From: Octopus sinensis
Lineage: Eukaryota
Direction of reading: 5' to 3'
Assembly (NCBI RefSeq): GCF_006345805.1
Contig: NC_042999.1
Coordinates: forward strand, 132,432,001-132,496,000
Length of the DNA stretch: 64,000 nucleotides
Shown here: piece after piece, positions 1 through 64,000 of the stretch
How the letters are laid out: each line of letters starts with the position of its first letter
Position numbering within the stretch: the first letter of the stretch is position 1
Program-made: the position numbers and the translations under genes
Notes under the pieces: generated by a model
Database searches by the model: none
Seen by the model: the letters and a program-made list of their open reading frames with translations, nothing else
What the model was told of the DNA's origin: nothing

Positions 1-384
1 AACAGGGATGAATGCTCTTTGCAAAGACGAACTATTCAAGGGAAATAACTTTCTGTTCTCATTTAGTTATCTACCTTTATCCGTAGCGGTTATGATATAC
101 ATCTCTACCTTATGGTGTCTTTACATCTTTCATCTTTCTATTTGTTTTAGTCATTGGACTGCGACCATACTGGGGCATTGCCTTGAAGGTTTATAGTCCC
201 ACGAATCGGCCCCCATACTTATTTTTTAAAGCGTAGTTCATATGCTTTCATGTCTCTTATGCCGAATCGCGCCAAGTTACTGGGGCATACTACTCCTAGC
301 ACACACGCGCGCGCACACACACACACAGACACACACACACGCGCGCACGCACGCTCACACACACATACACACACACGTATATAT

Positions 385-545
385 TCTTTTACTCTTTTAC
401 TCGCTTCAGTCATTTGACTGCGGCCTTTCTGGAGCACCACCTGAAAGGGTTTTAGTCGAAGAAATCGATCTCAGGGCTTATTCTTTGTAAACTTTGTACT
501 TATTCTATCAATCTCTGTTGCCGAACAGCTAAGTTACAGGGACAT
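385..545 (-). mobile_element. tRNA-type SINE, partial
   Basis: 'tcagtcatttgactgcggcc...ctggagcacc...aaatcgatc...ttattctttgta...ccgaacagctaagttacagggac' recurs at 7800, 8365, 14030, 14550 and 26730, and in reverse at 2620-2770. Confidence 0.75.
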
Positions 546-1359
546 AATATAAACACACACACACACAAATCCAAAGAATGGAACAAGAACGCAACAGGTG
601 ACAATAAAACATCCGGACAGATAGACAATACAAAGATGGAAAGGAAAAACAACAAACTGATGGACAGGAAAAGATAAGGACGGGTCATTCGCAGCCTTCT
701 CTCATCAGTCAAGTTTCCAGATTATCCTTACAGTTTCGGCTGGTTATACTTGAGACTGTTCAAATCTGGCTGACCCTAAAAATCTAAGCTAAGAGCATTA
801 CATTTTTGGGGAGAAAGCAAGCAAATTTGTACAACAACAAAGACAAAGAATGAAGAACATGTTACACAATTACAAATACAAACACCAAGAAAATAACAAC
901 AGGTATCTTTCAACTAATAAGGACGAATCAAGTTGAGCTGGCATGTGTATTATAAAAGCCTTGAGGCAGGCACATAGGAGAACATAAGAGATAAAAGTAA
1001 TGAGACAGGAATATAACAGATGCTTCGAGACCGGCAATCGAACCAAGATATAAAGATCATGCTTGGCCGAGCATCAGTTATGTGGAAGGAAAGGAGAGAA
1101 GTAGGGGCAAAGGGATTGAAGAATTAGGGGAAGATCAAGAAAGAGAGGAAATAAAAAAAAGACATAGAGATAGGTACAAGAGAAATAAACGAGGAGGGAA
1201 AGTGGGGAGATTAAAGAAAAAGAAGGTCAAGAAATGTGAGCAAGAAAAGAAGTAAGAAAGAAAAAAGTATGAGGAGGACTAAAAGAAAGAGTAAAAGAGT
1301 CGTACAGAATTTAGATACATACTTACTTACAAGGTGAGCAAAAGTGTACGTATGCCACT

Positions 1360-1460
1360 ATATCTCTATATATAAACGGCAAAATGTCTGTGTGTGTCCT
1401 TTATACAAATCCACAATTTTTCAGTTAGAGGGCTTGCACTTTCTATGGTCATTCAAAACC
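1360..1460 (+). mobile_element. Possible non-autonomous Helitron 5' end fragment
   Basis: 'tctctatatataaacggcaaaatgtctgtgtgtgtcc' resembles the TC-(TA)n-AAA...TGTCTGTG starts seen on the minus strand at ~22525 and ~23650. Confidence 0.4.
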
Positions 1461-2390
1461 TTTGTAGAAGAAGGAACGAAGGCAGCCGAGAAGGCGGAGG
1501 ACTCCTCAAAGAAGGGCCGCAAGAGGAAGAAGATGCGGAACCAAGGGTGCTCACCGAAGGATCCTAGGGATGAGGGAGGGGAGGCGAATCTCCCGGTTGC
1601 GGAGGAGACGCACCTTCCCTCAGTTGAGAAGAAAAAAAGAGGAAGAGGAAGAGAAACAGGACATTGCCGGCAGTCAGTGACATAGCACCGGAATGTCCCG
1701 GAACCCTGCCGGTAGGGGTTGCGCCACCGGCAGGGGAAGAGACACCGTTGGGGGGAATTGAGCCGCCAACGGTAGAATTGACTACCTCGAACCTGGAGGA
1801 AGACGAACTTGGTCTTCTACAGAGGCGGAGAGGTGGAAAAGGTGGTGGAAAAGCACGGTAAGGGAGTACCTTTAACCTTCAGACAGGATCCCGAATGGCC
1901 TCCGCAGATAGCTGTGGAGGTCATAACGTTGCCCGTTACGCATAGGCTGCAGGGACTCAATGAGGAATATCGCTTGTGGCCGGGCGACGCCGACTCGGAT
2001 GCCGCCTTAGTCTTGAATGAGGCGTGGGTGATGGAGGAGTATACGAGCACAAGCGATGTTGGGGAGGAATAGTGACAAGAGGTTGAAATGCGTCAGTGTT
2101 ATAATGTTTATTGTATAATGTTTGATGTTTATTGTGTTATTGTGTTTAAGAGTCTTAACGCCCCAATTTTTAAATGGACCATTAGTCCAATAATTGTAAA
2201 ACTGAAGTAAGAGGTTCAATACCTTGTTTTGTCTTTTTCCTGTGAAAAAAAAAAAAATTTGGAGAAGCAAAAAATCGGCAGGCGTTTTTTGTCTTCTCCC
2301 TTTAATATCATCCTTTTCATCATTCACCTTATCAGTGCTTTTGTCCAGCCCGCAAGCTACTCTGTGTCATGCCTTTATGGCAAAATTTTT
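1461..2390 (+). mobile_element. GC/purine-rich probable non-LTR retroelement-derived fragment (unassigned)
   Basis: Abrupt GC-rich island with overlapping Lys/Glu/Pro-rich short ORFs (1344-2072) and a T-rich 3' region; no diagnostic domain recognised. Confidence 0.3.
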
Positions 2391-2399
2391 GAAGTAAAG

Positions 2400-2790
2400 T
2401 AGCTTGCTTACTAACAACATGGTTCCGGATTCAGTCCCACTGCGTGGCACCTTGGGCAAGTGTCTTCTACTATAGCCTCGGGCCGATCAAAGCCTTGGGA
2501 GTGGATTTGGTAGACGGAAACCGAAAGAAACTCGTCGTATATATGTATATATGTATATATATATATATGTGTGTGTATATGTTTGTGTGTCTGTGTTTGT
2601 CCCCGCAACATCGCTTGACAACCGATGGTGTTGTGTTTACGTCCCCGTAACTTAGCGGTTCGGCAAAAGAGACCGATAGAGTAAGTACTAGGCTTCCAAA
2701 GAATAAGTCCTGGGATCGATTTGCCCGACTAAAGGCGGTGCTCTAGCATGGCCACAGTCAAATGACTGAAACAAGTAAACGAGAGTAAAT
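2400..2790 (+). mobile_element. tRNA-type SINE containing the left breakpoint of the tandem duplication
   Basis: 'ggttccggattcagtcccactgcgtggcaccttgggcaagtgtcttctactatagcctcggg...' with an internal (TA/TG)n and a 'gactgaaacaagtaaa' tail. Confidence 0.8.
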
Positions 2791-3374
2791 AGAGTAAAGA
2801 GTAGAATGAACAAATTAAGTTGCTTCAGAGGGGCTGCTCCGAACAAGGGGCCCTGAAGCTTAAGCTTCATTAGTTTATGGTAGTTTTATGGTTACTGCCT
2901 GACCCACAGATATATTTCCTCTCTACCTACGCTTCTACCGTTATTCCTATGAACTTAACCCGTTAGAACTACCTGGTCATGTACCACTTCCACTCAGACG
3001 ATCTCTAGTCTCTCATTAATCCGCATTAACTAAACCAGAACCACTAAATATTGTTTAATATAATGGTTTCTCATTTAGGCACAAGATCAATAATTTTGAG
3101 GGGATTCCGATGTTCTAATGGTAATATAACTCGTAAAACATATGTAAATTAGTTTGTACAAATAGGGTGCGCACTAACATTTGTACAAATAGGTTTTCTA
3201 TAACATAAGCCAGACTATAACGTTAAACAGTCTCGGTCGAAATCTCGTCCACTACTTTTATTCATACACCCTATTCTCCCTCTAACTAAAAAATGTCTCA
3301 ATTCAAATTAAAACTGAACGAAATTGTTTTCTAGGAAATAATTGTGGATTGGAGGAGAGGAAGGTTAGCGAGCG

Positions 3375-3382
3375 TATAAAAG
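3375..3382 (+). promoter_or_regulatory. Putative TATA box of Sushi gene copy 1
   Basis: TATAAAAG 106 nt upstream of ATG 3481. Confidence 0.55.
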
Positions 3383-3480
3383 GCGCACTAAAGTATACAT
3401 TGAAATTAAAACGAGCAAGCAGCTACACTTTAAAAATCATAATCCTTTTCATGAAAGAAAAAGTTCATTGAAACAGAGAG

Positions 3481-4968
3481 ATGATATCCAGAACATTTTT
3501 TTTCCTTTTCTTAATTATATTAACAGTGAAAAGTGAAAATAATACGTTTGGAAATGTTATGAAAACGATTGTGTCGGAATACAGTAATTCGACGTCAACT
3601 GACAACAACTATGCTGCGTGGTTTTTTGAACAAATGATAAAGCTTCTAAACTGCGGTCCTTTACCGAAATTAAACAACAGTCAAATACAATATACTTTGA
3701 AATGGGAAGAGGAAAAAATACACCTGCAACAAAAGTGCAACCGCTATTATGAAGCAAGCGTAGAGAATACAGCCGATATTATTTGTTGGAATGGTAAATG
3801 GATGTATGAAGATAGAAAATGTAAGTTAATAACTTGCCCGATTTTTCCTAAACCTGCAAACAGTTTCATGATAAATGTTGCATACACATATAACTCTGTT
3901 ATTCGCTTTTCCTGTGTTTCTGATTATATTTTGCGAGGAAACAATACAATACGTTGTCAAGAAAATAAACAGTGGTCGTCTCTACCACCAATCTGTGAAA
4001 TTGTTAAATGTCTCCCACCGAACCCACCCAAACATGGCAAGGTAAACAATACAAATGAAGTTGAAATTAACGAAACAATTCACTACAGTTGCTTAAAACC
4101 TTATAATCTGAAAGGTGAATCTGTATTAACTTGTCTTCAAGGCGGTAGCTGGAGCTTTCCGGCACCTGTCTGCATTTTGAAATGTGTTGTACCTGAAATT
4201 GCTGGCAGAGTTGTGACTATTTCTGAAGGTACAATTTTAAAACCAAGAACCTTAATCAATCAAGGAGAGAAAGTGTTATATTCGTGCAAACGATCCTTCA
4301 TTCCTGTCGCATTTGGAGTCGTTCAATGCTTGTCAGGTAAATGGTATCCAGACATACTTTGCAGAAAAACGTGCAAAATTGAGAAACTACATGGATTAAA
4401 TTATATTTTGTCACATAATTTTTCAGTTATTGAATATAGCTGTTCAGCAGGAGAAACATTGTTGGGAGATTCTAAAAGGACCTGTTTAGAAAATGGAACG
4501 TGGAGTGGAAAACTTCCACAGTGTGTAAAGTACTGTCAATTGTTACCCGTGTTTGGCATATACAGCTACCGAAATTCAGACACTTTGCAATATCTTCCAT
4601 TTGGCAGCACAGTCTTAGAAAATACGAATATTATGTATTCATGTGAACTTCCTTATGTGAAGAGCTCAAGTAAGAATGTGATGTGTCGTAATGGCATTTT
4701 GACCCCCAAACCACGCTGTTCATTTAGAGATATTCAGTTGATAAATTCTGAAGTCAGTTTTACTCATTTATCGTCAAACTATTATGTTTGTAAAACAAAA
4801 TACACTTGCGAATTTTTTGGTTACAGACGGAAATCATGCAACTATAATAAGTGTCAATATTATGCAAACGCTCGATGTGTCCAACTAGGCTTTAACAATG
4901 CAACATCAGAAATGTATATTAGTGCAAAGACTACTAATTGTTGTGCTATGCAATGTTATGATGATTAA
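3481..4968 (+). CDS. Intronless secreted Sushi/CCP (SCR) repeat protein, 495 aa, copy 1
   Basis: Hydrophobic N-terminus (MISRTFFFLFLIILTVKS). Six C..C..C..W..C modules at aa ~58-114, 119-172, 177-231, 235-294, 298-348 and 352-413 (the sixth lacks the Trp). 8-Cys C-terminal module at aa 437-492. Nine N-x-S/T sequons. No transmembrane segment. Uninterrupted 1.49-kb ORF in AT-rich DNA. Confidence 0.9.
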   Translation: MISRTFFFLFLIILTVKSENNTFGNVMKTIVSEYSNSTSTDNNYAAWFFEQMIKLLNCGPLPKLNNSQIQYTLKWEEEKIHLQQKCNRYYEASVENTADIICWNGKWMYEDRKCKLITCPIFPKPANSFMINVAYTYNSVIRFSCVSDYILRGNNTIRCQENKQWSSLPPICEIVKCLPPNPPKHGKVNNTNEVEINETIHYSCLKPYNLKGESVLTCLQGGSWSFPAPVCILKCVVPEIAGRVVTISEGTILKPRTLINQGEKVLYSCKRSFIPVAFGVVQCLSGKWYPDILCRKTCKIEKLHGLNYILSHNFSVIEYSCSAGETLLGDSKRTCLENGTWSGKLPQCVKYCQLLPVFGIYSYRNSDTLQYLPFGSTVLENTNIMYSCELPYVKSSSKNVMCRNGILTPKPRCSFRDIQLINSEVSFTHLSSNYYVCKTKYTCEFFGYRRKSCNYNKCQYYANARCVQLGFNNATSEMYISAKTTNCCAMQCYDD

Positions 4969-5623
4969 TGTACATAAAATTTATGTTTGTTCTTGCTTGC
5001 AATCTTTACATTCAGTTATGACATCGCATAACATTCAGTTATGACAACGTAATGGAAGTCGTTGTACTTACGCATATGTGCTTGTTCCTGACATTTATCG
5101 TAATATATATAATTGGAAACAGACGTAAAATTTAAATTCGCCTTATAAACCGGCCTTTCAGTCAAAATGTACACATCAGTAAACTGAGAAGACATTTTTA
5201 ACAACTTAAAATTGCATTCGTTGTGGCACTCAAGTATCACGGGGATCTTTGATACTAATTTCTATTTATCACGTCCCAGGAGGGTATGTTTTCAAGAGAA
5301 AGTATTTGAACTTGACCGTCAATTCCAAGATCAGTGTAGTATAATTCATATGAGTTTTATATTTGTTATTGGCGCTCTCTTTGCCACTTCCCCTCTCTCA
5401 TTGCTGAGTGCTTTCATGTGTTTACACAAATAGATTATTATAATATTATTTGGCCCCGTGCCGACAAAAATGACGGCTAACTGGGTAATTTTTCAGAGTA
5501 ACACCTGCACGATTTACGCAAAGAAAAAAAAAAAGAAAACTCGGATTTTTTTGCTTGGAATCAAGTACACTGTCCTCCTAATATGCTGCAAATCCCTTAT
5601 TTTGGTTCGAGAATAGTTTGTTT

Positions 5624-5629
5624 AATAAA
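5624..5629 (+). promoter_or_regulatory. Candidate polyadenylation signal, copy 1 (copy 2 equivalent at 12114-12119)
   Basis: AATAAA ~655 nt after the stop, inside a block also conserved in the inverted paralog region (47246-47251, minus strand). Confidence 0.35.
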
Positions 5630-6035
5630 ATGGAGATTATGATTTTGAAAAAAAAAAAATTCCTTTTCCAGTATTTGATTTCTTTATTTTTAAAATTTCT
5701 TTTGTTTTTATTTAACTTTCCTTCAAAAGATTTTCTGCTTCATGTACTAAACAAGCAAGATTGTGATTGAGAAATAAAAATCCAAATTTTAATATTTTGA
5801 TTTTATTCTTTCCTTCTCTAATTTTGATAGTTTTTTTTTCTTTCTGACTATTGTTTCGGAAACGTTTCCCAGACTCACTCCTTCAAACAGATTTAGACGT
5901 AAAATATTACGGTTATGCGAAAATAGAATTTTTACAAATTCAGCAGCTTCATCGGATTTGGTGTATTTTAAAACATAGCTGCTCACAAATACATGCGTGC
6001 GCACATGTAATCGTGTGTGTGTGTGCACGAGTGTG

Positions 6036-6093
<58 letters not shown>

Positions 6094-7794
6094 TCTATAT
6101 CCAAATTGAAGGAGTAGAGCAGGTAGTATCCTGGCTACATATGTTTCTTATCTAGCAGATCCTCTGATATAACAATAACGAGGGGTACGCAACTATCTAC
6201 GCATCTGGCTGATGAGACCTTAATTATATAATGGTTACATTGACGATACGGAATTTCGAGTTAGGTCGCTGAAGATAAAATTTGAAACTTTCAAATTTGT
6301 TTCTTCCTGCGAGTTAACTTGGGATTCTATATCGACAATGTGACCTTTACCCAATTAAGGTACCTTCACCCTAATAAATAGGTAGCTGAGTACCCGTCGT
6401 TGAGTAACTATCATAACAGGATCTGAAGAAATATATGTAGCTTGGATTTTACACACACACACACATATACTCACTCAGTCGAAGCACTTGATTTTTTTTT
6501 ACCGTACGACTTCCATCATCCCACTACCAAGTTGGCCATCACCCCATCCTTTCTCATTCAGATGTTGCGACGGAGAAAGGCACAAACTTCCATTACCCAC
6601 TACCAAGTTTGCCATCACCCTTTCCTTCCTTATTCATCTATAAACCCCTCCCTTTCTCATTCATATGTTGTGATGGAGAAATACACATCAGCTTATCGAA
6701 CCTCGATATGAGAAAAGCCAACAACCTTCGACGGCAACAAATAATTATCGTTCCTGTTGATCCAGAACGTTGTTTTAATACCTACCATGGACTGCTCGAA
6801 GCTTATAAACTTTCTACACGGATCTCGTGTACACACACACGCACGCACACACACACACACACACACACGCACACACGCACGCACGCACGCACGCACGCTC
6901 GCACTACGCGCGCACATATCAAAACAGAAGTGTGGCAAAAATTTCTTGATATAATTTATTTTCACACGTTAAAAATTGTACATGTAGTATAAACATGAAA
7001 AGAAATAACCTGTTACAAAATTTTTAGACAGAGGATCAAATAATCCAAAATTTACATTTGGTTGAAGCGCTTTGTATATAGTTAGTTATTAATCAAGATT
7101 CGTATAGATAACTGGGATATATATCTCTCTATATTAGAATTCTGAAATGCGAAAAGTTAGTTTGTCTGGTTTTGGCATTGAGAACGGGTTAAAGGCCACT
7201 AGATCCCGTCGGATTGACTCCAAAATTTACAGGGACATGTAAAATGAGGTGAGGATGCGAGTGGGCTAGGTCAGGAATCCCCATCTTAAAAGGTGTCGTT
7301 GCTAGGGCCAAAAACGCACTTTGACAAGTCTACTCTCATTCTTTTATGTATCTGTCTTACTCCATCACTCACTCTCTTTCCTCCCTTCCTTTCACGTTCT
7401 ATGTATAACGACGTTTCACAGCGTCTACCTCCCTTCCCTTCCCTTCACTTTGTCTTTATAACGTCGTTTCACAGCGTCATATATCTCCCCCTCCCCGCCT
7501 TCGACAACGCTTTCACACTCTCTCTCTTTACGTCTGTCTGCATTCATAGAGAGAGAATTTTCATCGCCACCACCACCACACAATCATGAGAACAAATATT
7601 ATGAATCAGATATTTATTGGGTTAATTTATATATGTGTGTGTGTTCTATATATAAATATGTATATATAATGTATATATACAAAGTGTATATATCTGTGTA
7701 TATATATATATATATATAATTGGTATACATTTATATATATACCACACTCTTACCCGCGCGTAGATCGGGTCACCTTAAGCTAGTATGTATATAT

Positions 7795-8169
7795 TATTTT
7801 GTTTCAGTCATTTGACTGTGGCGATGGTGGAGCACCGCCTTTAGTCGAACAAATCGACCCTAGGACTTATTCTTTGTAGCCCAAGTATTTAATCTATAGG
7901 GCTCAAGTGAGCGAACTGCTAAGTTACGGGGATGTAAACACACCAATATCGGTTGTCAAGCGATTTGGGGGACAAACACAGATATATGACTGCACGCACG
8001 GGCACACGCACGACGGGCTTCTTTCAGTTTTCATCTATTAAATCCAGCCACAAGGCTTTGGTTGGTTCGGGGCTGTAGAAGAAGACACTTGCTCAACGTG
8101 CCGCGCAGTGTGACTGAACTTGGAACCATATAGTTGGGAAGCAAGCTTCTTATCACACAGCAACGCCTG

Positions 8170-8217
<48 letters not shown>

Positions 8218-8720
8218 ACACACACACACACACACACAAACAAAACCGAAATAACGTACACAAGGCTTGCGTGTGCTGTTGGTTCGTGAGTCGGCTGCAG
8301 TTTAGGTGTAAGAAAATATATTCTCAATGCGGCTGTTGTTAAAAACACCTTTTACTCTTTTACTTGTTTCAGTTTTTTGACTGCGGCTATGCTGGAGCAC
8401 CGCCTTTAGTCGAGCAAATCGACCCCAGGACATATTCTTTGTAAGCCTGGTACTTATTCTATCGGTCTCTTTTGCCGAACCGCTAAGTTCCGGGGACGTA
8501 AACACACCAGCATTTTGTTGTCAAGCGATGTTGGAGGTCAGACACACACACACACATACGCACACACACACACAGACATAGATACGACGGTCTTCTTTCA
8601 ATTTCCGTCTACCAAACCCACTCACAAGGCTTTGATCAGCTCGAGGCTATAGTAGAAGAGACTTGCTCAAGGTGTCACGCAGTGGGACTGACGGCTGGTA
8701 AGCAAGCTACTTACCACACA
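7795..8720 (-). mobile_element. Two adjacent tRNA-type SINEs (unit 1)
   Basis: Two 'tttcagt..ttgactg..ggagcaccgcctttagtcga..aaatcgacc' bodies with (CA)n, at ~7800-8165 and ~8365-8720. Confidence 0.75.
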
Positions 8721-9429
8721 GCCGCTCCTGCAAGTAATTCCCAAGCAAGCAAGATAACACACATCATGTCCCTTCTCGGAGTGATAGACATCGATGTTGC
8801 GTCATTGTTGTAACTTTTCAATGCCGCGTACCGAACGAGACTTGCTGCAAGCTAAATCGCCGACTATTACTATATGCTAGAAACTCGTCGTATATATGTA
8901 TATATGTATATATATATATGTGTGTGTGTATATGTTTGTGTGTCTGTGTTTGTCCCCGCAACATCGCTTGACAACCGATGGTGTAGTGTTTACGTCCCCG
9001 TAACTTAGCAGTTCGGCAAAAGAGACCGACAGAGTAAGTACTAGGCTTCCAAAGAATAAGTCCTGGGATCGATTTGCCCGACTAAAGGCGGTGCTCTAGC
9101 ATGGCCACAGTCAAATGACTGAAACAAGTAAACGAGAGTAAATAGAGTAAAGAGTAGAATGAACAAATTAAGTTGCTTCAGAGGGGCTGCTCCGAACAAG
9201 GGGCCCTGAAGCTTAAGCTTCATTAGTTTATGGTAGTTTTATGGTTACTGCCTGACCCACAGATATATTTCCTCTCTACCTACGCTTCTACCGTTATTCC
9301 TATGAACTTAACCCGTTAGAACTACCTGGTCATGTACCACTTCCACTCAGACGATCTCTAGTCTCTCATTAATCCGCATTAACTAAACCAGAACCACTAA
9401 ATATTGTTTAATATAATGGTTTCTCATTT

Positions 9430-9600
9430 AGGCACAAGATCAATAATTTTGAGGGGATAGCGATGAGTCGGTTGCATTGACCACAGTATTTATATGGTAT
9501 TTTATTCTGTCGACCCCGAAAGGATGACAGGCAAAAATGATCTTGGCGTGATTTGAATTCAGAACGTATAAAGACAGAACAATTACTATAAGGAATTTAT
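9430..9600 (-). mobile_element. Old SINE remnant upstream of copy 2; its 9459-9600 part is absent from copy 1
   Basis: 'cgaccccgaaaggatgacaggcaaaaatgatcttggcgtgatttgaattcagaacgta' matches the SINE at 60868-61064. Confidence 0.7.
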
Positions 9601-9870
9601 TCCGATGTTCTAATGGTAATATAACTCGTAAAACATATGTAAATTAGTTTGTACAAATAGGGTGCGCACTAACATTTGTACAAATAGGTTTTCTATAACA
9701 TAAGCCAGACTATAACGTTAAACAGTCTCGGTCGAAATCTCGTCCACTACTTTTATTCATACACCCTATTCTCCCTCTAACTAAAAAATGTCTCAATTCC
9801 AAATTAAAACTGAACGAAATTGTTTTCTAGGAAATAATTGTGGATTGGAGGAGAGGAAGGTTAGCGAGCG

Positions 9871-9878
9871 TATAAAAG
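9871..9878 (+). promoter_or_regulatory. Putative TATA box of Sushi gene copy 2
   Basis: TATAAAAG 106 nt upstream of ATG 9977. Confidence 0.55.
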
Positions 9879-9976
9879 GCGCACTAAAGTATACATTGAA
9901 ATTAAAACGAGCAAGCAGCTACACTTTAAAAATCATAATCCTTTTCATGAAAGAAAAAGTTCATTGAAACAGAGAG

Positions 9977-11461
9977 ATGATATCCAGAACATTTTTTTTC
10001 CTTTTCTTAATTATATTAACAGTGAAAAGTGAAAATAATACGTTTGGAAATGTTATGAAAACGATTGTGTCGGAATACAGTAATTCGACGTCAACTGACA
10101 ACAACTATGCTGCGTGGTTTTTTGAACAAATGATAAAGCTTCTAAACTGCGGTCCTTTACCGAAATTAAACAACAGTCAAATACAATATACTTTGAAATG
10201 GGAAGAGGAAAAAATACACCTGCAACAAAGGTGCAACCGCTATTATGAAGCAAGCGTAGAGAATACAGCCGATATTATTTGTTGGAATGGTAAATGGATG
10301 TATGAAGATAGAAAATGTAAGTTAATAACTTGCCCGATTTTTCCTAAACCTGCAAACAGTTTCATGATAAATGTTGCATACACATATAACTCTGTTATTC
10401 GCTTTTCCTGTGTTTCTGATTATATTTTGCGAGGAAACAATACAATACGTTGTCAAGAAAATAAACAGTGGTCGTCTCTACCACCAATCTGTGAAATTGT
10501 TAAATGTCTCCCACCGCATCCACCCAAACATGGCAAGGTAAACAATACAAATGAAGTTGAAATTAACGAAACAATTCACTACAGTTGCTTAAAACCTTAT
10601 AATCTGAAAGGTGAATCTGTATTAACTTGTCTTCAAGGCGGTAGCTGGAGCTTTCCGGCACCTGTCTGCATTTTGAAATGTGTTGTACCTGAAATTGCTG
10701 GCAGAGTTGTGACTATTTCTGAAGGTACAATTTTAAAACCAAGAACCTTAATCAACCAAGGAGAGAAAGTGTTATATTCGTGCAAACGATCCTTCATTCC
10801 TGTCGCATTTGGTGTCGTTCAATGCTTGTTAGGTAAATGGTATCCAGACATACTTTGCAGAAAAACGTGCAAAATTGAGAAACTACATGGATTAAATTAT
10901 ATTTTGTCACATAATTTTTCAGTTATTGAATATAGCTGTTCAGCAGGAGAAACATTGTTGGGAGATTCTAAAAGGACCTGTTTAGAAAATGGAACGTGGA
11001 GTGGAAAACTTCCACAGTGTGTAAAGTACTGTCAATTGTTACCCGTGTTTGGCATATACAGCTACCGAAATTCAGACACTTTGCAATATCTTCCATTTGG
11101 CAGCACAGTCTTAGAAAATACGAATATTATGTATTCATGTGAACTTCCTTATGTGAAGAGCTCAAGTAAGAATGTGATGTGTCGTAATGGCATTTTGACC
11201 CCCAAACCACGCTGTTCATTTAGAGATATTCAGTTGATAAATTCTGAAGTCAGTTTTACTCATTTATCGTCAAACTATTATGTTTGTAAAACAAAATACA
11301 CTTGCGAATTTTTTGGTTACAGACGGAAATCATGCAACTATAATAAGTGTCAATATTATGCAAACGCTCGATGTGTCCAACTAGGCTTTAACAATGCAAC
11401 ATCAGAAATGTATATTAGTGCAAATACTACTAATTGTTGTGCTATGCAATGTTATGATTAA
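9977..11461 (+). CDS. Intronless secreted Sushi/CCP repeat protein, 494 aa, copy 2
   Basis: Differs from copy 1 by K85R, N181H, S285L, K483N and loss of the terminal Asp; synonymous changes seen at N260 and G279. Confidence 0.9.
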   Translation: MISRTFFFLFLIILTVKSENNTFGNVMKTIVSEYSNSTSTDNNYAAWFFEQMIKLLNCGPLPKLNNSQIQYTLKWEEEKIHLQQRCNRYYEASVENTADIICWNGKWMYEDRKCKLITCPIFPKPANSFMINVAYTYNSVIRFSCVSDYILRGNNTIRCQENKQWSSLPPICEIVKCLPPHPPKHGKVNNTNEVEINETIHYSCLKPYNLKGESVLTCLQGGSWSFPAPVCILKCVVPEIAGRVVTISEGTILKPRTLINQGEKVLYSCKRSFIPVAFGVVQCLLGKWYPDILCRKTCKIEKLHGLNYILSHNFSVIEYSCSAGETLLGDSKRTCLENGTWSGKLPQCVKYCQLLPVFGIYSYRNSDTLQYLPFGSTVLENTNIMYSCELPYVKSSSKNVMCRNGILTPKPRCSFRDIQLINSEVSFTHLSSNYYVCKTKYTCEFFGYRRKSCNYNKCQYYANARCVQLGFNNATSEMYISANTTNCCAMQCYD

Positions 11462-12525
11462 TGTACATAAAATTTATGTTTGTTCTTGCTTGCAATCTTT
11501 ACATTCAGTTATGACATCGCATAACATTCAGTTATGACAACGTAATGGAAGTCGTTGTACTTACGCATATGTGCTTGTTCCTGACATTTATCGTAATATA
11601 TATAATTGGAAACAGACGTAAAATTTAAATTCGCCTTATAAACCGGCCTTTCAGTCAAAATGTACACATCAGTAAACTGAGAAGACATTTTTAACAACTT
11701 AAAATTGCATTCGTTGTGGCACTCAAATATCACGGGGATCTTTGGTACTAATTTCTATTTATCATATCCCAGGATGGTATGTTTTCAAGAGAAAGTATTT
11801 GAACTTGACCGTCAATTCCAAGATCAGTGTAGTATAATTCATATGAGTTTTATATTTGTTATTGGCGCTCTCTTTGCCACTTCCCCTCTCTCATTGCTGA
11901 GTGCTTTCATGTGTTTACACAAATAGATTATTATAATATTATTTGGCCCCGTGCCGACAAAAATGACGGCTAACTGGGTAATTTTTCAGAGTAACACCTG
12001 CACAATTTTCGCAAAGAAAAAAAAAAAAACTCGGATTTTTTTGCTTGGAATCAAGTACACTGTCCTCCTAATATGCTGCAAATCCCTTATTTTGGTTCGA
12101 GAATAGTTTGTTTAATAAAATGGAGATTATGATTTTGAAAAAAAAAAAATTCCTTTTCCAGTATTTGATTTCTTTATTTTTAAAATTTCTTTTGTTTTTA
12201 TTTAACTTTCCTTCAAAAGATTTTCTGCTTCATGTACTAAACAAGCAAGATTGTGATTGAGAAATAAAAATCCAAATTTTAATATTTTGATTTTATTGTT
12301 TCCTTCTCTAATTTTGATAGTTTTTTTTTCTTTCTGACTATTGTTTTGGAAACGTTTCCCAGACTCACTCCTTCAAACAGATTTAGACGTAAAATATTAC
12401 GGTTATGCGAAAATAGAATTTTTACAAATTCAGCAGCTTCATCGGATTTGGTGTATTTTAAAACATAGCTGCTCACAAATACATGCGTGCGCACATGTAA
12501 TCGTGTGTGTGTGTGCACGAGTGTG

Positions 12526-12571
<46 letters not shown>

Positions 12572-13342
12572 ATATATATATATATGTTTCTATATCCAAA
12601 TTGAAGGAGTAGAGCAGGTAGTATCCTGGCTACATATGTTTCTTATCTAGCAGATCCTCTGATATAATAATAACGAGGGGTACGCAACTATCTACGCATC
12701 TGGCTGATGAGACCTTAATTATATAATGGTTATATTGACGATACGGAATTTCGAGTTAGGTCGCTGAAGATAAAATTTGAAACTTTCAAATTTGTTTCTT
12801 CCTGCGAGTTAACTTGGGATTCTATATCGACAATGTGACCTTTACCCAATTAAGGTACCTTCACCCTAATAAATAGGTAGCTGAGTACCCGTCGTTGAGT
12901 AACTATCATAACAGGATCTGAAGAAATATATGTAGCTTGGATGTTACACACACACACACACATATACTCACTCAGTCGAAGCACTTGATTTTTTTTCACC
13001 GTACGACTTCCATCATCCCACTACCAAGTTTGCCATCACCCCATCCTTTCTCATTCAGATGTTGCGACGGAGAAAGGCACAAACTTCCATTACCCACTAC
13101 CAAGTTTGCCATCACCCTTTCCTTCCTTATTCATCTATAAACCCCTCCATTTCTCATTCATATGCTGTGATGGAGAAATACACATCAGCTTATCGAACCT
13201 CGATATGAGAAAAGCCAACAACCTTCGACGGCAACAAATAATTATCGTTCCTGTTGATCCGGAACGTTGTTTTAATACCTACCATGGACTGCTCGAAGCT
13301 TATAAACTTTCTACATGGATCTCGTGTACACACACACGCACG

Positions 13343-13444
<102 letters not shown>

Positions 13445-14024
13445 CATATCAAAACAGAAGTGTGGGAAAAAGATGCGAATGGGCTAGGTTAGGAATCCCC
13501 ATCTTAAAAGGTGTCGTTGCTAGGGCCAAAAACGCACTTTGACAAGTCTACTCTCATTCTTTTATGTATCTGTCTTACTCCATCACTCACTCTCTTTCCT
13601 CCCTTCCTTTCACGTTCTATGTATAACGTCGTTTCACAGCGTCTACCTCCCTTCCCTTCCCTTCACTTTGTCTTTATAACGTCGTTTCACAGCGTCATAT
13701 ATCTCCCCCTCCCCGCCTTCGACAGCGCTTTCACACTCTCTCTCTTTACGTCTGTCTGCATTCATAGAGAGAGAATTTTCATCGCCACCACCACCACACA
13801 ATCATGAGAACAAATATTATGAATCAGATATTTATTGGGTTAATTTATATATGTGTGTGTGTTCTATATATAAATATGTATATATAATGTATATATACAA
13901 AGTGTATATATCTGTGTGTATATATATATATATATATATAATTGGTATACATTTATATATATACCACACTCTTACCCGCGCGTAGATCGGGTCACCTTAA
14001 GCTAGTATGTATATATTATTTTGT

Positions 14025-14391
14025 TTCAGTCATTTGACTGTGGCGATGGTGGAGCACCGCCTTTAGTCGAACAAATCGACCCTAGGACTTATTCTTTGTA
14101 GCCCAAGTATTTAATCTATTGGGCTCAAGTGAGCGAACTGCTAAGTTACGGGGATGTAAACACACCAATATCGGTTGTCAAGCGATTTGGGGGACAAACA
14201 CAGATATATGACTGCACGCACAGGCACACGCACGACGGGCTTCTTTCAGTTTTCATCTATTAAATCCAGCCACAAGGCTTTGGTTGGTTCGGGGCTGTAG
14301 AAGAAGACACTTGCTCAACGTGCCGCGCAGTGTGACTGAACTTGGAACCATATAGTTGGGAAGCAAGCTTCTTATCACACAGCAACGCCTG

Positions 14392-14429
<38 letters not shown>

Positions 14430-14910
14430 AAACCGAACATACGTACACAAGGCTTGCGTGTGCTGTTGGTTCGTGAGTCGGCTGCAGTTTAGGTGTAAGA
14501 AAATATATTCTCAATGCGGCTGTTGTTAAAAACACCTTTTACTCTTTTACTTGTTTCAGTTTTTTGACTGCGGCTATGCTGGAGCACCGCCTTTAGTCGA
14601 GCAAATCGACCCCAGGACATATTCTTTGTAAGCCTGGTACTTATTCTATCGGTCTCTTTTGCCGAACCGCTAAGTTCCGGGGACGTAAACACACCAGCAT
14701 TTTGTTGTCAAGCGATGTTGGGGGTCAGACACACACACGCACATACGCACACACACACACAGACATAGATACGACGGTCTTCTTTCAGTTTCCGTCTACC
14801 AAACCCACTCACAAGGCTTTGATCAGCTCGAGGCTATAGTAGAAGAGACTTGCTCAAGGTGCCACGCAGTGGGACTGACGGCTGGTAAGCAAGCTACTTA
14901 CCACACAGCC
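14025..14910 (-). mobile_element. Two adjacent tRNA-type SINEs (unit 2)
   Basis: Duplicates of 7795-8720. Confidence 0.75.
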
Positions 14911-15109
14911 GCTCCTGCAAGTAATTCCCAAGCAAGCAAGATAACTCACATCATGTCCCTTCTCGGAGTGATAGACATCGATGTTGCGTCATTGTTGTAA
15001 CTTTTTAATGCCGCGTACCGAACGAGACTTGCTGCAAGCTAAATCGCCGACTATTACTATATGCTAAATAGTTTCAGAACCATATATTGGCATGTCCAGA
15101 CGTTTCATG

Positions 15110-17160
15110 GCATGGTAATCATCATCATGATCGTTTTGCGTCCGCTTTCCACGCCAGCATGGGTTAGACGGTTCAACTGGAGTCTGGGAAGCCAGAAGGC
15201 TGCACCAGGCCCAGTCTGATCTGGCAATTTTTCTACGGCTGGATGCCCTTCCTAACGCCAACCGTTCCGGTTGCTTTTTACGTGTCACCGACATGGTGTC
15301 CAGGCGAGGCTGGCAACGGCCACGATTGGATGGCGCTTTTTACGTGCCACCGGCATGGAGGCCAGTCGGGGCAGCGCTGACAACGGTCACGTTCGGATGG
15401 TTCTCTTATGTGCCCCCGGCACTGGTATCCCAGCTACAATTTCCATTGATGTTGATAGATTTCGATTTTGATTCTGATTCTCACTTGCCTCAACAGGTCT
15501 TCACAAGTAGAGTTTTGTGTCCCAAGAAGGAAAGATATGCATAAGTGGACCGGCTACATTCCAGGTAGAGGCCACGGGTTATGGTCTCATTAGTCCTGCC
15601 AGGTCTTCTCATGCTCAGCATACTTCCATAGGTCTACCTCTTCCACAGGATCCCTCAACCGCTAGGGTGTGGCGCTTTTTCACACAGCTATCCTCATCCA
15701 TTCTTGCCACATGACCATACCAGCGCAAACGTCTCTCTTGCACACCACAACTGATGCTTCTTAGGTCCAACTTTTCTTTCAAGATACTTACACTCTGTCG
15801 AGTATGAACACTGACATTACACATCCATCAGAGCATACTAGCTTCATTTCTAGCGAGCTTACGCATATCCTCAGCAGTCACGGCCCATGTTTCACTGCCA
15901 TGTAGCATGGCTGTTCGTACACATGCGTTATACAGTCTGCCTTTTACTCTGAGCGAGAGGCCCTTTGTCACCAGCAGAGGTAAGAGCTCTCTGAACTTTG
16001 CCCAGGCCATTCTTACTCCAGCAGTGACACTTTCAGCACATTCGCCCCCGCTACTGACTTGGTCACCTAGGTAACGGAAGCTAGCAACAATTTCTAGTTT
16101 TTCTCCCTGGAATGTGGCGGAGGTCTCTGCGCATTTTCAGTGTTTATTGCTCCCGAGCATCTGCCATATACAAAAACTATCTTCCTAGTTAGCCTTCCTT
16201 TGACATTGCTGCACCTCTTATGTGTCCATAGCTTACACTTGGTGCATCTTATAGAGTTTCTACCTACGCCTTTTCTACAGATCAAGCAGGGCCACCTACC
16301 TGAAGGCGTTTGTGATTTGTCAACTTTCCTACTTATTAGGACTTTGGTTTTAGCTAGGTTGACTCTAAGGCCCTTCGATTCTAATCCTAGCTTCCACACC
16401 TGAAACTTCTCCTCCAGTTCTGATAGTGACTCAGCAATTAGAGCAAGGTCATCAGCATAGAGGAGCTCCCAGGGGCATCCTGTCTTGAATTCCTCCGTTA
16501 TTGCCTGGAGGACTATGATGAATAGGAGGGGGGGGAAGACTGAAGCTTGGTGGACCCCTAGCTCTACTCTGAATTCTTCACTGTACTCGTTGCCAACCCT
16601 CACCTTACTAGCAGCGTCTGTGTACATGGCTTGTACAGCTCTCACTGACCATTCATCTATCCCTATTTTCTTCATTGATCACCAGATAAGGGATCGGGGG
16701 ACCCTGTCGAAGGCTTTCTCCATGTCAACAAAATCCAGGTACAGGGGCTTATCTTTGGCTAGGTATTTCTCCTGCAGCTGCCGTACCAGGAATATAGCAT
16801 CAGTGGTACTTTTCCCTGGCACGAACCCAAACTGCATCTCATCTAAACTAACTCTCTCTCTAATTAGTTGGGCTATGACCCTCTCCGTAACCTTCATTAC
16901 CTGATTCAACAGCTTGATACCCCTGTAGTTATTTGTATCTAGGGCGTCACCTTTACCTTTGTAGCAGTTGACTATTATGCTGCTACACCAGTCATTGGGA
17001 ATGACTCCTTCGTGTATCACCTGGTTAACTATACGGGTGACTAGGCTATAGCCGACACTACCAGATATTTTGAGCATTTCTGCAGTAATTGCTGATGGGC
17101 CTGGGGCTTTCCCTGTCTTCATGCTTCTAATTGCCTTAACTACCAAGGAACTGTCAATTC
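15110..17160 (-). mobile_element. RTE-clade LINE, 5'-truncated and frameshifted (RT, Cys/His finger, C-terminus, 3' UTR, (GAT)n tail)
   Basis: RT motifs [53 protein letters not shown]; C-terminal 'RRLRWYGHVARM'; (atc)n at 15119. Confidence 0.92.
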
Positions 17161-17487
17161 GGACACACACACACACACACATATATATATACACACACAC
17201 ACACACATATATATATGCATACATATATGTATATATATATATATATGCATACATACATATATGTATATATATATACATACATATATATATGCATACATAT
17301 ATATATATATGCATACATATATATATATATATGCATACATATATATATGCATACACATATATATATGCATATATGCATACATATATATATATATATATGC
17401 ATATATGCATACATATATATATATATATGCATATATGCATACATATATATATATATATGTATACATATATATATATATATATATATA
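17161..17487. repeat. Compound (CA)n/(TA)n/(ATGCATAC) microsatellite
   Basis: Seen directly; the source of several spurious Y/I/M/H ORFs. Confidence 0.95.
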
Positions 17488-18670
17488 CTAGCAGTATCGC
17501 CCGGCGTTGCTCGGGTTGTAAGGGAAATAACTATATAAGCATTTTTAGAGAGTTATAGCAAAAAAATAGCAAAAAAATGCATTAAAAATTGAAAAAAAAT
17601 TAAGGTAAATTTTTTAAAAATCGTTGACACATCGTAGATATTTTTAGAGAGTTACTTCCCTTATATAAAAGCGAAAAAAATGCATTAAAATGGAAAAATA
17701 TGATGGTAAATTTTTTTTAAATCGTAGACTCATCGTAGACGCGCGCTAATACCCAGAAGGGCTCGATATGAATCACGACTATAAGATACCCGCTTTTGGT
17801 TAAACTGCACCGCAAAATGTGGGAGTAATTACGAATGTAAATCGAAGGGGACAGACACACAACTTCACTCTTATATAAAGATGCTTTTTTTTTTTCAGTC
17901 ATAGAGTTAGATTTATGAAGGTCTTCAGTAGAAAATCCTTCGAATTCTGACTCGCTGCTTGATATAATGAAATTCGTATCCATTTTTTGTCAGAATTACA
18001 AATTTTGAAAACACAATAGGAACAAATTTCGGAAAAAAATCTCCCATAATTCACGGAATTAAAATTACACTTCGATTTTTGTACAAAACTGTATTTGAAC
18101 TGTTTACGAAGTATAATACGTGTTTTCACGAATGTACTAAAGAGATTTACTCTGATATTCTCATTTAAATATGAATAGGTAAATTCGGGCGGTTTGGTAA
18201 CGAAAGGGTTTATATAAGTGTCGTCTGTTTATACATAAACACTGTTTCATACTTTCAGTTTAGTCTTCCTCAAATCACTCTGTCGCTAATTTACTCTCTT
18301 CGAAGAACATTTTCACTCACACTTATCTGTTAGCTTGCCATACATTTTACTCATGTATCTATCAGCGTGATAGACAGAAACAAATATTACATCTAGTTTC
18401 ACTTTATTCGTTGCACACTGTGTGTGTGCGTTTGTGTGTGCTGTAAACCAGACTAAGAAAAGCATTTGACATACACACCAGAATGTGAGTTTTCTGTAAA
18501 TTTTGCTTAATTGGAGTTTAAATTTTAAAAACTGGACCTGGCAAAACCCGATGCATTCTACTCTTAAAAATGCTAGGTAAATTGTAATTGAAGAAATCCT
18601 ATATTGTAGATTTCTATAACTGACAAAGGGAGGCAGATAAAATCTGCCTTTTATAATAAGAGATAAGAGA
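17488..18670 (-). mobile_element. Non-autonomous composite Helitron A
   Basis: Minus-strand 3' end 'CCCGAGCAACGCCGGGCGATACTG-CTAG|T' (hairpin plus CTAG); 5' end 'A|TCTCTTATTATAAAAGGCAGATTTTATCTGCC'; internal ~95-bp subrepeats. Confidence 0.8.
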
Positions 18671-18692
18671 TATGCATATATATATATATATA

Positions 18693-18764
18693 CTAGCAGC
18701 GATACCCGGCGTTGCCCGGTTACATTCAATTGAAGAATTAGACTTTTCTGTTATATATACATGG

Positions 18765-18806
<42 letters not shown>

Positions 18807-21355
18807 TAATATAAATACATGAAAGTACATGAAATCTGTTAAAAAAAAGGGGATCATGTATATACCTCCTGGCTGTTGAGATTATAACACTTCGTTGTAA
18901 ACAATGTTCCTTGTTTTTCCTTGTGGAGCATATACAAAAAGGTTTCTTTTGGTTCCAACTCTTGAGCAGCCAAGATACAGTTACCCATGCGAGAAGCAGG
19001 GCTCTTCCAAGAGAAGACCAGCTACAGAGAGGGTTTGACCCTGAGATTTGTTAATGGACATGGCAAAGCTGACACGAAGGGGGAATTGCAGTCTTCTGAA
19101 TGTAAATGGAATTTCTGCTCCTGATGGAGTGAGACGAATTCTTGGAATAAAGACGTCATCACCTTTTCCACATCCAGAAAGAATGATCGCCTCGATAACG
19201 TGTGACATCATTTTCTTTATCACCAGTCGTGTTCCATTGCAAAGTCTTGGTGGTTCCAGATAGCGGAGTAGCATTACAGGAGTTCCAACTTTTAGTGCTA
19301 ATATGTGTGGAGGTAGTCCAGGAGGCTCCAGTGAATTGAGAAATTCAGGAGGATAGTTCACAACTTCATTTATATCTGGAATTGTATCAACAGACTTGTA
19401 AGTGTGTATAGTGCCGGGAAGAGAATGCATTAGCTGTTGATTAATTTTGTAACAGCGACGTTTTTTGGAGCTAATATTGCTCTTTCACATAGCCAATTGT
19501 GATTTTGGTAGTTTTGTGTGAAGTTGGGAAAGACTTTGTTTTTGAGGTCATCTACAGAATTAAAAACAGAGGAAAATGACCACACTTCCATTTGTCCTGC
19601 AGCATCGAGAGGCATCTTGCCTTCACCAAGTGTCAAAATGTCCTGTGCAAACTTTGTGGACATTTTGTCGCCGTGTAGCTGAGCTCTCATGTTAGTGGTG
19701 AGACTGAGGATTGTAACATGATGCCACAGGGTAGAGGACTTTGGAGCCTGACAGTCTCGGATGTCTTTCATGGTTCTATCTAATGCTTCCAAAGCTCCCT
19801 TCTGAGCCATAGTGCACTCGTCCCTGACAATTAGATGACACATTTTAAGTACTTGTCTCTGATCTGAGCTTTTGGTGATGTTGCATGAAGGCATTTCGGA
19901 TGCTGCTAAATTTGAGAAGGAGTTTAAAAGTTGAGTGAGCTGTCCTGCCACCGGGTAACAAAGTAGCTGCAATGCTAGAGGAAGCTACAGCTAGTGCAAT
20001 GTCCTGATGCTGCCTAATTTCTGCAAGGAGAAGCTTTGTAATAAATGTTTTTCCTGTCCCTCCAGGAACATCGAGGAAGAAGATTCGTCCCTTGCGTTGG
20101 CGTACACTGTTAAGAATAGTTCTGTAGGCCTGCAGCTGGTCCGGAAGAAATTTAGGCTCATTTTAAACAATGTACTTTGAAAGCGCTTGAGTGTCGTATG
20201 TTGTTTCACGAATGACAGCAGTGGGAAGGCTATTTGACCTTGACTTGAATGCTTGTGGCAGGCCATACGTCGACAATTCATTTACACCCAGTTTAGCAAT
20301 TCTGTCTTCAATGTCAATGAGTGTTTTGTTATAGATTTCATTGCTAATACCCTCCATGTCAGGATAGAGCAGTTGAGGTTGGCGCTGAAAGTCTTCAGAC
20401 AGGTTGTCTCTATATTTGAGCCATAGAGTGGCCGGATCACACAGTTCGCATGCCTGTAGTATTAATGCAAATAGTGCCCTGAGACTTTTAGGTGATTGTG
20501 ATAAAGCAGCCTCTCCTAAAGTTGCATCCCGTTGTGCACCATCTTCTAACAGACCTTGTCGATAGCAGGCTTCTCTGTATGTTGTGCAGACATGTCCATG
20601 AACGGTTTTTAGGGCCTGGAAAGACATTGGCCCTCTGACCTCATGCAGTAGTAGACGAAGGTAGAAGCACTCTTGTTGAGTGGGATGCACTGTGTATACT
20701 CGCCCAAGGCAAGTGTGAAACTTAATGCCAGGGTATCCATGAACATTTTGACCTGCTTTCCGTGGGGCCCATTTTTTTCCATTCCAAGTGTAGTACGATG
20801 GAATCTGTGGATACAGCAAGGTTTGAGCGAGTGGATCCACTTGACAAAGCTTGAAGAATGCAGTGAGTGTGCTATCCCTTGTTTCCTCTGCCAACAGAGA
20901 AGCATTAGCATCGGTGAAGTAAATCTTTGACCATTTTCCAGGTGCACTGCAAGTTGTTGAATGGCGGGGTGTCGTTGGTGAATTGGAAAGCCAAAGATGC
21001 GCCAGAAAGCCTCGTTGCTACTTATGTACCGTCCCACCCGATAAAGCGTCACCTCATCCTGGCAGTATTCTTGTTGAAGTCCAAACATTGCAGCGTCAGA
21101 ACCCTTGTTTACATATTTGCAAACGTACTTGATAGATTTAACGGAGTTGCAAAACTCAACGTTGATGTGGGCATTGAAAGTCTTTGACAGGAGTGGGCAG
21201 TATGGAACAATCCATCTATTATCAACATCGTGCTGTCCGATAGTTGCTGTGAAACCTCCGTCTTCTGGTTTTCTGCGTCTATATGATGGATACCCATCAG
21301 CACCTGTCTGAGTTTCTTGTAGGAACATCCTTGGAAATCTTTTTGAACATATGCT
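18693..21355 (-). mobile_element. Helitron RepHel remnant (end of Rep plus PIF1 helicase), frameshifted, with intact 3' hairpin-CTAG
   Basis: 'DGYPSYRRR..VDNRWIVPY..HINVEFC..SIKYVCKYVNKG', 'GRVYTVHP..FYLRLLL', 'DECTM', 'RLCNGTRL', 'RRLQFPLRVSFAMSINKSQGQTL'; CTAG at 18693-18696. Confidence 0.95.
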
Positions 21356-21443
21356 GTCCTTCCAAGTCACCACACAGTGGGACTGAACCCAGGACCATGT
21401 GTTTGGAATGTAGTTTGTTACCACACAGCCACACCTGCCCCTA

Positions 21444-21445
<2 letters not shown>
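21356..21445 (-). mobile_element. SINE 5' fragment interrupting the Helitron
   Basis: 'cacacagtgggactgaacccaggaccatgtg...ttaccacacagccacacctgcc'. Confidence 0.65.
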
Positions 21446-21499
<54 letters not shown>

Positions 21500-22289
21500 C
21501 GTGCGCGTATGTGTGTATAGGTAGATATATTATGCATGTATATATGTGTATATATATGTGTACATATTACATGTACATCTATATATATACATCTACACAT
21601 AAAATACAAAATACAAAGTTATATCTTGATATCGCTAGTGATAACAATACTCAAAATATATAACAGACTGGAATTGTAGGCCCGTGTCTTGCAATTTCGA
21701 TCAATTGGATCTTGTCCTCCCTCTTGTATAGAAGTGTACGGCTGCAGCGATATTCATTTTTGGACTTTCTTTTATCGAAGGCATTTTAACAAAAATGCTT
21801 CCGTAAAGACGGTGAAAATATTGTCAATTTCCCCAAACAGGGTCACAATTCAATTTTTAAACAATAACCAAAGCCCCTTCTCCCAAAGGGGGAGGGTTAC
21901 GGTTTACAATTATTTAACAAATGCAACACAACAACGTTTCCCTGGCGAGGAACCAACAAACGTGATTACAATAGTCAAACAGTAATAATAATAACAAAAA
22001 ACCTTTTTAATGTATCTCCATTTATATGAAACCACTTATTCAAGTTCAAGGTATTGATGCAATTTTATACGAATTGCTAATACACGCACACACACATAAT
22101 AAGGGTGAAAAATTGAATATTAATTTGATCAATATGAATTGAAAACCAGTGGTGTAGCATATAAGACCATAGCGGATCTTCTTCTAGCAAAAAGATTGAC
22201 CACTTTTAATGGTTCATCCTTGTTATATAATACTTTCAATTTAATAGTTTCGGTATTAAAATGAAAGTGTCTGCATTACAATAGAGAAA

Positions 22290-22525
22290 TATTTTTGTTT
22301 CACTTTTAACACGTAATACTGAAAAAGTGGAGAAAATATGATATTGCTGTGGGGTCGCCCTAGGGAAAAAGTTAAAGTTTTTTTTGGCGATGACACTCCC
22401 CGGACATTAAGTAAGGCATGTGTAAAATTTGAATGAAATTGGTTGTGTAGTTCTCAAGTTTTAGGGAAACAGACTGACAGACAGACAGACAGACAGACAC
22501 ACATTCTCAGTTTTATATATATATA
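22290..22525 (-). mobile_element. Helitron-type 5' terminal region (possibly the 5' end of the 18693 element)
   Basis: Minus strand reads (TA)n-AAAACTGAGAATGTGTGTCTGTCTGTC..CAACCAATTTCATTCAAATTT, a typical non-autonomous Helitron start. Confidence 0.5.
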
Positions 22526-22753
22526 TATAATATATATATATATATAGATATATACATACATATATGTATGTATATAGATATATACATACATATATGTATG
22601 TATATAGATATATATATATATACATATATACATACATATATGTATGTATGCATATATATACATATATGTATGTATGCATATATATATATATATATGCATA
22701 CATATATATATATATATATGCATATTTATATATGCACACATACATATATGTAT

Positions 22754-22785
<32 letters not shown>

Positions 22786-22908
22786 GCATACATACATATA
22801 TGTATATATGCATACATACATATATGTATATATATGCATACATACATATATGTAAGTATGTATATATATATATATATGCATGCATACATATATATGCATA
22901 CATATATG

Positions 22909-22940
<32 letters not shown>

Positions 22941-23014
22941 CATACATATATGTATATATATACATATATATATATATGCATACATATATGTGTATATATA
23001 TATATATATATATA
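22526..23014. repeat. Compound (TA)n/(ATGCATAC) microsatellite
   Basis: Seen directly; abuts the Helitron CTAG end. Confidence 0.95.
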
Positions 23015-24561
23015 CTAGCAGTATCGCCCGGCGTTGCTCGGGTTTGTAAGGGAAATAACTATATAAGCATTTTTAGAGAGTTATAGCCAAAAAATAGCAA
23101 AAAATGCATTAAAAATGGAAAAAATATGATGGTAAATTTTTTTAAAAATCGTTGACTCATCGTAGACATTTTTAGAGAGTTACTTCCCTTATATAATAGC
23201 GAAAAAATGCATTAAAATGGAAAAAAAACGATGGTAAATTTTTTTTTAAATCGTAGACTCATGTAGACGCTTTCTTAGCCATTTCTGTTTTGGTGTCTTC
23301 AAGCCATGAAGTCGTTGTTCTAAAAGAACGCTGGTCTCCTTGACAACGCATTACGACGTTGATTTCCTTACACTCCCTTCCCCACAGGTGCAGGTGTGAG
23401 CGTGGACGCCAACTCCGCCGCCATCGACACACGAAAAATTATGCATTAAAATGGAATAAAAAATGATGTTAAATTATTTTTAAAATCATAGACTCATCGT
23501 AGACGCGCGCTAATACTCAGACGGGCTCGATATGAATCACGACTATAAGCTACCCGAATTTGGTTAAACTGCACCGCAAAATGTGGGAGTAGTTAGGAAT
23601 CTAAATCGAAGGGGACAGACACTCACACAACTACAGTTTTATATATATAGACATACATAGCGCAGTAGTGGTGAGATGTGACAGCAAAGAAAAGCATACA
23701 TTCACTCTCTGCATGCGATTAGACTCGGAAAGTTCGTGAGGAACCCATTGACCCAATTTGCTGACTTTTCCGATAGCACACAGGTCTCAATGAATGGTTG
23801 AATGACCAAATCCAAGCTTCTCTGCTAGTTCCTCAACAGTTACGATGAGATTTTGTTCCACCAGGGTTTTCAGGATGTCCTTGTCGAGTTCTACAGATCT
23901 TTCAGGATGAGACTCGTCTTCTAGGCTGTAGTTTATGGCTCGGAATTTCTGGAACCACCATTGACACTGCCTTACGCTTATTGTCCAATCCCCATATACT
24001 GCATTAATATTTCTTGTACTTTCCGTTGCGTTGTTGTCTTTATTGAACTCATAAAGCAAAATATGCCAATATGCTCCTTTGTTACTTCCAATATAGCTTT
24101 GAAAAAAATAGCTGTTAAAATCGAAATGCACTCTTCAAAACTTGCACTATGAATAAGGACAAGATAAAATTACTACCTACTTTTATAGCAATTTAATATA
24201 AGTAGTTTATCCCATTCCCCTCTGACTTTTAGTTCAAGCTGTTGAAAAAACCGCATTATTATATATATATACATACATACGTACATACATATACACACAC
24301 ACTCTCTCTCTCTCACACACATGCACACATTTATATTCTGTTATTCTTTTATATGTTTCAGCCTTGAGGTTGTGGCCATGCTGGATCATGTGTGTGTGTG
24401 TGTGTGTCTATCTGTCTGTCTGTCTGTATGTATATATGTATATGTATGTGTGTGAACAATAATATTTTCAACAGATGTGTTGCAAATGTATCTGATTGTT
24501 CTCAAGCTTCAATACTGTGTGTGTATGTATGTGTGTGTGTATGTATGTATGTGTGTGTGTA

Positions 24562-24592
<31 letters not shown>

Positions 24593-25058
24593 ATGTATGT
24601 ATGAGTGTATGTTTACTTTATTACTAACACAAGCCACTACGGTTATTTAATGTAAAGTCTTCCTCAAATCACTATCTCTGGCTATTTACTCTCTTCCAAG
24701 AACATTTTCACTCACTCTTATGTGTTAGCTTCCCATACATTTTACTCATGTATCTATCAGCGTGATAGAGAGAAACAAATATTACATCTAGTTTCACTTT
24801 ATTCGTTGCCCACTGTGTGTGTGCGTTTGCGTGTGGTGTAAACCAGACTAAGAAAAGCATTTGACACACACACCAGAATGTGAGTTTTCTGTAAATTTTG
24901 CTTAATTGGAGTTTAAATTTTAAAAACTGGACCTGGCATGACGCGATGCATTGTACTCTTAAAAATGGTAGGTAAATTGTAATTGAAGAAATCCTATATT
25001 GTAGATTTGTATAACTCCCGAAGGGAGGCAGATAAAATCTGCCTTTTATAATAAGAGA
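23015..25058 (-). mobile_element. Non-autonomous composite Helitron B (same termini as A, different interior)
   Basis: CTAG at 23015-23018 with the same hairpin as 17488; 24650-25058 matches 18260-18663, including 'ggcagataaaatctgccttttataataagaga'. Confidence 0.8.
23700..24200 (-). mobile_element. Mariner transposase N-terminal remnant
   Basis: 'HILLYEFNK..NATESTRNINAVYG..ISVRQCQWWFQKFR..SLEDE..TVEELAEKLG' (mariner HTH region). Confidence 0.85.
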
Positions 25059-25114
25059 TATATATATATAATTAATTAATAAGGGTGAGAGAATTAGATA
25101 CTAATTTAATAGCA

Positions 25115-25199
<85 letters not shown>

Positions 25200-25203
<4 letters not shown>

Positions 25204-26135
25204 ATGAAATGGATAAATGAATTATCTTGTTAAGGATTATTCAAAATTTAACCGATACCTGTGTAGCAAAAATTACACCAGAAAAGACACGGTTGAGGTT
25301 ACGACCATGGGGTTTCGCCCCCGTGCTCTAGCGCGGATAATTGAAGTTTTATATATTTAGTGAAGGGAAGAAATGGAGCCGAACGAAGATTCTACAAAAT
25401 TCCTTTTTATTATTTTCTACACATGTTTCAAAGGCTGCAAATTCCCAAATTCGGATTGAATAAGGAGACCATTCTGCAGCTTTCTCTTCAGGAAAATCCA
25501 GGAATTTAAAATCTCAAAACAATTGCGCAGCAAGCTTTTCGAACAAAACGCTCCCTAGGAGCCCATGGTAAAAATGGCACAAAACTGTCTCTCAATATGC
25601 GCTGACGTCAGAGTGGGTGAAGGCCGACGAAAAAATCCGTTGGAATAAACCTAGGTCAAACCACGGTCAAATCAGGTAGGGGAAGAATCATAGAAAACCC
25701 AAAGGGTGTGAATATATTCTGTATAACTAGTGTTAATGTTCAAATTGTCTTAAGAATGACAGTTATCTTATTTGGGTGTGAGGAACTACCTACATGTATG
25801 TGTGTGTGTATGCGCCTATGTATGTGTGGCAGTATGTTAGGAAGCAGCTAGAGAGAAAATATATTGTATTGTAGGCATTGCTGGTCAAGCGGCTGATAAA
25901 ATTCTGTGTCTGTGTGTTCGTCTATGACCAGTTTATATACAGATGACTTGTCAAAAAACAGGGGAGTATAATCCCTGATATCGTTTCTAAAAAAAGTAGC
26001 AGAACATACGCTAAAAGGGGAGTAATTTCCCCTTTCAAATTTAATTCAAAATTTTTTCCGAATTTCTTCCAAACAATTTTTTTCTTTTCTTATGACATCA
26101 AGGTATTAATTATCTAAGGCTTCAATTGTATTCAA
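25200..26135 (-). mobile_element. (TA)n-flanked non-coding element carrying a hammerhead motif
   Basis: Bounded by long (TA)n runs; no ORF; contains the HHR at 25412-25497. Confidence 0.5.
25412..25497 (-). ncRNA. Type I hammerhead ribozyme motif (family 2)
   Basis: Minus: AUUUUC-CUGAAGA-G AAAGCUGCA..UGCAGCCUUU-GAAA-C AUGU G-UA|GAAAAU. 6-bp stem I, GUA cleavage triplet, palindromic ACAUGU in stem III. Confidence 0.75.
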
Positions 26136-26158
26136 GAAATGTCAGTCTGGAGGCGACT

Positions 26159-26203
<45 letters not shown>

Positions 26204-26729
26204 TATATACGTATACATAAATACATACATATATATATGTGTGTGTGTATATATATGTGTGTGTTTGTAGATATGCATGCATGTGTGTGCGTGTGTGTAT
26301 ATATATATGCGTGTGAGTGTATGTGGGTATATGTATAATTATATTTTTATATGCATGTATACGTACACACACATATGTGTGTGAGTGTGTATTTATGCAT
26401 GTATGCTTTCCCTCCCTTCTTTCCTCTCTGTAAGTCTACCAAATTCTTGTTGGAGTGTATGCAAATATTTGCTACGGTATGAGTGCGGCGTATCAGCTGT
26501 ATGTGAGTATTTTAAATATCAATGAAAAATAAAAAAGGGCATCCCATATCTATTTAAATAGTGACGCATATCTATGTATGTATTTATGTATGTACCCACA
26601 TGTGTCTACGTGCATAGGTACACCCTTATTTATACACATGCAGACGAGGGTTGATTCATATGAAAAAGTAAGTGAACAAAATAATATGACCACTTATTTA
26701 TCGGGAAATTTGTAAGTTCGCTTTTTGTT

Positions 26730-27130
26730 TGTTTCAGTTATTTGACTGCAGCCATGCTGGATCACCGCCCTTAGTCGAACGAATCGACCCCAAGACTTAT
26801 TCTTTGTAAGCCTATCGGTCTCTTTTGCCGAATTGCAAATTTACGGGGACGTAAACACACCACATCGGACGTCAAACGATGGCGGGGGGGGGACAAACAA
26901 ACACACACACACACACACACATACACACACACACACATACACACACACACACACACACAAACATATATATATACGATGGGCTTCTTTCAGTTTCCGTATA
27001 CCAAATCCACTCACAAGGCTTTGGTCGGCCTGAGGCTATAGTAGAAGACATTTGCCCAAGGTGCCACGTAGTAGGACTGAACCCGAAACCATGTGGTTGG
27101 TAAGGAAGCTACTTACCAAAGAGCCATGCC
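26730..27130 (-). mobile_element. tRNA-type SINE
   Basis: Same family as 2400-2790, opposite strand. Confidence 0.8.
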
Positions 27131-27299
27131 TGCGCGTAAAAAATTTTTTTTCAAGGTAATCAAGCCAGATGTTCATCATTTCAAGCTTCTCACCCAATGA
27201 GTATCTCTGCCAAATGTGGGGAAAATCCATTCAACCGTTTTCCAGTAATCTTGAAAAAACATAGACAATAGACAATGACGAGTGATTACAATACCTTGC

Positions 27300-27708
27300 T
27301 TTTGTTTACGTAGCGAAAGAGATAGTATGGTGGACCCATTTGAAAGGACTAAAGACAGACACTTTCCTCTTTGGCCAAGCCCTCATCAACTTTTACAAGC
27401 TTCACTTGAAAAAGGAAGTTGAGGGTGGAGAGGAAAGTGTTGTCTTTTAGCAAGTTTGTTGAAAGGTGGGTGAATGTTGGAAGAATGGCCAGTGTGAAAG
27501 GACCAATTCTGAGCGTGCACTCGTGGCTTTTGTGAGTTTTTCCATGAGGACCTTAAAGCGCTTCCGCTATTGGAAGTTTTAATTTGTTCAATTTTTTTGT
27601 TATTACATTGTGTACACGCGAAAACCCATTGTATCGTCCTGTTTTGTCTTTTATGTTGTTGTATGTCTTTTAATGTTTTATATGCGACCCCTTGTGGCTA
27701 ATAAAAGG

Positions 27709-27710
<2 letters not shown>
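27300..27710 (+). mobile_element. L1/Tx1-like LINE 3' fragment
   Basis: 'ctcatcaacttttacaagcttcacttgaaaaaggaag..ggtgggtgaatgt' is homologous to 40730-40860; ends 'cttgtggctaataaaag'. Confidence 0.7.
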
Positions 27711-27774
<64 letters not shown>

Positions 27775-27789
27775 AATAATCAATAATAA

Positions 27790-30327
27790 CAATAAATGCT
27801 AGACAGAAGAACTAGGAAGGAATTCAATATGAATGGAGGACTCCACCCAAAGGCGGAAGCAGCAAGATTATACCTACTTAGAAAGGAAGGTGGAAGATGG
27901 TTAATGTCAGTGGAAGACTGCGTGGAGTTAGCTAGATATAGGCACGTATATAGGTAGTAGTGAAGAGAGTTTATTAAAAGCTGCTAGAATCACAGCAAGA
28001 CATCGTGTCCAGTAAATTCCACTACGGTAAATTTCGCTATAGGTAAAATTCACTGCAGTATATTCCACTAAAGTAAATTCAACTATAGTAAACGGTCTAT
28101 AGGAAACTGATTACACCCGTCCTTGTTACACACTTCTCAACTAATTAGTCGTTAGGTAAAGTATAGGTTTATGCTATTGTTACCCATTTGAAAACTGAAT
28201 TTCACTGTACTGCTAAATTTTTTCTATTCAGTTTAACTTTGAACTTTGAAACCCTCAACCATGGCAGCATTTATAACATCAGAGAAGAACAAACGTAAGC
28301 TTTGCGACGAAGAGAATCATATATTTGAAAAGAATGGAGCAAACAGTAGCAAAACAAAAATATATTGGCGTTGTGAACGTGTTTTACAACGGTTGCCGAG
28401 CTAGACCACATACAACTTTCAACTCCAGTACACCAGAAGTTATTTTTTCAACGGGCTCCCATAATCACTGTGCACACGTTAATGCCCGAAAGGCAGTTCA
28501 TTCAACGAAAAGTGAAGTAATGAGAACGAGCATAGTATCTTCTCGGAAAGTAATAGCTACTGCTGTACAAAATGTCGATGAGGAAGCACAATCATTGTTG
28601 CAAGCTATTCCTCGACTTTCACGTAACATTCATAATTGGGGGCAACAAGCTTTAAGAGCCCCAGCACTTCCGGATTGTCATTCAGGGTTTGAAATTCCTG
28701 ATGCAGTTAAGTACTTAGAAAATAGGTCCTTGTTTTTGGTCTCTGACAGTGGCATTGATGACTCAGAATTTTAGTTTTTTCTTCAGAAAATGGCTTATAT
28801 TAAGTGTTTTTGCGCTTTAGTATTTTTAGCAATTTAAGGCGTTGTCAATGGATTTGAAGATTTGTCTGATAATGAAAGTATCCCTTCTGAATTTATCACT
28901 TATTTTGAGAATTCATACACTGGAACTGTAAGGGGACTCGATCTTCGTCGACGAAGAGAAACCCCACAGGTTCCTATCCAACTCTGGAATATACGCGACC
29001 GCTTTTTAAATGACTTGCTAAGAATAAATAATTCGGTAGAAGGGTTCCACAATGCATTTTAGTCATCGATAACATCCACACATTCAAATTTGTGGAAACT
29101 TTGCAATGCCCTTAAGACCGAGGAAGGCTTAAGCCCGGCGAAAATTGTGCAGATTCGACGTGAGGACTAGATAGCAAAAAAAAAAAAAAGTCCTATCAAA
29201 TGACTGATGCACGACTAAAGAAACTAGCTGAGAATTATCAATCTGAAAACCCTTTGCAATTTAAAAAAAAATTGCGCGCAATTTGTCATAAAAGAATTTT
29301 CTTCAAATATATTAAACTTTTTTCATAACTTAATTTTTACGTACTCGCCATCATTTTTATGTAAATATTTGAATAAAATCCGAGCTAAAATGTATTCATA
29401 TTCTTTATCTATTTTTATGTACTCGTCATCATTTTTATCTTAATGTGTGAATAAAATTTGGCCTAAAATGTATTCATATTACCTATAGTGAAACTTACCG
29501 TAGTGGAATTTACTTAGAACCGCAAGACATAGGGAAACCAAAGTACCAAACGAACTTAAAAGCCAGAAAAAAGATCAGAAATTATCTGACTGACAGGAGA
29601 AGGCGTTGCATGGTAGATTCCCAAAGATAGTTTCAGCAAATAGTAGTAGTGAGACATGGTTATGGCTATAGAATGGAAAGCTGAAGAGGGAGACAGAAAG
29701 TTTATTAGTTGCACAAGATCAAGCATTAAAGACTCATTCGATAAAAGCCAAAATAGATAAAACCAAGTAGATTCCCAATGTAGATTATGCAAATCAAAAG
29801 AGGAAAGCGTTACTCATATAGTAAGTGAATGTAACATGCTGGTACAGAAAGAATACAAGAAAAGGCATGACAATCTTAGGAGAGCAATCCGAGTAAGAAG
29901 TACAAGAGGTGGGACTTTAACATTCAGACTCACAGAGTAAAAGAAACTCGAAGGCCTGATTTAGTAGTAGTAGATAAAGACAATAGAAAGTTCCCGGTAA
30001 TTGACTTTATAGCCCCAGATAATGAAAAAATTAATATGAGAAGTATAGAAAAAATAGCGAAGTACCAGGACCTAGCTGTTGAATCACAGAGACTATGGAA
30101 AGTGCGAGTAAAATGTATCCCAATAGTTATAGGTGCATTGGGAACTATCCCTAAAGATCTGAACTGATGGATAAGGGAAATAGGCATAAAATCCAGTTTA
30201 GTACAGCTGCAGCAAACAGTGTTATTAGGAACAGCTAGGATACTTAGGAAGGTTTTTGGCATCTAAGGAAACTTGTTGTAGCCCGATGTTAAGATTCTTT
30301 TCTTTTCCAACAGTTTAATTTGTTGAG

Positions 30328-30330
<3 letters not shown>
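27790..30330 (+). mobile_element. R4/Dong-like (restriction-like endonuclease) non-LTR element 3' part, split by a MULE and flanked by (TAA)n
   Basis: 'NGGLHPKA..RLYL.RKEGGR..SVED', 'CRLCKSKEESVTHIVSEC' knuckle, 'PDLVVVDK', 'IPIVIGALGTIP', 'VLLGTARILRKV'; (att)n at 27711-27770 and (aat)n at 30331-30400. Confidence 0.8.
28004..29521 (+). mobile_element. Mutator-like (MULE) DNA transposon with FLYWCH finger and transposase remnants
   Basis: 9-bp TSD gcaagacat (27995-28003 and 29522-29530); TIR 'agtaaattccactacggtaa..ctataggtaa'; 'IYWRCERFYNGCRAR..HNH'; 'RINNSVEGFHNAF'. Confidence 0.9.
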
Positions 30331-30402
<72 letters not shown>

Positions 30403-31169
30403 TAACCGAATAAAACTGTTGTTAATTAATAAATTATAATATATGTAACTCCTATGATACCTCTTGTTGGCCAGGGCCTACAATAGAAGGTGCATGCTAC
30501 CATTGTGTCCCGAACCTGAAGCCACGTGTTCGAGAAACTACTTAAACTTCATAGTCATGTCTGCACCATTTCTGTATTTTCTCTGATTTGTTCTAATCCT
30601 TCTAAAGCATTTTATACAATTATGTAGTCATTTGCTATACATTGCTGACATTAATTCGGGAAGTAATCAATATATTTTAGAGATCCAACTTCAGTAATTA
30701 CTGTACCACTAGATAAGCGTAAGTATATATACAGAGAGGGAGATATATTTAAGAATTTAAGAAGACAAAATGTCAGAAAGACAGGCCAGTTATTCCTCTA
30801 CAACTTTTTGTAAATTCTTAAATATATCTCCTTCTGTGTGTATATATATACTACTAAACAAACATGATTTTTATTGAACTCAAAATATTTTTTAGAGCCC
30901 GTTCTGATTACTTTCTTAAATACTTTCTTGTAAACTGTTTTTAACATTTTCTTATTATTATCAAAGAATGTATATCTGTATTTTAATACTTTTGTGATAA
31001 CCAGTACTTAACACAACAAAGCTCATACAAACCTTTACATTTTACTTTTGACAATCTTTTTCTAAAAAAGCGAAACCGGTCAATTGAATAAACATCATTC
31101 TTTCATATATATTTCCACTCGTTGGGTACCTTACAACTTTACTTTGTTCTCTCTCTCTCTCTCTCTTTA

Positions 31170-31200
<31 letters not shown>

Positions 31201-31234
31201 GTGTGTGTGGTGTGTGTGTGTGTGTGTGTGTATT

Positions 31235-31289
<55 letters not shown>

Positions 31290-31322
31290 GTGTTTATATG
31301 TATATATTTATGTACATATATT

Positions 31323-31379
<57 letters not shown>

Positions 31380-31483
31380 TGTGTGTGTGTGTATATATGT
31401 GTATATATATATATAATACATATATGTATATAATAGTTTCTCTTTTATTCTTTCACTTTTAATAGTTACAGTAAGTATATGTA

Positions 31484-32736
31484 CAGGTGTTGGACAAAAT
31501 AATGGAAACACCTTAAAATTTCAAACAAATTCATTTTAATATGTGGTAGGACCGCCTTTGGCAGTAATTACAGCTTGAATTCTACGAGGTATGGACTCGT
31601 ACAAAGTTTGAATTGTTTCCAAAGGACTTTTTGTCCATTCTTCAGCTAAAACAGTCTCCAGTTCTTGTAGCGATGATGGTGGAGGATATCGAATCCTTGT
31701 TTTTCTAAAATGCACCATAAATCTTCAATAATATTGAGATCTGGGGACTGTGGTGGCTTCACTAGAATATTCCTCGTGCCATTTAGTAACAACTTTAGCT
31801 GTGTGAATTGGTGCATTATCATCCTGAAAGATTGCGTTTCCCTCCGGAAACAGTTCTGCAACCATAGGATGAATTTGATCAGATAAAATGCTTAAATAGT
31901 CTTGACTATTAATTCTGCCATTAAGGGAAACTATTGGGCCAGCGGATTTCCAAAATAAAGCCCCCCCCCCAGATCATCACAGATCCTCCTCCATGCTTAA
32001 CAGTTGGAAGAAGTCAATCTGGGTCAAATGCTTCTTTTGGCTGTCTCCACACGTATATTCGGCCGGTGGTCGGAAATAATGTGAAGGATGACTCGTTCGA
32101 GAAAATAACATTCTTCCACTGTTTTAGAGGCCAATTCTATAGGTTTCTACTCCACTCTAAACGATTTGCAACATTTGTTTTTGAAAGTAGTGGTTTTCTG
32201 ATTGCAGCCCTTCCGTGAAATCCAACTTTGTGCAGCTCCCGGCGAACAGTTTTTGTGGAAACTGGGTTCTCAAGGTAGTCATTAAGCTCTGCAGTAATTT
32301 TAGGAGCAGTTGTTTTGTGATCCTTTCTAACAATTCGTGTAACAGTCTGACGGTCCCTATCTGAAAGTTTTGGCTTTCTTCTGGAGTTTTGTTTCGACGA
32401 GGAGGTTTTTCTGTCTTTCTCAAAGCTGTCAATACTTTCGAGACAGTACTTATTGATACACAAATCATTTCAGCTGTTTTCGTTACGCTAGTGCCTGCCA
32501 TACACGCACAAACAATTTGACCTCTTTGACAGTCCGATTGATCTGTCATTTTAATGAATTTTAATTTCCTTTTTCTGATGATATCTGAAAAGAAACAGCA
32601 ATTTTAGCAAAACACATTAAGCATCGCTAATGATAAATCAAAAAACTTAGAATAAACAAGCTTTTGACGGTTTAATAGATATTTCAAAATTATGATGCTA
32701 TGATGCTATGCGTTTCCATTATTTTGTCCAACTCCT
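31484..32736 (-). mobile_element. Tc1-like transposon, near full length, frameshifted transposase
   Basis: TIRs 'caggtgttggacaaaataatggaaac' / 'gtttccattattttgtccaac'; TA flanks; 'PPQSPDLNIIEDLW', 'GFHGRAAIRKPLLS', 'AVITAKGGPTTY'. Confidence 0.92.
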
Positions 32737-33388
<652 letters not shown>

Positions 33389-33499
33389 ATTACTGCTCTA
33401 TATATTTAGTGTGCTTCTCTCTCATATATGTTTTTTATTAACTATATATATATATATATATATCTTACGTAGGGGTGGGGTTACGATATATATATATAT

Positions 33500-34072
33500 A
33501 TATAACCCCTACACAAGCCAACTCCACCTTCCCTATCCATCCCATCCCACACCACCCCATCTCTTACACCCACTTCTACATACGCCACCTCTACCCCCAC
33601 TTTCGCCTCTCCCACATCCCAACAACACCACCACACCATGTACCACAGCACCACACAACACCACATCACATCACACCAGCACTGACCACTTCCCAGCCCC
33701 ACACCATCATCGACACCTCTACACATACACACACACACACGTCAAGGTCACTAGCCCTCTTCCACACGCACATGCATGCTCTCTTATACACACGCATGCG
33801 CACCTTCGTTTTGGGATCACCACTACTTTATTATTCCCCTTCTTCCTAGCTCTCCTGCGTGACCCCTCTGTCCGGCATTCGCCATGATAGATCGCTAGCC
33901 ACTACACATTCTTTATTTTCTCTCTTTGTTTCTTTCTGTGTTTCTTTGTGTGGAAGAGCGTAGGCTCGAAATGTTAAAGTCTTTTTCACTTCCCGAGCGT
34001 TAAACTAATACATCTGTTTGCTATCTACACCACCTGTCTTCGTCTTTTGATTTTTTTGTGGATTCTCCCTAT
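33500..34072 (+). mobile_element. Penelope-type terminal (pLTR-like) fragment with degenerate minimal HHR at 33944-33979
   Basis: C/A-rich body, then 'cttt-gtgtgga-agagcgtaggctc-gaaa-tgtt-aaag', the same layout as 43794 and 46666. Confidence 0.45.
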
Positions 34073-34081
34073 ACACACACA

Positions 34082-34138
<57 letters not shown>

Positions 34139-34410
34139 ACACACTCACACACACATATACATTTATATATCCATACAGAGCCGTATCCAGACTAAAATAT
34201 TAGAGGAGGCAAAGATCAACAAAAACCAAACCAAGTTAGCAATTACAAACAGTTCTATGCATTGTCCCAATGATGGGAAGGGGAGGGTATGTCAGAAAGG
34301 CATATATCTGTACTTGCAGATCTGATTTAGTATATTATACAGCAAAGGTTCTCAACTAATTTTGGCCAAGCAGGAAGAGGATTTTTATGCTCAAGGAAGA
34401 GAGTGTGGAT

Positions 34411-34855
34411 TTAGTTATTTTGAGTCACAAAATCAGCCCCCTTTTAAAATGAAGTAAAAAAATCTGAAAATATGTCATATTAAACATATATACATTTCTT
34501 ATTCATTTGAACCAAAGAATTTATTGAGAAAAATTTGACGAAAAAGTCACTGACGTTTAAAAATCGAAACACTGTCTATTTTTAGCCAATGATCAACTTT
34601 CGTTGTAGCGAACGGTGTCAACTTTAAGTCTGTACTCTGTGTAAGGTTGTACCCCGTGTGACCTGTTTAATCTAGGTTTCTAAATAAAGATAAATACTTT
34701 ATGAAGTCATGTTTTTATTTATTTATTTTTTTGTTATATTAATGTATTTTCCTGTATGTGTATTTGGGTAAATTTTTACGAGTGCACCCGCATTAGCAGC
34801 TATTCGCGATAACGGCAAAATTAAAGGGGGCTGATTTTGTGACTTAGCTAACTAA
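34411..34855. mobile_element. MITE
   Basis: TIR 'ttagtta....agtcacaaaatcagcccc' / 'ggggctgattttgtgact....taactaa'. Confidence 0.7.
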
Positions 34856-35046
34856 ATTAAAAAATGTTTATTCCTCTCCATCATTACGATTAAAATTAAT
34901 ATTTTTGATTTTGTTCTCTTCTATGAATTTAATTGTTTTTAAATGCTTCCGTCCATTGCTTTATACAAGAAAAAAGAAATTGGAAAATCCGGACCAAAAC
35001 AGAGAAATTCTAAGTTAACAAAAAATATACAAAGAAAAAGAAAAGG

Positions 35047-36000
35047 CTATTTTCGAAAGTCAAAAGAACCATTTGCATCACAAATTTCATCAGCCATGGT
35101 ACTGAAATAGTCAGCCTTCATGGCTTCATTAATGATTTGCCTCCTGATAACCATTACAAGACATTCAATCAGTTGATTCTGGATAACAGTAGATAAATAT
35201 GTGGCATTCTTTGGTGCATTTTCCAGAAAGGCTGCAAATTGAGGATTTTCTTTTGCTTTCCACTTAATAAAAAAGTTGAAATTACTGTCTCCTTCCTTCT
35301 TCTCATGAGACCGGCTTCCTCTAAGTGAAATTCCTCTTTTTGCAAGGGAAGTGATTACATCAAGAATGCATAAAAGAACCAATCTGTTCTTTTCAACTAG
35401 CTGAGCATATGCTTTAGAAAGATGTTCTATGATTGATTTCTTTTCTTCTTGGTATATCATCAAAAATTCATGATCCATTTTCATTGCTCCTTGATGGGTA
35501 TCTGACTTTTCATGAAGAGTTAGAGACCCTCTTTCTCGACCATCCCGGAATGGTTTGGTTACAAATTCAGGATTGCTCATATCTTGGGCAGCAAAGCAAA
35601 TACAGACTGAACAAAAAACTGCATCCAGTGACTTAGAAACCTAAGCCATGGAAACTTTTCTTCCTATGTTAGAGAATCCCTTCTGTTCTGGTGATTCTTT
35701 GGGAATGTAAACTACATTGGTGGATTCCAGTTCTGCTGAAGAATGGTCTTGCGCTCATTGTCACCCATAAATGCTCCACTAACTAGCCCAATATCAAGTT
35801 CAGGCGAATTTTGCATTGCTTGCTCCTAAATTTCAAAGACCCCAATTTTTGAGATGGCTTGTATTTGTAGTATTGAGGTACTAAATATCAGAGATTCATT
35901 GTTGGCATTACTAGTTTCAGGTGTAGGACAACTGGTGCATTCATCCAATATATCTTCAGAGGTGTCTTGACCATCACTTCTTTGGCATGATGATCTAAAA
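35047..36000 (-). mobile_element. hAT-family (ZMYM1/DUF4371-like) transposase pseudogene fragment
   Basis: 'LAKRGISLRG..NFNF..NATYLSTVIQNQLIE..YFSTMADE'; upstream 'AVFCSVCICF' zinc-finger remnant. Confidence 0.8.
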
Positions 36001-36509
36001 ATAAAATCAGATATATCAACATTTATGATTCACTGTACCACCTTTTAGATTAATTTTTATATGAAATAAATATAAAAGTCTTGTATCTGCAAATAAACTA
36101 CACTCCTAGTTTTGCTAATGATTTTCACATTTGATAGCCCATAAAAGCCCAGCTAGTGTTTGATAAATTGGCATATTTGGCCAGTTGATAACGTGGCCAA
36201 ACAATAATTGATGCCCATTATGTCAACCAAAAAATCCATAATAATTATGAAAGTTTGAAAGTTTTAGTAAAGATTTCTTTAATATTCTCTACACATACAT
36301 CTTTGGGACCTCTTCAGTTTCACTCACAGAATAAAAATTTTTTTTTTTAACTAAACAGTCCGAAACTTCGTTTACTGGTGTAATTTCTCATGCTGAACAC
36401 GGTTTACTTACACCATTTTTGACAAAATTTCATACTTTAGAAGTTATTTCGTATTATAGTTGTCGTATTTGGGAAATTTTAACCAGTCAACGGCGTGTAT
36501 TCAGCTGAA

Positions 36510-36800
36510 GAAAAAAAAAACACCATTCGAGCGTGGTCGTTGCCAGTACCGACTGACTGGTTCACGTGCCGGTGGAACGTAAAAAGCACCATTTGAGCGT
36601 GGTCGTTGCCAGTGCCATCTGACTGGCTCCCGTGCCGGTGGCACGTAAAAAGCACCATTTAAACCTGGTCGATGCCAGTACCACCAGACTGGCCCGCGTG
36701 CCGGTGGCACATAGAAAGCATCCACTGCACTCTCGGAGTGGTTGGCGTTAGGAAGGACATCCAGCTGTAGAAACTTTGCCAGATCTGTTTGGAGCCTGCG
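36510..36800 (+). repeat. RTE 3'-UTR-type fragment with ~4 tandem ~55-60-bp units
   Basis: 'cgtgccggtggcacgtaaaaagcaccatt..gtggtcgttgccagt' repeated; 'ttggcgttaggaaggacatccagc' is the reverse complement of 15236-15262. Confidence 0.75.
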
Positions 36801-36889
36801 TGGCGTGTTTCCTGATTTTGTGAATTTGTTTTCGGCTTGCTTAACCAGTTTCCTTTGAGGATGGTGTCTTCAAGCCATGAAGACAGCTT

Positions 36890-39800
36890 TCCAACAAACG
36901 CCAATCTCCTTAGCAACTCGTTTGAAATTGAGTTCCCTACACTGCCTTCACCACAACTTCAGGAAAGAAGGTAGGAAAAAGAGATCTGACACAAACAAAT
37001 TCAAACGTAAACATGAATGTCAATACCACCACCAACACCAACGACAACAACGATATCGTCGCAAAGCCTTACACCATGACCTCCACGAAAGAGAGTACAC
37101 CATGGCCTCCACGAAAGAGAGTACACCACCACTATAACTTCACCTTCAAATGCTACAACTGACACTTCTGCTACCACCACAACCACCACTACCACCAACA
37201 CCACCACCACCTAGTTATCTTGGGCAAAGAGTGACGAAGGTGGAAATAAAAATGTGCCTCCAGAGGTAGAGACGCAATTATTATTATCTGCCATCTGCTT
37301 CGAAATGGAGGAAGCTAGCATTTTAGAAATTGCTGTCCTTGAACAGCAAAACTGGGTGGATAAAACGCTGGAGATACTTTTACAAATCGATCAAGAATCT
37401 ATTAATAAATTACCCATAAGTATTCAATTAGCAGAAGGATACAAGTTGTATGTAGTGGTAGAGGGCAGGCGGCCACGGTGTTATTTGTGCAACAGCGAGA
37501 CACCTGTGAAAAATGATTGTCTAGCGGCCGCAAAAAACAAGAACAGCAACAACAACAACAACAACCACTACCAAAACCTGGAAAAAACCCTTGCTACCCA
37601 CACCACCTTCAACACAAAAGACAATAAAAAAATCACCATCATCACCAACAATCGACAGCAAAACAACCCCTGGAAAACACCAAGAAGTGAAGATACAGGA
37701 AAAACAAAAGATTCAAAAAGTGACTCCCCTCCCCTATATTACATACACCTCACACAAACAACCAACAACCAACACCGACGAAAACAACAACGCAGCCACT
37801 TACAGAAACACACACAGACGCTTATAACATGCCCTTACCCGCCTTCCGATTCCTCAGAACTTTCGTCGGAAGACGAAAGTAGTGAGGAATGGCAAATGGC
37901 CAGAAAAGGAAGGAGGAAGAGGAGCAACAAAAGCAAACACCAACAAAGCAGGGAGATACACAACTCCCGAAGACATTTCGAACTCTAACACAAACAACAC
38001 CAACGCCAACACCACGAAAACGATGCTCGCAACCATAAACACTAACAACACAGAGTTGATGAAATATATCAACTCAAAAACAAACATTACAGAAAATGAC
38101 ATTAAAACGAGCAACCACCCATAATCAACATGGATCATGACCACGATTGGGGCCCACTTGAAAACAAGGGTGCCTCTTAAATGACATAAAGTCACACGAT
38201 TTGGAAATCATAGCCATAAGTGAGACCAGACTCCATGAACCACGGGCCCTAAAGTCCATGTTTGGCGGACAGTTTAACATTTATTTTTCTCCCTGTTTGC
38301 CGAAGATGGGTGGTAGTGGCACTGCGGTACTTTTTCGAAAGAGTCTGGATCTAGAAGTAAAGACAATATTCGTAGACCCGGAAGGTAGACTGGTTGTCTT
38401 GGATGTCGACGGCAGTGATGGGTGCGCTATTCGACTTCTAGCAGTCTATGCACCTCCTTTAACAGGTCGGCCGGATTTCTTTCGACGTAAAGAAGTATCC
38501 CTAGGAGCGTCTCGTCCTGTACTTTTAGTGGGGTATTGGAATGCTACCTTGGACACGCAGACTACGTGGGCAGAGACAGAAATAGAGCCGCGCGAGAGGC
38601 CCGGGTGGCGGAGGCACAACGGGGCAACAAATCCACCATTCGGTCTCTGGTAGATGAACAGGGGTACGAATTGCTCGAGTCCGGCAAGATGTGCGAGGCG
38701 TTTCAGTAGCATTTTGTCCGACTGTGCGGGATGAGTGGCGAGCGAGAACGCAGAGTGGACTTCAGTGCCTACCTGCACAGTCTGCCACGACTCTCGGCAA
38801 GAGAGGCAGAGTGCTGCGAAAGTGCCATCACGGCGGCGGAAGTGCGGGACGCGATGGCAGGATGCTCGAGGAACAAATGGCCGGGTTTGGATGGTCTGCC
38901 CTATGAGCTTTACAGTTGTATGCCAGACTTGTTTGGAGACGTCTTGGCAGCAGTGTATTGCAACTGGCAGCAAAATGGGAGCATCCCCGGTTTTGTTAGC
39001 TGAGGAGTCCTAACGATGCTGAAGAAAGATTCAAACAAGGGGCACGTAATAGATAACTTTAGGTTCATCACTCTGCTCAATGCAGACTTGAAAATTTTAG
39101 CCAAGGTGTTAGCCAAGAGATTGGCGCTTGTCATCGAGAAACTTGTCGACAAGGCGCAAGCGTGCGCCGTGCCAGGCTGGAGCATCCATGACAACCTCCA
39201 TCTGATGCGCTACATCGTAGACAGGGTAGTTAAGGAACATGGTCCTGATCAATTTGGATCAACTCAAAGCTTTCGATAGGGTAGAGCATCGATACTTGGA
39301 GGCTGTCCTCATAGCAGCCGGTTTCGGTCCTGTCTCCCACGGCTGGATGGCTGCCTTGTACAGAGGCATCCGTTCGGTAATTCGCATGAATGGACATTTA
39401 TCGAGACCTTTCGACATTGCACGTTCGGCCCGTCAGGGATGCCCACTCTTGTCGTTTCTGTACGTATTGATTCTCGAGCCACTACTGCAGAAGCTGGCGA
39501 TATTGAGGGGCATCCTGCGAGAACTGGGGTGCAGGACGAGCGTGTCCGCATACGCGGACGATGTCACCTTCATAGTGTCTAGCCACGAGCACATCGAGCT
39601 GGTCGGCGAGACACTGAAAGACTACGAAGCGGTGACGGGGGAAAAAATCAACCGGGAAAAATCAGTGGGCCTATGCCGTCCGGCAGCGTCACAGTAGTGG
39701 GATGCTGGACCGACGGGTCGGTCAAGTTGCTCGGAGTCTGTTTCGGTCTGGACCTCCAAACGAAGAACTAGGACGATATAACGAGTAGCGTGGTTACTCT

Positions 39801-41274
39801 CTCCCGGCAATGGGCCGAGAGGAAGCTGTCCCTAAAAGGTCGGGCGGAGGTGGCGAAGGCGTACATTGCGTCCGTCATCTACTACTGCCTGACCGTCGTA
39901 CCTTGTTCGTATCTGGACCGTATCCTCTTCCGCTTCTTGTGGAAAGGAAGCGTTCCGATGGTCAGGCGATCCATTTGCTGCCAACACCCGATGAAAGGAG
40001 AGCTAGGCATGCCGTGGTTGATGATGCCCAGACGCACAGAGACTGCGATATTCCCGGCTCCACATAGACGACAGTGGACAAGTGTGGTTGCCGTCTGTGC
40101 GACGCGCTTTCCCGCAGCTCGTCTCCAGGACCTAGCTGCAGTCGTGGATCAAGAAGAGGCTGAGAAAGGGTGAATGTCGCGTTGCTCTGGAGCAACTCTG
40201 CCGCCCGGGTTGACGTTGAGCGACTGCATCTCAACCAAAGCATTCTATAGGACATCAGTGGAGGGGAGGTACGACGACGTTCTCGGGGCGAACTCGACCT
40301 GCCTGTTCAAGGAATACTCGACCTGCCTGTTCAAGACGATTTTCTGGCCGGGACCTATGGACAACTTTCAGAGATCCCTGGCCCGGCAGTGCTATCGAGA
40401 AGCGCTACCCGTTCGGGATAAGCTAATCAGGCACAGCTCGAGAAACACTGGGCCGACCTGCCCGAGATGCGGGCAGAGCGACGAAACCGTTCTGCACGTA
40501 CTCGTGCAGTGTCCAACCATTTCTAAACTGTGGGCTTATGTCGATTGACTGCTGTCACGTGTGGGACGAGTCGGTTTATCAGCCGAGTCTATCGTCAATA
40601 TTGTCGATCCTCCTTCCTCCAAACGAGAAGGAAGAGCTATTTTCATCGTACATGTGGCTATGGCGTAAGAATGTGTCTGTTGGACGCGTCTAAAAGGATT
40701 AGAGACAAACACTTTCCTCTCTGGTCAATATCTCATCAACTTTTTCAAGTATCACTTGAAAAGGAAGGTGAGAGTAGAAAGGCAAGTTTTGTGTAGCGAA
40801 TGTTTCAACAAAAGATGGGTGAATGTAGCAAGGATGGCTCGTGTGAATGACAGAGCCACATTGAGCATGATCCTATGTACCGGAAAAAAACAGTTACATC
40901 CTTGTAAATAAATATGTTACTATGTTACATCCTTGTAAATAAATATGTTACTATGTTACAACCTTGTAAATAAATATGTTACTATGTTACATCCTTGTAA
41001 ATAAATATGTTACTATGTGACATTATTGCCCGAGGTAACCGTGATCTTTTGTAGGTTTTTCTTTCCACGGATAAACCTCACCAACTTTTAGGAACTTTTT
41101 GTATTACTTCGATTTTTTTTGTATATCCCAAACGATTTCGATCCCTTTTGATCGTTGTCCCTAATTTTATTTTTTTTTCTATATATTTTGTTTTGTTCCC
41201 CCCCCCTCGTAAAGAAAAACTCTACATTGTATCTGTCCCCTCTATGTTTAGCTCTGTGTGGCCAATAAAGAAAG

Positions 41275-41276
<2 letters not shown>
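36890..41276 (+). mobile_element. L1/Tx1-clade LINE, near full length and degenerate (ORF1 knuckle, APE, RT, C-terminal Cys motif), followed by (ATCT)n
   Basis: 'RPRCYLCNS' in ORF1; 'IAISETRL', 'AVYAP'; 'PGLDGLPYE', 'LLNADLKILAKVLAKRL', 'KAFDRVEH', 'RQGCPL', 'AYADDVT'; 'CPRCGQSDETVLHVLVQC'. Confidence 0.92.
40893..41016. repeat. 31-bp minisatellite x4 in the LINE 3' UTR
   Basis: 'gttacatccttgtaaataaatatgttactat' starting at 40893, 40924, 40955 and 40986. Confidence 0.95.
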
Positions 41277-41347
<71 letters not shown>

Positions 41348-41999
41348 CTTACATACACACACGTCCGCGCACATATGTTCGAGACTGTGTATGTTTTCAA
41401 ACATACAAAGTCCGATGGAACAATTCAATTTGAACTTTCCAAAATTTTATTTTTGAATGATCGTAATCTTTGATGTCTAACAATGTTCAAATGAGTGAAT
41501 CTGGGAAACCTTTCGAAAATATTTCAAAACGAAAAAACAAAAAAAATTACGGATAATAGGGAGGGAGAAATTAAAACATTAAAATGTAGAATTTCAGTTT
41601 TTGTTTTTATTTGTTGGATCACAATTTCACTTGTTTCATACATAAAACAGAAAGTTCTATCGAATGAAAGTCAAAATAAATAAATTTAAACACACACACA
41701 CACAAATCAAATTATGAAAAAAGATTATTTTTTCAAAATTATAGTGTACATATTTTCAGACGCACATACACATACATATGTATTTATTTATGTATGCATG
41801 ACCAACATTGAGATCTTACGCAGGCACCGGGGAGATTTTACAGCCGGTAAGTCTTGCTGCAGACATTCACGCAATCCAGAATGTGCCAGTGACCTGAACG
41901 TGGATGATTCTAAGTAGCTTTATATTTATTCTGTTGCCTCAAGTAAGTATCGGTTATCACTAGGTCTAACTCTCTACACAACTGTAAGAAGACTAGACC

Positions 42000-42370
42000 A
42001 TTTGCGCTTCACTTCTATGCTGAGCCATAGTTCAAAATCACGTTTGACACGAGCATGGTGCGAGAATACTTCCACTGGCAAAAATAACGAGTTTCGAATC
42101 CATGATCACGAAACACTAGCTTAAATGGTCTGGTCATCTTGACAGCTTTGAGGACATCTGCGTGCGAAAAAACAGGTGCTGCACGATGAAGTGGGGCAAA
42201 GAAAACGTCCCCTGTGCAAGCCACTCAAGTGTTTCAAAGACAACCTTAAAGACGCACTTTAAAAATAAAATCAGTATCGACACTAACTCTTGGGAAGAAT
42301 GCATCAGACAGGGGGCTGTCAAGGAATTTGATTGCTACAAATTTGAAACAGTACTGGAACAACAGGTTTG
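42000..42370 (+). mobile_element. RTE (BovB-like) LINE C-terminal remnant
   Basis: 'LKWSGHL..KQVLHDEVGQRKRPLCKPLKCFKDNLK' read across frames. Confidence 0.65.
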
Positions 42371-42593
42371 CGTCCACTGAGTTGAAATATGCTGATAAAT
42401 ATGCTAACAATTATTATTATCATTATTACAGTGGTATTAGTAGTTTACAGTTGTCAGTGGTTCAACGGTTATCATTGTTAGGAGTGCTTAAGTACTTAAA
42501 TTGCGTTGATTGTGGCCACTACAACCGCAATCACAGCTACTATTGTTACTGGTAGTCACCATTAGTAGCATCATCATCATCATTATCCTCACC

Positions 42594-42654
<61 letters not shown>

Positions 42655-43139
42655 TTTATAATTATTGTAACTTTCTCTTCCATCCACCTTAACTCACAAG
42701 TTTGCCTTGAACGGGTGTTGCGAATGTAAAAAAGGCGCTTTAGTCTTGCAAGGAATCTGGCAACCTCTCCAATGTTGGTGCCATGTCAACACCCCGCCAT
42801 ATTCTCTTATGTGAGGATGTTAAGAGAATTCAGCCATAGAAATAATGGTAAACAAGGACTGTTTGGGTAAGATGTGTCCTCTTGACATGTCTAGGAGAGT
42901 ATTAAAAATATTTTTGAATTTAACTCTTGTCAGGGTTAACCTCAATTTCCAACTACTCGTGATTAATGAAGTAGGTAAAATAAATACATTCCAATAAATT
43001 TTCTGTAGCTTATACATGCAGCTTAAATCTTCGTAGATTCGTCATACGAACTTAGCCGGACGAACTAGATTCATGGGATCTTACGAAACTGGAAGTTTCA
43101 AAGAGCTGTATCAAACTGTTATTAATAAATAACAGCGTT

Positions 43140-43216
<77 letters not shown>

Positions 43217-43719
43217 TCATCATCATCATCATCATTATTATTATCATCATCATCATTATTATTATTATTATTATTATTAATATTATTATTATTGTTATCA
43301 TTATTATTATTATCATTATTATTTCATCACAAAATCAAGGTTTTTAAACACACACACACGGCGCACAAACCACACACACACATACACACATGTCCCAATT
43401 ATCTGTACGACTCCTGATTAATAGCTATGTACAGAACGCTTCAACCAAATGTAAATTTTGTATTATTTGATCCTTTTTATGAAAAATCTCTAAAAGGACG
43501 TTTCTTACGTGTTCCATATGTACAATTTTGTGACCCCTCTCATTAAACGAAACGTGTAAAGATAAATAAATGATATCAAGAAAAGGTTGCACGCTCCTGT
43601 TTTCGCACAAACATGTGTATGTATGTATGTATGTATGTATGTATGTATGTATGTATGTATGTATGTATGTATGTATGTATGTATGTATGTATGTACGTAC
43701 GTAAAATGTACATTCATTC

Positions 43720-43930
43720 AAAATGTGACCGCATGTGTACCGTTGGCGATTTTTTCCTCCGTCTTCCCTTCTTTGGATCTTTCCTTTTCCTATGTTTCTG
43801 ACGAAGATTTCCGCTCGAAACGTTAAACCCTCCTTCTTTTCTTCTTTCCTGAGCGTCCAATAATACTATACCTGTTCCACGTCTTCGCGTTGTTGTGTTT
43901 TCTCTTTGTGGTTTCATGTTTGGATTAACT
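43720..43930 (+). mobile_element. Penelope-type pLTR-like fragment
   Basis: Same family as 46620-46798 and 52511-52601 ('cttctttcctgagcgtccaataatact..gttccac'). Confidence 0.6.
43794..43828 (+). ncRNA. Minimal type I hammerhead motif
   Basis: GUUU-CUGACGA-A GAUU UCC GCUC-GAAA CGU U|AAAC; canonical core, palindromic ACGU stem III, weakened stem II. Confidence 0.6.
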
Positions 43931-44467
43931 ATGTATGTACGTACGTACGTTCGTACATAAGAGATCCAAGGATATAAAAGTAGGAAGATTGTAAGATTCG
44001 AGCAGTCCTTGGTAGGCATAAAACAACGTTCAGGAACAAGAGCAAAAATAATTTATTGTTGTCGAAGGTTGCTGGCTTTTTTCATATCGAGGTTCGATAA
44101 GCTGCAAAAAAATTTTATAGCTCACGCTTAGCAGCTTCAGTTGGTATGAATGAGAACAATAACCCAAATTGAAGGAGTGGAGCAGGTAAAATCCAGGCTC
44201 CATAAATTTCTTAAAACTATCAGATCCTCTGATATAATAATTACTCAACGTGGGGTACCCAGCTACCCACTCGTTAGGTTGAAGATACGTTAGTTGTGTA
44301 AAGGTTACATTATCGATAAGGAATCACAATGTAGCTCGTAGGAAGATATAATTTAAAACTTTAAGATTATACCTTCTGTGACTTAACTCGAAATTCTTTA
44401 ACGTTAATATAAATAGCTGATTACCTCTCTTTGAGTAATTATTATACCAGTGCATTTGCTACAATAG

Positions 44468-44502
<35 letters not shown>

Positions 44503-44739
44503 TTAGAGACAGGTATTCTCCATATAGAAGACACCACGTAATGCTCAAGAGATTTAGCCTTTAGCAGGTAGAGGAGTAAATGTAAGGACAAGCAATTTAA
44601 GCAAGTCGATATACAAAAACTATTAAATACATTTAATCCAAAAATGTACATATGTTTACATATAAAAAGGTCCGGTTACACAGAATAGAAATGATATCAG
44701 GAATTAAAGGGGTTTCAACCCTTTTAATTCCTGATAACA

Positions 44740-45060
44740 TTTCTATTCTGTGTACGTTGAGGGAACTTGATTACGAAGTTCTTCCTCGCCAAGCTTATTC
44801 CTCAGACCTTTCTCCTACCGACTACCATTTTTTCAAGCACCTTGATGGTTTCCTTCGAGAGAAGGGGTTCAAAAATCAAACCGATGCTGAAAGTGCGTTC
44901 AAAGAGTTCATCAGCTCCAGGACTTCAGATTTTTATGTTTCTGGAATAAACAAACTTGTAACTCGTTGGCAAAAATGTGTTGATTGTAATGGCACTTTCT
45001 TTGATGACTAAAATTTCCGCATTGTATGTAAATGAATTTCATGTTTGAAAACGTTGCTCT
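44740..45060 (+). mobile_element. Mariner transposase C-terminal remnant
   Basis: 'YSSDLSPTDYHFFKHL..GINKLVTRWQKCV..G.FFD'. Confidence 0.88.
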
Positions 45061-45163
45061 CAGCCTGACATATCGACTTGTTTAACTTGCTTGTCCTTAC
45101 ATTTACTCCAATATATATATATATCTGTGTGTGTGTGTGTGTGTGTGTGTGTATACATACACG

Positions 45164-45216
<53 letters not shown>

Positions 45217-45314
45217 GCATGTATGTATGTATATATGTATGTATTTATATATATACATACATTCATACATACATACATACATACATACATACATACATAC
45301 ATACATACATACAA

Positions 45315-45417
<103 letters not shown>

Positions 45418-45501
45418 AAAATATAGATGTGTGCAGATTATACCGACATAGCAAGGTACCTCAATTCAAGTACCTAATTCAACTGAATCTTAATTATATT
45501 T

Positions 45502-45596
<95 letters not shown>

Positions 45597-45600
<4 letters not shown>

Positions 45601-46192
45601 GCCCTGATGCAGTACCAATGCCCTGATGCAGTACCAATGCCCTGATGCAGTACCAGGCAGTGGCTCTCGTGGCTTCTGATCTTAACTGATTGGAAGTGTT
45701 ATCATGTACATTGTTTTGTCTTGGTATAAAAGATGGGCTACAGCAAATATTCTGTTCAATACCACAGATTTGCTTGTCAGTTGTTTGACCTTAACCAGTT
45801 GAGCATGTCCCTTAGTGGCTGACGATATGTGCATCTCTGATCCCGAGCAGAAGTAGTGGGGGAGCATCATAGCCATGTGTTGAGAGGGATTCTTTGGGGT
45901 TGGAATAAATCACCTCTGGAAACATGGGTGTTTCATTCAACATCCTTAAAAAACCCTTATTCAGGGACCTTTTGAGTGGGATGGGCTACTCGACCTGAAG
46001 AAAATTCTAACTGGGCCCCACCTGCAAGGTCATGTGCTGTTTATCTTGATATGAGATTACCATGTCGCGCACATATGGTTGTGATGCATGTGCCTAGTGT
46101 ACCCTTATCAGACGGGTAGTTATGATGGGTATACTGGGCTTCATATATTTTACCCTAGTGTCACTTTGATGGCATGAACTGCTCTCTCACTC
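45597..46192. mobile_element. ~590-bp non-coding interspersed repeat inserted in (AAT)n; starts with a 19-bp unit x3
   Basis: Homologous to 56011-56508; 'atgccctgatgcagtacca' at 45599, 45618 and 45637. Confidence 0.8.
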
Positions 46193-46251
<59 letters not shown>

Positions 46252-46665
46252 AAAGTGAGGGTACGATAATTACCTGTTTGCTTGAAAGTGGAGGGAAAAC
46301 TCTCCAAAATCATGGATTTCTCATTATATGTAAACACGCGCGGAGAATATAGCAAATATATTTCTCCGAAACAGTCCTCCTACTTGTAAGATACATATAG
46401 TAAAATACAAATAAGATAGACATAAGATAGACATTCTGGTATCAATTAATATCGCTTTGTGGGTTGAGTCATCAGTGAAAGTTCGTCAGCCAGACTTAGA
46501 GTACCCTGACTTTCTATTATTATATATTTTGCCTATTTGAATAATGTTTGCTGGCCGCTTTTTCGTTATTTTTTATAGATAATGATACCTTATTTGAGGA
46601 TATATATAAATATATAAATATTTTTTTCCTCTGTCTTCCCTTCTCGGGATCTTTCCTTCTCCTTT

Positions 46666-46700
46666 GTTTCCGACGAAGAGCTCCGCTCGAAACGTTAAAC
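46666..46700 (+). ncRNA. Minimal type I hammerhead motif (U4C core variant)
   Basis: GUUU-CCGACGA-A GAGC UCC GCUC-GAAA CGU U|AAAC; perfect 4-bp stems I and II. Confidence 0.55.
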
Positions 46701-46797
46701 CCTCCTTCCCTTCTTTCCTGAGCGTCAAATAATACTTTAATTGTTCCACGTCCTCGCGTTGCTGTGTTTTTTTCTGTGTTTTCTTGTTTGGACTAAC

Positions 46798-46843
<46 letters not shown>

Positions 46844-47751
46844 AGTGTATGTACATACAAGCGCGCGCATATATTTGTGAGCGGGTGTGTTTTAAAACGT
46901 ACCAAATTAGAAGAAACTATTGAATTTGTGAGAATTATATTTTTGCATAATCGTAATCATTGACACCTAAATCTAGTTAAAGGAGTGAATCTGGGAAACG
47001 TTTTGAAGAAAATGCTGAAAGCAAAAAACTTACAGAAATAAGGGATGGAGACAATAGAATTAAAATATCAAAATTTGGAATTAATTTTTTTGTTATTTAC
47101 TCACTCACAATCTTGCTTGTTTAATTACGTAAAACATGAAAAAATTTCGAAGAAAAGTCAAATAAAAACAAAACAAATTTGAAAAGTAAAAGAAATCAAA
47201 TACTACAACAGGAATAATTTTTTTTTCCAAAATCATAATCACCATTTTATTAAACAAATTGTTAGAAATTACAGGTTTTAGCGAACTAAATAGTATCGAA
47301 TCGAATCATTTCAATATGATTATCACACACACACACATTGGTATTTAACAGTGGAACCCAGGTTTACTAAAACTGATAAAATAGTGCAACAATAATGGGT
47401 TAACAAAACCCTTCGACTCTTTCTATCCAAAGAGTTCTTGAAACTAATACATGTGCTATATTTTTTCATAGATCTATCTATTTTGAGTACCACCATTAAA
47501 ACGAATTATTTCACGCCTCTCGATGTTTTAAATTCTTATGACCTATGTATATATCTCCATTTGCAACGTCCGTTTACGCAAAAATTCTGAAAGGAAAATC
47601 ACGTAATATTTGCGTTTTTAGGCATTGGGGAGGCACTTCCCCAGAATTGCATCAACAAAGGCTAGCTATTACATTGTGGCATATATGTATATATAGTGTT
47701 GAAAGGAAGAAAATGGAGAATTAATGAGGACCTGACATCCTCGAATTGATT

Positions 47752-47815
<64 letters not shown>

Positions 47816-47817
<2 letters not shown>

Positions 47818-48611
47818 TTATCCGTAATAATGAAGGGTGAAATTAATTAATTTGGAATAATTATCAATTACACCAAGTAGTCTTCGGCATGTAAAAGCCT
47901 CATTCGAGGAAAATTTAAGTAATACTAAGCAATAAAGGGTTTAGCAACGAATTGCCTTACCACATACCGAATTTAGAAATAGCAGTCAAAGAGTTATAGC
48001 TATTTCTTCTACTAAAAAGGGAGATCTCAGTAAAAACAGCAATTGGAAGGCAGACACAAACAGGTAAGAGAGAATGAATTGACGGCAATCTATCATACAA
48101 TTTTAAGTTATCTACGGACGTACGTTTCGAAATCAAGTTTTTAGGAAAGCATAAGAATTAATATTAAATAATTCTATCTTACCAAAAACTTCTTTTCTCT
48201 TCAGCGTAGAATACTATAATCATAAATGATTATATATTGAATTTTGAGATACTAGAAGGCACCAACTCAACTCAGTATCAGAGCGAGCTAGAATCCGCAA
48301 CTAGTATCACCAAATTCAATGTGTGAATGAAAAGATTGTGTCACCAGCCCCTTCCCACCCGCGTGTAGCCAAAACAAGATGCTGTGGTCATCTACTGAGA
48401 TAAAATATGGTTATCCGTAATAATAAAGGGTGAAATTAATTAATTTGGAATAATTATCAATTACACCAAGTACCTGTTTGTGTCTGCCTTCCAATTGCTG
48501 TTTTTACTGAGATCTCCCTTTTTAGTAGAAGAAATAGCTATAACTCTTTGACTACTATTTCTAAATTCGGTATGTGGTAAGGCAATTCGTTGCTAAACCC
48601 TTTATTGCTTA

Positions 48612-48615
<4 letters not shown>
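47816..48615 (-). mobile_element. Hammerhead-bearing element (1.1 monomers plus inverted 145-bp end), relative of the 58.2-60.1 kb array
   Basis: ~60-bp direct repeat with period 593; 48471-48615 is the reverse complement of 47922-48066; (TA)n on both sides. Confidence 0.85.
48111..48210 (-). ncRNA. Type I hammerhead ribozyme (family 1, diverged copy)
   Basis: UCUACG-CUGAAGA-GAAA..UUUC-GAAA CGUACG UC|CGUAGA. Confidence 0.85.
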
Positions 48616-48656
<41 letters not shown>

Positions 48657-49761
48657 AACACACAAACACACACACACACATGTATGTATGTATGTATGTA
48701 TGTATGTATGTATGTATGTATGTATGTATGTATGTATGTATGTATATATATATATGTATATATATAACAGACAGCTACATAAATGTATACATATATGCAT
48801 ATATAGATTATTTTAATGTGTCATTATGATTATTCTATTATGCAGCCACATGAAAGTACTATGTCTTATGGAACTGTGTCTCACCCCGTTAATAGCAAAT
48901 ACAAAATTCATCTTATGAATTACACTCCACTAATCTTGGAATTGCCAATGCAAATCCAAATACTTTCTCGTGAAAACGTACTCTCCTTGAGGCATGATAA
49001 AAAGAAATTAGTACCAAAGATCCCCGTAATACTTCAGATCCCCAGCGAACACAATTTTAAATTATTTAGTAATTTCTTCCAATTTACTGATGTGTACATC
49101 TGACTGAAAAGCGGGTGAATGGAATTATGATGATGTATAATCCTTTTTACTGTAGATATGATAAACATAAATCGGGCTCTACACAACACTTCTAACGCTA
49201 AAGTATATTGAATAACTATGTTTTTGCACTACAAAACAAACACAAACATCATGCTACAGCTTCACTAGAGCTGAGCACCCTCACTTTACACAAATATTAC
49301 ATAAACATGTAATGAAGAGGTCATTGGAAAATAATTCAGAGCCAACAAAACAGTCTACTTAGAAGCAAACATCGAGAGACTGGAATATGTAATAAACTAT
49401 TGTGTAAAGGATCGTGGGGATGGTCAGAACAATGCGAAGTAAATGCAAGGCAAATCACAAAAATTAATGCTTCATAGTGATTATTTCATTAGAATATACT
49501 ATGTTTGATGGAAAGCATAAAATAATACAATACAAGCAGAAGCAGAAACAACGAAGGATAATTTTTTTAAAGATCAAAAAACGTTTAAATTACACGATTG
49601 TTTCCAACTATTTATACAATGATGTCAGAAAGCTGCAAATATGGGAAACGGCAATGAATTCCATCACGTTGTTTGAAATGGATTTAATGCAAAGGAATAC
49701 ATTTTATTGCAAGCAAGAACATCTATGTAAATTTAAAATACAATTAGAAAATACTTTGATA

Positions 49762-49902
49762 TTAATCATCAGAACATTCCAAAATACAACAATCAATAAT
49801 TCTTGCATCAATATATAATTCTGATGTTGCATTGTTAAAGCCTACATTGACACAATGAAACGAGCCTTCACTTTTACAATCTATCAAAGTACAAGATTGC
49901 TG
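49762..49902 (-). CDS. 3' end (46 aa plus stop) of a diverged third paralog of the Sushi gene, truncated by the assembly gap
   Basis: Translates QQSCTLIDCKSEGSFHCVNVGFNNATSELYIDARIIDCCILECSDD*, an ungapped 21/46 match to RKSCNYNKCQYYANARCVQLGFNNATSEMYISAKTTNCCAMQCYDD* with all 6 Cys aligned. Confidence 0.85.
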   Translation of the reverse strand, partial: QQSCTLIDCKSEGSFHCVNVGFNNATSELYIDARIIDCCILECSDD

Positions 49903-50002
49903 NNNNNNNNNNNNNNNNNNNNNNNNNNNNNNNNNNNNNNNNNNNNNNNNNNNNNNNNNNNNNNNNNNNNNNNNNNNNNNNNNNNNNNNNNNNNNNNNNN
50001 NN
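49903..50002. other. Assembly gap (100 N)
   Basis: Run of exactly 100 N, probably a placeholder of unknown true size. Confidence 0.98.
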
Positions 50003-51420
50003 TAGATATGCTCAATCCCTTTCCTGAAACAATAAACAAAAACACCCTACTAGTACCCTTCGATGTAGTCAACCTCTATTCCAATATCTTCCACAACCTA
50101 GGAGTAGAGGCGATTCAGTTCTGGCTAGAGAATTACCCACATCGCATGAAAAAAGAATTCGTGATAGAAGGGCTAAAATTTATCTTGGAGAATAACTATT
50201 TCGTCATCAGTGACAACTTCTATTGACACAAAAAAAGCGGGGACTGCGATGGGTACGAGAATGGCCCCCTCCTTTGCTAACCTAGTCATGGGATATCTAG
50301 AAATTATTTTTATCGTAAGGCGCTAGAAAAATACGGCAACCCATTCTACCTCTACATAGAAAATAACTGGAAGAGACACCTGGATGACTGTTTATTTCTT
50401 TGGCATGAAAGTATAGAGAGACTTAGAGAAATTCAAGCACTTATAAATGGACTTAATGTAAACATTCAATTCACGATGGAATATGGCCATCAACAACTTC
50501 TCTTCCTCGACATCCTCATTAAGAGAAAGATATATATACTATATACTCACGGACTCCAATCAATATCTACCGTTCAACTCATGCCACCCAGACACACCAG
50601 AATGAATATTTTCTTCAATCTAGCAAAAAATGATCGCTACTGTAGTTTCTAATGCAAGCACCAGGGACACACGACTCATCACCAGGAACTACTCACCTTC
50701 ACTATTTAACATATACTTTCAACGTGTCCTACAACTCAACATCCACGAACCCAGACATCCCAAATTAAAGAAGGATTTACAACCAAAACCCCTACCATAC
50801 ATCTCCACACACAACACTCTTGACAACGAAGCCTTCGACACCATCCTTCAAAACATTCTCCTGCTGAAAATGAATAACAGAATAAACTTAATCCTCCAAA
50901 CACACACCATCATAAAAAGCAAGAGACAGTCCGAATCCATGAAAAGTCTTCCTAACACAAGCCCGAATACGCTCAACAACAACACTAAAGCCGTCAGTAA
51001 AAAATGCAGAAGACCCAACTGTCAATTTAATTGAGGGATCAGAGTTCTCCTTCAAAGAAGGACAACGTGTCACAGTGAAAAGCAGCTTCACATGTGCTTC
51101 GGAGAGCCTGATATGCGCACGAACCTGCTCTGAGTGTCAAGAGCAATACTTAGTCCAAACGAAAAGCGGTCGACGTCAAAGGATGGATCTATACAGATCG
51201 AAGATCAAAATTCCGAAAAACAGAAAAATAGCATTCAGTCAACACATCAACATTTGCGCCAATAACAAAAATTCAAGCTTCAGAATGTTCCCCCTCTATC
51301 AATACAGGGGCGATACAACCTGTAGCCAACGAATTAGTAGAGTCGTTCTTTATCACAAAATACAAACCCCTTTTGAACGCATCTACAACAAATGACATAT
51401 CCACCACGACCTTAAAATAG
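50003..51420 (+). mobile_element. Penelope-like element remnant (RT plus GIY-YIG endonuclease), frameshifted
   Basis: 'LVPFDVVNLYSNI', 'FILENNYF', 'GTAMGTRMAPSFANLVMGYLE', 'WKRHLDDCLFLW', 'NIQFTME..FLD'; 'SLICARTCSECQEQYLVQT..R' is a degenerate GIY-YIG. Confidence 0.85.
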
Positions 51421-52180
51421 CACACACGCAAAAATTAAAAATGATACGTTCAAAAGAAATACCCAAGAATTCATTAAAAACAGTCCCAATCACTACTATA
51501 ATCGAGAACGAACAACTTTTAGGTCACTTGACCTTTTAACATCCTACTACTATCATATCTCTCATGCATCCTTTTATTATTCTTTCTCTTCTTCTCCTTC
51601 TCCCCCTCCTCCTCCTCCTTCTCTTCTTCTTCTTCTTCTTCTTCTTCTTCCCCCCCCTTCCTTACTTTATAACTACAGCTGTTTAGAATAACACCCGCAC
51701 AAATATATAAACAATACATTCAAAAGAGATATCCCAAGAATTCAATCACTACTACAATCCACAACAAGTCACTTCCAGGGCACTTGAACATTTAACAACC
51801 TACTACTATCATACCACTCCCACATTCTTCTTCTTCTTCTTCTTCTTCTTCTTCTTTTCTTCTTCTTCTTCTTCTTCTTCTTCTTCTTCTTCTTCCCTAC
51901 CAAGAATTCACAACGACCTCGAACCCGCAAGAGTAAACAAGAGGGACAGAGACAGGCAGAAACAAGGAAAATGCCACTTGTAATTGAATACTATGCGAGA
52001 TATTCTTTTAAAATACTTTTCATCTAATTTTCCCAAAATTTAATTGTTTTCCATACTTAGAGTTGAAAAAGTTTCAATGACTGAAACCAGTACTAAAATG
52101 TTTTTATGATAAAATTATTTTAGTATTTTCTACCTTGACGTTTTTCGTTATACACATCAACTCGTATGTTCCTTTTCAAA

Positions 52181-52214
<34 letters not shown>

Positions 52215-52603
52215 CACACACACATATGTGTGTGTGTAAATATTGATATTTCTAAATCTCTTTAAAGGAGGCTACGGAAGCGGTACTGGGTATTAATAGT
52301 TATCTCCAAGCTAACATGGCAGTCCAGAAAAATTGGACCAGGCTGCCGTTGATTAGCTCAAAGAGGTCATCGCTTCTAGCTTGCTATGTGACACACAAAC
52401 CTGTGTCCATTATAACCTTCGAACAGGGGAGGTCAGCAGCTTCCCCTTGCTACATACATACATACATACATACATACTTACATACATACATACACACATA
52501 CATACATACTCCTTCTTCCCTTCTTTCCTGAGCGTCCAATAATACTTTATTTGTTCCACATCCTTGCTTTGTTGTCTTTTTGTTTTCTTGTTTGGATTAA
52601 CTT

Positions 52604-52661
<58 letters not shown>

Positions 52662-52868
52662 CCGTAGACGTGGCTGTGAGGTAAGAAGCTTGCTTTCAAA
52701 ACCCATGGGTTTGGATTCAGACCCACTGCATTTGACCCTGCGCAGGTGTCTTCTACTATAGCTTCGGGCGGATCAAAGTCCTGTAAGTGGGTATGTATCT
52801 CCATATGTGTGCATTCATACGTGTTTTGTGAGTGCGTCTGTTTGTGCATATTTGTGTGCATGTGCAGG

Positions 52869-52869
<1 letters not shown>

Positions 52870-52916
<47 letters not shown>

Positions 52917-53135
52917 AGTGTCTGTGTCTGTGTAGATGTGAACGTTCATTTATGTATGCCTGACAGTTCAGAATCAATGTCACCAGTAGTGACGATGTAA
53001 TAACGAAACCTAGTTTTCTTCAAATTTCCCACGTTCACAAAATTCCACAAAATTCCTAGAAATGAAATGATTTCTAGGAAAAAATTACGTATCAAAACCT
53101 CCTTCTAAGAAAAATAAACGTTAGTCGTAACGGGG
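52870..53135. repeat. Direct copy of the left arm and loop of the 55.2-55.85 kb palindrome
   Basis: 'tgtctgtgtctgtgtagatgtgaacgttc...ttctaagaaaaataaacgttagtcgtaacggg' occurs at both sites. Confidence 0.9.
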
Positions 53136-53451
53136 AAGAGGTCTTCAAACACACACACACAGGCGTGCCCATGCGCGCTTATATATACACATATAGAAAT
53201 ATACGTAGATAGTTTAACAGACTATAAAAAATAGATAGATTGATATTCATGTATACATAGATATACGCTGGCGTGTCTGTGTGTCAGGAAGTTTGCTTCC
53301 TAACCACATGATACCGGGTTCAGTTCCACTGCGTGACACCCTAGCATGTGGCTGCCACAATGGCATCGCGCCGACTAAAACTTTGTGATTGTATTTGGAA
53401 TATGGAAATTGTAAAAAAGCCCGTCGTGTGTGTGTATATATATATATATAA

Positions 53452-53494
<43 letters not shown>

Positions 53495-53519
53495 TATATG
53501 TATATGTATATATATATCA

Positions 53520-53830
53520 AAGAGCCATGGAAAGGTCAATGCTTGGAATCTCGTTGAGAGAGCATATCAATAGCGAGGTCATCAGAGAGAAGTCCGGCGT
53601 GAGGGATGTCATCGCAGAATATACACGCAGCAAGTTTAGTTGGACCCGCGCAGTTGTCGAGTGGTACCCGTGCGAGCGGAAAGGACCACTCGGAAGGCCT
53701 CCACGACGATTTCAAGAGGACGATTGGGATCACGTGGATGAGAAGGGCGCGATCCAGAGAGGAGTGGACAGCGTGCTGTGACCAGCGTTGTCAAATGGAC
53801 GCCCGACGGACTGGTCGGTCAAGGTGATGA
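53520..53830 (+). mobile_element. RTE LINE 3' fragment
   Basis: 'MERSMLGISLR..SEVIREKSGVRDVI..KGPLGRPPRR'. Confidence 0.8.
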
Positions 53831-53832
53831 AG

Positions 53833-53866
<34 letters not shown>

Positions 53867-54104
53867 TTCACTTGTTTCAGTCATTAGACTCTGATCATGT
53901 TGCGGCACCACTTTGAATTTTTACTACTTACTATTTGCTAAGCCTGACAGTTTCCTATCGATGTCTTTTGACGAACTGCTTTGTTACAGAGACGCAAACG
54001 CACCAACACCTGCTGTCAGTTGGTGAAGACAGACAGACATAAAGACACACACATAAATATACATACATACATACATACATACATACATACATACATACAT
54101 ACAT

Positions 54105-54157
<53 letters not shown>

Positions 54158-55171
54158 ACAAATCGGTATGTGGTCTGAGTGCTCCAAGTGATAAGCTACT
54201 AGGATCCAAGTTCACAACGGGGACTGGAATTGTGGTATATATATATACTACGGGCTTTTTTCATATTCAAGATTCCAAATACAATCACAAGGCTTGGTTG
54301 GCACGATGCCATTGTAGAATACACATGGTATGATGTCATGCGGTGGAACTGAACTCGGTACCATGTGTTTAGGAAGCAAACTTATTACCACACAGCCACT
54401 CCAGCGCATCTCTACGTATATACGAATATATATGTGTCTATCTATTTTTATTCGTCTGTTAAACTATCTACTTATATTTCTATACGAGCAAAACGTCCTC
54501 GTCCAATGGACGGTGCTGAGTTGTCAAACATTTAAACTAAATTTTCTCAAAACAACTTGTCCGACTGTCCCATAGGCCTCCCCTTTGAGAAACACTGATT
54601 TAACCTAAATTTGAGACACCACGAAAAGAAGAAATAAAGATCGACGTATTTTCTATTCCAAAGAAAAACGATTTTATTCACACAAATATGCAACCGAAGA
54701 GTTTAAAGTACCAGTAATGATAAGGCTGTTGACTTGGAGAACACAAACATGGTTTAAACAGTAAGTTTGGCAGGAAAGAAACGTGCCATTAAGCAGTACA
54801 AAAACAACAAAAATGGAAGGTGCAGTTATGTACAGGTTGACAGAAGAAAAGCAGGACAAAAACGATGCATGCAAATGGGTTAGCTGGAGGTAAATCTAGA
54901 TGGAAAAGCATGATGATTTCTTTGCCTCAAACTGCACGTGCATTTTTCTCGCGTAGGCATAGTATCGATCGCAACAGCTGATGTATTTGCGCGTACAAAT
55001 GCACGTTCCCGCAGCTTTATCGATCGCATTCTCACCTGGAATCGATTTTTGCAATTTTTTCAAGACTTATATACGCCTTGATACCGTCGGTATCTACATA
55101 TCAAATTTGAGCGCAATCGGATGGAGGATACCCGAGATCCTAGAAGACAAACACACAGACAGAACGGATTT

Positions 55172-55203
<32 letters not shown>

Positions 55204-55204
55204 G

Positions 55205-55830
<626 letters not shown>

Positions 55831-56010
55831 ACACATATATATGTATATTAATATATATATATATATGTATATATATATACACATACATACATATATACAC
55901 ACACAAACACACACACACACACGCACACACAGATATATATATATATGTGCAAGGGTATTTGGTAAGCAGTGTCGATTTTTACAACTTTGCTAATAATAAT
56001 AATAATAGAT

Positions 56011-56508
56011 AAATGCCCTGATGCAGTACCAGGCAGTGGCTCTCATGGCTTCTGATCTTAACTGATTGGAAGTTTTATCATGTACATTCTTTTGTCTTGG
56101 TATAAAAGATGGGCCACGGCAAATATTCTGCTCAATACCACAGATTTGCTTGTCAGTTGTTTGAGCATGTCTCTTGGTGGATGATGATATGTGCATCTCA
56201 GATCACGAGCAGAAGTAATGGGAGTGCATCATAGCCGTGTGTTGAGAGGGATTCTTTGAGGTTTGAATAATTAACCTCAGGGACCTTTTGAGCGGGATGG
56301 GTTACTCGACCAGAAGAAAATTGTAACTGGGCCCCACCTGCAAGGTCATGTGCTGTTTATCTTGATATGAGATCACCATGTCGCGCACATATGGTTGTGA
56401 TGCATGTGCCTAGTGTACCCTTATCAGACGTATAGTCATGATGGGTATACTGGGTTTCGTACATTCTACCCCGGTGTCATCTTGATGACATGCCTTGCTC
56501 TCTCACTC
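56011..56508. mobile_element. Second copy (internally deleted) of the (AAT)n-flanked repeat
   Basis: Colinear with 45637-46192, with two internal deletions. Confidence 0.8.
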
Positions 56509-56785
56509 AATAATAATAATATTTTATAAGCTTAAAGTATGTAAGCGATCACCGTGTAATGACTGAAGAAAATTGTCTACTATTGGGGCATATAAGTCCT
56601 CGACGGAAAAAAGTAGGCTTGCTGTATGCATGGAACTCTAACCTACAACTCCTTGTTTTCGCGAAATGAAGAATAATATTATTATTGTAGTAATTAAGCC
56701 TGACAATGCCTAGAATAGTGCCAACAGCAACAGCTGCCAGATGAGATTTTGTCTTTTTATAATCAGTAAATATAAACACATATAT

Positions 56786-57529
56786 AAGCACATAAGTAAC
56801 AAGGATGTCAAGGTAATAACGCATTACGGCCGTTTCAGGCGGCTCCATTTAATCGAACAATGCAAGCATTACATCAATTTGAAATACATAGCCATCTTCG
56901 GATGGAAAACTATAGGTTTTCAATACACAAGATACTCCATTATAATTTTTAGCAAATATTTCACCAGAACAACCAGATGAAAGAATTCCATGCTGCTACA
57001 ATTGTAGCAGAATAAACTTAGAGAGAAATAAATATCCCGACTACAATTTTGGAGTGGGAGAAAAAGATAACAGTGGGGTTCATGAGATGGTAATTTAGCT
57101 AGAATTTTTAGCTATACCCTTATCACCATCAAAAGATCTAATGCAGCTAGTATACTGTCTCTACTAAGAATTCAAGCCACTAGTAGTTGACAGCTAAGTT
57201 GTAGCTATTGGTCATAAACTAAATATTGGCAGATATTCTCTCAAGCTTTAATTCTCTATGGCTATCAACTTTCTTTACCAGATAAGAAAACAAATCTCGG
57301 AAGAAGTCATTTAGATAGTGGTAAATGCCCAGAAAAATGTAGGGTAGGGGTGATATAAATTCTTTTATTACCAGTTAAAGGGGCCTACAATAGAAAATAA
57401 AGAGCGCTACAATGAGATGTAAATGGTCATTAAGGGTACAGAGGGAAAATTGCATTGTTCGAGTAAATGGAGTCGCTTGAAACGGGCGTAATTCATCAAT
57501 ACTTCGACATCCTTGTTACTTATTTGCTT
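56786..57529. mobile_element. Old MITE with ~80-bp diverged TIRs
   Basis: 56786-56865 reverse-complements 57450-57529 ('ttgcattgttcga.taaatggag..gc.tgaaacgg..gtaat..gacatccttgttactta'). Confidence 0.7.
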
Positions 57530-57630
57530 GTTATTCACCTTATTTCGAGCTGTGCGGATAATACCAGACTGACTTGGTGCCTCAACTTAAGTAGCTAATT
57601 CAAGTGAATCTTAATTACTTTTCATATACA

Positions 57631-57685
<55 letters not shown>

Positions 57686-57686
<1 letters not shown>

Positions 57687-57870
57687 TGTCCACTCGACAA
57701 CTGCGCGGTCCACCGATTATCGGTGAGCCGGGCGACGTGTGCAGCCCATCTAAACTTGGTGCGTGTATAATCTGCGATGACATCCCTCACGGACTTCTCT
57801 CTGATGACCTCGCTACTGATTGCTCTCTCAACGAGATTCCAAGCATAGGACCTTTCCATGGCTATTTGAT
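57686..57870 (-). mobile_element. RTE LINE 3' fragment (same family as 53520)
   Basis: 'SEVIREKSVRDVIADYTRTKFRWAAHVARLTDNRW'. Confidence 0.8.
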
Positions 57871-57881
57871 TACTATATAGA

Positions 57882-57919
<38 letters not shown>

Positions 57920-58147
57920 ATATATATATATATATTATATATATATATATATAATATATATCTATAGATATATATATATACATACATCCATACACACACA
58001 CCACAGAGACACATACACACACACACACAAACACACACACATATATAAATGTATATATATATGTATATATATATAGTATATATGTATATATATATGTATA
58101 TATTATATATTATAAAAAATGTTATATATATGTATATATATAATATA

Positions 58148-58178
<31 letters not shown>

Positions 58179-58413
58179 GTATATATATATATATATAATT
58201 ATATATAATATATATATATTATATATATACTAAGTAATTAGGTTTAGCAACGATTTGCCTCACCACACCCGAATTTAGAAATAGCAGTCAAAGAGTTATA
58301 GCTATTCTTTCTACTAAAAGGGAGATCTCAGTAAAGCCACAGCACTTGAAAGGCAAACACAGACAGTCAAGAGAGAAAGAAATGACGGCAATCTATCATA
58401 CAATTTGAAGTCA

Positions 58414-58504
58414 CCTACGGACGTACGTTTCGAAATTAAGTTTTAGGAAAGCATAAGAATTAGATAATTATGTCTTACCCAACTTCTTTTCTCATCAGCG
58501 TAGG
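58414..58504 (-). ncRNA. Type I hammerhead ribozyme, monomer 1 (intact)
   Basis: CCUACG-CUGAUGA-GAAA..UUUC-GAAA CGUACG UC|CGUAGG; predicted cut between 58420 and 58419. Confidence 0.88.
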
Positions 58505-58992
58505 ACACTACAATTATGAATAATTGTATATTAAATTTCGAGATACTAGAAGGCTTCATCTCAACTCAGTATCCGAGCGAGCTAAAACCGTTACCAGTAT
58601 CACCAAATTCAAAGTGTGAATGAAAGTTTGTGTCACCATCCCCTTCCCACCAGCGTGTAGCCAAGACAAGATGTTGTGGTCATTTACTGGGATGAAATAT
58701 GGTTATCAGTAATAATGTAGGGTGAAATTAATTAATTTGGAAAATCATTAATTTCACCAAGTAGATTCGGCATGTAAAAGCCTCATTCGAGGAAAGTTTA
58801 ATTAATACTAAGTAATTAAGGGTTTAGCAACGATTTGCCTCACCACACCCGAATTTAGAAATAGCAGTCAAAGAGTTATAGCTATTCTTTCTACTAAAAG
58901 GGAGATTCTCATAAAGCCACAGCACTTGAAAGGCAAACACAGACAGGCAAGAGAGAAAGAAATGACGCAATCTATCATACAATTTGAAGTCA

Positions 58993-59080
58993 CCTACGGA
59001 CGTACGTTTCGAAATTAAGTTTTAGGAAAGCATAATATTAGATAATTATTCTTACCCAACTTCTTTTCTCATCACGTAGG
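58993..59080 (-). ncRNA. Type I hammerhead ribozyme, monomer 2 (C3 missing as assembled)
   Basis: CCUACG-_UGAUGA; otherwise as monomer 1. Confidence 0.65.
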
Positions 59081-59563
59081 ACACTACATTATGAATATTG
59101 TATATTAAATTTCGAGATACTAGAGGCTTCATCTCAACTCAGTATCCGAGCGAGCTAAGACCGTTACCAGTTCACCAAATTCAAAGTGTGAAGAAAGTTT
59201 GTGTCACCATCCCCTTCCCACCAGCGTGTAGCCAAGACAAGATGTTGTGGTCATTTACTGGGATGAAATTGGTTATCAGTAATAATGTAGGGTGAAATTA
59301 ATTATTTGGAATAATCATTAATTTCACAAGTAGATTCCGGCATGTAAAAGCCTCATTCGAGGAAAGTTTAAGTAATACTAAGTAATTAAGGGCTTAGCAA
59401 CGATTTGCCTCACCACACACCGAATTTAGAAATAGCAGTCAAAGAGTTATAGCTATTCTTTCTACTAAAAGGGAGATCTCAGTAAAGCCACAGCACTTGA
59501 AGGCAAACACAGACAGGCAAGAGAGAAAGAAATGACGGCAATCTATCATACATTTTGAAGTCA

Positions 59564-59654
59564 CCTACGGACGTACGTTTCGAAATTAAGTTTTAGGAAA
59601 GCATAAGAATTAGATAATTATGTCTTACCCAACTTCTTTTCTCATCAGCGTAGG
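59564..59654 (-). ncRNA. Type I hammerhead ribozyme, monomer 3 (intact)
   Basis: Identical motif to 58414-58504. Confidence 0.88.
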
Positions 59655-60088
59655 ATCTACAATTATGAATAATTGTATATTAAATTTCGAGATACTAAAG
59701 GCATCATCTCAACTCAGTACCGAGCGAGCTAAAACCGTTACCAGTATCACCAAATTCAAAGTGTGAATGAAAGTTTGTGTCACCAACCCCTTCCCACCAG
59801 CGTGTAGCCAAGACAAGATGTTGTGGTCATTTACTGGGATGAAATATGGTTATCAGTAATAATGTAGGGTGAAATTAATTAATTTGGAATAATCATTAAT
59901 TTCACCAAGTAGATTTCGGCATGTAAAAGCCTCATTCGAGGGAAGTTTAAGTAATACTAAGTAATTAAGGGTTTAGCAACGATTTGCCTCACCACACACC
60001 GAATTTAGAAATAGCAGTCAAAGAGTTATAGCTATTCTTTCTACTAAAAGGGAGATCTCAGTAAAGCCACAGCACTTATATATTTATG

Positions 60089-60119
<31 letters not shown>

Positions 60120-60354
60120 GTTCGTGTGTGTGTGTATGTATATATATATATATATATATGCTATTTTAAATCATTAGTCGCTCGTTCAAATTTGTTTTCT
60201 CATCATTCAGTGTTAACGTGTTTTCCGCGTGATTACTGACTCCCGATTGGGTGCTGTTCTCTGATTGCCTGATCCAATCTCTGATAAGCTGTCCCTAAAA
60301 TATTTTATGACAACTTGTTCTTATTAATCATTTTTCTGTCGTTGTAAAGAATGC

Positions 60355-60730
60355 CTGGTTGAAGAATTTCGTCGGAAAGTCATGCTCAAATAAAAATTCT
60401 GTACGAAGAAGGATACATCAGTCGACAAATTGGTGAAAGATTGAAATTGGCAAACAGAACAGTTTCAAGGTCAATAAGCAACTCGAAATCTACTGGAAAA
60501 TATGTATTTGACAAGCCTACGGGTCGCCCAAAACCCACCACCAAGCGAATGGGAGATGCTGTAATTTTAGCTGCCAAAAAGCCACCCAGAAAGTCTGTGG
60601 TTAACTCGTCAAGTTTCTTGAATACATCACCCGAACACCTGATGGCTGCTTATAGGTGGATGTTATCTCTCCTGACTGCTAAAGTAGCACAAACGACTTA
60701 TGGCAAAACTCTTTGCAGTGGGTGTAAGAA
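60355..60730 (+). mobile_element. Tc1-like transposase N-terminal remnant
   Basis: 'AQIKILYEEGY..IGERLKLANRTVSRSI..TGRPKPTTKRMGDAV'. Confidence 0.7.
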
Positions 60731-60739
60731 ATGATCCTA

Positions 60740-61850
60740 TATCTGATTGAAGTCCTTCATTCTGGGTCAAAAAGAGCTAGTAACGGTTCTCGAACGGCAT
60801 TCTGCACTCATGAGATGACATCTGGTGTACCACAAGGATATGTTCTTGGACCCCTGTTTGTTGCATAAATTCTTTTCTACTCTAGGCACAAGGCCCGACA
60901 TTTTTGGGGAGGAGAGCAGTCAATTAGATTTACCCCAGTACGCAACTGGTACTTAATTTATCGGCCCCGAAAGGATGAAAGGCAAAGTCGATCTCGGCGG
61001 AATTTGAACTCAGAACATAAAGACAGACTAAATACCGCCAAGCATTTCTGCCAGCTCACCGCCTTGTTTGTTGCATATATTAATGACAGATTTCAGCTTG
61101 AAGAATGTTAAGAACAGATCCTACACGCTATAAATCTTTCCTGCAGTCAGATTGTGACACAATGCAGCAAACGGATTACTGACTGGCAACTCAAGCTGGC
61201 TGTGGACAAGTGCGCCACGATGCATATTGGGAGGGAAAACCCAGCTTTTGCATATTCCTCAACAACACCAATCTTAACAAGTCCAGTAATGAATGTGACC
61301 TAGGTACCTAGGTATAGTGTCAACAGTGATTTGCGTTGGACAAATCGCATTTCTAAAATTGTCAAGAAGGCCGAGGACGTCTTAGCATCACTCACTAAGA
61401 CCTCTGTTAGCTGTCTCTAACGATCTATTTAAAGCTGTATATGGCTATGGTTCATCCATACTTAGGGTTTACATCAGTCTGGCACCCCTATCAGTAGATC
61501 CATCTCCTGGAAACTGTTCATAAACGTTGGACTAGACGAATACCTACCATTAGGCATCTGCCATACTCTAAACGTCTTGCTCAGACGTCTGGCAGGTAAT
61601 TGACTTGGCAGACGTCCACAAGATTATCCACCATCTTTTCAATAACAATTTTGGGCGGCTTTTTGAATACCCCGTGTCTAATACCTGTAGACATGCTTAT
61701 AAAATAAAAAAAAAACAACACAATACCCATGATTTCGGAAACGTTTCCACGCCCAGAATTGCTAAAGCATGGAATAAGCTACTCACATCAGTTGATCAGT
61801 TATTAGCTGTCGGAACATTACATCCTTAAAACTTTCCATGCTTCCCGAAA
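60740..61850 (+). mobile_element. CR1/L2-like LINE RT 3' remnant, interrupted by a SINE
   Basis: 'SGVPQGYVLGPL', 'DWQLKLAVDKCATMHIGR', 'DLRWTNRISKIVKKA'. Confidence 0.75.
60868..61064 (-). mobile_element. tRNA-type SINE with 13-bp TSD
   Basis: TSD tgtttgttgcata at 60855-60867 and 61065-61077. Confidence 0.9.
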
Positions 61851-61934
61851 TAAGCAAACACCTGATGCACCTACCTATTTAAAAAGAAAAATGATTCATT
61901 CACTGTTCATTTTCTGTGCATTATTCTATGTACT

Positions 61935-63150
61935 AAGGCGGCGAGCTGGCAGAAACGTTAGCATGCCGGGCGAAATGCGTAGCCGTATTTCGTCTGCCGT
62001 TACGTTTTGAGTTCAAATTCCGGCGAAGTTGACTTTGCCTTTCATCCCTTTCGGGGTCGTTAAATTAAGTGCCAGTTACGCACTGTGGTCGATGTAATCG
62101 ACTTAATCCGTTTGTCTGTACTTGTTTGTCCCCTCTATGTTTAGCCCCCTGTGGACAATAAAAAAAATTTTTGAAATAAAAAATACGAAAGGAAAAAATA
62201 TATTAAAAAAAAAATAAATAAATAAGGCGGCGAGCTGGCGGAAACGTTAGCACGCCGGGCAAAATGCTTTGTGGTATTTCGTCCGCCGCTGCGTTCTGAG
62301 TTCAAATTCCGGCGAAGTCGACTTTGCCTTTCATCCTTTCGGGGTCGATAAATTAAGCACCAGTTACACACTAGGGTCGATGTAATCCGTTTGTCTGTCC
62401 TTGTTTGTCCTCTTTATTTAGTCCCTTGTGGGTAGTAAAGAAATAGGTGTTTCGTTTGCCGTTACGTTCTGAGTTCAAGTTCCACCGATGTCAACTCTGT
62501 TTTTCATCCTTTCGGGGTCGATAAATTAAGTACTAGTTGCGTACTGGGTCGATCAAATCGACAGGCCACCTCCCCGAAAATTTTGGGCCTTGTGCCAGGA
62601 GTAGAAAAGATTATTCTATGTACTGTATTTGCACTTTTGGTTATATTTTTTGATAAGTTGAAATATACTTCAGTAGTGTAAACAATAAGTTCATTATATA
62701 TAATATTTCATATTATTATGAGTTCGCATTCACATATATATATATATATATAATATTCATATTACATATATTTCATATTATTATGTGAGTTCGCATATGG
62801 ATAAATTAATTGGGAGAAAAAGTTTAAGAATGTTAGTAATGGAGAAGGGAGATAACTTCCTAGTTCTATTATTTAATGCTAGAACTGTATTTATTGACAT
62901 ATTAGCGTTGATATTCTTTTATGTAAGTCAATGTGCATTATTTAACATTATTTGCAAGTCGGCGAGCTGGCAGAAACGTCAGCAAGGCGGGCGAAATGAT
63001 TAGCAGTATTTCGTCTGCCTTTACGTTCTGAGTTCAAATTCCGCCGTTGTCGACTTTGCCTTTCATCCTTTCGGAGGTCGATAAATTAAGTACCAGTTGC
63101 ATACTGGGATCGATCTAATCGATTAGCCCCTTCCCCCAAAATTTCGGGCC
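61935..63150 (+). mobile_element. Cluster of four same-orientation tRNA-type SINEs (~61935, ~62224, ~62445 partial, ~62958)
   Basis: Head 'ggcggcgagctggcagaaacg..gagttcaaattcc' (A/B-box-like); core 'ttgcctttcatcctttcggggtcgataaattaagtaccag'. Confidence 0.85.
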
Positions 63151-63369
63151 TTGTCAGTTTAAAATGCTATATTCTCAGATCCCCATCAAAATTGCTTACT
63201 GAATCATAACAGCTATTTTCGATTGATAAACAATATGATTTGACGAAAAAATTTAGTGCTTACCTCTTTCTCTATCATGTATACAAAAGTTTCAGTAATC
63301 AAGGAAATTATTAAATTACTATCAATCATATCTACATCTGACTGAGCAAATCAATTTGATTTTTTTATT

Positions 63370-63705
63370 TAGTGATACAGGAGCACTCCGTCGGTTACGA
63401 CGACGAGAATCCCAGCTGATACGATCAACGGAACAGCTTGCTCGTGGAATTAACGTGCAATTGACTGAGCAATCCACAGACACGAGTACCCTTAACGTAG
63501 TTCTCAGGGAGAGTCAGCGTGACACAGAGTGTGACAAGGCCGGCTCCTTGAAATACAGGTACAACTCATTTTTGCCAGCTGAGTGGACTGGAGCAATGTG
63601 AAATAAAGTGTCTTGCTCAAAGACACAACGCATCGCCGGGAATCGAACTCACGACGTTACAATCGTCAGCCGAATGCCCTAACCACTAAGCCATGCGCCT
63701 TCACT
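63370..63705 (-). mobile_element. tRNA-type SINE (another family)
   Basis: Reverse head 'gggaatcgaactcacg..ctaaccactaagcca', body 'aaataaagtgtcttgctcaa'. Confidence 0.75.
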
Positions 63706-64000
63706 TTTTTAGTGATAATGTTATATCTAACAAAAACCGAAAGAAAACACCAGAAAACAAAAACACAAATACAAAAACAGAAACAAACAAAACGCCAACA
63801 CATAACGGACAGTAATGCTTATAGCTACCACCGTTAATAAGTTTTAAGAGAGAGAGGCGGTGGGAAAATACTTGCAACTGACCTCTATCGTTTAAGTTGA
63901 AACTTTATGAACCTCATTGCAATCATAAACTATAATAGAAGAAAGCTGTCGAATATAAAAGACGTAATGGAATGAGCAGAACAAGAGGATAGACGTGGGA

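Follow-up and report, generated by a model that had tools for sequence, protein, structure and literature searches.

A predicted secreted six-Sushi protein encoded by an intronless, tandemly duplicated gene of Octopus sinensis, and its octopod family

An open reading frame of 495 codons starts from an ATG on the plus strand of Octopus sinensis chromosome CM016861.1, at positions 3481-4968 of the window, which is the whole 64,000-nucleotide stretch of DNA analysed here. The locus raises the question of whether a long, uninterrupted frame encoding a chain of complement-control (Sushi/CCP) modules is a functional gene, how it came to be free of introns, and what its product might do. Given the base composition of the window, 495 codons would stay open by chance with a probability of about 2e-15, and the frame (copy 1 below) is a functional single-coding-exon gene of O. 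sinensis.

Coding sequence and domain architecture

From N- to C-terminus, the predicted copy 1 product begins with a signal peptide and a brief acidic stretch, continues with six Sushi/CCP modules and ends in an eight-cysteine domain. The features of the gene are as follows.

3375-3382, plus strand: TATA box TATAAAAG, 106 nt upstream of the ATG (from the sequence)
3481-4968, plus strand: copy 1, complete single-exon coding sequence of 495 codons plus stop, present as a 495-aa gene call in the source assembly
3481-3534, plus strand: predicted signal peptide, residues 1-18, cleaved between VKS and EN (read by eye from the sequence)
3535-3648, plus strand: acidic N-terminal segment, residues 19-56, with two sequons (no Pfam match; pI 4.4)
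3649-3834, plus strand: CCP1, divergent, with C58, C86, C102, W107 and C114 (Sushi 12.3 bits, full-length model match; aligned by phmmer with factor H CCP1)
3835-4008, plus strand: CCP2, canonical (Sushi E=1.4e-11, 45 bits)
4009-4182, plus strand: CCP3, canonical, faster evolving (Sushi E=1.1e-12, 48.6 bits)
4183-4371, plus strand: CCP4, divergent, with a long first loop, highly conserved within the family (Sushi 17.3 bits; many invariant columns)
4372-4533, plus strand: CCP5, canonical, the most conserved module (Sushi E=1e-7, 32.7 bits)
4534-4722, plus strand: CCP6, divergent, without the tryptophan (Sushi 14.8 bits; four-cysteine frame)
4723-4965, plus strand: eight-cysteine, all-beta C-terminal domain, residues 415-495 (81 aa; AlphaFold2 pLDDT 86.9, seven strands)
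5624-5629, plus strand: first AATAAA 3' of the stop, a candidate poly(A) signal predicted from the sequence about 655 nt into the 3' UTR

Sushi (PF00084) is the sole Pfam family above its curated cut-off in the copy 1 protein, with E=8e-32 and a score of 109.8 bits, the cut-off being 20.7. When the modules are scanned one at a time, CCP2, CCP3 and CCP5 each pass this cut-off, and CCP1, CCP4 and CCP6 fall below it; the four-cysteine frame is kept in all six modules, each of 54-63 residues, and the tryptophan in five, CCP6 having a leucine. A phmmer alignment places factor H CCP1-4 collinear with residues 57-295, and the AlphaFold2 model, which is beta-rich with pLDDT of 80-90 for CCP2, CCP3, CCP5 and CCP6 and about 60 for CCP1 and CCP4, matches multi-CCP structures over 380-390 columns. 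On the strength of the profile scores, the cysteine frame and the phmmer and AlphaFold2 matches, the protein carries six CCP modules, three canonical and three divergent.

The N-terminus is made up of an n-region (MISR), a 12-residue hydrophobic core TFFFLFLIILTV and then K-S with the cut before E, with small residues at -3 and -1; it fits a signal peptide predicted by the -3/-1 rule to be cut after S18, and the VKSEN motif is conserved across the family. In the acidic segment that follows, the AlphaFold2 model places helices at residues 21-35 and 46-56 with low confidence, pLDDT being below 50 over much of the segment. The protein contains exactly nine N-x-S/T sequons (N20, N36, N65, N154, N189, N197, N313, N338 and N473), and the predicted mature glycoprotein is approximately 54 kDa. 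No transmembrane segment or GPI signal was identified in the copy 1 protein, since no 19-residue window reaches a Kyte-Doolittle value of 1.6 and the C-terminus, ending in CCAMQCYDD, is not hydrophobic. The original prediction of an intron-free gene for a secreted-type, glycosylation-rich protein thus agrees with the Pfam scan, the sequon count and the reading frame: the six CCP modules and the exact number of sequons are recovered, the TATA box lies at 3375-3382, the hydrophobic core and -3/-1 residues of the signal peptide can be read from the sequence, and the hydropathy scan concurs that a membrane anchor is absent.

The most distinctive part of the protein, missed in the original prediction, is the non-CCP domain at its C-terminus. 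The motifs C..C.FFGY and CC...C are conserved in this domain throughout the family, and when CCP6 and the tail together were run as an HMM in an exhaustive search against 1.84 billion representatives, the tail was found in family clusters and in one distant clade (P0046, described below) only. The domain has no Pfam match even at E up to 10. When aligned by hhalign with the protein's own CCP modules it gave a probability of 0.15%, and it was rejected as a CCP relative. A Foldseek search against the BFVD returned no viral structure match and lends no support to a viral origin, and a Foldseek search against the PDB returned nothing significant, the best match being SRCR-like with E=0.32 and a TM-score of about 0.45 (range 0.43-0.53). 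SRCR domains resemble the tail in being small, disulfide-rich and extracellular and are the top Foldseek matches to its model; however, the TM-scores of 0.4-0.5 and identities of 8-16% are low, and SRCR domains are of approximately 100-110 residues with a central helix, whereas the tail is of 81 residues and nearly all beta. An SRCR identity was rejected, with SRCR absent from the Pfam results at E<=10 and Foldseek E-values of 0.3 or worse. The fold of the modelled domain is apparently new.

Tandem duplication, family distribution and the intronless state

Copy 1 lies in one of two adjoining units of near-identical DNA, and a third family sequence is found further along the window.

2526-8878: tandem duplication unit 1, carrying copy 1 (self-BLAST, 98.7-99% identity to unit 2)
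8879-15066: tandem duplication unit 2, carrying copy 2 (self-BLAST; abuts unit 1)
9871-9878, plus strand: TATA box of copy 2 (from the sequence)
9977-11461, plus strand: copy 2, complete single-exon coding sequence of 494 codons plus stop, with a gene call in the source assembly
49762-49902, minus strand: third, inverted paralog fragment, comprising the final 46 residues of the C-terminal domain and the stop codon (tblastn E=2e-9)

Copies 1 and 2 are identical at 490 of 494 residues (99%); copy 2 differs in four amino acids, stops one codon earlier and gains a tenth sequon. The two units meet without a gap, at CTATATGCTAG followed directly by AAACTCGTCG, and in O. bimaculoides a single unit occupies the syntenic site. 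Copies 1 and 2 arose by a recent tandem DNA duplication of a 6.35-kb unit. The third paralog, whose translation ends in CVNVGFNNATSELYIDARIIDCCILECSDD and a stop, is cut by the only assembly gap of the window (49903-50002), and its 3' flank (48891-49116) matches that of copy 2. Both the second copy and the third fragment had been overlooked in the original prediction.

The duplication could also be an assembly artefact in which two haplotypes were placed in tandem, so that the locus would really hold one gene. A divergence of only about 1.2% between the units would be plausible as heterozygosity, and other near-identical pairs of the family sit on unplaced scaffolds; however, the units abut precisely with no N gap between them, several indels set them apart, and scaffold VCDQ01000550.1 holds truly diverged tandem neighbours, with 94% and 86.5% identity to the unit of the window. 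We give the single-gene reading a low probability. A scaffolding artefact at a gap is ruled out as the source of the duplication, because the junction of the units contains no N.

The family comprises proteins of approximately 485-495 residues in Octopus and Argonauta, to which it was confined in a search of 5.8 billion proteins, plus one distant, 28-34%-identical clade. This clade derives from ENA ERZ21867824 and Logan SRR24189493; its member P0046 is 31-34% identical, its nucleotide sequences have no similarity to the octopod loci, and literature searches with the source accessions gave no match. O. sinensis has at least eight family loci, and a neighbour-joining tree shows independent expansions of subfamily A in O. 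sinensis and in O. bimaculoides: this is a multigene family under birth-and-death evolution, in line with the lineage-specific expansion originally proposed. The nearest matches outside the family are CSMD-like, SVEP1-like and factor H-like proteins of insects, fish, birds and corals, with 23-33% identity over part of the query.

Members carry the RefSeq names "SVEP1", "complement factor H-like" (or "factor H-like") and "P-selectin" by automatic transfer, and their architecture agrees with none of these. SVEP1 shares Sushi modules with the 495-aa copy 1 protein, but requires VWA, EGF, HYR and pentraxin domains and more than 30 CCPs, and copy 1 has none of those extra domains. P-selectin likewise shares the Sushi modules, but selectins require a C-type lectin domain, an EGF domain and a transmembrane anchor, whereas copy 1 has Sushi as its only recognised domain and no hydrophobic segment other than the signal peptide. 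The 'svep1' hemocyte marker of the O. vulgaris brain atlas was rejected as a family member, being a different, larger gene (LOC115222969). No match was obtained when the literature was searched by the members' RefSeq accessions, and the statement that no named ortholog could be recognised holds, as only automatic names exist and no account of the family turned up in the literature searches.

Gene length equals three times the number of residues plus three in P0002, P0007, P0009, P0010, P0018, P0046 and P0181, so that all of these coding sequences are intronless; the P0011 locus is an open frame of 491 codons. Coding sequences are intronless in Argonauta and in the distant clade also, and the intronless state was probably ancestral to the whole family. 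A TATAAA-type element is located 67-114 nt upstream of the ATG in five of seven independent family lineages, the chance of such an element in a random 60-nt interval of the window being 0.036. An intron-containing parent or a non-octopod ortholog was not found, two word-indexed searches and one exhaustive profile search having returned only generic multi-CCP proteins. The original prediction had described the family as retroposed, which these results do not bear out: the protein searches yielded no parent with introns, and the recent copy in the window carries 6.35 kb of flanking sequence and is therefore DNA-mediated rather than retroposed. A run of 12 A residues at 5648-5659 follows the AATAAA at 5624, and together, read from the sequence, they may be the gene's own poly(A) region rather than a mark of retroposition. 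As the intronless state is common to all members, any retroposition must be ancient and its hallmarks erased; ancient retroposition is plausibly the most economical origin of the family.

Exact-protein look-ups with copy 1 returned the genome assembly only and no transcript-derived contig. A pseudogene or chance reading frame is ruled out, as frames are intact at more than ten loci and dN/dS in the CCP region is below 1. Taken together, the statements on the gene, its architecture and its family are very probably correct.

Selection across the modules

Whole-gene dN/dS ranges from 0.27 to 0.6 across family comparisons, and the members are therefore not pseudogenes. Purifying selection acts on the Sushi modules (dN/dS approximately 0.4), with values of 0.14-0.2 for CCP4 and 0.06-0.24 for CCP5 in most comparisons; CCP3 reaches 1.2-1.7 in comparison with O. 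bimaculoides. The C-terminal domain keeps its cysteines and the FGY motif, and its other positions accumulate amino-acid changes at the neutral rate or faster: its dN/dS is 1.2-1.85, and the density of non-synonymous changes is 4.2-fold that of the rest of the protein (P=9e-10). In two phylogenetically disjoint pairs, pN/pS is 1.66 for the tail (one-sided P=0.045) and 0.41 for the rest (P=8e-10), so that the excess of dN/dS over 1 in the tail is marginally significant. Relaxed constraint on the tail positions outside the cysteine scaffold is an alternative to positive selection.

Candidate functions and known Sushi systems

Considered as a whole, the explanation that we favour, and judge narrowly probable, combines the gene and its family with a role as a soluble defence-binding protein. 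The protein would be secreted and would bind its partners extracellularly, in soluble form, in the service of mucosal or humoral defence. Its conserved CCP stalk may hold a conserved self partner, for which the thioester proteins C3, TEP and CD109 are the obvious candidates, while the fast-evolving C-terminal domain, and perhaps CCP3, would make contact with a variable target, for example the surface of a pathogen. The skin mucus of O. vulgaris is rich in TEP1 and CD109 (PMC10138644), and C3-like and other complement-pathway transcripts are reported from octopus hemocytes, C3 having been characterised in Euprymna (PMC4199593). A paralog that is 75% identical to copy 1, A0A6P7TXA6, appears in the skin-mucus proteome of O. 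vulgaris with one peptide, one PSM and 3% coverage (PMC10138644). The suggestion that these are mucus proteins is weakly supported by this listing, which is of a close paralog and not of copy 1 itself and consists of a single peptide and a single PSM. Immune recognition as the mechanism is a tentative proposal, less likely than not. A bolder version, which we think unlikely, is that of an octopod-specific, germline-diversified recognition system in which the CCP stalk sits on a thioester effector and an eight-cysteine head of new fold reads pathogens or non-self, the repertoire being generated by duplication and positive selection.

The regulators of complement activation (RCA) are the known system closest to the protein: factor H, CR1, CR2, MCP/CD46, DAF, C4BP and the viral VCP/SPICE proteins are Sushi/CCP chains that provide the best sequence and structure matches, and like factor H and C4BP the copy 1 protein is predicted to be soluble, glycosylated and elongated. 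It could be argued that copy 1 is a true complement regulator equivalent to factor H, C4BP or MCP, with N-terminal CCPs that bind C3b-like fragments and limit the convertase on self surfaces. CR1, CR2 and factor H are the best PDB sequence matches, the four factor H modules collinear with residues 57-295 are those that bind C3b and regulate, structural comparison gives CR2, beta2-glycoprotein I, CD46 and the complex of mini-FH with C3b as the top matches, C3-like transcripts are expressed in octopus, and RefSeq names members after factor H. However, identity to the RCA proteins is generic (17-29%, the level of any CCP array) and points to no particular ligand, and neither orthology outside octopods nor specific kinship with RCA beyond the CCP fold was found in the protein searches. 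RCA genes have one or two exons per module, whereas the octopus coding sequences are intronless in all relatives examined; the fast-evolving, eight-cysteine C-terminal domain is an addition without counterpart in RCA proteins; and confinement to octopods with multi-copy birth-and-death evolution is atypical of a housekeeping regulator. On this evidence a true regulator has a low probability. Another plasma protein, beta2-glycoprotein I (apolipoprotein H), matches structurally at ranks 4-10 and is a small secreted glycoprotein of five CCPs only, ending, as the octopus protein does, in an aberrant domain, in this case an extra-disulfide ligand-binding module. That last module is a modified CCP, whereas the octopus terminal domain is not CCP-like, and there is no orthology between the two.

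Three further readings place the protein outside defence. As a reproductive protein, it would act in gamete recognition, the egg coat or the oviducal secretion, similar to the Sushi-built sperm protein ZP3R/sp56, and its tail would be driven by sexual conflict. Fast evolution and variable copy number are typical of reproductive proteins, and this family has both a fast-evolving recognition-type domain and copy numbers that differ between close species; nevertheless the sole protein-level sighting of a member is in skin mucus, and we regard a reproductive role as improbable. Compact TATA-driven genes, tandem duplicates and hypervariable cysteine scaffolds, all present here, are common in toxin families, and the protein might instead be secreted as part of the saliva or venom, its variable, disulfide-rich tail forming the active end. 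Sushi modules are also contained in the cephalotoxin-like proteins of decapodiforms (bioRxiv 10.64898/2026.04.09.716377). However, cephalotoxins add LDL-A, TSP1 and EGF domains, none of which is found in the copy 1 protein, and the venom literature that was searched yielded no member of the family, making a toxin decidedly improbable. By analogy, the protein might also be an extracellular scaffold that clusters ligand-gated receptors, its clients possibly being the nicotinic-like chemotactile receptors that expanded in the octopus lineage. LEV-9 of Caenorhabditis elegans and Hig/Hasp of Drosophila, all built of CCPs only, cluster acetylcholine receptors, and the octopus family is confined to the lineage that saw the chemotactile receptors expand. 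The likeness lies in the architecture of a secreted CCP chain only; the sequence itself bears no specific resemblance to LEV-9 or Hig, a synaptic scaffold would not be expected to have a fast-evolving tail, and such a role is highly improbable.

The soluble defence-binding protein that we favour recalls vCRL1 of Ciona and fester and uncle fester of Botryllus, which are CCP-containing, lineage-restricted, variable extracellular proteins linked to self/non-self recognition. These are membrane receptors diversified by polymorphism and splicing, whereas the octopus proteins are predicted to be soluble and owe their diversity to gene duplication and a fast-evolving terminal domain. The finding stands at the level of annotation, with one marginal selection signal, and corrects the misleading names SVEP1, P-selectin and factor H-like, which the proteomics literature has already taken up as evidence that octopus mucus contains a complement regulator. 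Humoral immunity in cephalopods has received little characterisation and descriptions of lineage-specific secreted families are scarce, and the six-Sushi family is a defined candidate. Its genes are compact, intronless and easily cloned, the conserved CCP4-5 core suggests a fixed partner, and evolution at or above the neutral rate, as in the tail, is a signature of a molecular arms race. If true, a germline-diversified recognition family would be a cephalopod counterpart of the FREPs of snails or the variable CCP receptors of tunicates.

Gene structure and copies at the locus

The original prediction correctly spotted a real gene, annotated as such in the source assembly (Octopus sinensis chromosome CM016861.1, about 132,432,001-132,496,000), whose 495 consecutive open codons would arise by chance with a probability of ~2e-15 given the base composition of the window. 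The gene (copy 1), its further copies and their associated elements are as follows.

Copies of the gene and associated elements (window positions unless marked)
3375-3382, +: TATA box TATAAAAG, 106 nt 5' of the copy 1 ATG
3481-4968, +: copy 1 coding sequence, 495 codons, ATG start, open throughout
5624, +: first AATAAA 3' of copy 1, followed by an A12 run
9977-11461, +: copy 2 coding sequence, 490/494 residues identical to copy 1
2526-8878 and 8879-15066: head-to-tail duplication units, 6.35-kb unit, 98.7-99% identical
49762-49902, -: third paralog remnant, last 46 codons and stop (…CVNVGFNNATSELYIDARIIDCCILECSDD*)
L003:10001-11476 (local positions of a neighbouring locus), opposite strand: fourth paralog, full-length and inverted, ~16 kb past the window end

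Both the absence of introns and the TATA box claimed for copy 1 were borne out. The coding sequence is uninterrupted, and gene length amounts to three nucleotides per residue plus the stop codon in every member looked up (P0002, P0007, P0009, P0010, P0018, P0046, and P0181). The sole apparent exception is P0011 (RefSeq XP_036357238.1, 390 aa); the 303 nt cut from it as an intron encode the second and third Sushi modules (L003:10001-11476), and this "intron" is probably a modelling artefact, since the underlying reading frame stays open for 491 codons. Intronless coding is common to the members looked up, which makes it the ancestral state of the whole family. In 5/7 independent family lineages a TATAAA-type element is found 67-114 nt before the ATG, compared with a chance of 0.036 in a random 60-nt interval, and this points to a short 5' UTR without splicing.

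Within the window, the recent copy arose at the DNA level. The junction of the 6.35-kb units contains no assembly gap and microhomology of at most 1-2 bases, and the syntenic site in O. bimaculoides holds one unit only. An inverted copy of a ~350-bp repeat (2431-2789) lies towards the end of each unit (8351-8691 and 14538-14878). The third paralog is cut by a 100-N gap (49903-50002), the window's single assembly gap, and its 3' flank (48891-49116) matches that of copy 2; the cluster thus contains more copies than are visible in the assembly. An extra partial copy lies at L003:2706-3705. Copy 2, the third remnant and the fourth paralog had not been seen in the original prediction.

No further intact host genes are evident as long ORFs within the 64-kb window.

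Other elements in the window
58227-60077: ~576-bp tandem unit, about 3.2 copies, 96-97% identical
16094-17440, 18981-21424, 23787-24131 and 35047-35580, -: decayed transposable elements
38201-40548, +: decayed transposable element
5961-6122, 17125-17540, 22461-23049, 31084-31433, 45091-45451 and others: long, imperfect (TA)n, (TATG)n and (CA)n microsatellites

The ~576-bp unit was missed by Tandem Repeats Finder owing to a period limit of 500, and a related single copy occurs 10 kb upstream (47812-48472). Among the decayed elements are fragments of reverse transcriptase, one of them carrying a PHD finger, together with a Helitron-like PIF1 helicase, a transposase HTH of Mos1 type and a hAT-like DUF4371 fragment. 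The microsatellites, one tract of which lies directly 3' of each gene copy, yield spurious "YIYIYI…" ORFs on both strands.

Sushi modules and the C-terminal domain

A Pfam scan of the whole protein identified Sushi/CCP (PF00084, E=8e-32) and no other family above threshold. Modules were defined by cutting the protein at the cysteine frame, and each was scored alone against the Sushi cut-off of 20.7 bits.

Sushi scores of the six modules in protein order
CCP1: 12.3 bits, below cut-off
CCP2: 45 bits
CCP3: 48.6 bits
CCP4: 17.3 bits, below cut-off
CCP5: 32.7 bits
CCP6: 14.8 bits, below cut-off

The six predicted modules are thus all present by cysteine frame, three of them divergent; the four invariant cysteines are found in 6/6 and the Trp is kept in 5/6. 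Residues 57-295 align with factor H CCP1-4 (phmmer), and the AlphaFold2 model, with a mean pLDDT of 74, matches multi-CCP structures over 380-390 columns, among them those of mini-factor H, CR2, beta2-glycoprotein I and CD46. The nine N-glycosylation sequons initially counted agree exactly with the number of N-x-S/T sites. The only hydrophobic segment is at the N-terminus, MISR-TFFFLFLIILTV-KS with E following the putative cleavage point, which by eye fits the cleaved signal peptide proposed. The C-terminus is hydrophilic, so neither a TM nor a GPI anchor is expected, in line with the predicted lack of a membrane anchor.

The last 81 residues (415-495), a tail overlooked in the original prediction, are not Sushi and contain eight further cysteines. 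Modelled alone in AlphaFold2, the tail is predicted with good confidence to form a compact seven-stranded beta domain (pLDDT 86.9, pTM 0.76). For the tail, Pfam gave nothing up to E=10, predicted viral structures contained no counterpart, profile comparison showed no similarity with the CCP modules of the same protein, and nothing significant emerged among PDB structures (best E=0.32, a faint SRCR-like resemblance, TM about 0.45). As modelled, the fold appears unmatched and the domain novel.

Family distribution, selection and origin

Among 5.8 billion proteins searched, full-length relatives (483-495 aa, 50-82% identical to the query) were found only in O. sinensis, O. bimaculoides, O. vulgaris and Argonauta hians. 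When CCP6 plus the tail served as query in an exhaustive HMM search covering 1.84 billion cluster representatives, the tail turned up only in clusters of this family and in one further clade (P0046 and P0180-P0182) from ENA assembly ERZ21867824 (loci L007 and L008) and Logan run SRR24189493 (L009). These proteins are 28-34% identical (P0046 31-34%) and share the architecture, with about six tail cysteines. The clade is likewise intronless, and five of its members, at least 90% identical, lie on separate contigs; two of the genes share a promoter block, TGACGTCAT…AAGTATAWATTGAC, ~67 nt 5' of the ATG, and the Logan contig carries a frameshift directly before the tail.

The genome of O. sinensis contains at least eight family loci. 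Two more tandem members are located on unplaced scaffold VCDQ01000550.1 (L010:10001-11488 and 19355-20752), one 94% DNA-identical to the window unit and the other 86.5% with a truncated tail. In the latter (465 aa) the frame is lost mid-domain, making it a truncated variant or else a pseudogene of recent date. A neighbour-joining tree resolves two subfamilies with one-to-one Octopus orthologs and a third, including the window copies, that expanded separately to four copies in O. sinensis and two in O. bimaculoides, upholding the lineage expansion originally proposed. The family evolves by birth-and-death.

Whole-gene dN/dS (Nei-Gojobori) of 0.27-0.6 is too low for pseudogenes and high for a housekeeping protein. 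Values differ widely along the protein: 0.06-0.2 for CCP4 and CCP5 in most comparisons, 1.2-1.7 for CCP3 against O. bimaculoides, and 1.2-1.85 for the tail among close relatives. On average, pairs share 35% of their amino acids in the tail and 60-75% in the CCPs. When copy 1 is compared with its 94%-identical paralog, the tail has 4.2 times the non-synonymous density found elsewhere (P=9e-10), with no difference in synonymous density (P=0.81). Two phylogenetically disjoint pairs taken together give a pN/pS of 1.66 in the tail (one-sided P=0.045) and 0.41 in the rest of the protein (P=8e-10). Positive selection on the tail is suggested at only marginal significance. All eight cysteines and an FGY motif persist despite this fast change, a pattern of a conserved disulfide scaffold bearing a rapidly changing surface.

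In animal genes, exon boundaries usually delimit CCP modules, making the proposed retroposed origin of the family a reasonable guess. An intron-containing parent was not found, the nearest non-family proteins in protein searches being generic multi-CCP proteins of unrelated animals, and the recent window copy did not arise in this way. No hallmarks of retroposition could be expected to survive at the family's age.

Relation to known proteins and possible function

The protein belongs to the Sushi-domain superfamily. Relatives bear automatically transferred names ("SVEP1", "complement factor H-like", "P-selectin", even "clotting factor C"); the family is misnamed in databases and no description of it was found in the literature searched, consistent with the initial failure to recognise a named ortholog. 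Selectin identity is ruled out by the absence of lectin domain, EGF domain and TM segment, and SVEP1 identity by the absence of VWA, EGF and pentraxin domains; the "svep1" that marks hemocytes in the O. vulgaris brain atlas is another gene. With no specific orthology and a different gene structure, the protein cannot be placed among RCA-family regulators either. In decapodiform cephalotoxin-like proteins, Sushi occurs together with further domains that the octopus protein lacks. In build, a short soluble CCP chain with a special last domain, the protein is closest to factor H or beta2-glycoprotein I, although its last domain is of unmatched fold.

No transcript-derived contig carrying the exact copy 1 protein is on record in the databases consulted. 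The family's only protein-level evidence is a 75% identical paralog, A0A6P7TXA6, listed as "complement factor H-like" in the O. vulgaris skin-mucus proteome (one unique peptide, one PSM, 3% coverage), in which the thioester proteins TEP1 and CD109 are also abundant (PMC10138644). C3-like transcripts have been reported in octopus hemocytes (PMC4199593). Architecture, evolutionary pattern and the skin-mucus hint make a soluble binding protein that acts outside the cell, in mucosal or humoral defence, the most likely reading, if a tentative one, in which the conserved CCP stalk (CCP4-5) would hold a conserved self partner while the variable C-terminal domain would meet a variable target. Rival readings would make it a true complement regulator, a protein of reproduction, a component of saliva or venom, or a scaffold that clusters receptors.

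These genes form a lineage-restricted family, intronless and duplicating in tandem, whose predicted products are secreted six-Sushi glycoproteins ending in a novel Cys-rich domain that evolves fast, and the family would be of greater interest should that domain turn out to serve in diversified recognition.

What the first reader, a model, noticed from the sequence alone, without database searches (positions are those of the whole stretch)
49762..49902. Hidden third, diverged Sushi-family paralog disappearing into the assembly gap
Seen: a minus-strand frame absent from the ORF track encodes QQSCTLIDCKSEGSFHCVNVGFNNATSELYIDARIIDCCILECSDD*. It aligns without gaps to the C-terminus of the 3481/9977 proteins (21/46 identical, all Cys kept, same DD* end, 24 identical nt over GFNNATSE) and is cut exactly at the N run. 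Inference: the locus is a gene cluster with an old inverted duplication plus a recent tandem one; the 100-N gap must hide more than 1.3 kb if this gene is intact, and may hide further copies.
Basis: partly seen in the sequence, partly recalled or inferred. Interest (0 to 1): 0.75.

Follow-up and report, generated by a model that had tools for sequence, protein, structure and literature searches.

The report
Orphan Sushi-gene tail at assembly gap
The 141 bases are the real last 46 codons of a separate, unannotated member of an octopus-specific family of secreted Sushi-repeat proteins, cut off by an assembly gap; this is an ordinary gene-family and assembly matter, and the assembly cannot show whether the rest of the gene exists.

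Summary
Window 49762-49902 (minus strand) is an open 46-codon frame plus stop that abuts the 100-N run. It aligns without gaps to the C-terminus of the two 494/495-aa Sushi proteins: 21/46 aa, 98/141 nt, 6/6 Cys, tblastn E=2.5e-9.

The window is Octopus sinensis CM016861.1, about 132.43-132.50 Mb. The fragment and its 3' flank have a clear ortholog in O. bimaculoides (about 91-92% identity over about 830 nt). The fragment therefore represents an old, separate paralog lineage, which I call X. A full-length X-type paralog, P0017, sits on an unplaced O. sinensis scaffold.

In O. bimaculoides the ortholog is only a 5'-truncated relic of about 320 nt. It carries an in-frame TAG and a frameshift and lies 1 kb behind an intact family gene.

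The low identity of the tail (46%) says nothing about age. The family's last ~50 codons are hypervariable (omega 1.2-2.8) even between genes that are 82-87% identical overall.

The O. sinensis contig ends exactly at the boundary between the conserved body and the hypervariable tail. That fits a repeat-induced assembly break. I put the chance that a gene body continues into the gap at about 0.55, that X is intact at about 0.4, and that it is a relic as in O. bimaculoides at about 0.37.

The parts
49765..49902 (-). Last 46 codons of paralog X. They encode the C-terminal three-quarters of the family's Cys-rich, non-CCP terminal module. The frame is open and is cut at its 5' end by the gap.
   Evidence: 90.8% nt identity to O. 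bimaculoides L003:12689-12829. Corresponds to residues 450-495 of the g1 protein, the last four predicted beta-strands.
49762..49764 (-). TAA stop codon of X, at the same position as in g1 (...DD*).
49903..50002 (.). 100-N scaffold gap of unknown true size. It hides whatever lies 5' of codon 450 of X.
49584..49761 (-). Proximal 3' flank of X, homologous to the 3' flank of g1/g2 (about 68%). Holds an AATAAA at 49703-49708 that is shared by X-type copies only.
49117..49583 (-). X-type-specific 3' flank segment. It is absent from g1-type flanks and present in O. bimaculoides X and in P0017.
48891..49116 (-). A 225-nt element found in the 3' flank of g1, g2, P0002, P0003, P0018, P0017 and X (78-81% identity).
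3481..4968 (+). g1: intact single-exon 495-aa family gene with a signal-peptide-like N-terminus, a CCP string and the C-terminal module.
   Evidence: (Pfam Sushi E=8e-32, 4 stretches).
9977..11461 (+). g2: recent tandem copy of g1, 494 aa. One GAT codon is lost before the stop.
   Evidence: dS 0.01.
50003..51400 (+). Degenerate retroelement-like sequence at the far side of the gap. By eye it has an RT-like ...HLDD... motif and a GIY-YIG-like C-terminal part, with many stops and frameshifts. It has no family homology.
   Evidence: Pfam finds nothing, so the retroelement label rests on inspection only.

Best explanation
The fragment is the true 3' end (last 46 codons, stop and 3' flank) of a distinct old paralog, X. 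X belongs to an octopod-specific family of single-exon genes. These genes encode secreted, N-glycosylated proteins built from a string of CCP/Sushi modules plus a Cys-rich C-terminal beta module.

Shown:
- X lies convergent to the recent g1/g2 tandem pair on the same contig.
- X has its own type of tail and 3' flank, shared with the full-length gene P0017 on an unplaced scaffold.
- X has an ortholog in O. bimaculoides, so the lineage is older than that species split (about 34 My according to the O. vulgaris genome preprint).
- The tail's low identity to g1 reflects family-wide hypervariability of the last ~50 codons on a fixed Cys/sequon scaffold, not great age.

Inferred:
- In O. sinensis the contig ends exactly where the family's conserved, repeatedly homogenised body (up to ...FFGYRQ) meets the unique tail. 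A repeat-induced assembly break would fall there.
- The most likely content of the gap is therefore the rest of a full-length X copy (about 1.35 kb of CDS plus a TATA promoter), possibly with further family copies now stranded on unplaced scaffolds.
- Whether that copy is intact is unknown; I estimate about 0.4.
- The 46 residues alone are an incomplete domain and cannot function on their own.
For: - Reality and family membership.
- Source and synteny: the window is GCA_006345805.1 CM016861.1. The P0002 locus is collinear with window 1-14537 over more than 10 kb. The O. bimaculoides order P0003(+), X relic(+), then P0002(-) mirrors g1/g2(+), then X(-) and the gap.
- Orthology: window 49902-49071 matches L003:12689-13493. 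The tail is 128/141 identical and the flank 606/655. This equals the species-level flank divergence of g1 versus P0002 (JC 0.085-0.087).
- An X-type full-length gene exists. The P0017 tail and flank match window 49854-48868 at 78-83% and share the X-specific flank segment and the AATAAA.
- Hypervariable tail: omega is 1.2-2.8 in the last 50 codons against 0.35-0.9 in the body for intact pairs.
- Differences between the two species' X tails avoid positions conserved in g1/P0002/P0003. Only 1 of 11 changed codons falls on the 18 conserved positions; one search gives P(0)=0.0016, and adding P(1) by hand (not a tool result) gives P(<=1) about 0.02. All six Cys and GFNNATSE are kept.
- The O. bimaculoides truncation looks lineage-specific. 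The g1-like 3' flank of P0003 stops at +660, at the junction with an inverted-repeat element and the relic. The related O. sinensis P0018 keeps at least 1.7 kb of that flank.
- P0002 and P0003 share ancestry younger than the species split up to that junction: 3' flank JC 0.047 against 0.081-0.087.
- The contig break coincides with the conserved/hypervariable boundary.
Against: - The only assembled ortholog is a 5'-truncated relic covering family residues 386-495. It has a 12-nt deletion that creates TAG and a +4 frameshift, and no CCP-coding sequence lies between it and P0003.
- Three indels in the 180 nt upstream of the part visible in O. sinensis exceed the roughly 0.5 expected per lineage since the split, judged from the flank indel rate. 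This hints at an older inactivation.
- dN/dS of the tail between species (12.5 nonsynonymous, 0.5 synonymous) is not distinguishable from neutrality (P about 0.26). The O. sinensis branch is no slower than the O. bimaculoides branch.
- No annotated O. sinensis, O. vulgaris or O. bimaculoides protein ends with this tail.
- No unplaced-scaffold gene examined supplies a matching 3'-truncated body.
- Decayed copies are common in the family.
- The argument from the position of the contig break is an inference about assembler behaviour, not a measurement.
Confidence: 0.55

Rival explanations
1. The fragment is a stranded 3' pseudogene relic in O. sinensis too. X lost its first ~385 codons before the species split. 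The gap then hides only about 180 nt more of decayed X, a spacer, and probably another intact family gene about 1 kb upstream, as in O. bimaculoides behind P0003.
For: The O. bimaculoides ortholog has exactly this structure, with a TAG and a frameshift. It has more indel lesions in its upstream 180 nt than expected for a recent inactivation. The tail evolves at or above the neutral flank rate in both lineages. No protein with this tail is annotated anywhere. Relics and broken copies are frequent in the cluster.
Against: The visible 46 codons are open in both species and keep all Cys and the sequon. Substitutions avoid conserved positions (P about 0.02). The flank of P0003 is truncated relative to O. 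sinensis P0018, and the P0002-like tract runs right up to the junction, which suggests the junction formed in the O. bimaculoides lineage. A contig break 180 nt inside unique relic sequence has no obvious cause.
Confidence: 0.37
2. The fragment is an alternative 3' terminal exon of an upstream family gene, spliced in at the acceptor-like ...TTTTTGGTTACAG just 5' of it. That motif is seen in O. bimaculoides.
For: In O. bimaculoides the relic lies 1 kb downstream of P0003 on the same strand. The last 52 codons are open, and the sequence ahead of them resembles a splice acceptor.
Against: All family genes examined are single uninterrupted ORFs. The acceptor-like string is simply the conserved FFGYR coding sequence found in every paralog. 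No transcript evidence is available.
Confidence: 0.03
3. The match is a chance open frame or an assembly artefact with no biological counterpart.
For: None beyond the short length and the position at a contig end.
Against: tblastn E=2.5e-9 within the window. A collinear ortholog of about 830 nt exists in an independent assembly of another species. A paralogous full-length gene has the same tail and flank type.
Confidence: 0.01

Closest known systems
O. bimaculoides relic at CM046603.1 about 98,292,825-98,293,143 (L003:12511-12829), 1 kb downstream of the gene for XP_014785378.1 (P0003)
   Same: Ortholog. 128/141 nt identical in the tail, 92.5% in the 3' flank, the same stop codon, the same X-specific flank segment and AATAAA, and the same position relative to the g1/P0002 locus.
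   Different: In O. bimaculoides the upstream sequence is assembled. It shows 5' truncation at about codon 385, an in-frame TAG and a frameshift. In O. sinensis that part is hidden by the gap.
O. sinensis XP_029657165.2 (P0017), on unplaced scaffold VCDQ01000550.1
   Same: X-type tail (...GFNNATSEIYIDA...CC...C.DD*) and X-type 3' flank at 78-83% identity. It is a full-length single-exon family gene.
   Different: It is a paralog, not X itself: its divergence of about 0.2 compares with about 0.08 for the O. bimaculoides ortholog. It has a shorter loop between Cys 2 and Cys 3, and a 1-nt deletion after FFGYRQ frameshifts its tail in the assembly.
g1/g2 in this window and their relatives, annotated by NCBI as 'complement factor H-like', 'SVEP1-like' or 'P-selectin-like' in O. 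sinensis and O. bimaculoides, plus two Argonauta hians proteins
   Same: The same C-terminal module (six Cys of the fragment in register, the GFNNATSE sequon, the DD* end) and homologous 3' flank blocks.
   Different: 46% aa identity in the tail. X has a different flank type and the opposite orientation. X's body is unknown.
Vertebrate CCP-string proteins: factor H, CD46, CR1/CR2 and beta2-glycoprotein I
   Same: The parent proteins fold as strings of CCP modules (Pfam Sushi E=8e-32; Foldseek E down to 1e-18). Like beta2-glycoprotein I (from my own knowledge of that protein), they end in an atypical Cys-rich terminal module.
   Different: There is no orthology: sequence identity is 15-25%. The octopus genes are single-exon and restricted to octopods in the search. 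No evidence links them to complement regulation; the names come from automated annotation. The fragment itself covers no CCP module.

Membership tests
Octopod single-exon multi-CCP secreted protein family (g1/g2, P0002-P0011, P0017-P0020) | C-terminal module with the Cys pattern C-x4-C-x7-C-x20-CC-x3-C near the stop | tested here: met
   6/6 Cys in register with g1. C487, C488 and C492 (g1 numbering) are invariant in 8 family members.
Octopod single-exon multi-CCP secreted protein family (g1/g2, P0002-P0011, P0017-P0020) | GFNNATSE-type N-glycosylation sequon block in the tail | tested here: met
   A 26-nt run identical to g1, also conserved in P0003, P0017 and the O. bimaculoides relic.
Octopod single-exon multi-CCP secreted protein family (g1/g2, P0002-P0011, P0017-P0020) | Family-type 3' flank, including the conserved 225-nt element | tested here: met
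   49584-49761 and 48891-49116 match the g1/g2, P0002, P0003, P0017 and P0018 flanks.
Octopod single-exon multi-CCP secreted protein family (g1/g2, P0002-P0011, P0017-P0020) | CCP/Sushi modules, a signal peptide, an ATG and a TATA promoter upstream in one uninterrupted ORF | not testable with these tools
   Everything 5' of codon 450 lies in the N run. No family homology exists beyond the gap and no matching truncated body is found on the scaffolds examined.
Sushi/CCP domain (Pfam PF00084), for the fragment itself | A match of the encoded peptide to the Sushi profile | tested here: not met
   The 46-aa peptide gives no Sushi hit, only a sub-threshold Ig_5 hit at E=0.016. It maps to the non-CCP C-terminal module, residues 450-495. 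The parent proteins do match (E=8e-32).
5'-truncated pseudogene relic | Loss of the 5' coding part | not testable with these tools
   Hidden by the gap in O. sinensis. Met in the O. bimaculoides ortholog.
5'-truncated pseudogene relic | Disabling lesions (stops or frameshifts) in the remaining frame | tested here: not met
   The 46 visible codons are open in both species. The lesions in O. bimaculoides lie upstream of the visible part.
5'-truncated pseudogene relic | Neutral substitution pattern since the species split | tested here: inconclusive
   The tail's 9.2% nt difference compares with 7.5% in the flank. 12.5 nonsynonymous against 0.5 synonymous is not different from neutral (P about 0.26). 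However, the changes avoid conserved positions (P about 0.02), and intact family tails also show omega above 1.
Regulators of complement activation (factor H-like) | C3b binding or cofactor function, and orthology to RCA genes | not tested
   Only fold-level similarity of CCP strings and automated names. I do not file it here.

The most novel reading that the evidence does not exclude
The family may be an octopod-specific, diversifying recognition repertoire. The CCP body is kept similar between paralogs by recurrent gene conversion in each species. The last ~50 residues form a hypervariable surface (omega above 1) on a fixed disulfide and glycan scaffold. X would then be one more specificity, still functional in O. 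sinensis but invisible because homogenised bodies break the assembly, and the true family would be larger than annotated.
Probability: 0.25. Interest if true: 0.45.

Novelty: new member of a known kind. Interest (0 to 1): 0.2.

Why it matters
The practical value is for annotation and assembly quality. An unannotated paralog lineage of a lineage-specific octopus gene family sits at a contig end. Several relatives are stranded on unplaced scaffolds or are mis-modelled: P0011 is spliced wrongly, and P0017 and P0020 are frameshifted. Counts of this family in O. sinensis are therefore unreliable until the gap is closed.

The more interesting point concerns the family, not the fragment. The family has a conserved, concertedly evolving CCP body and a fast-evolving C-terminal module. 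That pattern is typical of recognition molecules and could be followed up.

Tried and rejected
- A protein search with the 46-aa peptide found nothing. This is uninformative. The index holds only 90%-cluster representatives, and it even missed P0003, which shares five 5-mers with the query.
- I considered the unplaced scaffold with P0004/P0019 (L006) as the missing piece. Rejected: its 3' flank has no copy of the fragment.
- I considered P0020 (305 aa) as a 3'-truncated X body. Rejected: its locus is a full-length P0004-type copy with a frameshift.
- I considered P0017 as X itself. Rejected: 78-83% identity is far below the 91-92% of the O. bimaculoides ortholog.
- I looked for family or O. 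bimaculoides-spacer homology beyond the gap (50003-64000). Only dispersed repeats were found.
- dN/dS and lineage-polarised substitution counts do not discriminate a pseudogene from a functional tail, because intact tails also have omega above 1.
- My first model, held, was that P0003 is X overwritten by an ectopic copy of P0002. It had to be softened after searches showed the same pattern in O. sinensis (an old 5' flank with a homogenised CDS and 3' flank, seen for g1 versus P0018). Recurrent conversion plus a deletion in O. bimaculoides fits at least as well.
- Pfam did not recognise the retroelement-like sequence after the gap.
- Literature searches found no paper on this family. There is only a passing mention of 'complement factor H-like' in O. 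vulgaris skin mucus.

Full report

Yes. The minus strand of window 49762-49902 translates to QQSCTLIDCKSEGSFHCVNVGFNNATSELYIDARIIDCCILECSDD*. The single N run of the window (49903-50002, 100 N) begins at the next base.

Aligned without gaps to the end of the 495-aa ORF 3481-4968 (g1), the fragment shares:
- 21 of 46 residues
- 98 of 141 nucleotides
- a 26-nt identical run over GFNNATSE
- all six Cys positions
- the DD* end

tblastn of g1 against the window finds the fragment at E=2.5e-9. It finds no other family-like piece anywhere, including the 14 kb beyond the gap. The far side of the gap starts inside a degenerate retroelement-like sequence on the plus strand. That label rests on inspection; Pfam does not confirm it.

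**2. Where is it and what is the family?**

The window is Octopus sinensis GCA_006345805.1, chromosome CM016861.1, at about 132,432,001-132,496,000. The fragment lies at 132,481,762-132,481,902.

g1 and g2 (9977-11461) are single uninterrupted ORFs. Each has a hydrophobic N-terminus, four Pfam Sushi matches (E=8e-32) and many NxS/T sites. An AlphaFold model shows a string of CCP-like beta modules followed by a separate C-terminal beta module at residues about 417-495 (pLDDT 67-78). Foldseek's best PDB matches are factor H constructs, beta2-glycoprotein I, CD46 and CR1/CR2.

Significant full-length homologs were found only in octopods: O. sinensis, O. bimaculoides and Argonauta hians. The next hits are generic CCP proteins at 25-33% identity.

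The fragment corresponds to residues 450-495. These are the last four strands of the C-terminal module and hold six of its eight Cys. The fragment therefore contains no CCP module and is not a complete domain.

**3. The tail is hypervariable, so '46% identical' does not mean 'old'.**

| Pair | Identity overall | Identity in last 50 alignment columns |
|---|---|---|
| g1 vs O. bimaculoides P0002 | 82% | 47% |
| P0002 vs P0003 | 87% | 67% |

Nei-Gojobori omega is 1.2-2.8 in the tail against 0.35-0.9 in the body. The Cys residues, the FFGY block and the sequon are fixed, while the loops between them turn over.

**4. Local structure.**

g1 and g2 are a recent tandem duplication: 98.7% identity over 3.8 kb, a period of about 6.4-6.5 kb, and dS 0.01.

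DNA homology between g1 and the fragment continues past the stop codon, in the same orientation and order:
- 4876-5136 with 49854-49584 (68%)
- 5149-5370 with 49116-48891 (81%)
- possibly 5617-6081 with 47258-46798 (76%); this last block may be a dispersed repeat

The fragment is therefore the end of a duplicated gene plus its flank, not an isolated motif. The whole stretch 1-49902 is one contig, so the convergent orientation relative to g1/g2 is reliable.

**5. The ortholog in O. bimaculoides.**

Window 49902-49071 matches L003:12689-13493 (CM046603.1). The tail is 128/141 identical and the 3' flank 606/655. This equals the species-level divergence measured for the flanks of g1 versus P0002 (JC 0.085-0.087). 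The P0002 locus is collinear with window 1-14537 over more than 10 kb.

The order P0003(+), X relic(+), then P0002(-) in O. bimaculoides mirrors g1/g2(+), then X(-) and the gap in O. sinensis. The lineage I call X therefore predates the split of the two species. The O. vulgaris genome preprint cites about 34 My for that split.

In O. bimaculoides the sequence upstream of the ortholog is assembled, and it shows a relic:
- Family homology covers only residues 386-495 (L003:12511-12826).
- A 6-nt deletion is present.
- A 12-nt deletion creates an in-frame TAG.
- A 4-nt insertion in an A run shifts the frame.
- Only the last 52 codons are open.
- Directly upstream lie a 383-nt inverted-repeat element (L003:12119-12501) and then the 3' flank and intact CDS of P0003, 1 kb away on the same strand.

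**6. Is the truncation shared by O. sinensis?**

The assembly cannot say, and the indirect evidence points both ways.

For a relic in both species:
- The O. bimaculoides relic has three indels in 180 nt. About 0.5 per lineage would be expected from the flank indel rate.
- The tail differs between species by 9.2%, no less than the flank (7.5%).
- 12.5 nonsynonymous against 0.5 synonymous changes is not distinguishable from neutrality (P about 0.26).
- Changes polarised with P0017 as outgroup are symmetric between lineages.
- No annotated protein ends in this tail.
- Broken copies are common.

For a full copy in O. sinensis:
- The 11 changed codons avoid the 18 positions conserved in g1/P0002/P0003; only one falls on them. 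One search gives P(0)=0.0016, and adding P(1) by hand gives P(<=1) about 0.02. All Cys and the sequon are kept in both species.
- A full-length X-type gene exists. P0017, on unplaced scaffold VCDQ01000550.1, has a tail and 3' flank that match the fragment and its flank at 78-83%. They share the X-specific flank segment and an AATAAA at +54.
- The junction in O. bimaculoides looks lineage-specific. The g1-like 3' flank of P0003 stops at +660 at the junction. O. sinensis P0018 shares derived features of the proximal 5' flank with P0003 and keeps at least 1.7 kb of g1-like 3' flank.
- The P0002-P0003 similarity is younger than the species split right up to the junction: 3' flank JC 0.047 against 0.081-0.087, with site patterns 34:12:10.
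- The O. sinensis contig stops within a few bases of the point where paralogs change from highly similar (...TTTTTTGGTTACAGACAG...) to hypervariable. In both species the CDS and 3' flank of different loci are homogenised while their 5' flanks stay old. A near-identical body upstream of X would thus be a natural cause of a contig break at exactly this place. A relic followed by unique sequence would not.

Weighing these, I put about 0.55 on 'a family gene body continues directly into the gap', about 0.4 on 'X is intact', and about 0.37 on 'relic as in O. bimaculoides'.

**7. What the gap hides.**

A 100-N run is the conventional placeholder for a gap of unknown length (my knowledge of the NCBI convention). 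Under either reading the gap should hide family sequence.
- Either it hides the about 1.35 kb body of X.
- Or it hides about 180 nt of relic, a spacer and another family gene, as behind P0003.

At least three unplaced O. sinensis scaffolds carry family genes: VCDQ01000550.1 with P0018 and P0017, VCDQ01000500.1 with P0004 and P0019, and VCDQ01000542.1 with P0020. None of the parts I could read overlaps the fragment or supplies a body truncated at codon 450.

**8. How it works.**

The 46 residues alone cannot be functional. They are three-quarters of a disulfide-bonded terminal module. If X is complete, it would be a secreted, glycosylated CCP-string protein whose variable C-terminal module probably provides binding specificity. 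This is inferred from omega above 1 on a fixed scaffold together with a concertedly evolving body.

The automated names ('complement factor H-like', 'SVEP1', 'P-selectin-like') reflect only the CCP fold. I found no functional study of the family.

**9. Verdict.**

The fragment is a new, unannotated member, or remnant of a member, of a known kind of gene family, sitting at an assembly gap. That is useful for curation but not surprising. Interest is 0.2.

The most novel reading not excluded is that the family is a diversifying octopod recognition repertoire under-counted because of assembly collapse (probability about 0.25).

Noticed in passing
L005:10001-11476 (O. sinensis CM016861.1 132,512,283-132,513,758, minus strand; about 16 kb past the window end): The NCBI model XP_036357238.1 (P0011, 390 aa) splices out a piece. 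The locus is in fact one uninterrupted 491-aa family ORF.
   Followed up: partly
L005:2638-4005; L004:5354-6123: These are further family copies that are decayed. One, upstream of P0011, is broken into at least three ORFs. The other, near O. bimaculoides P0005, is internally deleted.
   Followed up: partly
L007:11340-11478 (VCDQ01000550.1) and L009:10001-11471 (VCDQ01000542.1): P0017 and P0020 are full-length family loci whose annotated proteins are shortened by single frameshifts. In P0017 the cause is AAA to AA just after FFGYRQ. These may be PacBio homopolymer errors rather than real pseudogenes.
   Followed up: partly
last ~150 nt of all family CDS, e.g. window 4819-4968: The last ~50 codons have omega 1.2-2.8 between intact genes, against 0.35-0.9 for the body. 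Cys, FFGY and the NxT sequon are fixed. P0018 versus g1 is a mosaic: the end of the tail is nearly identical while the loop region is very different.
   Followed up: partly
window 3372-6711 vs L008:9891-14197; L002:9777-12140 vs L003:9781-12146: In both species two loci with old, dissimilar 5' flanks have CDS and 3' flanks homogenised within the species (94% in O. sinensis, 92% in O. bimaculoides). This is a signature of recurrent gene conversion.
   Followed up: partly
window about 3370-3385 and homologous sites upstream of all family genes: A conserved TATA-box-like GCGTATAAAAGG lies about 100 nt upstream of the ATG of these single-exon genes.
   Followed up: no
window 11456-11461: g2 has lost one GAT codon relative to g1. 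It ends ...QCYD* instead of ...QCYDD*.
   Followed up: yes
window 50003-51400 (+): Degenerate retroelement-like sequence (an RT-like HLDD motif, then a Cys-rich GIY-YIG-like part, suggesting a Penelope-like element) with many stops. Pfam gives no hit.
   Followed up: partly
L003:12119-12501: A 383-nt inverted-repeat (foldback) element sits exactly at the junction between the P0003 3' flank and the X relic in O. bimaculoides. It is not present in the O. sinensis window.
   Followed up: partly
window 16094-21424, 37254-40548: Other transposon-like ORFs lie between g2 and the fragment: RT-like ORFs, Helitron/PIF1-helicase-like ORFs at 18981-21424(-), and LINE-like ORFs at 38201-40548(+). The labels are by eye only.
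   Followed up: no
protein database: The O. vulgaris proteome is represented in the database (P0023, in the P0007 cluster). It has no members in the clusters of g1/g2, P0002, P0003, P0004 or P0011, which suggests its annotation missed these single-exon genes.
   Followed up: no
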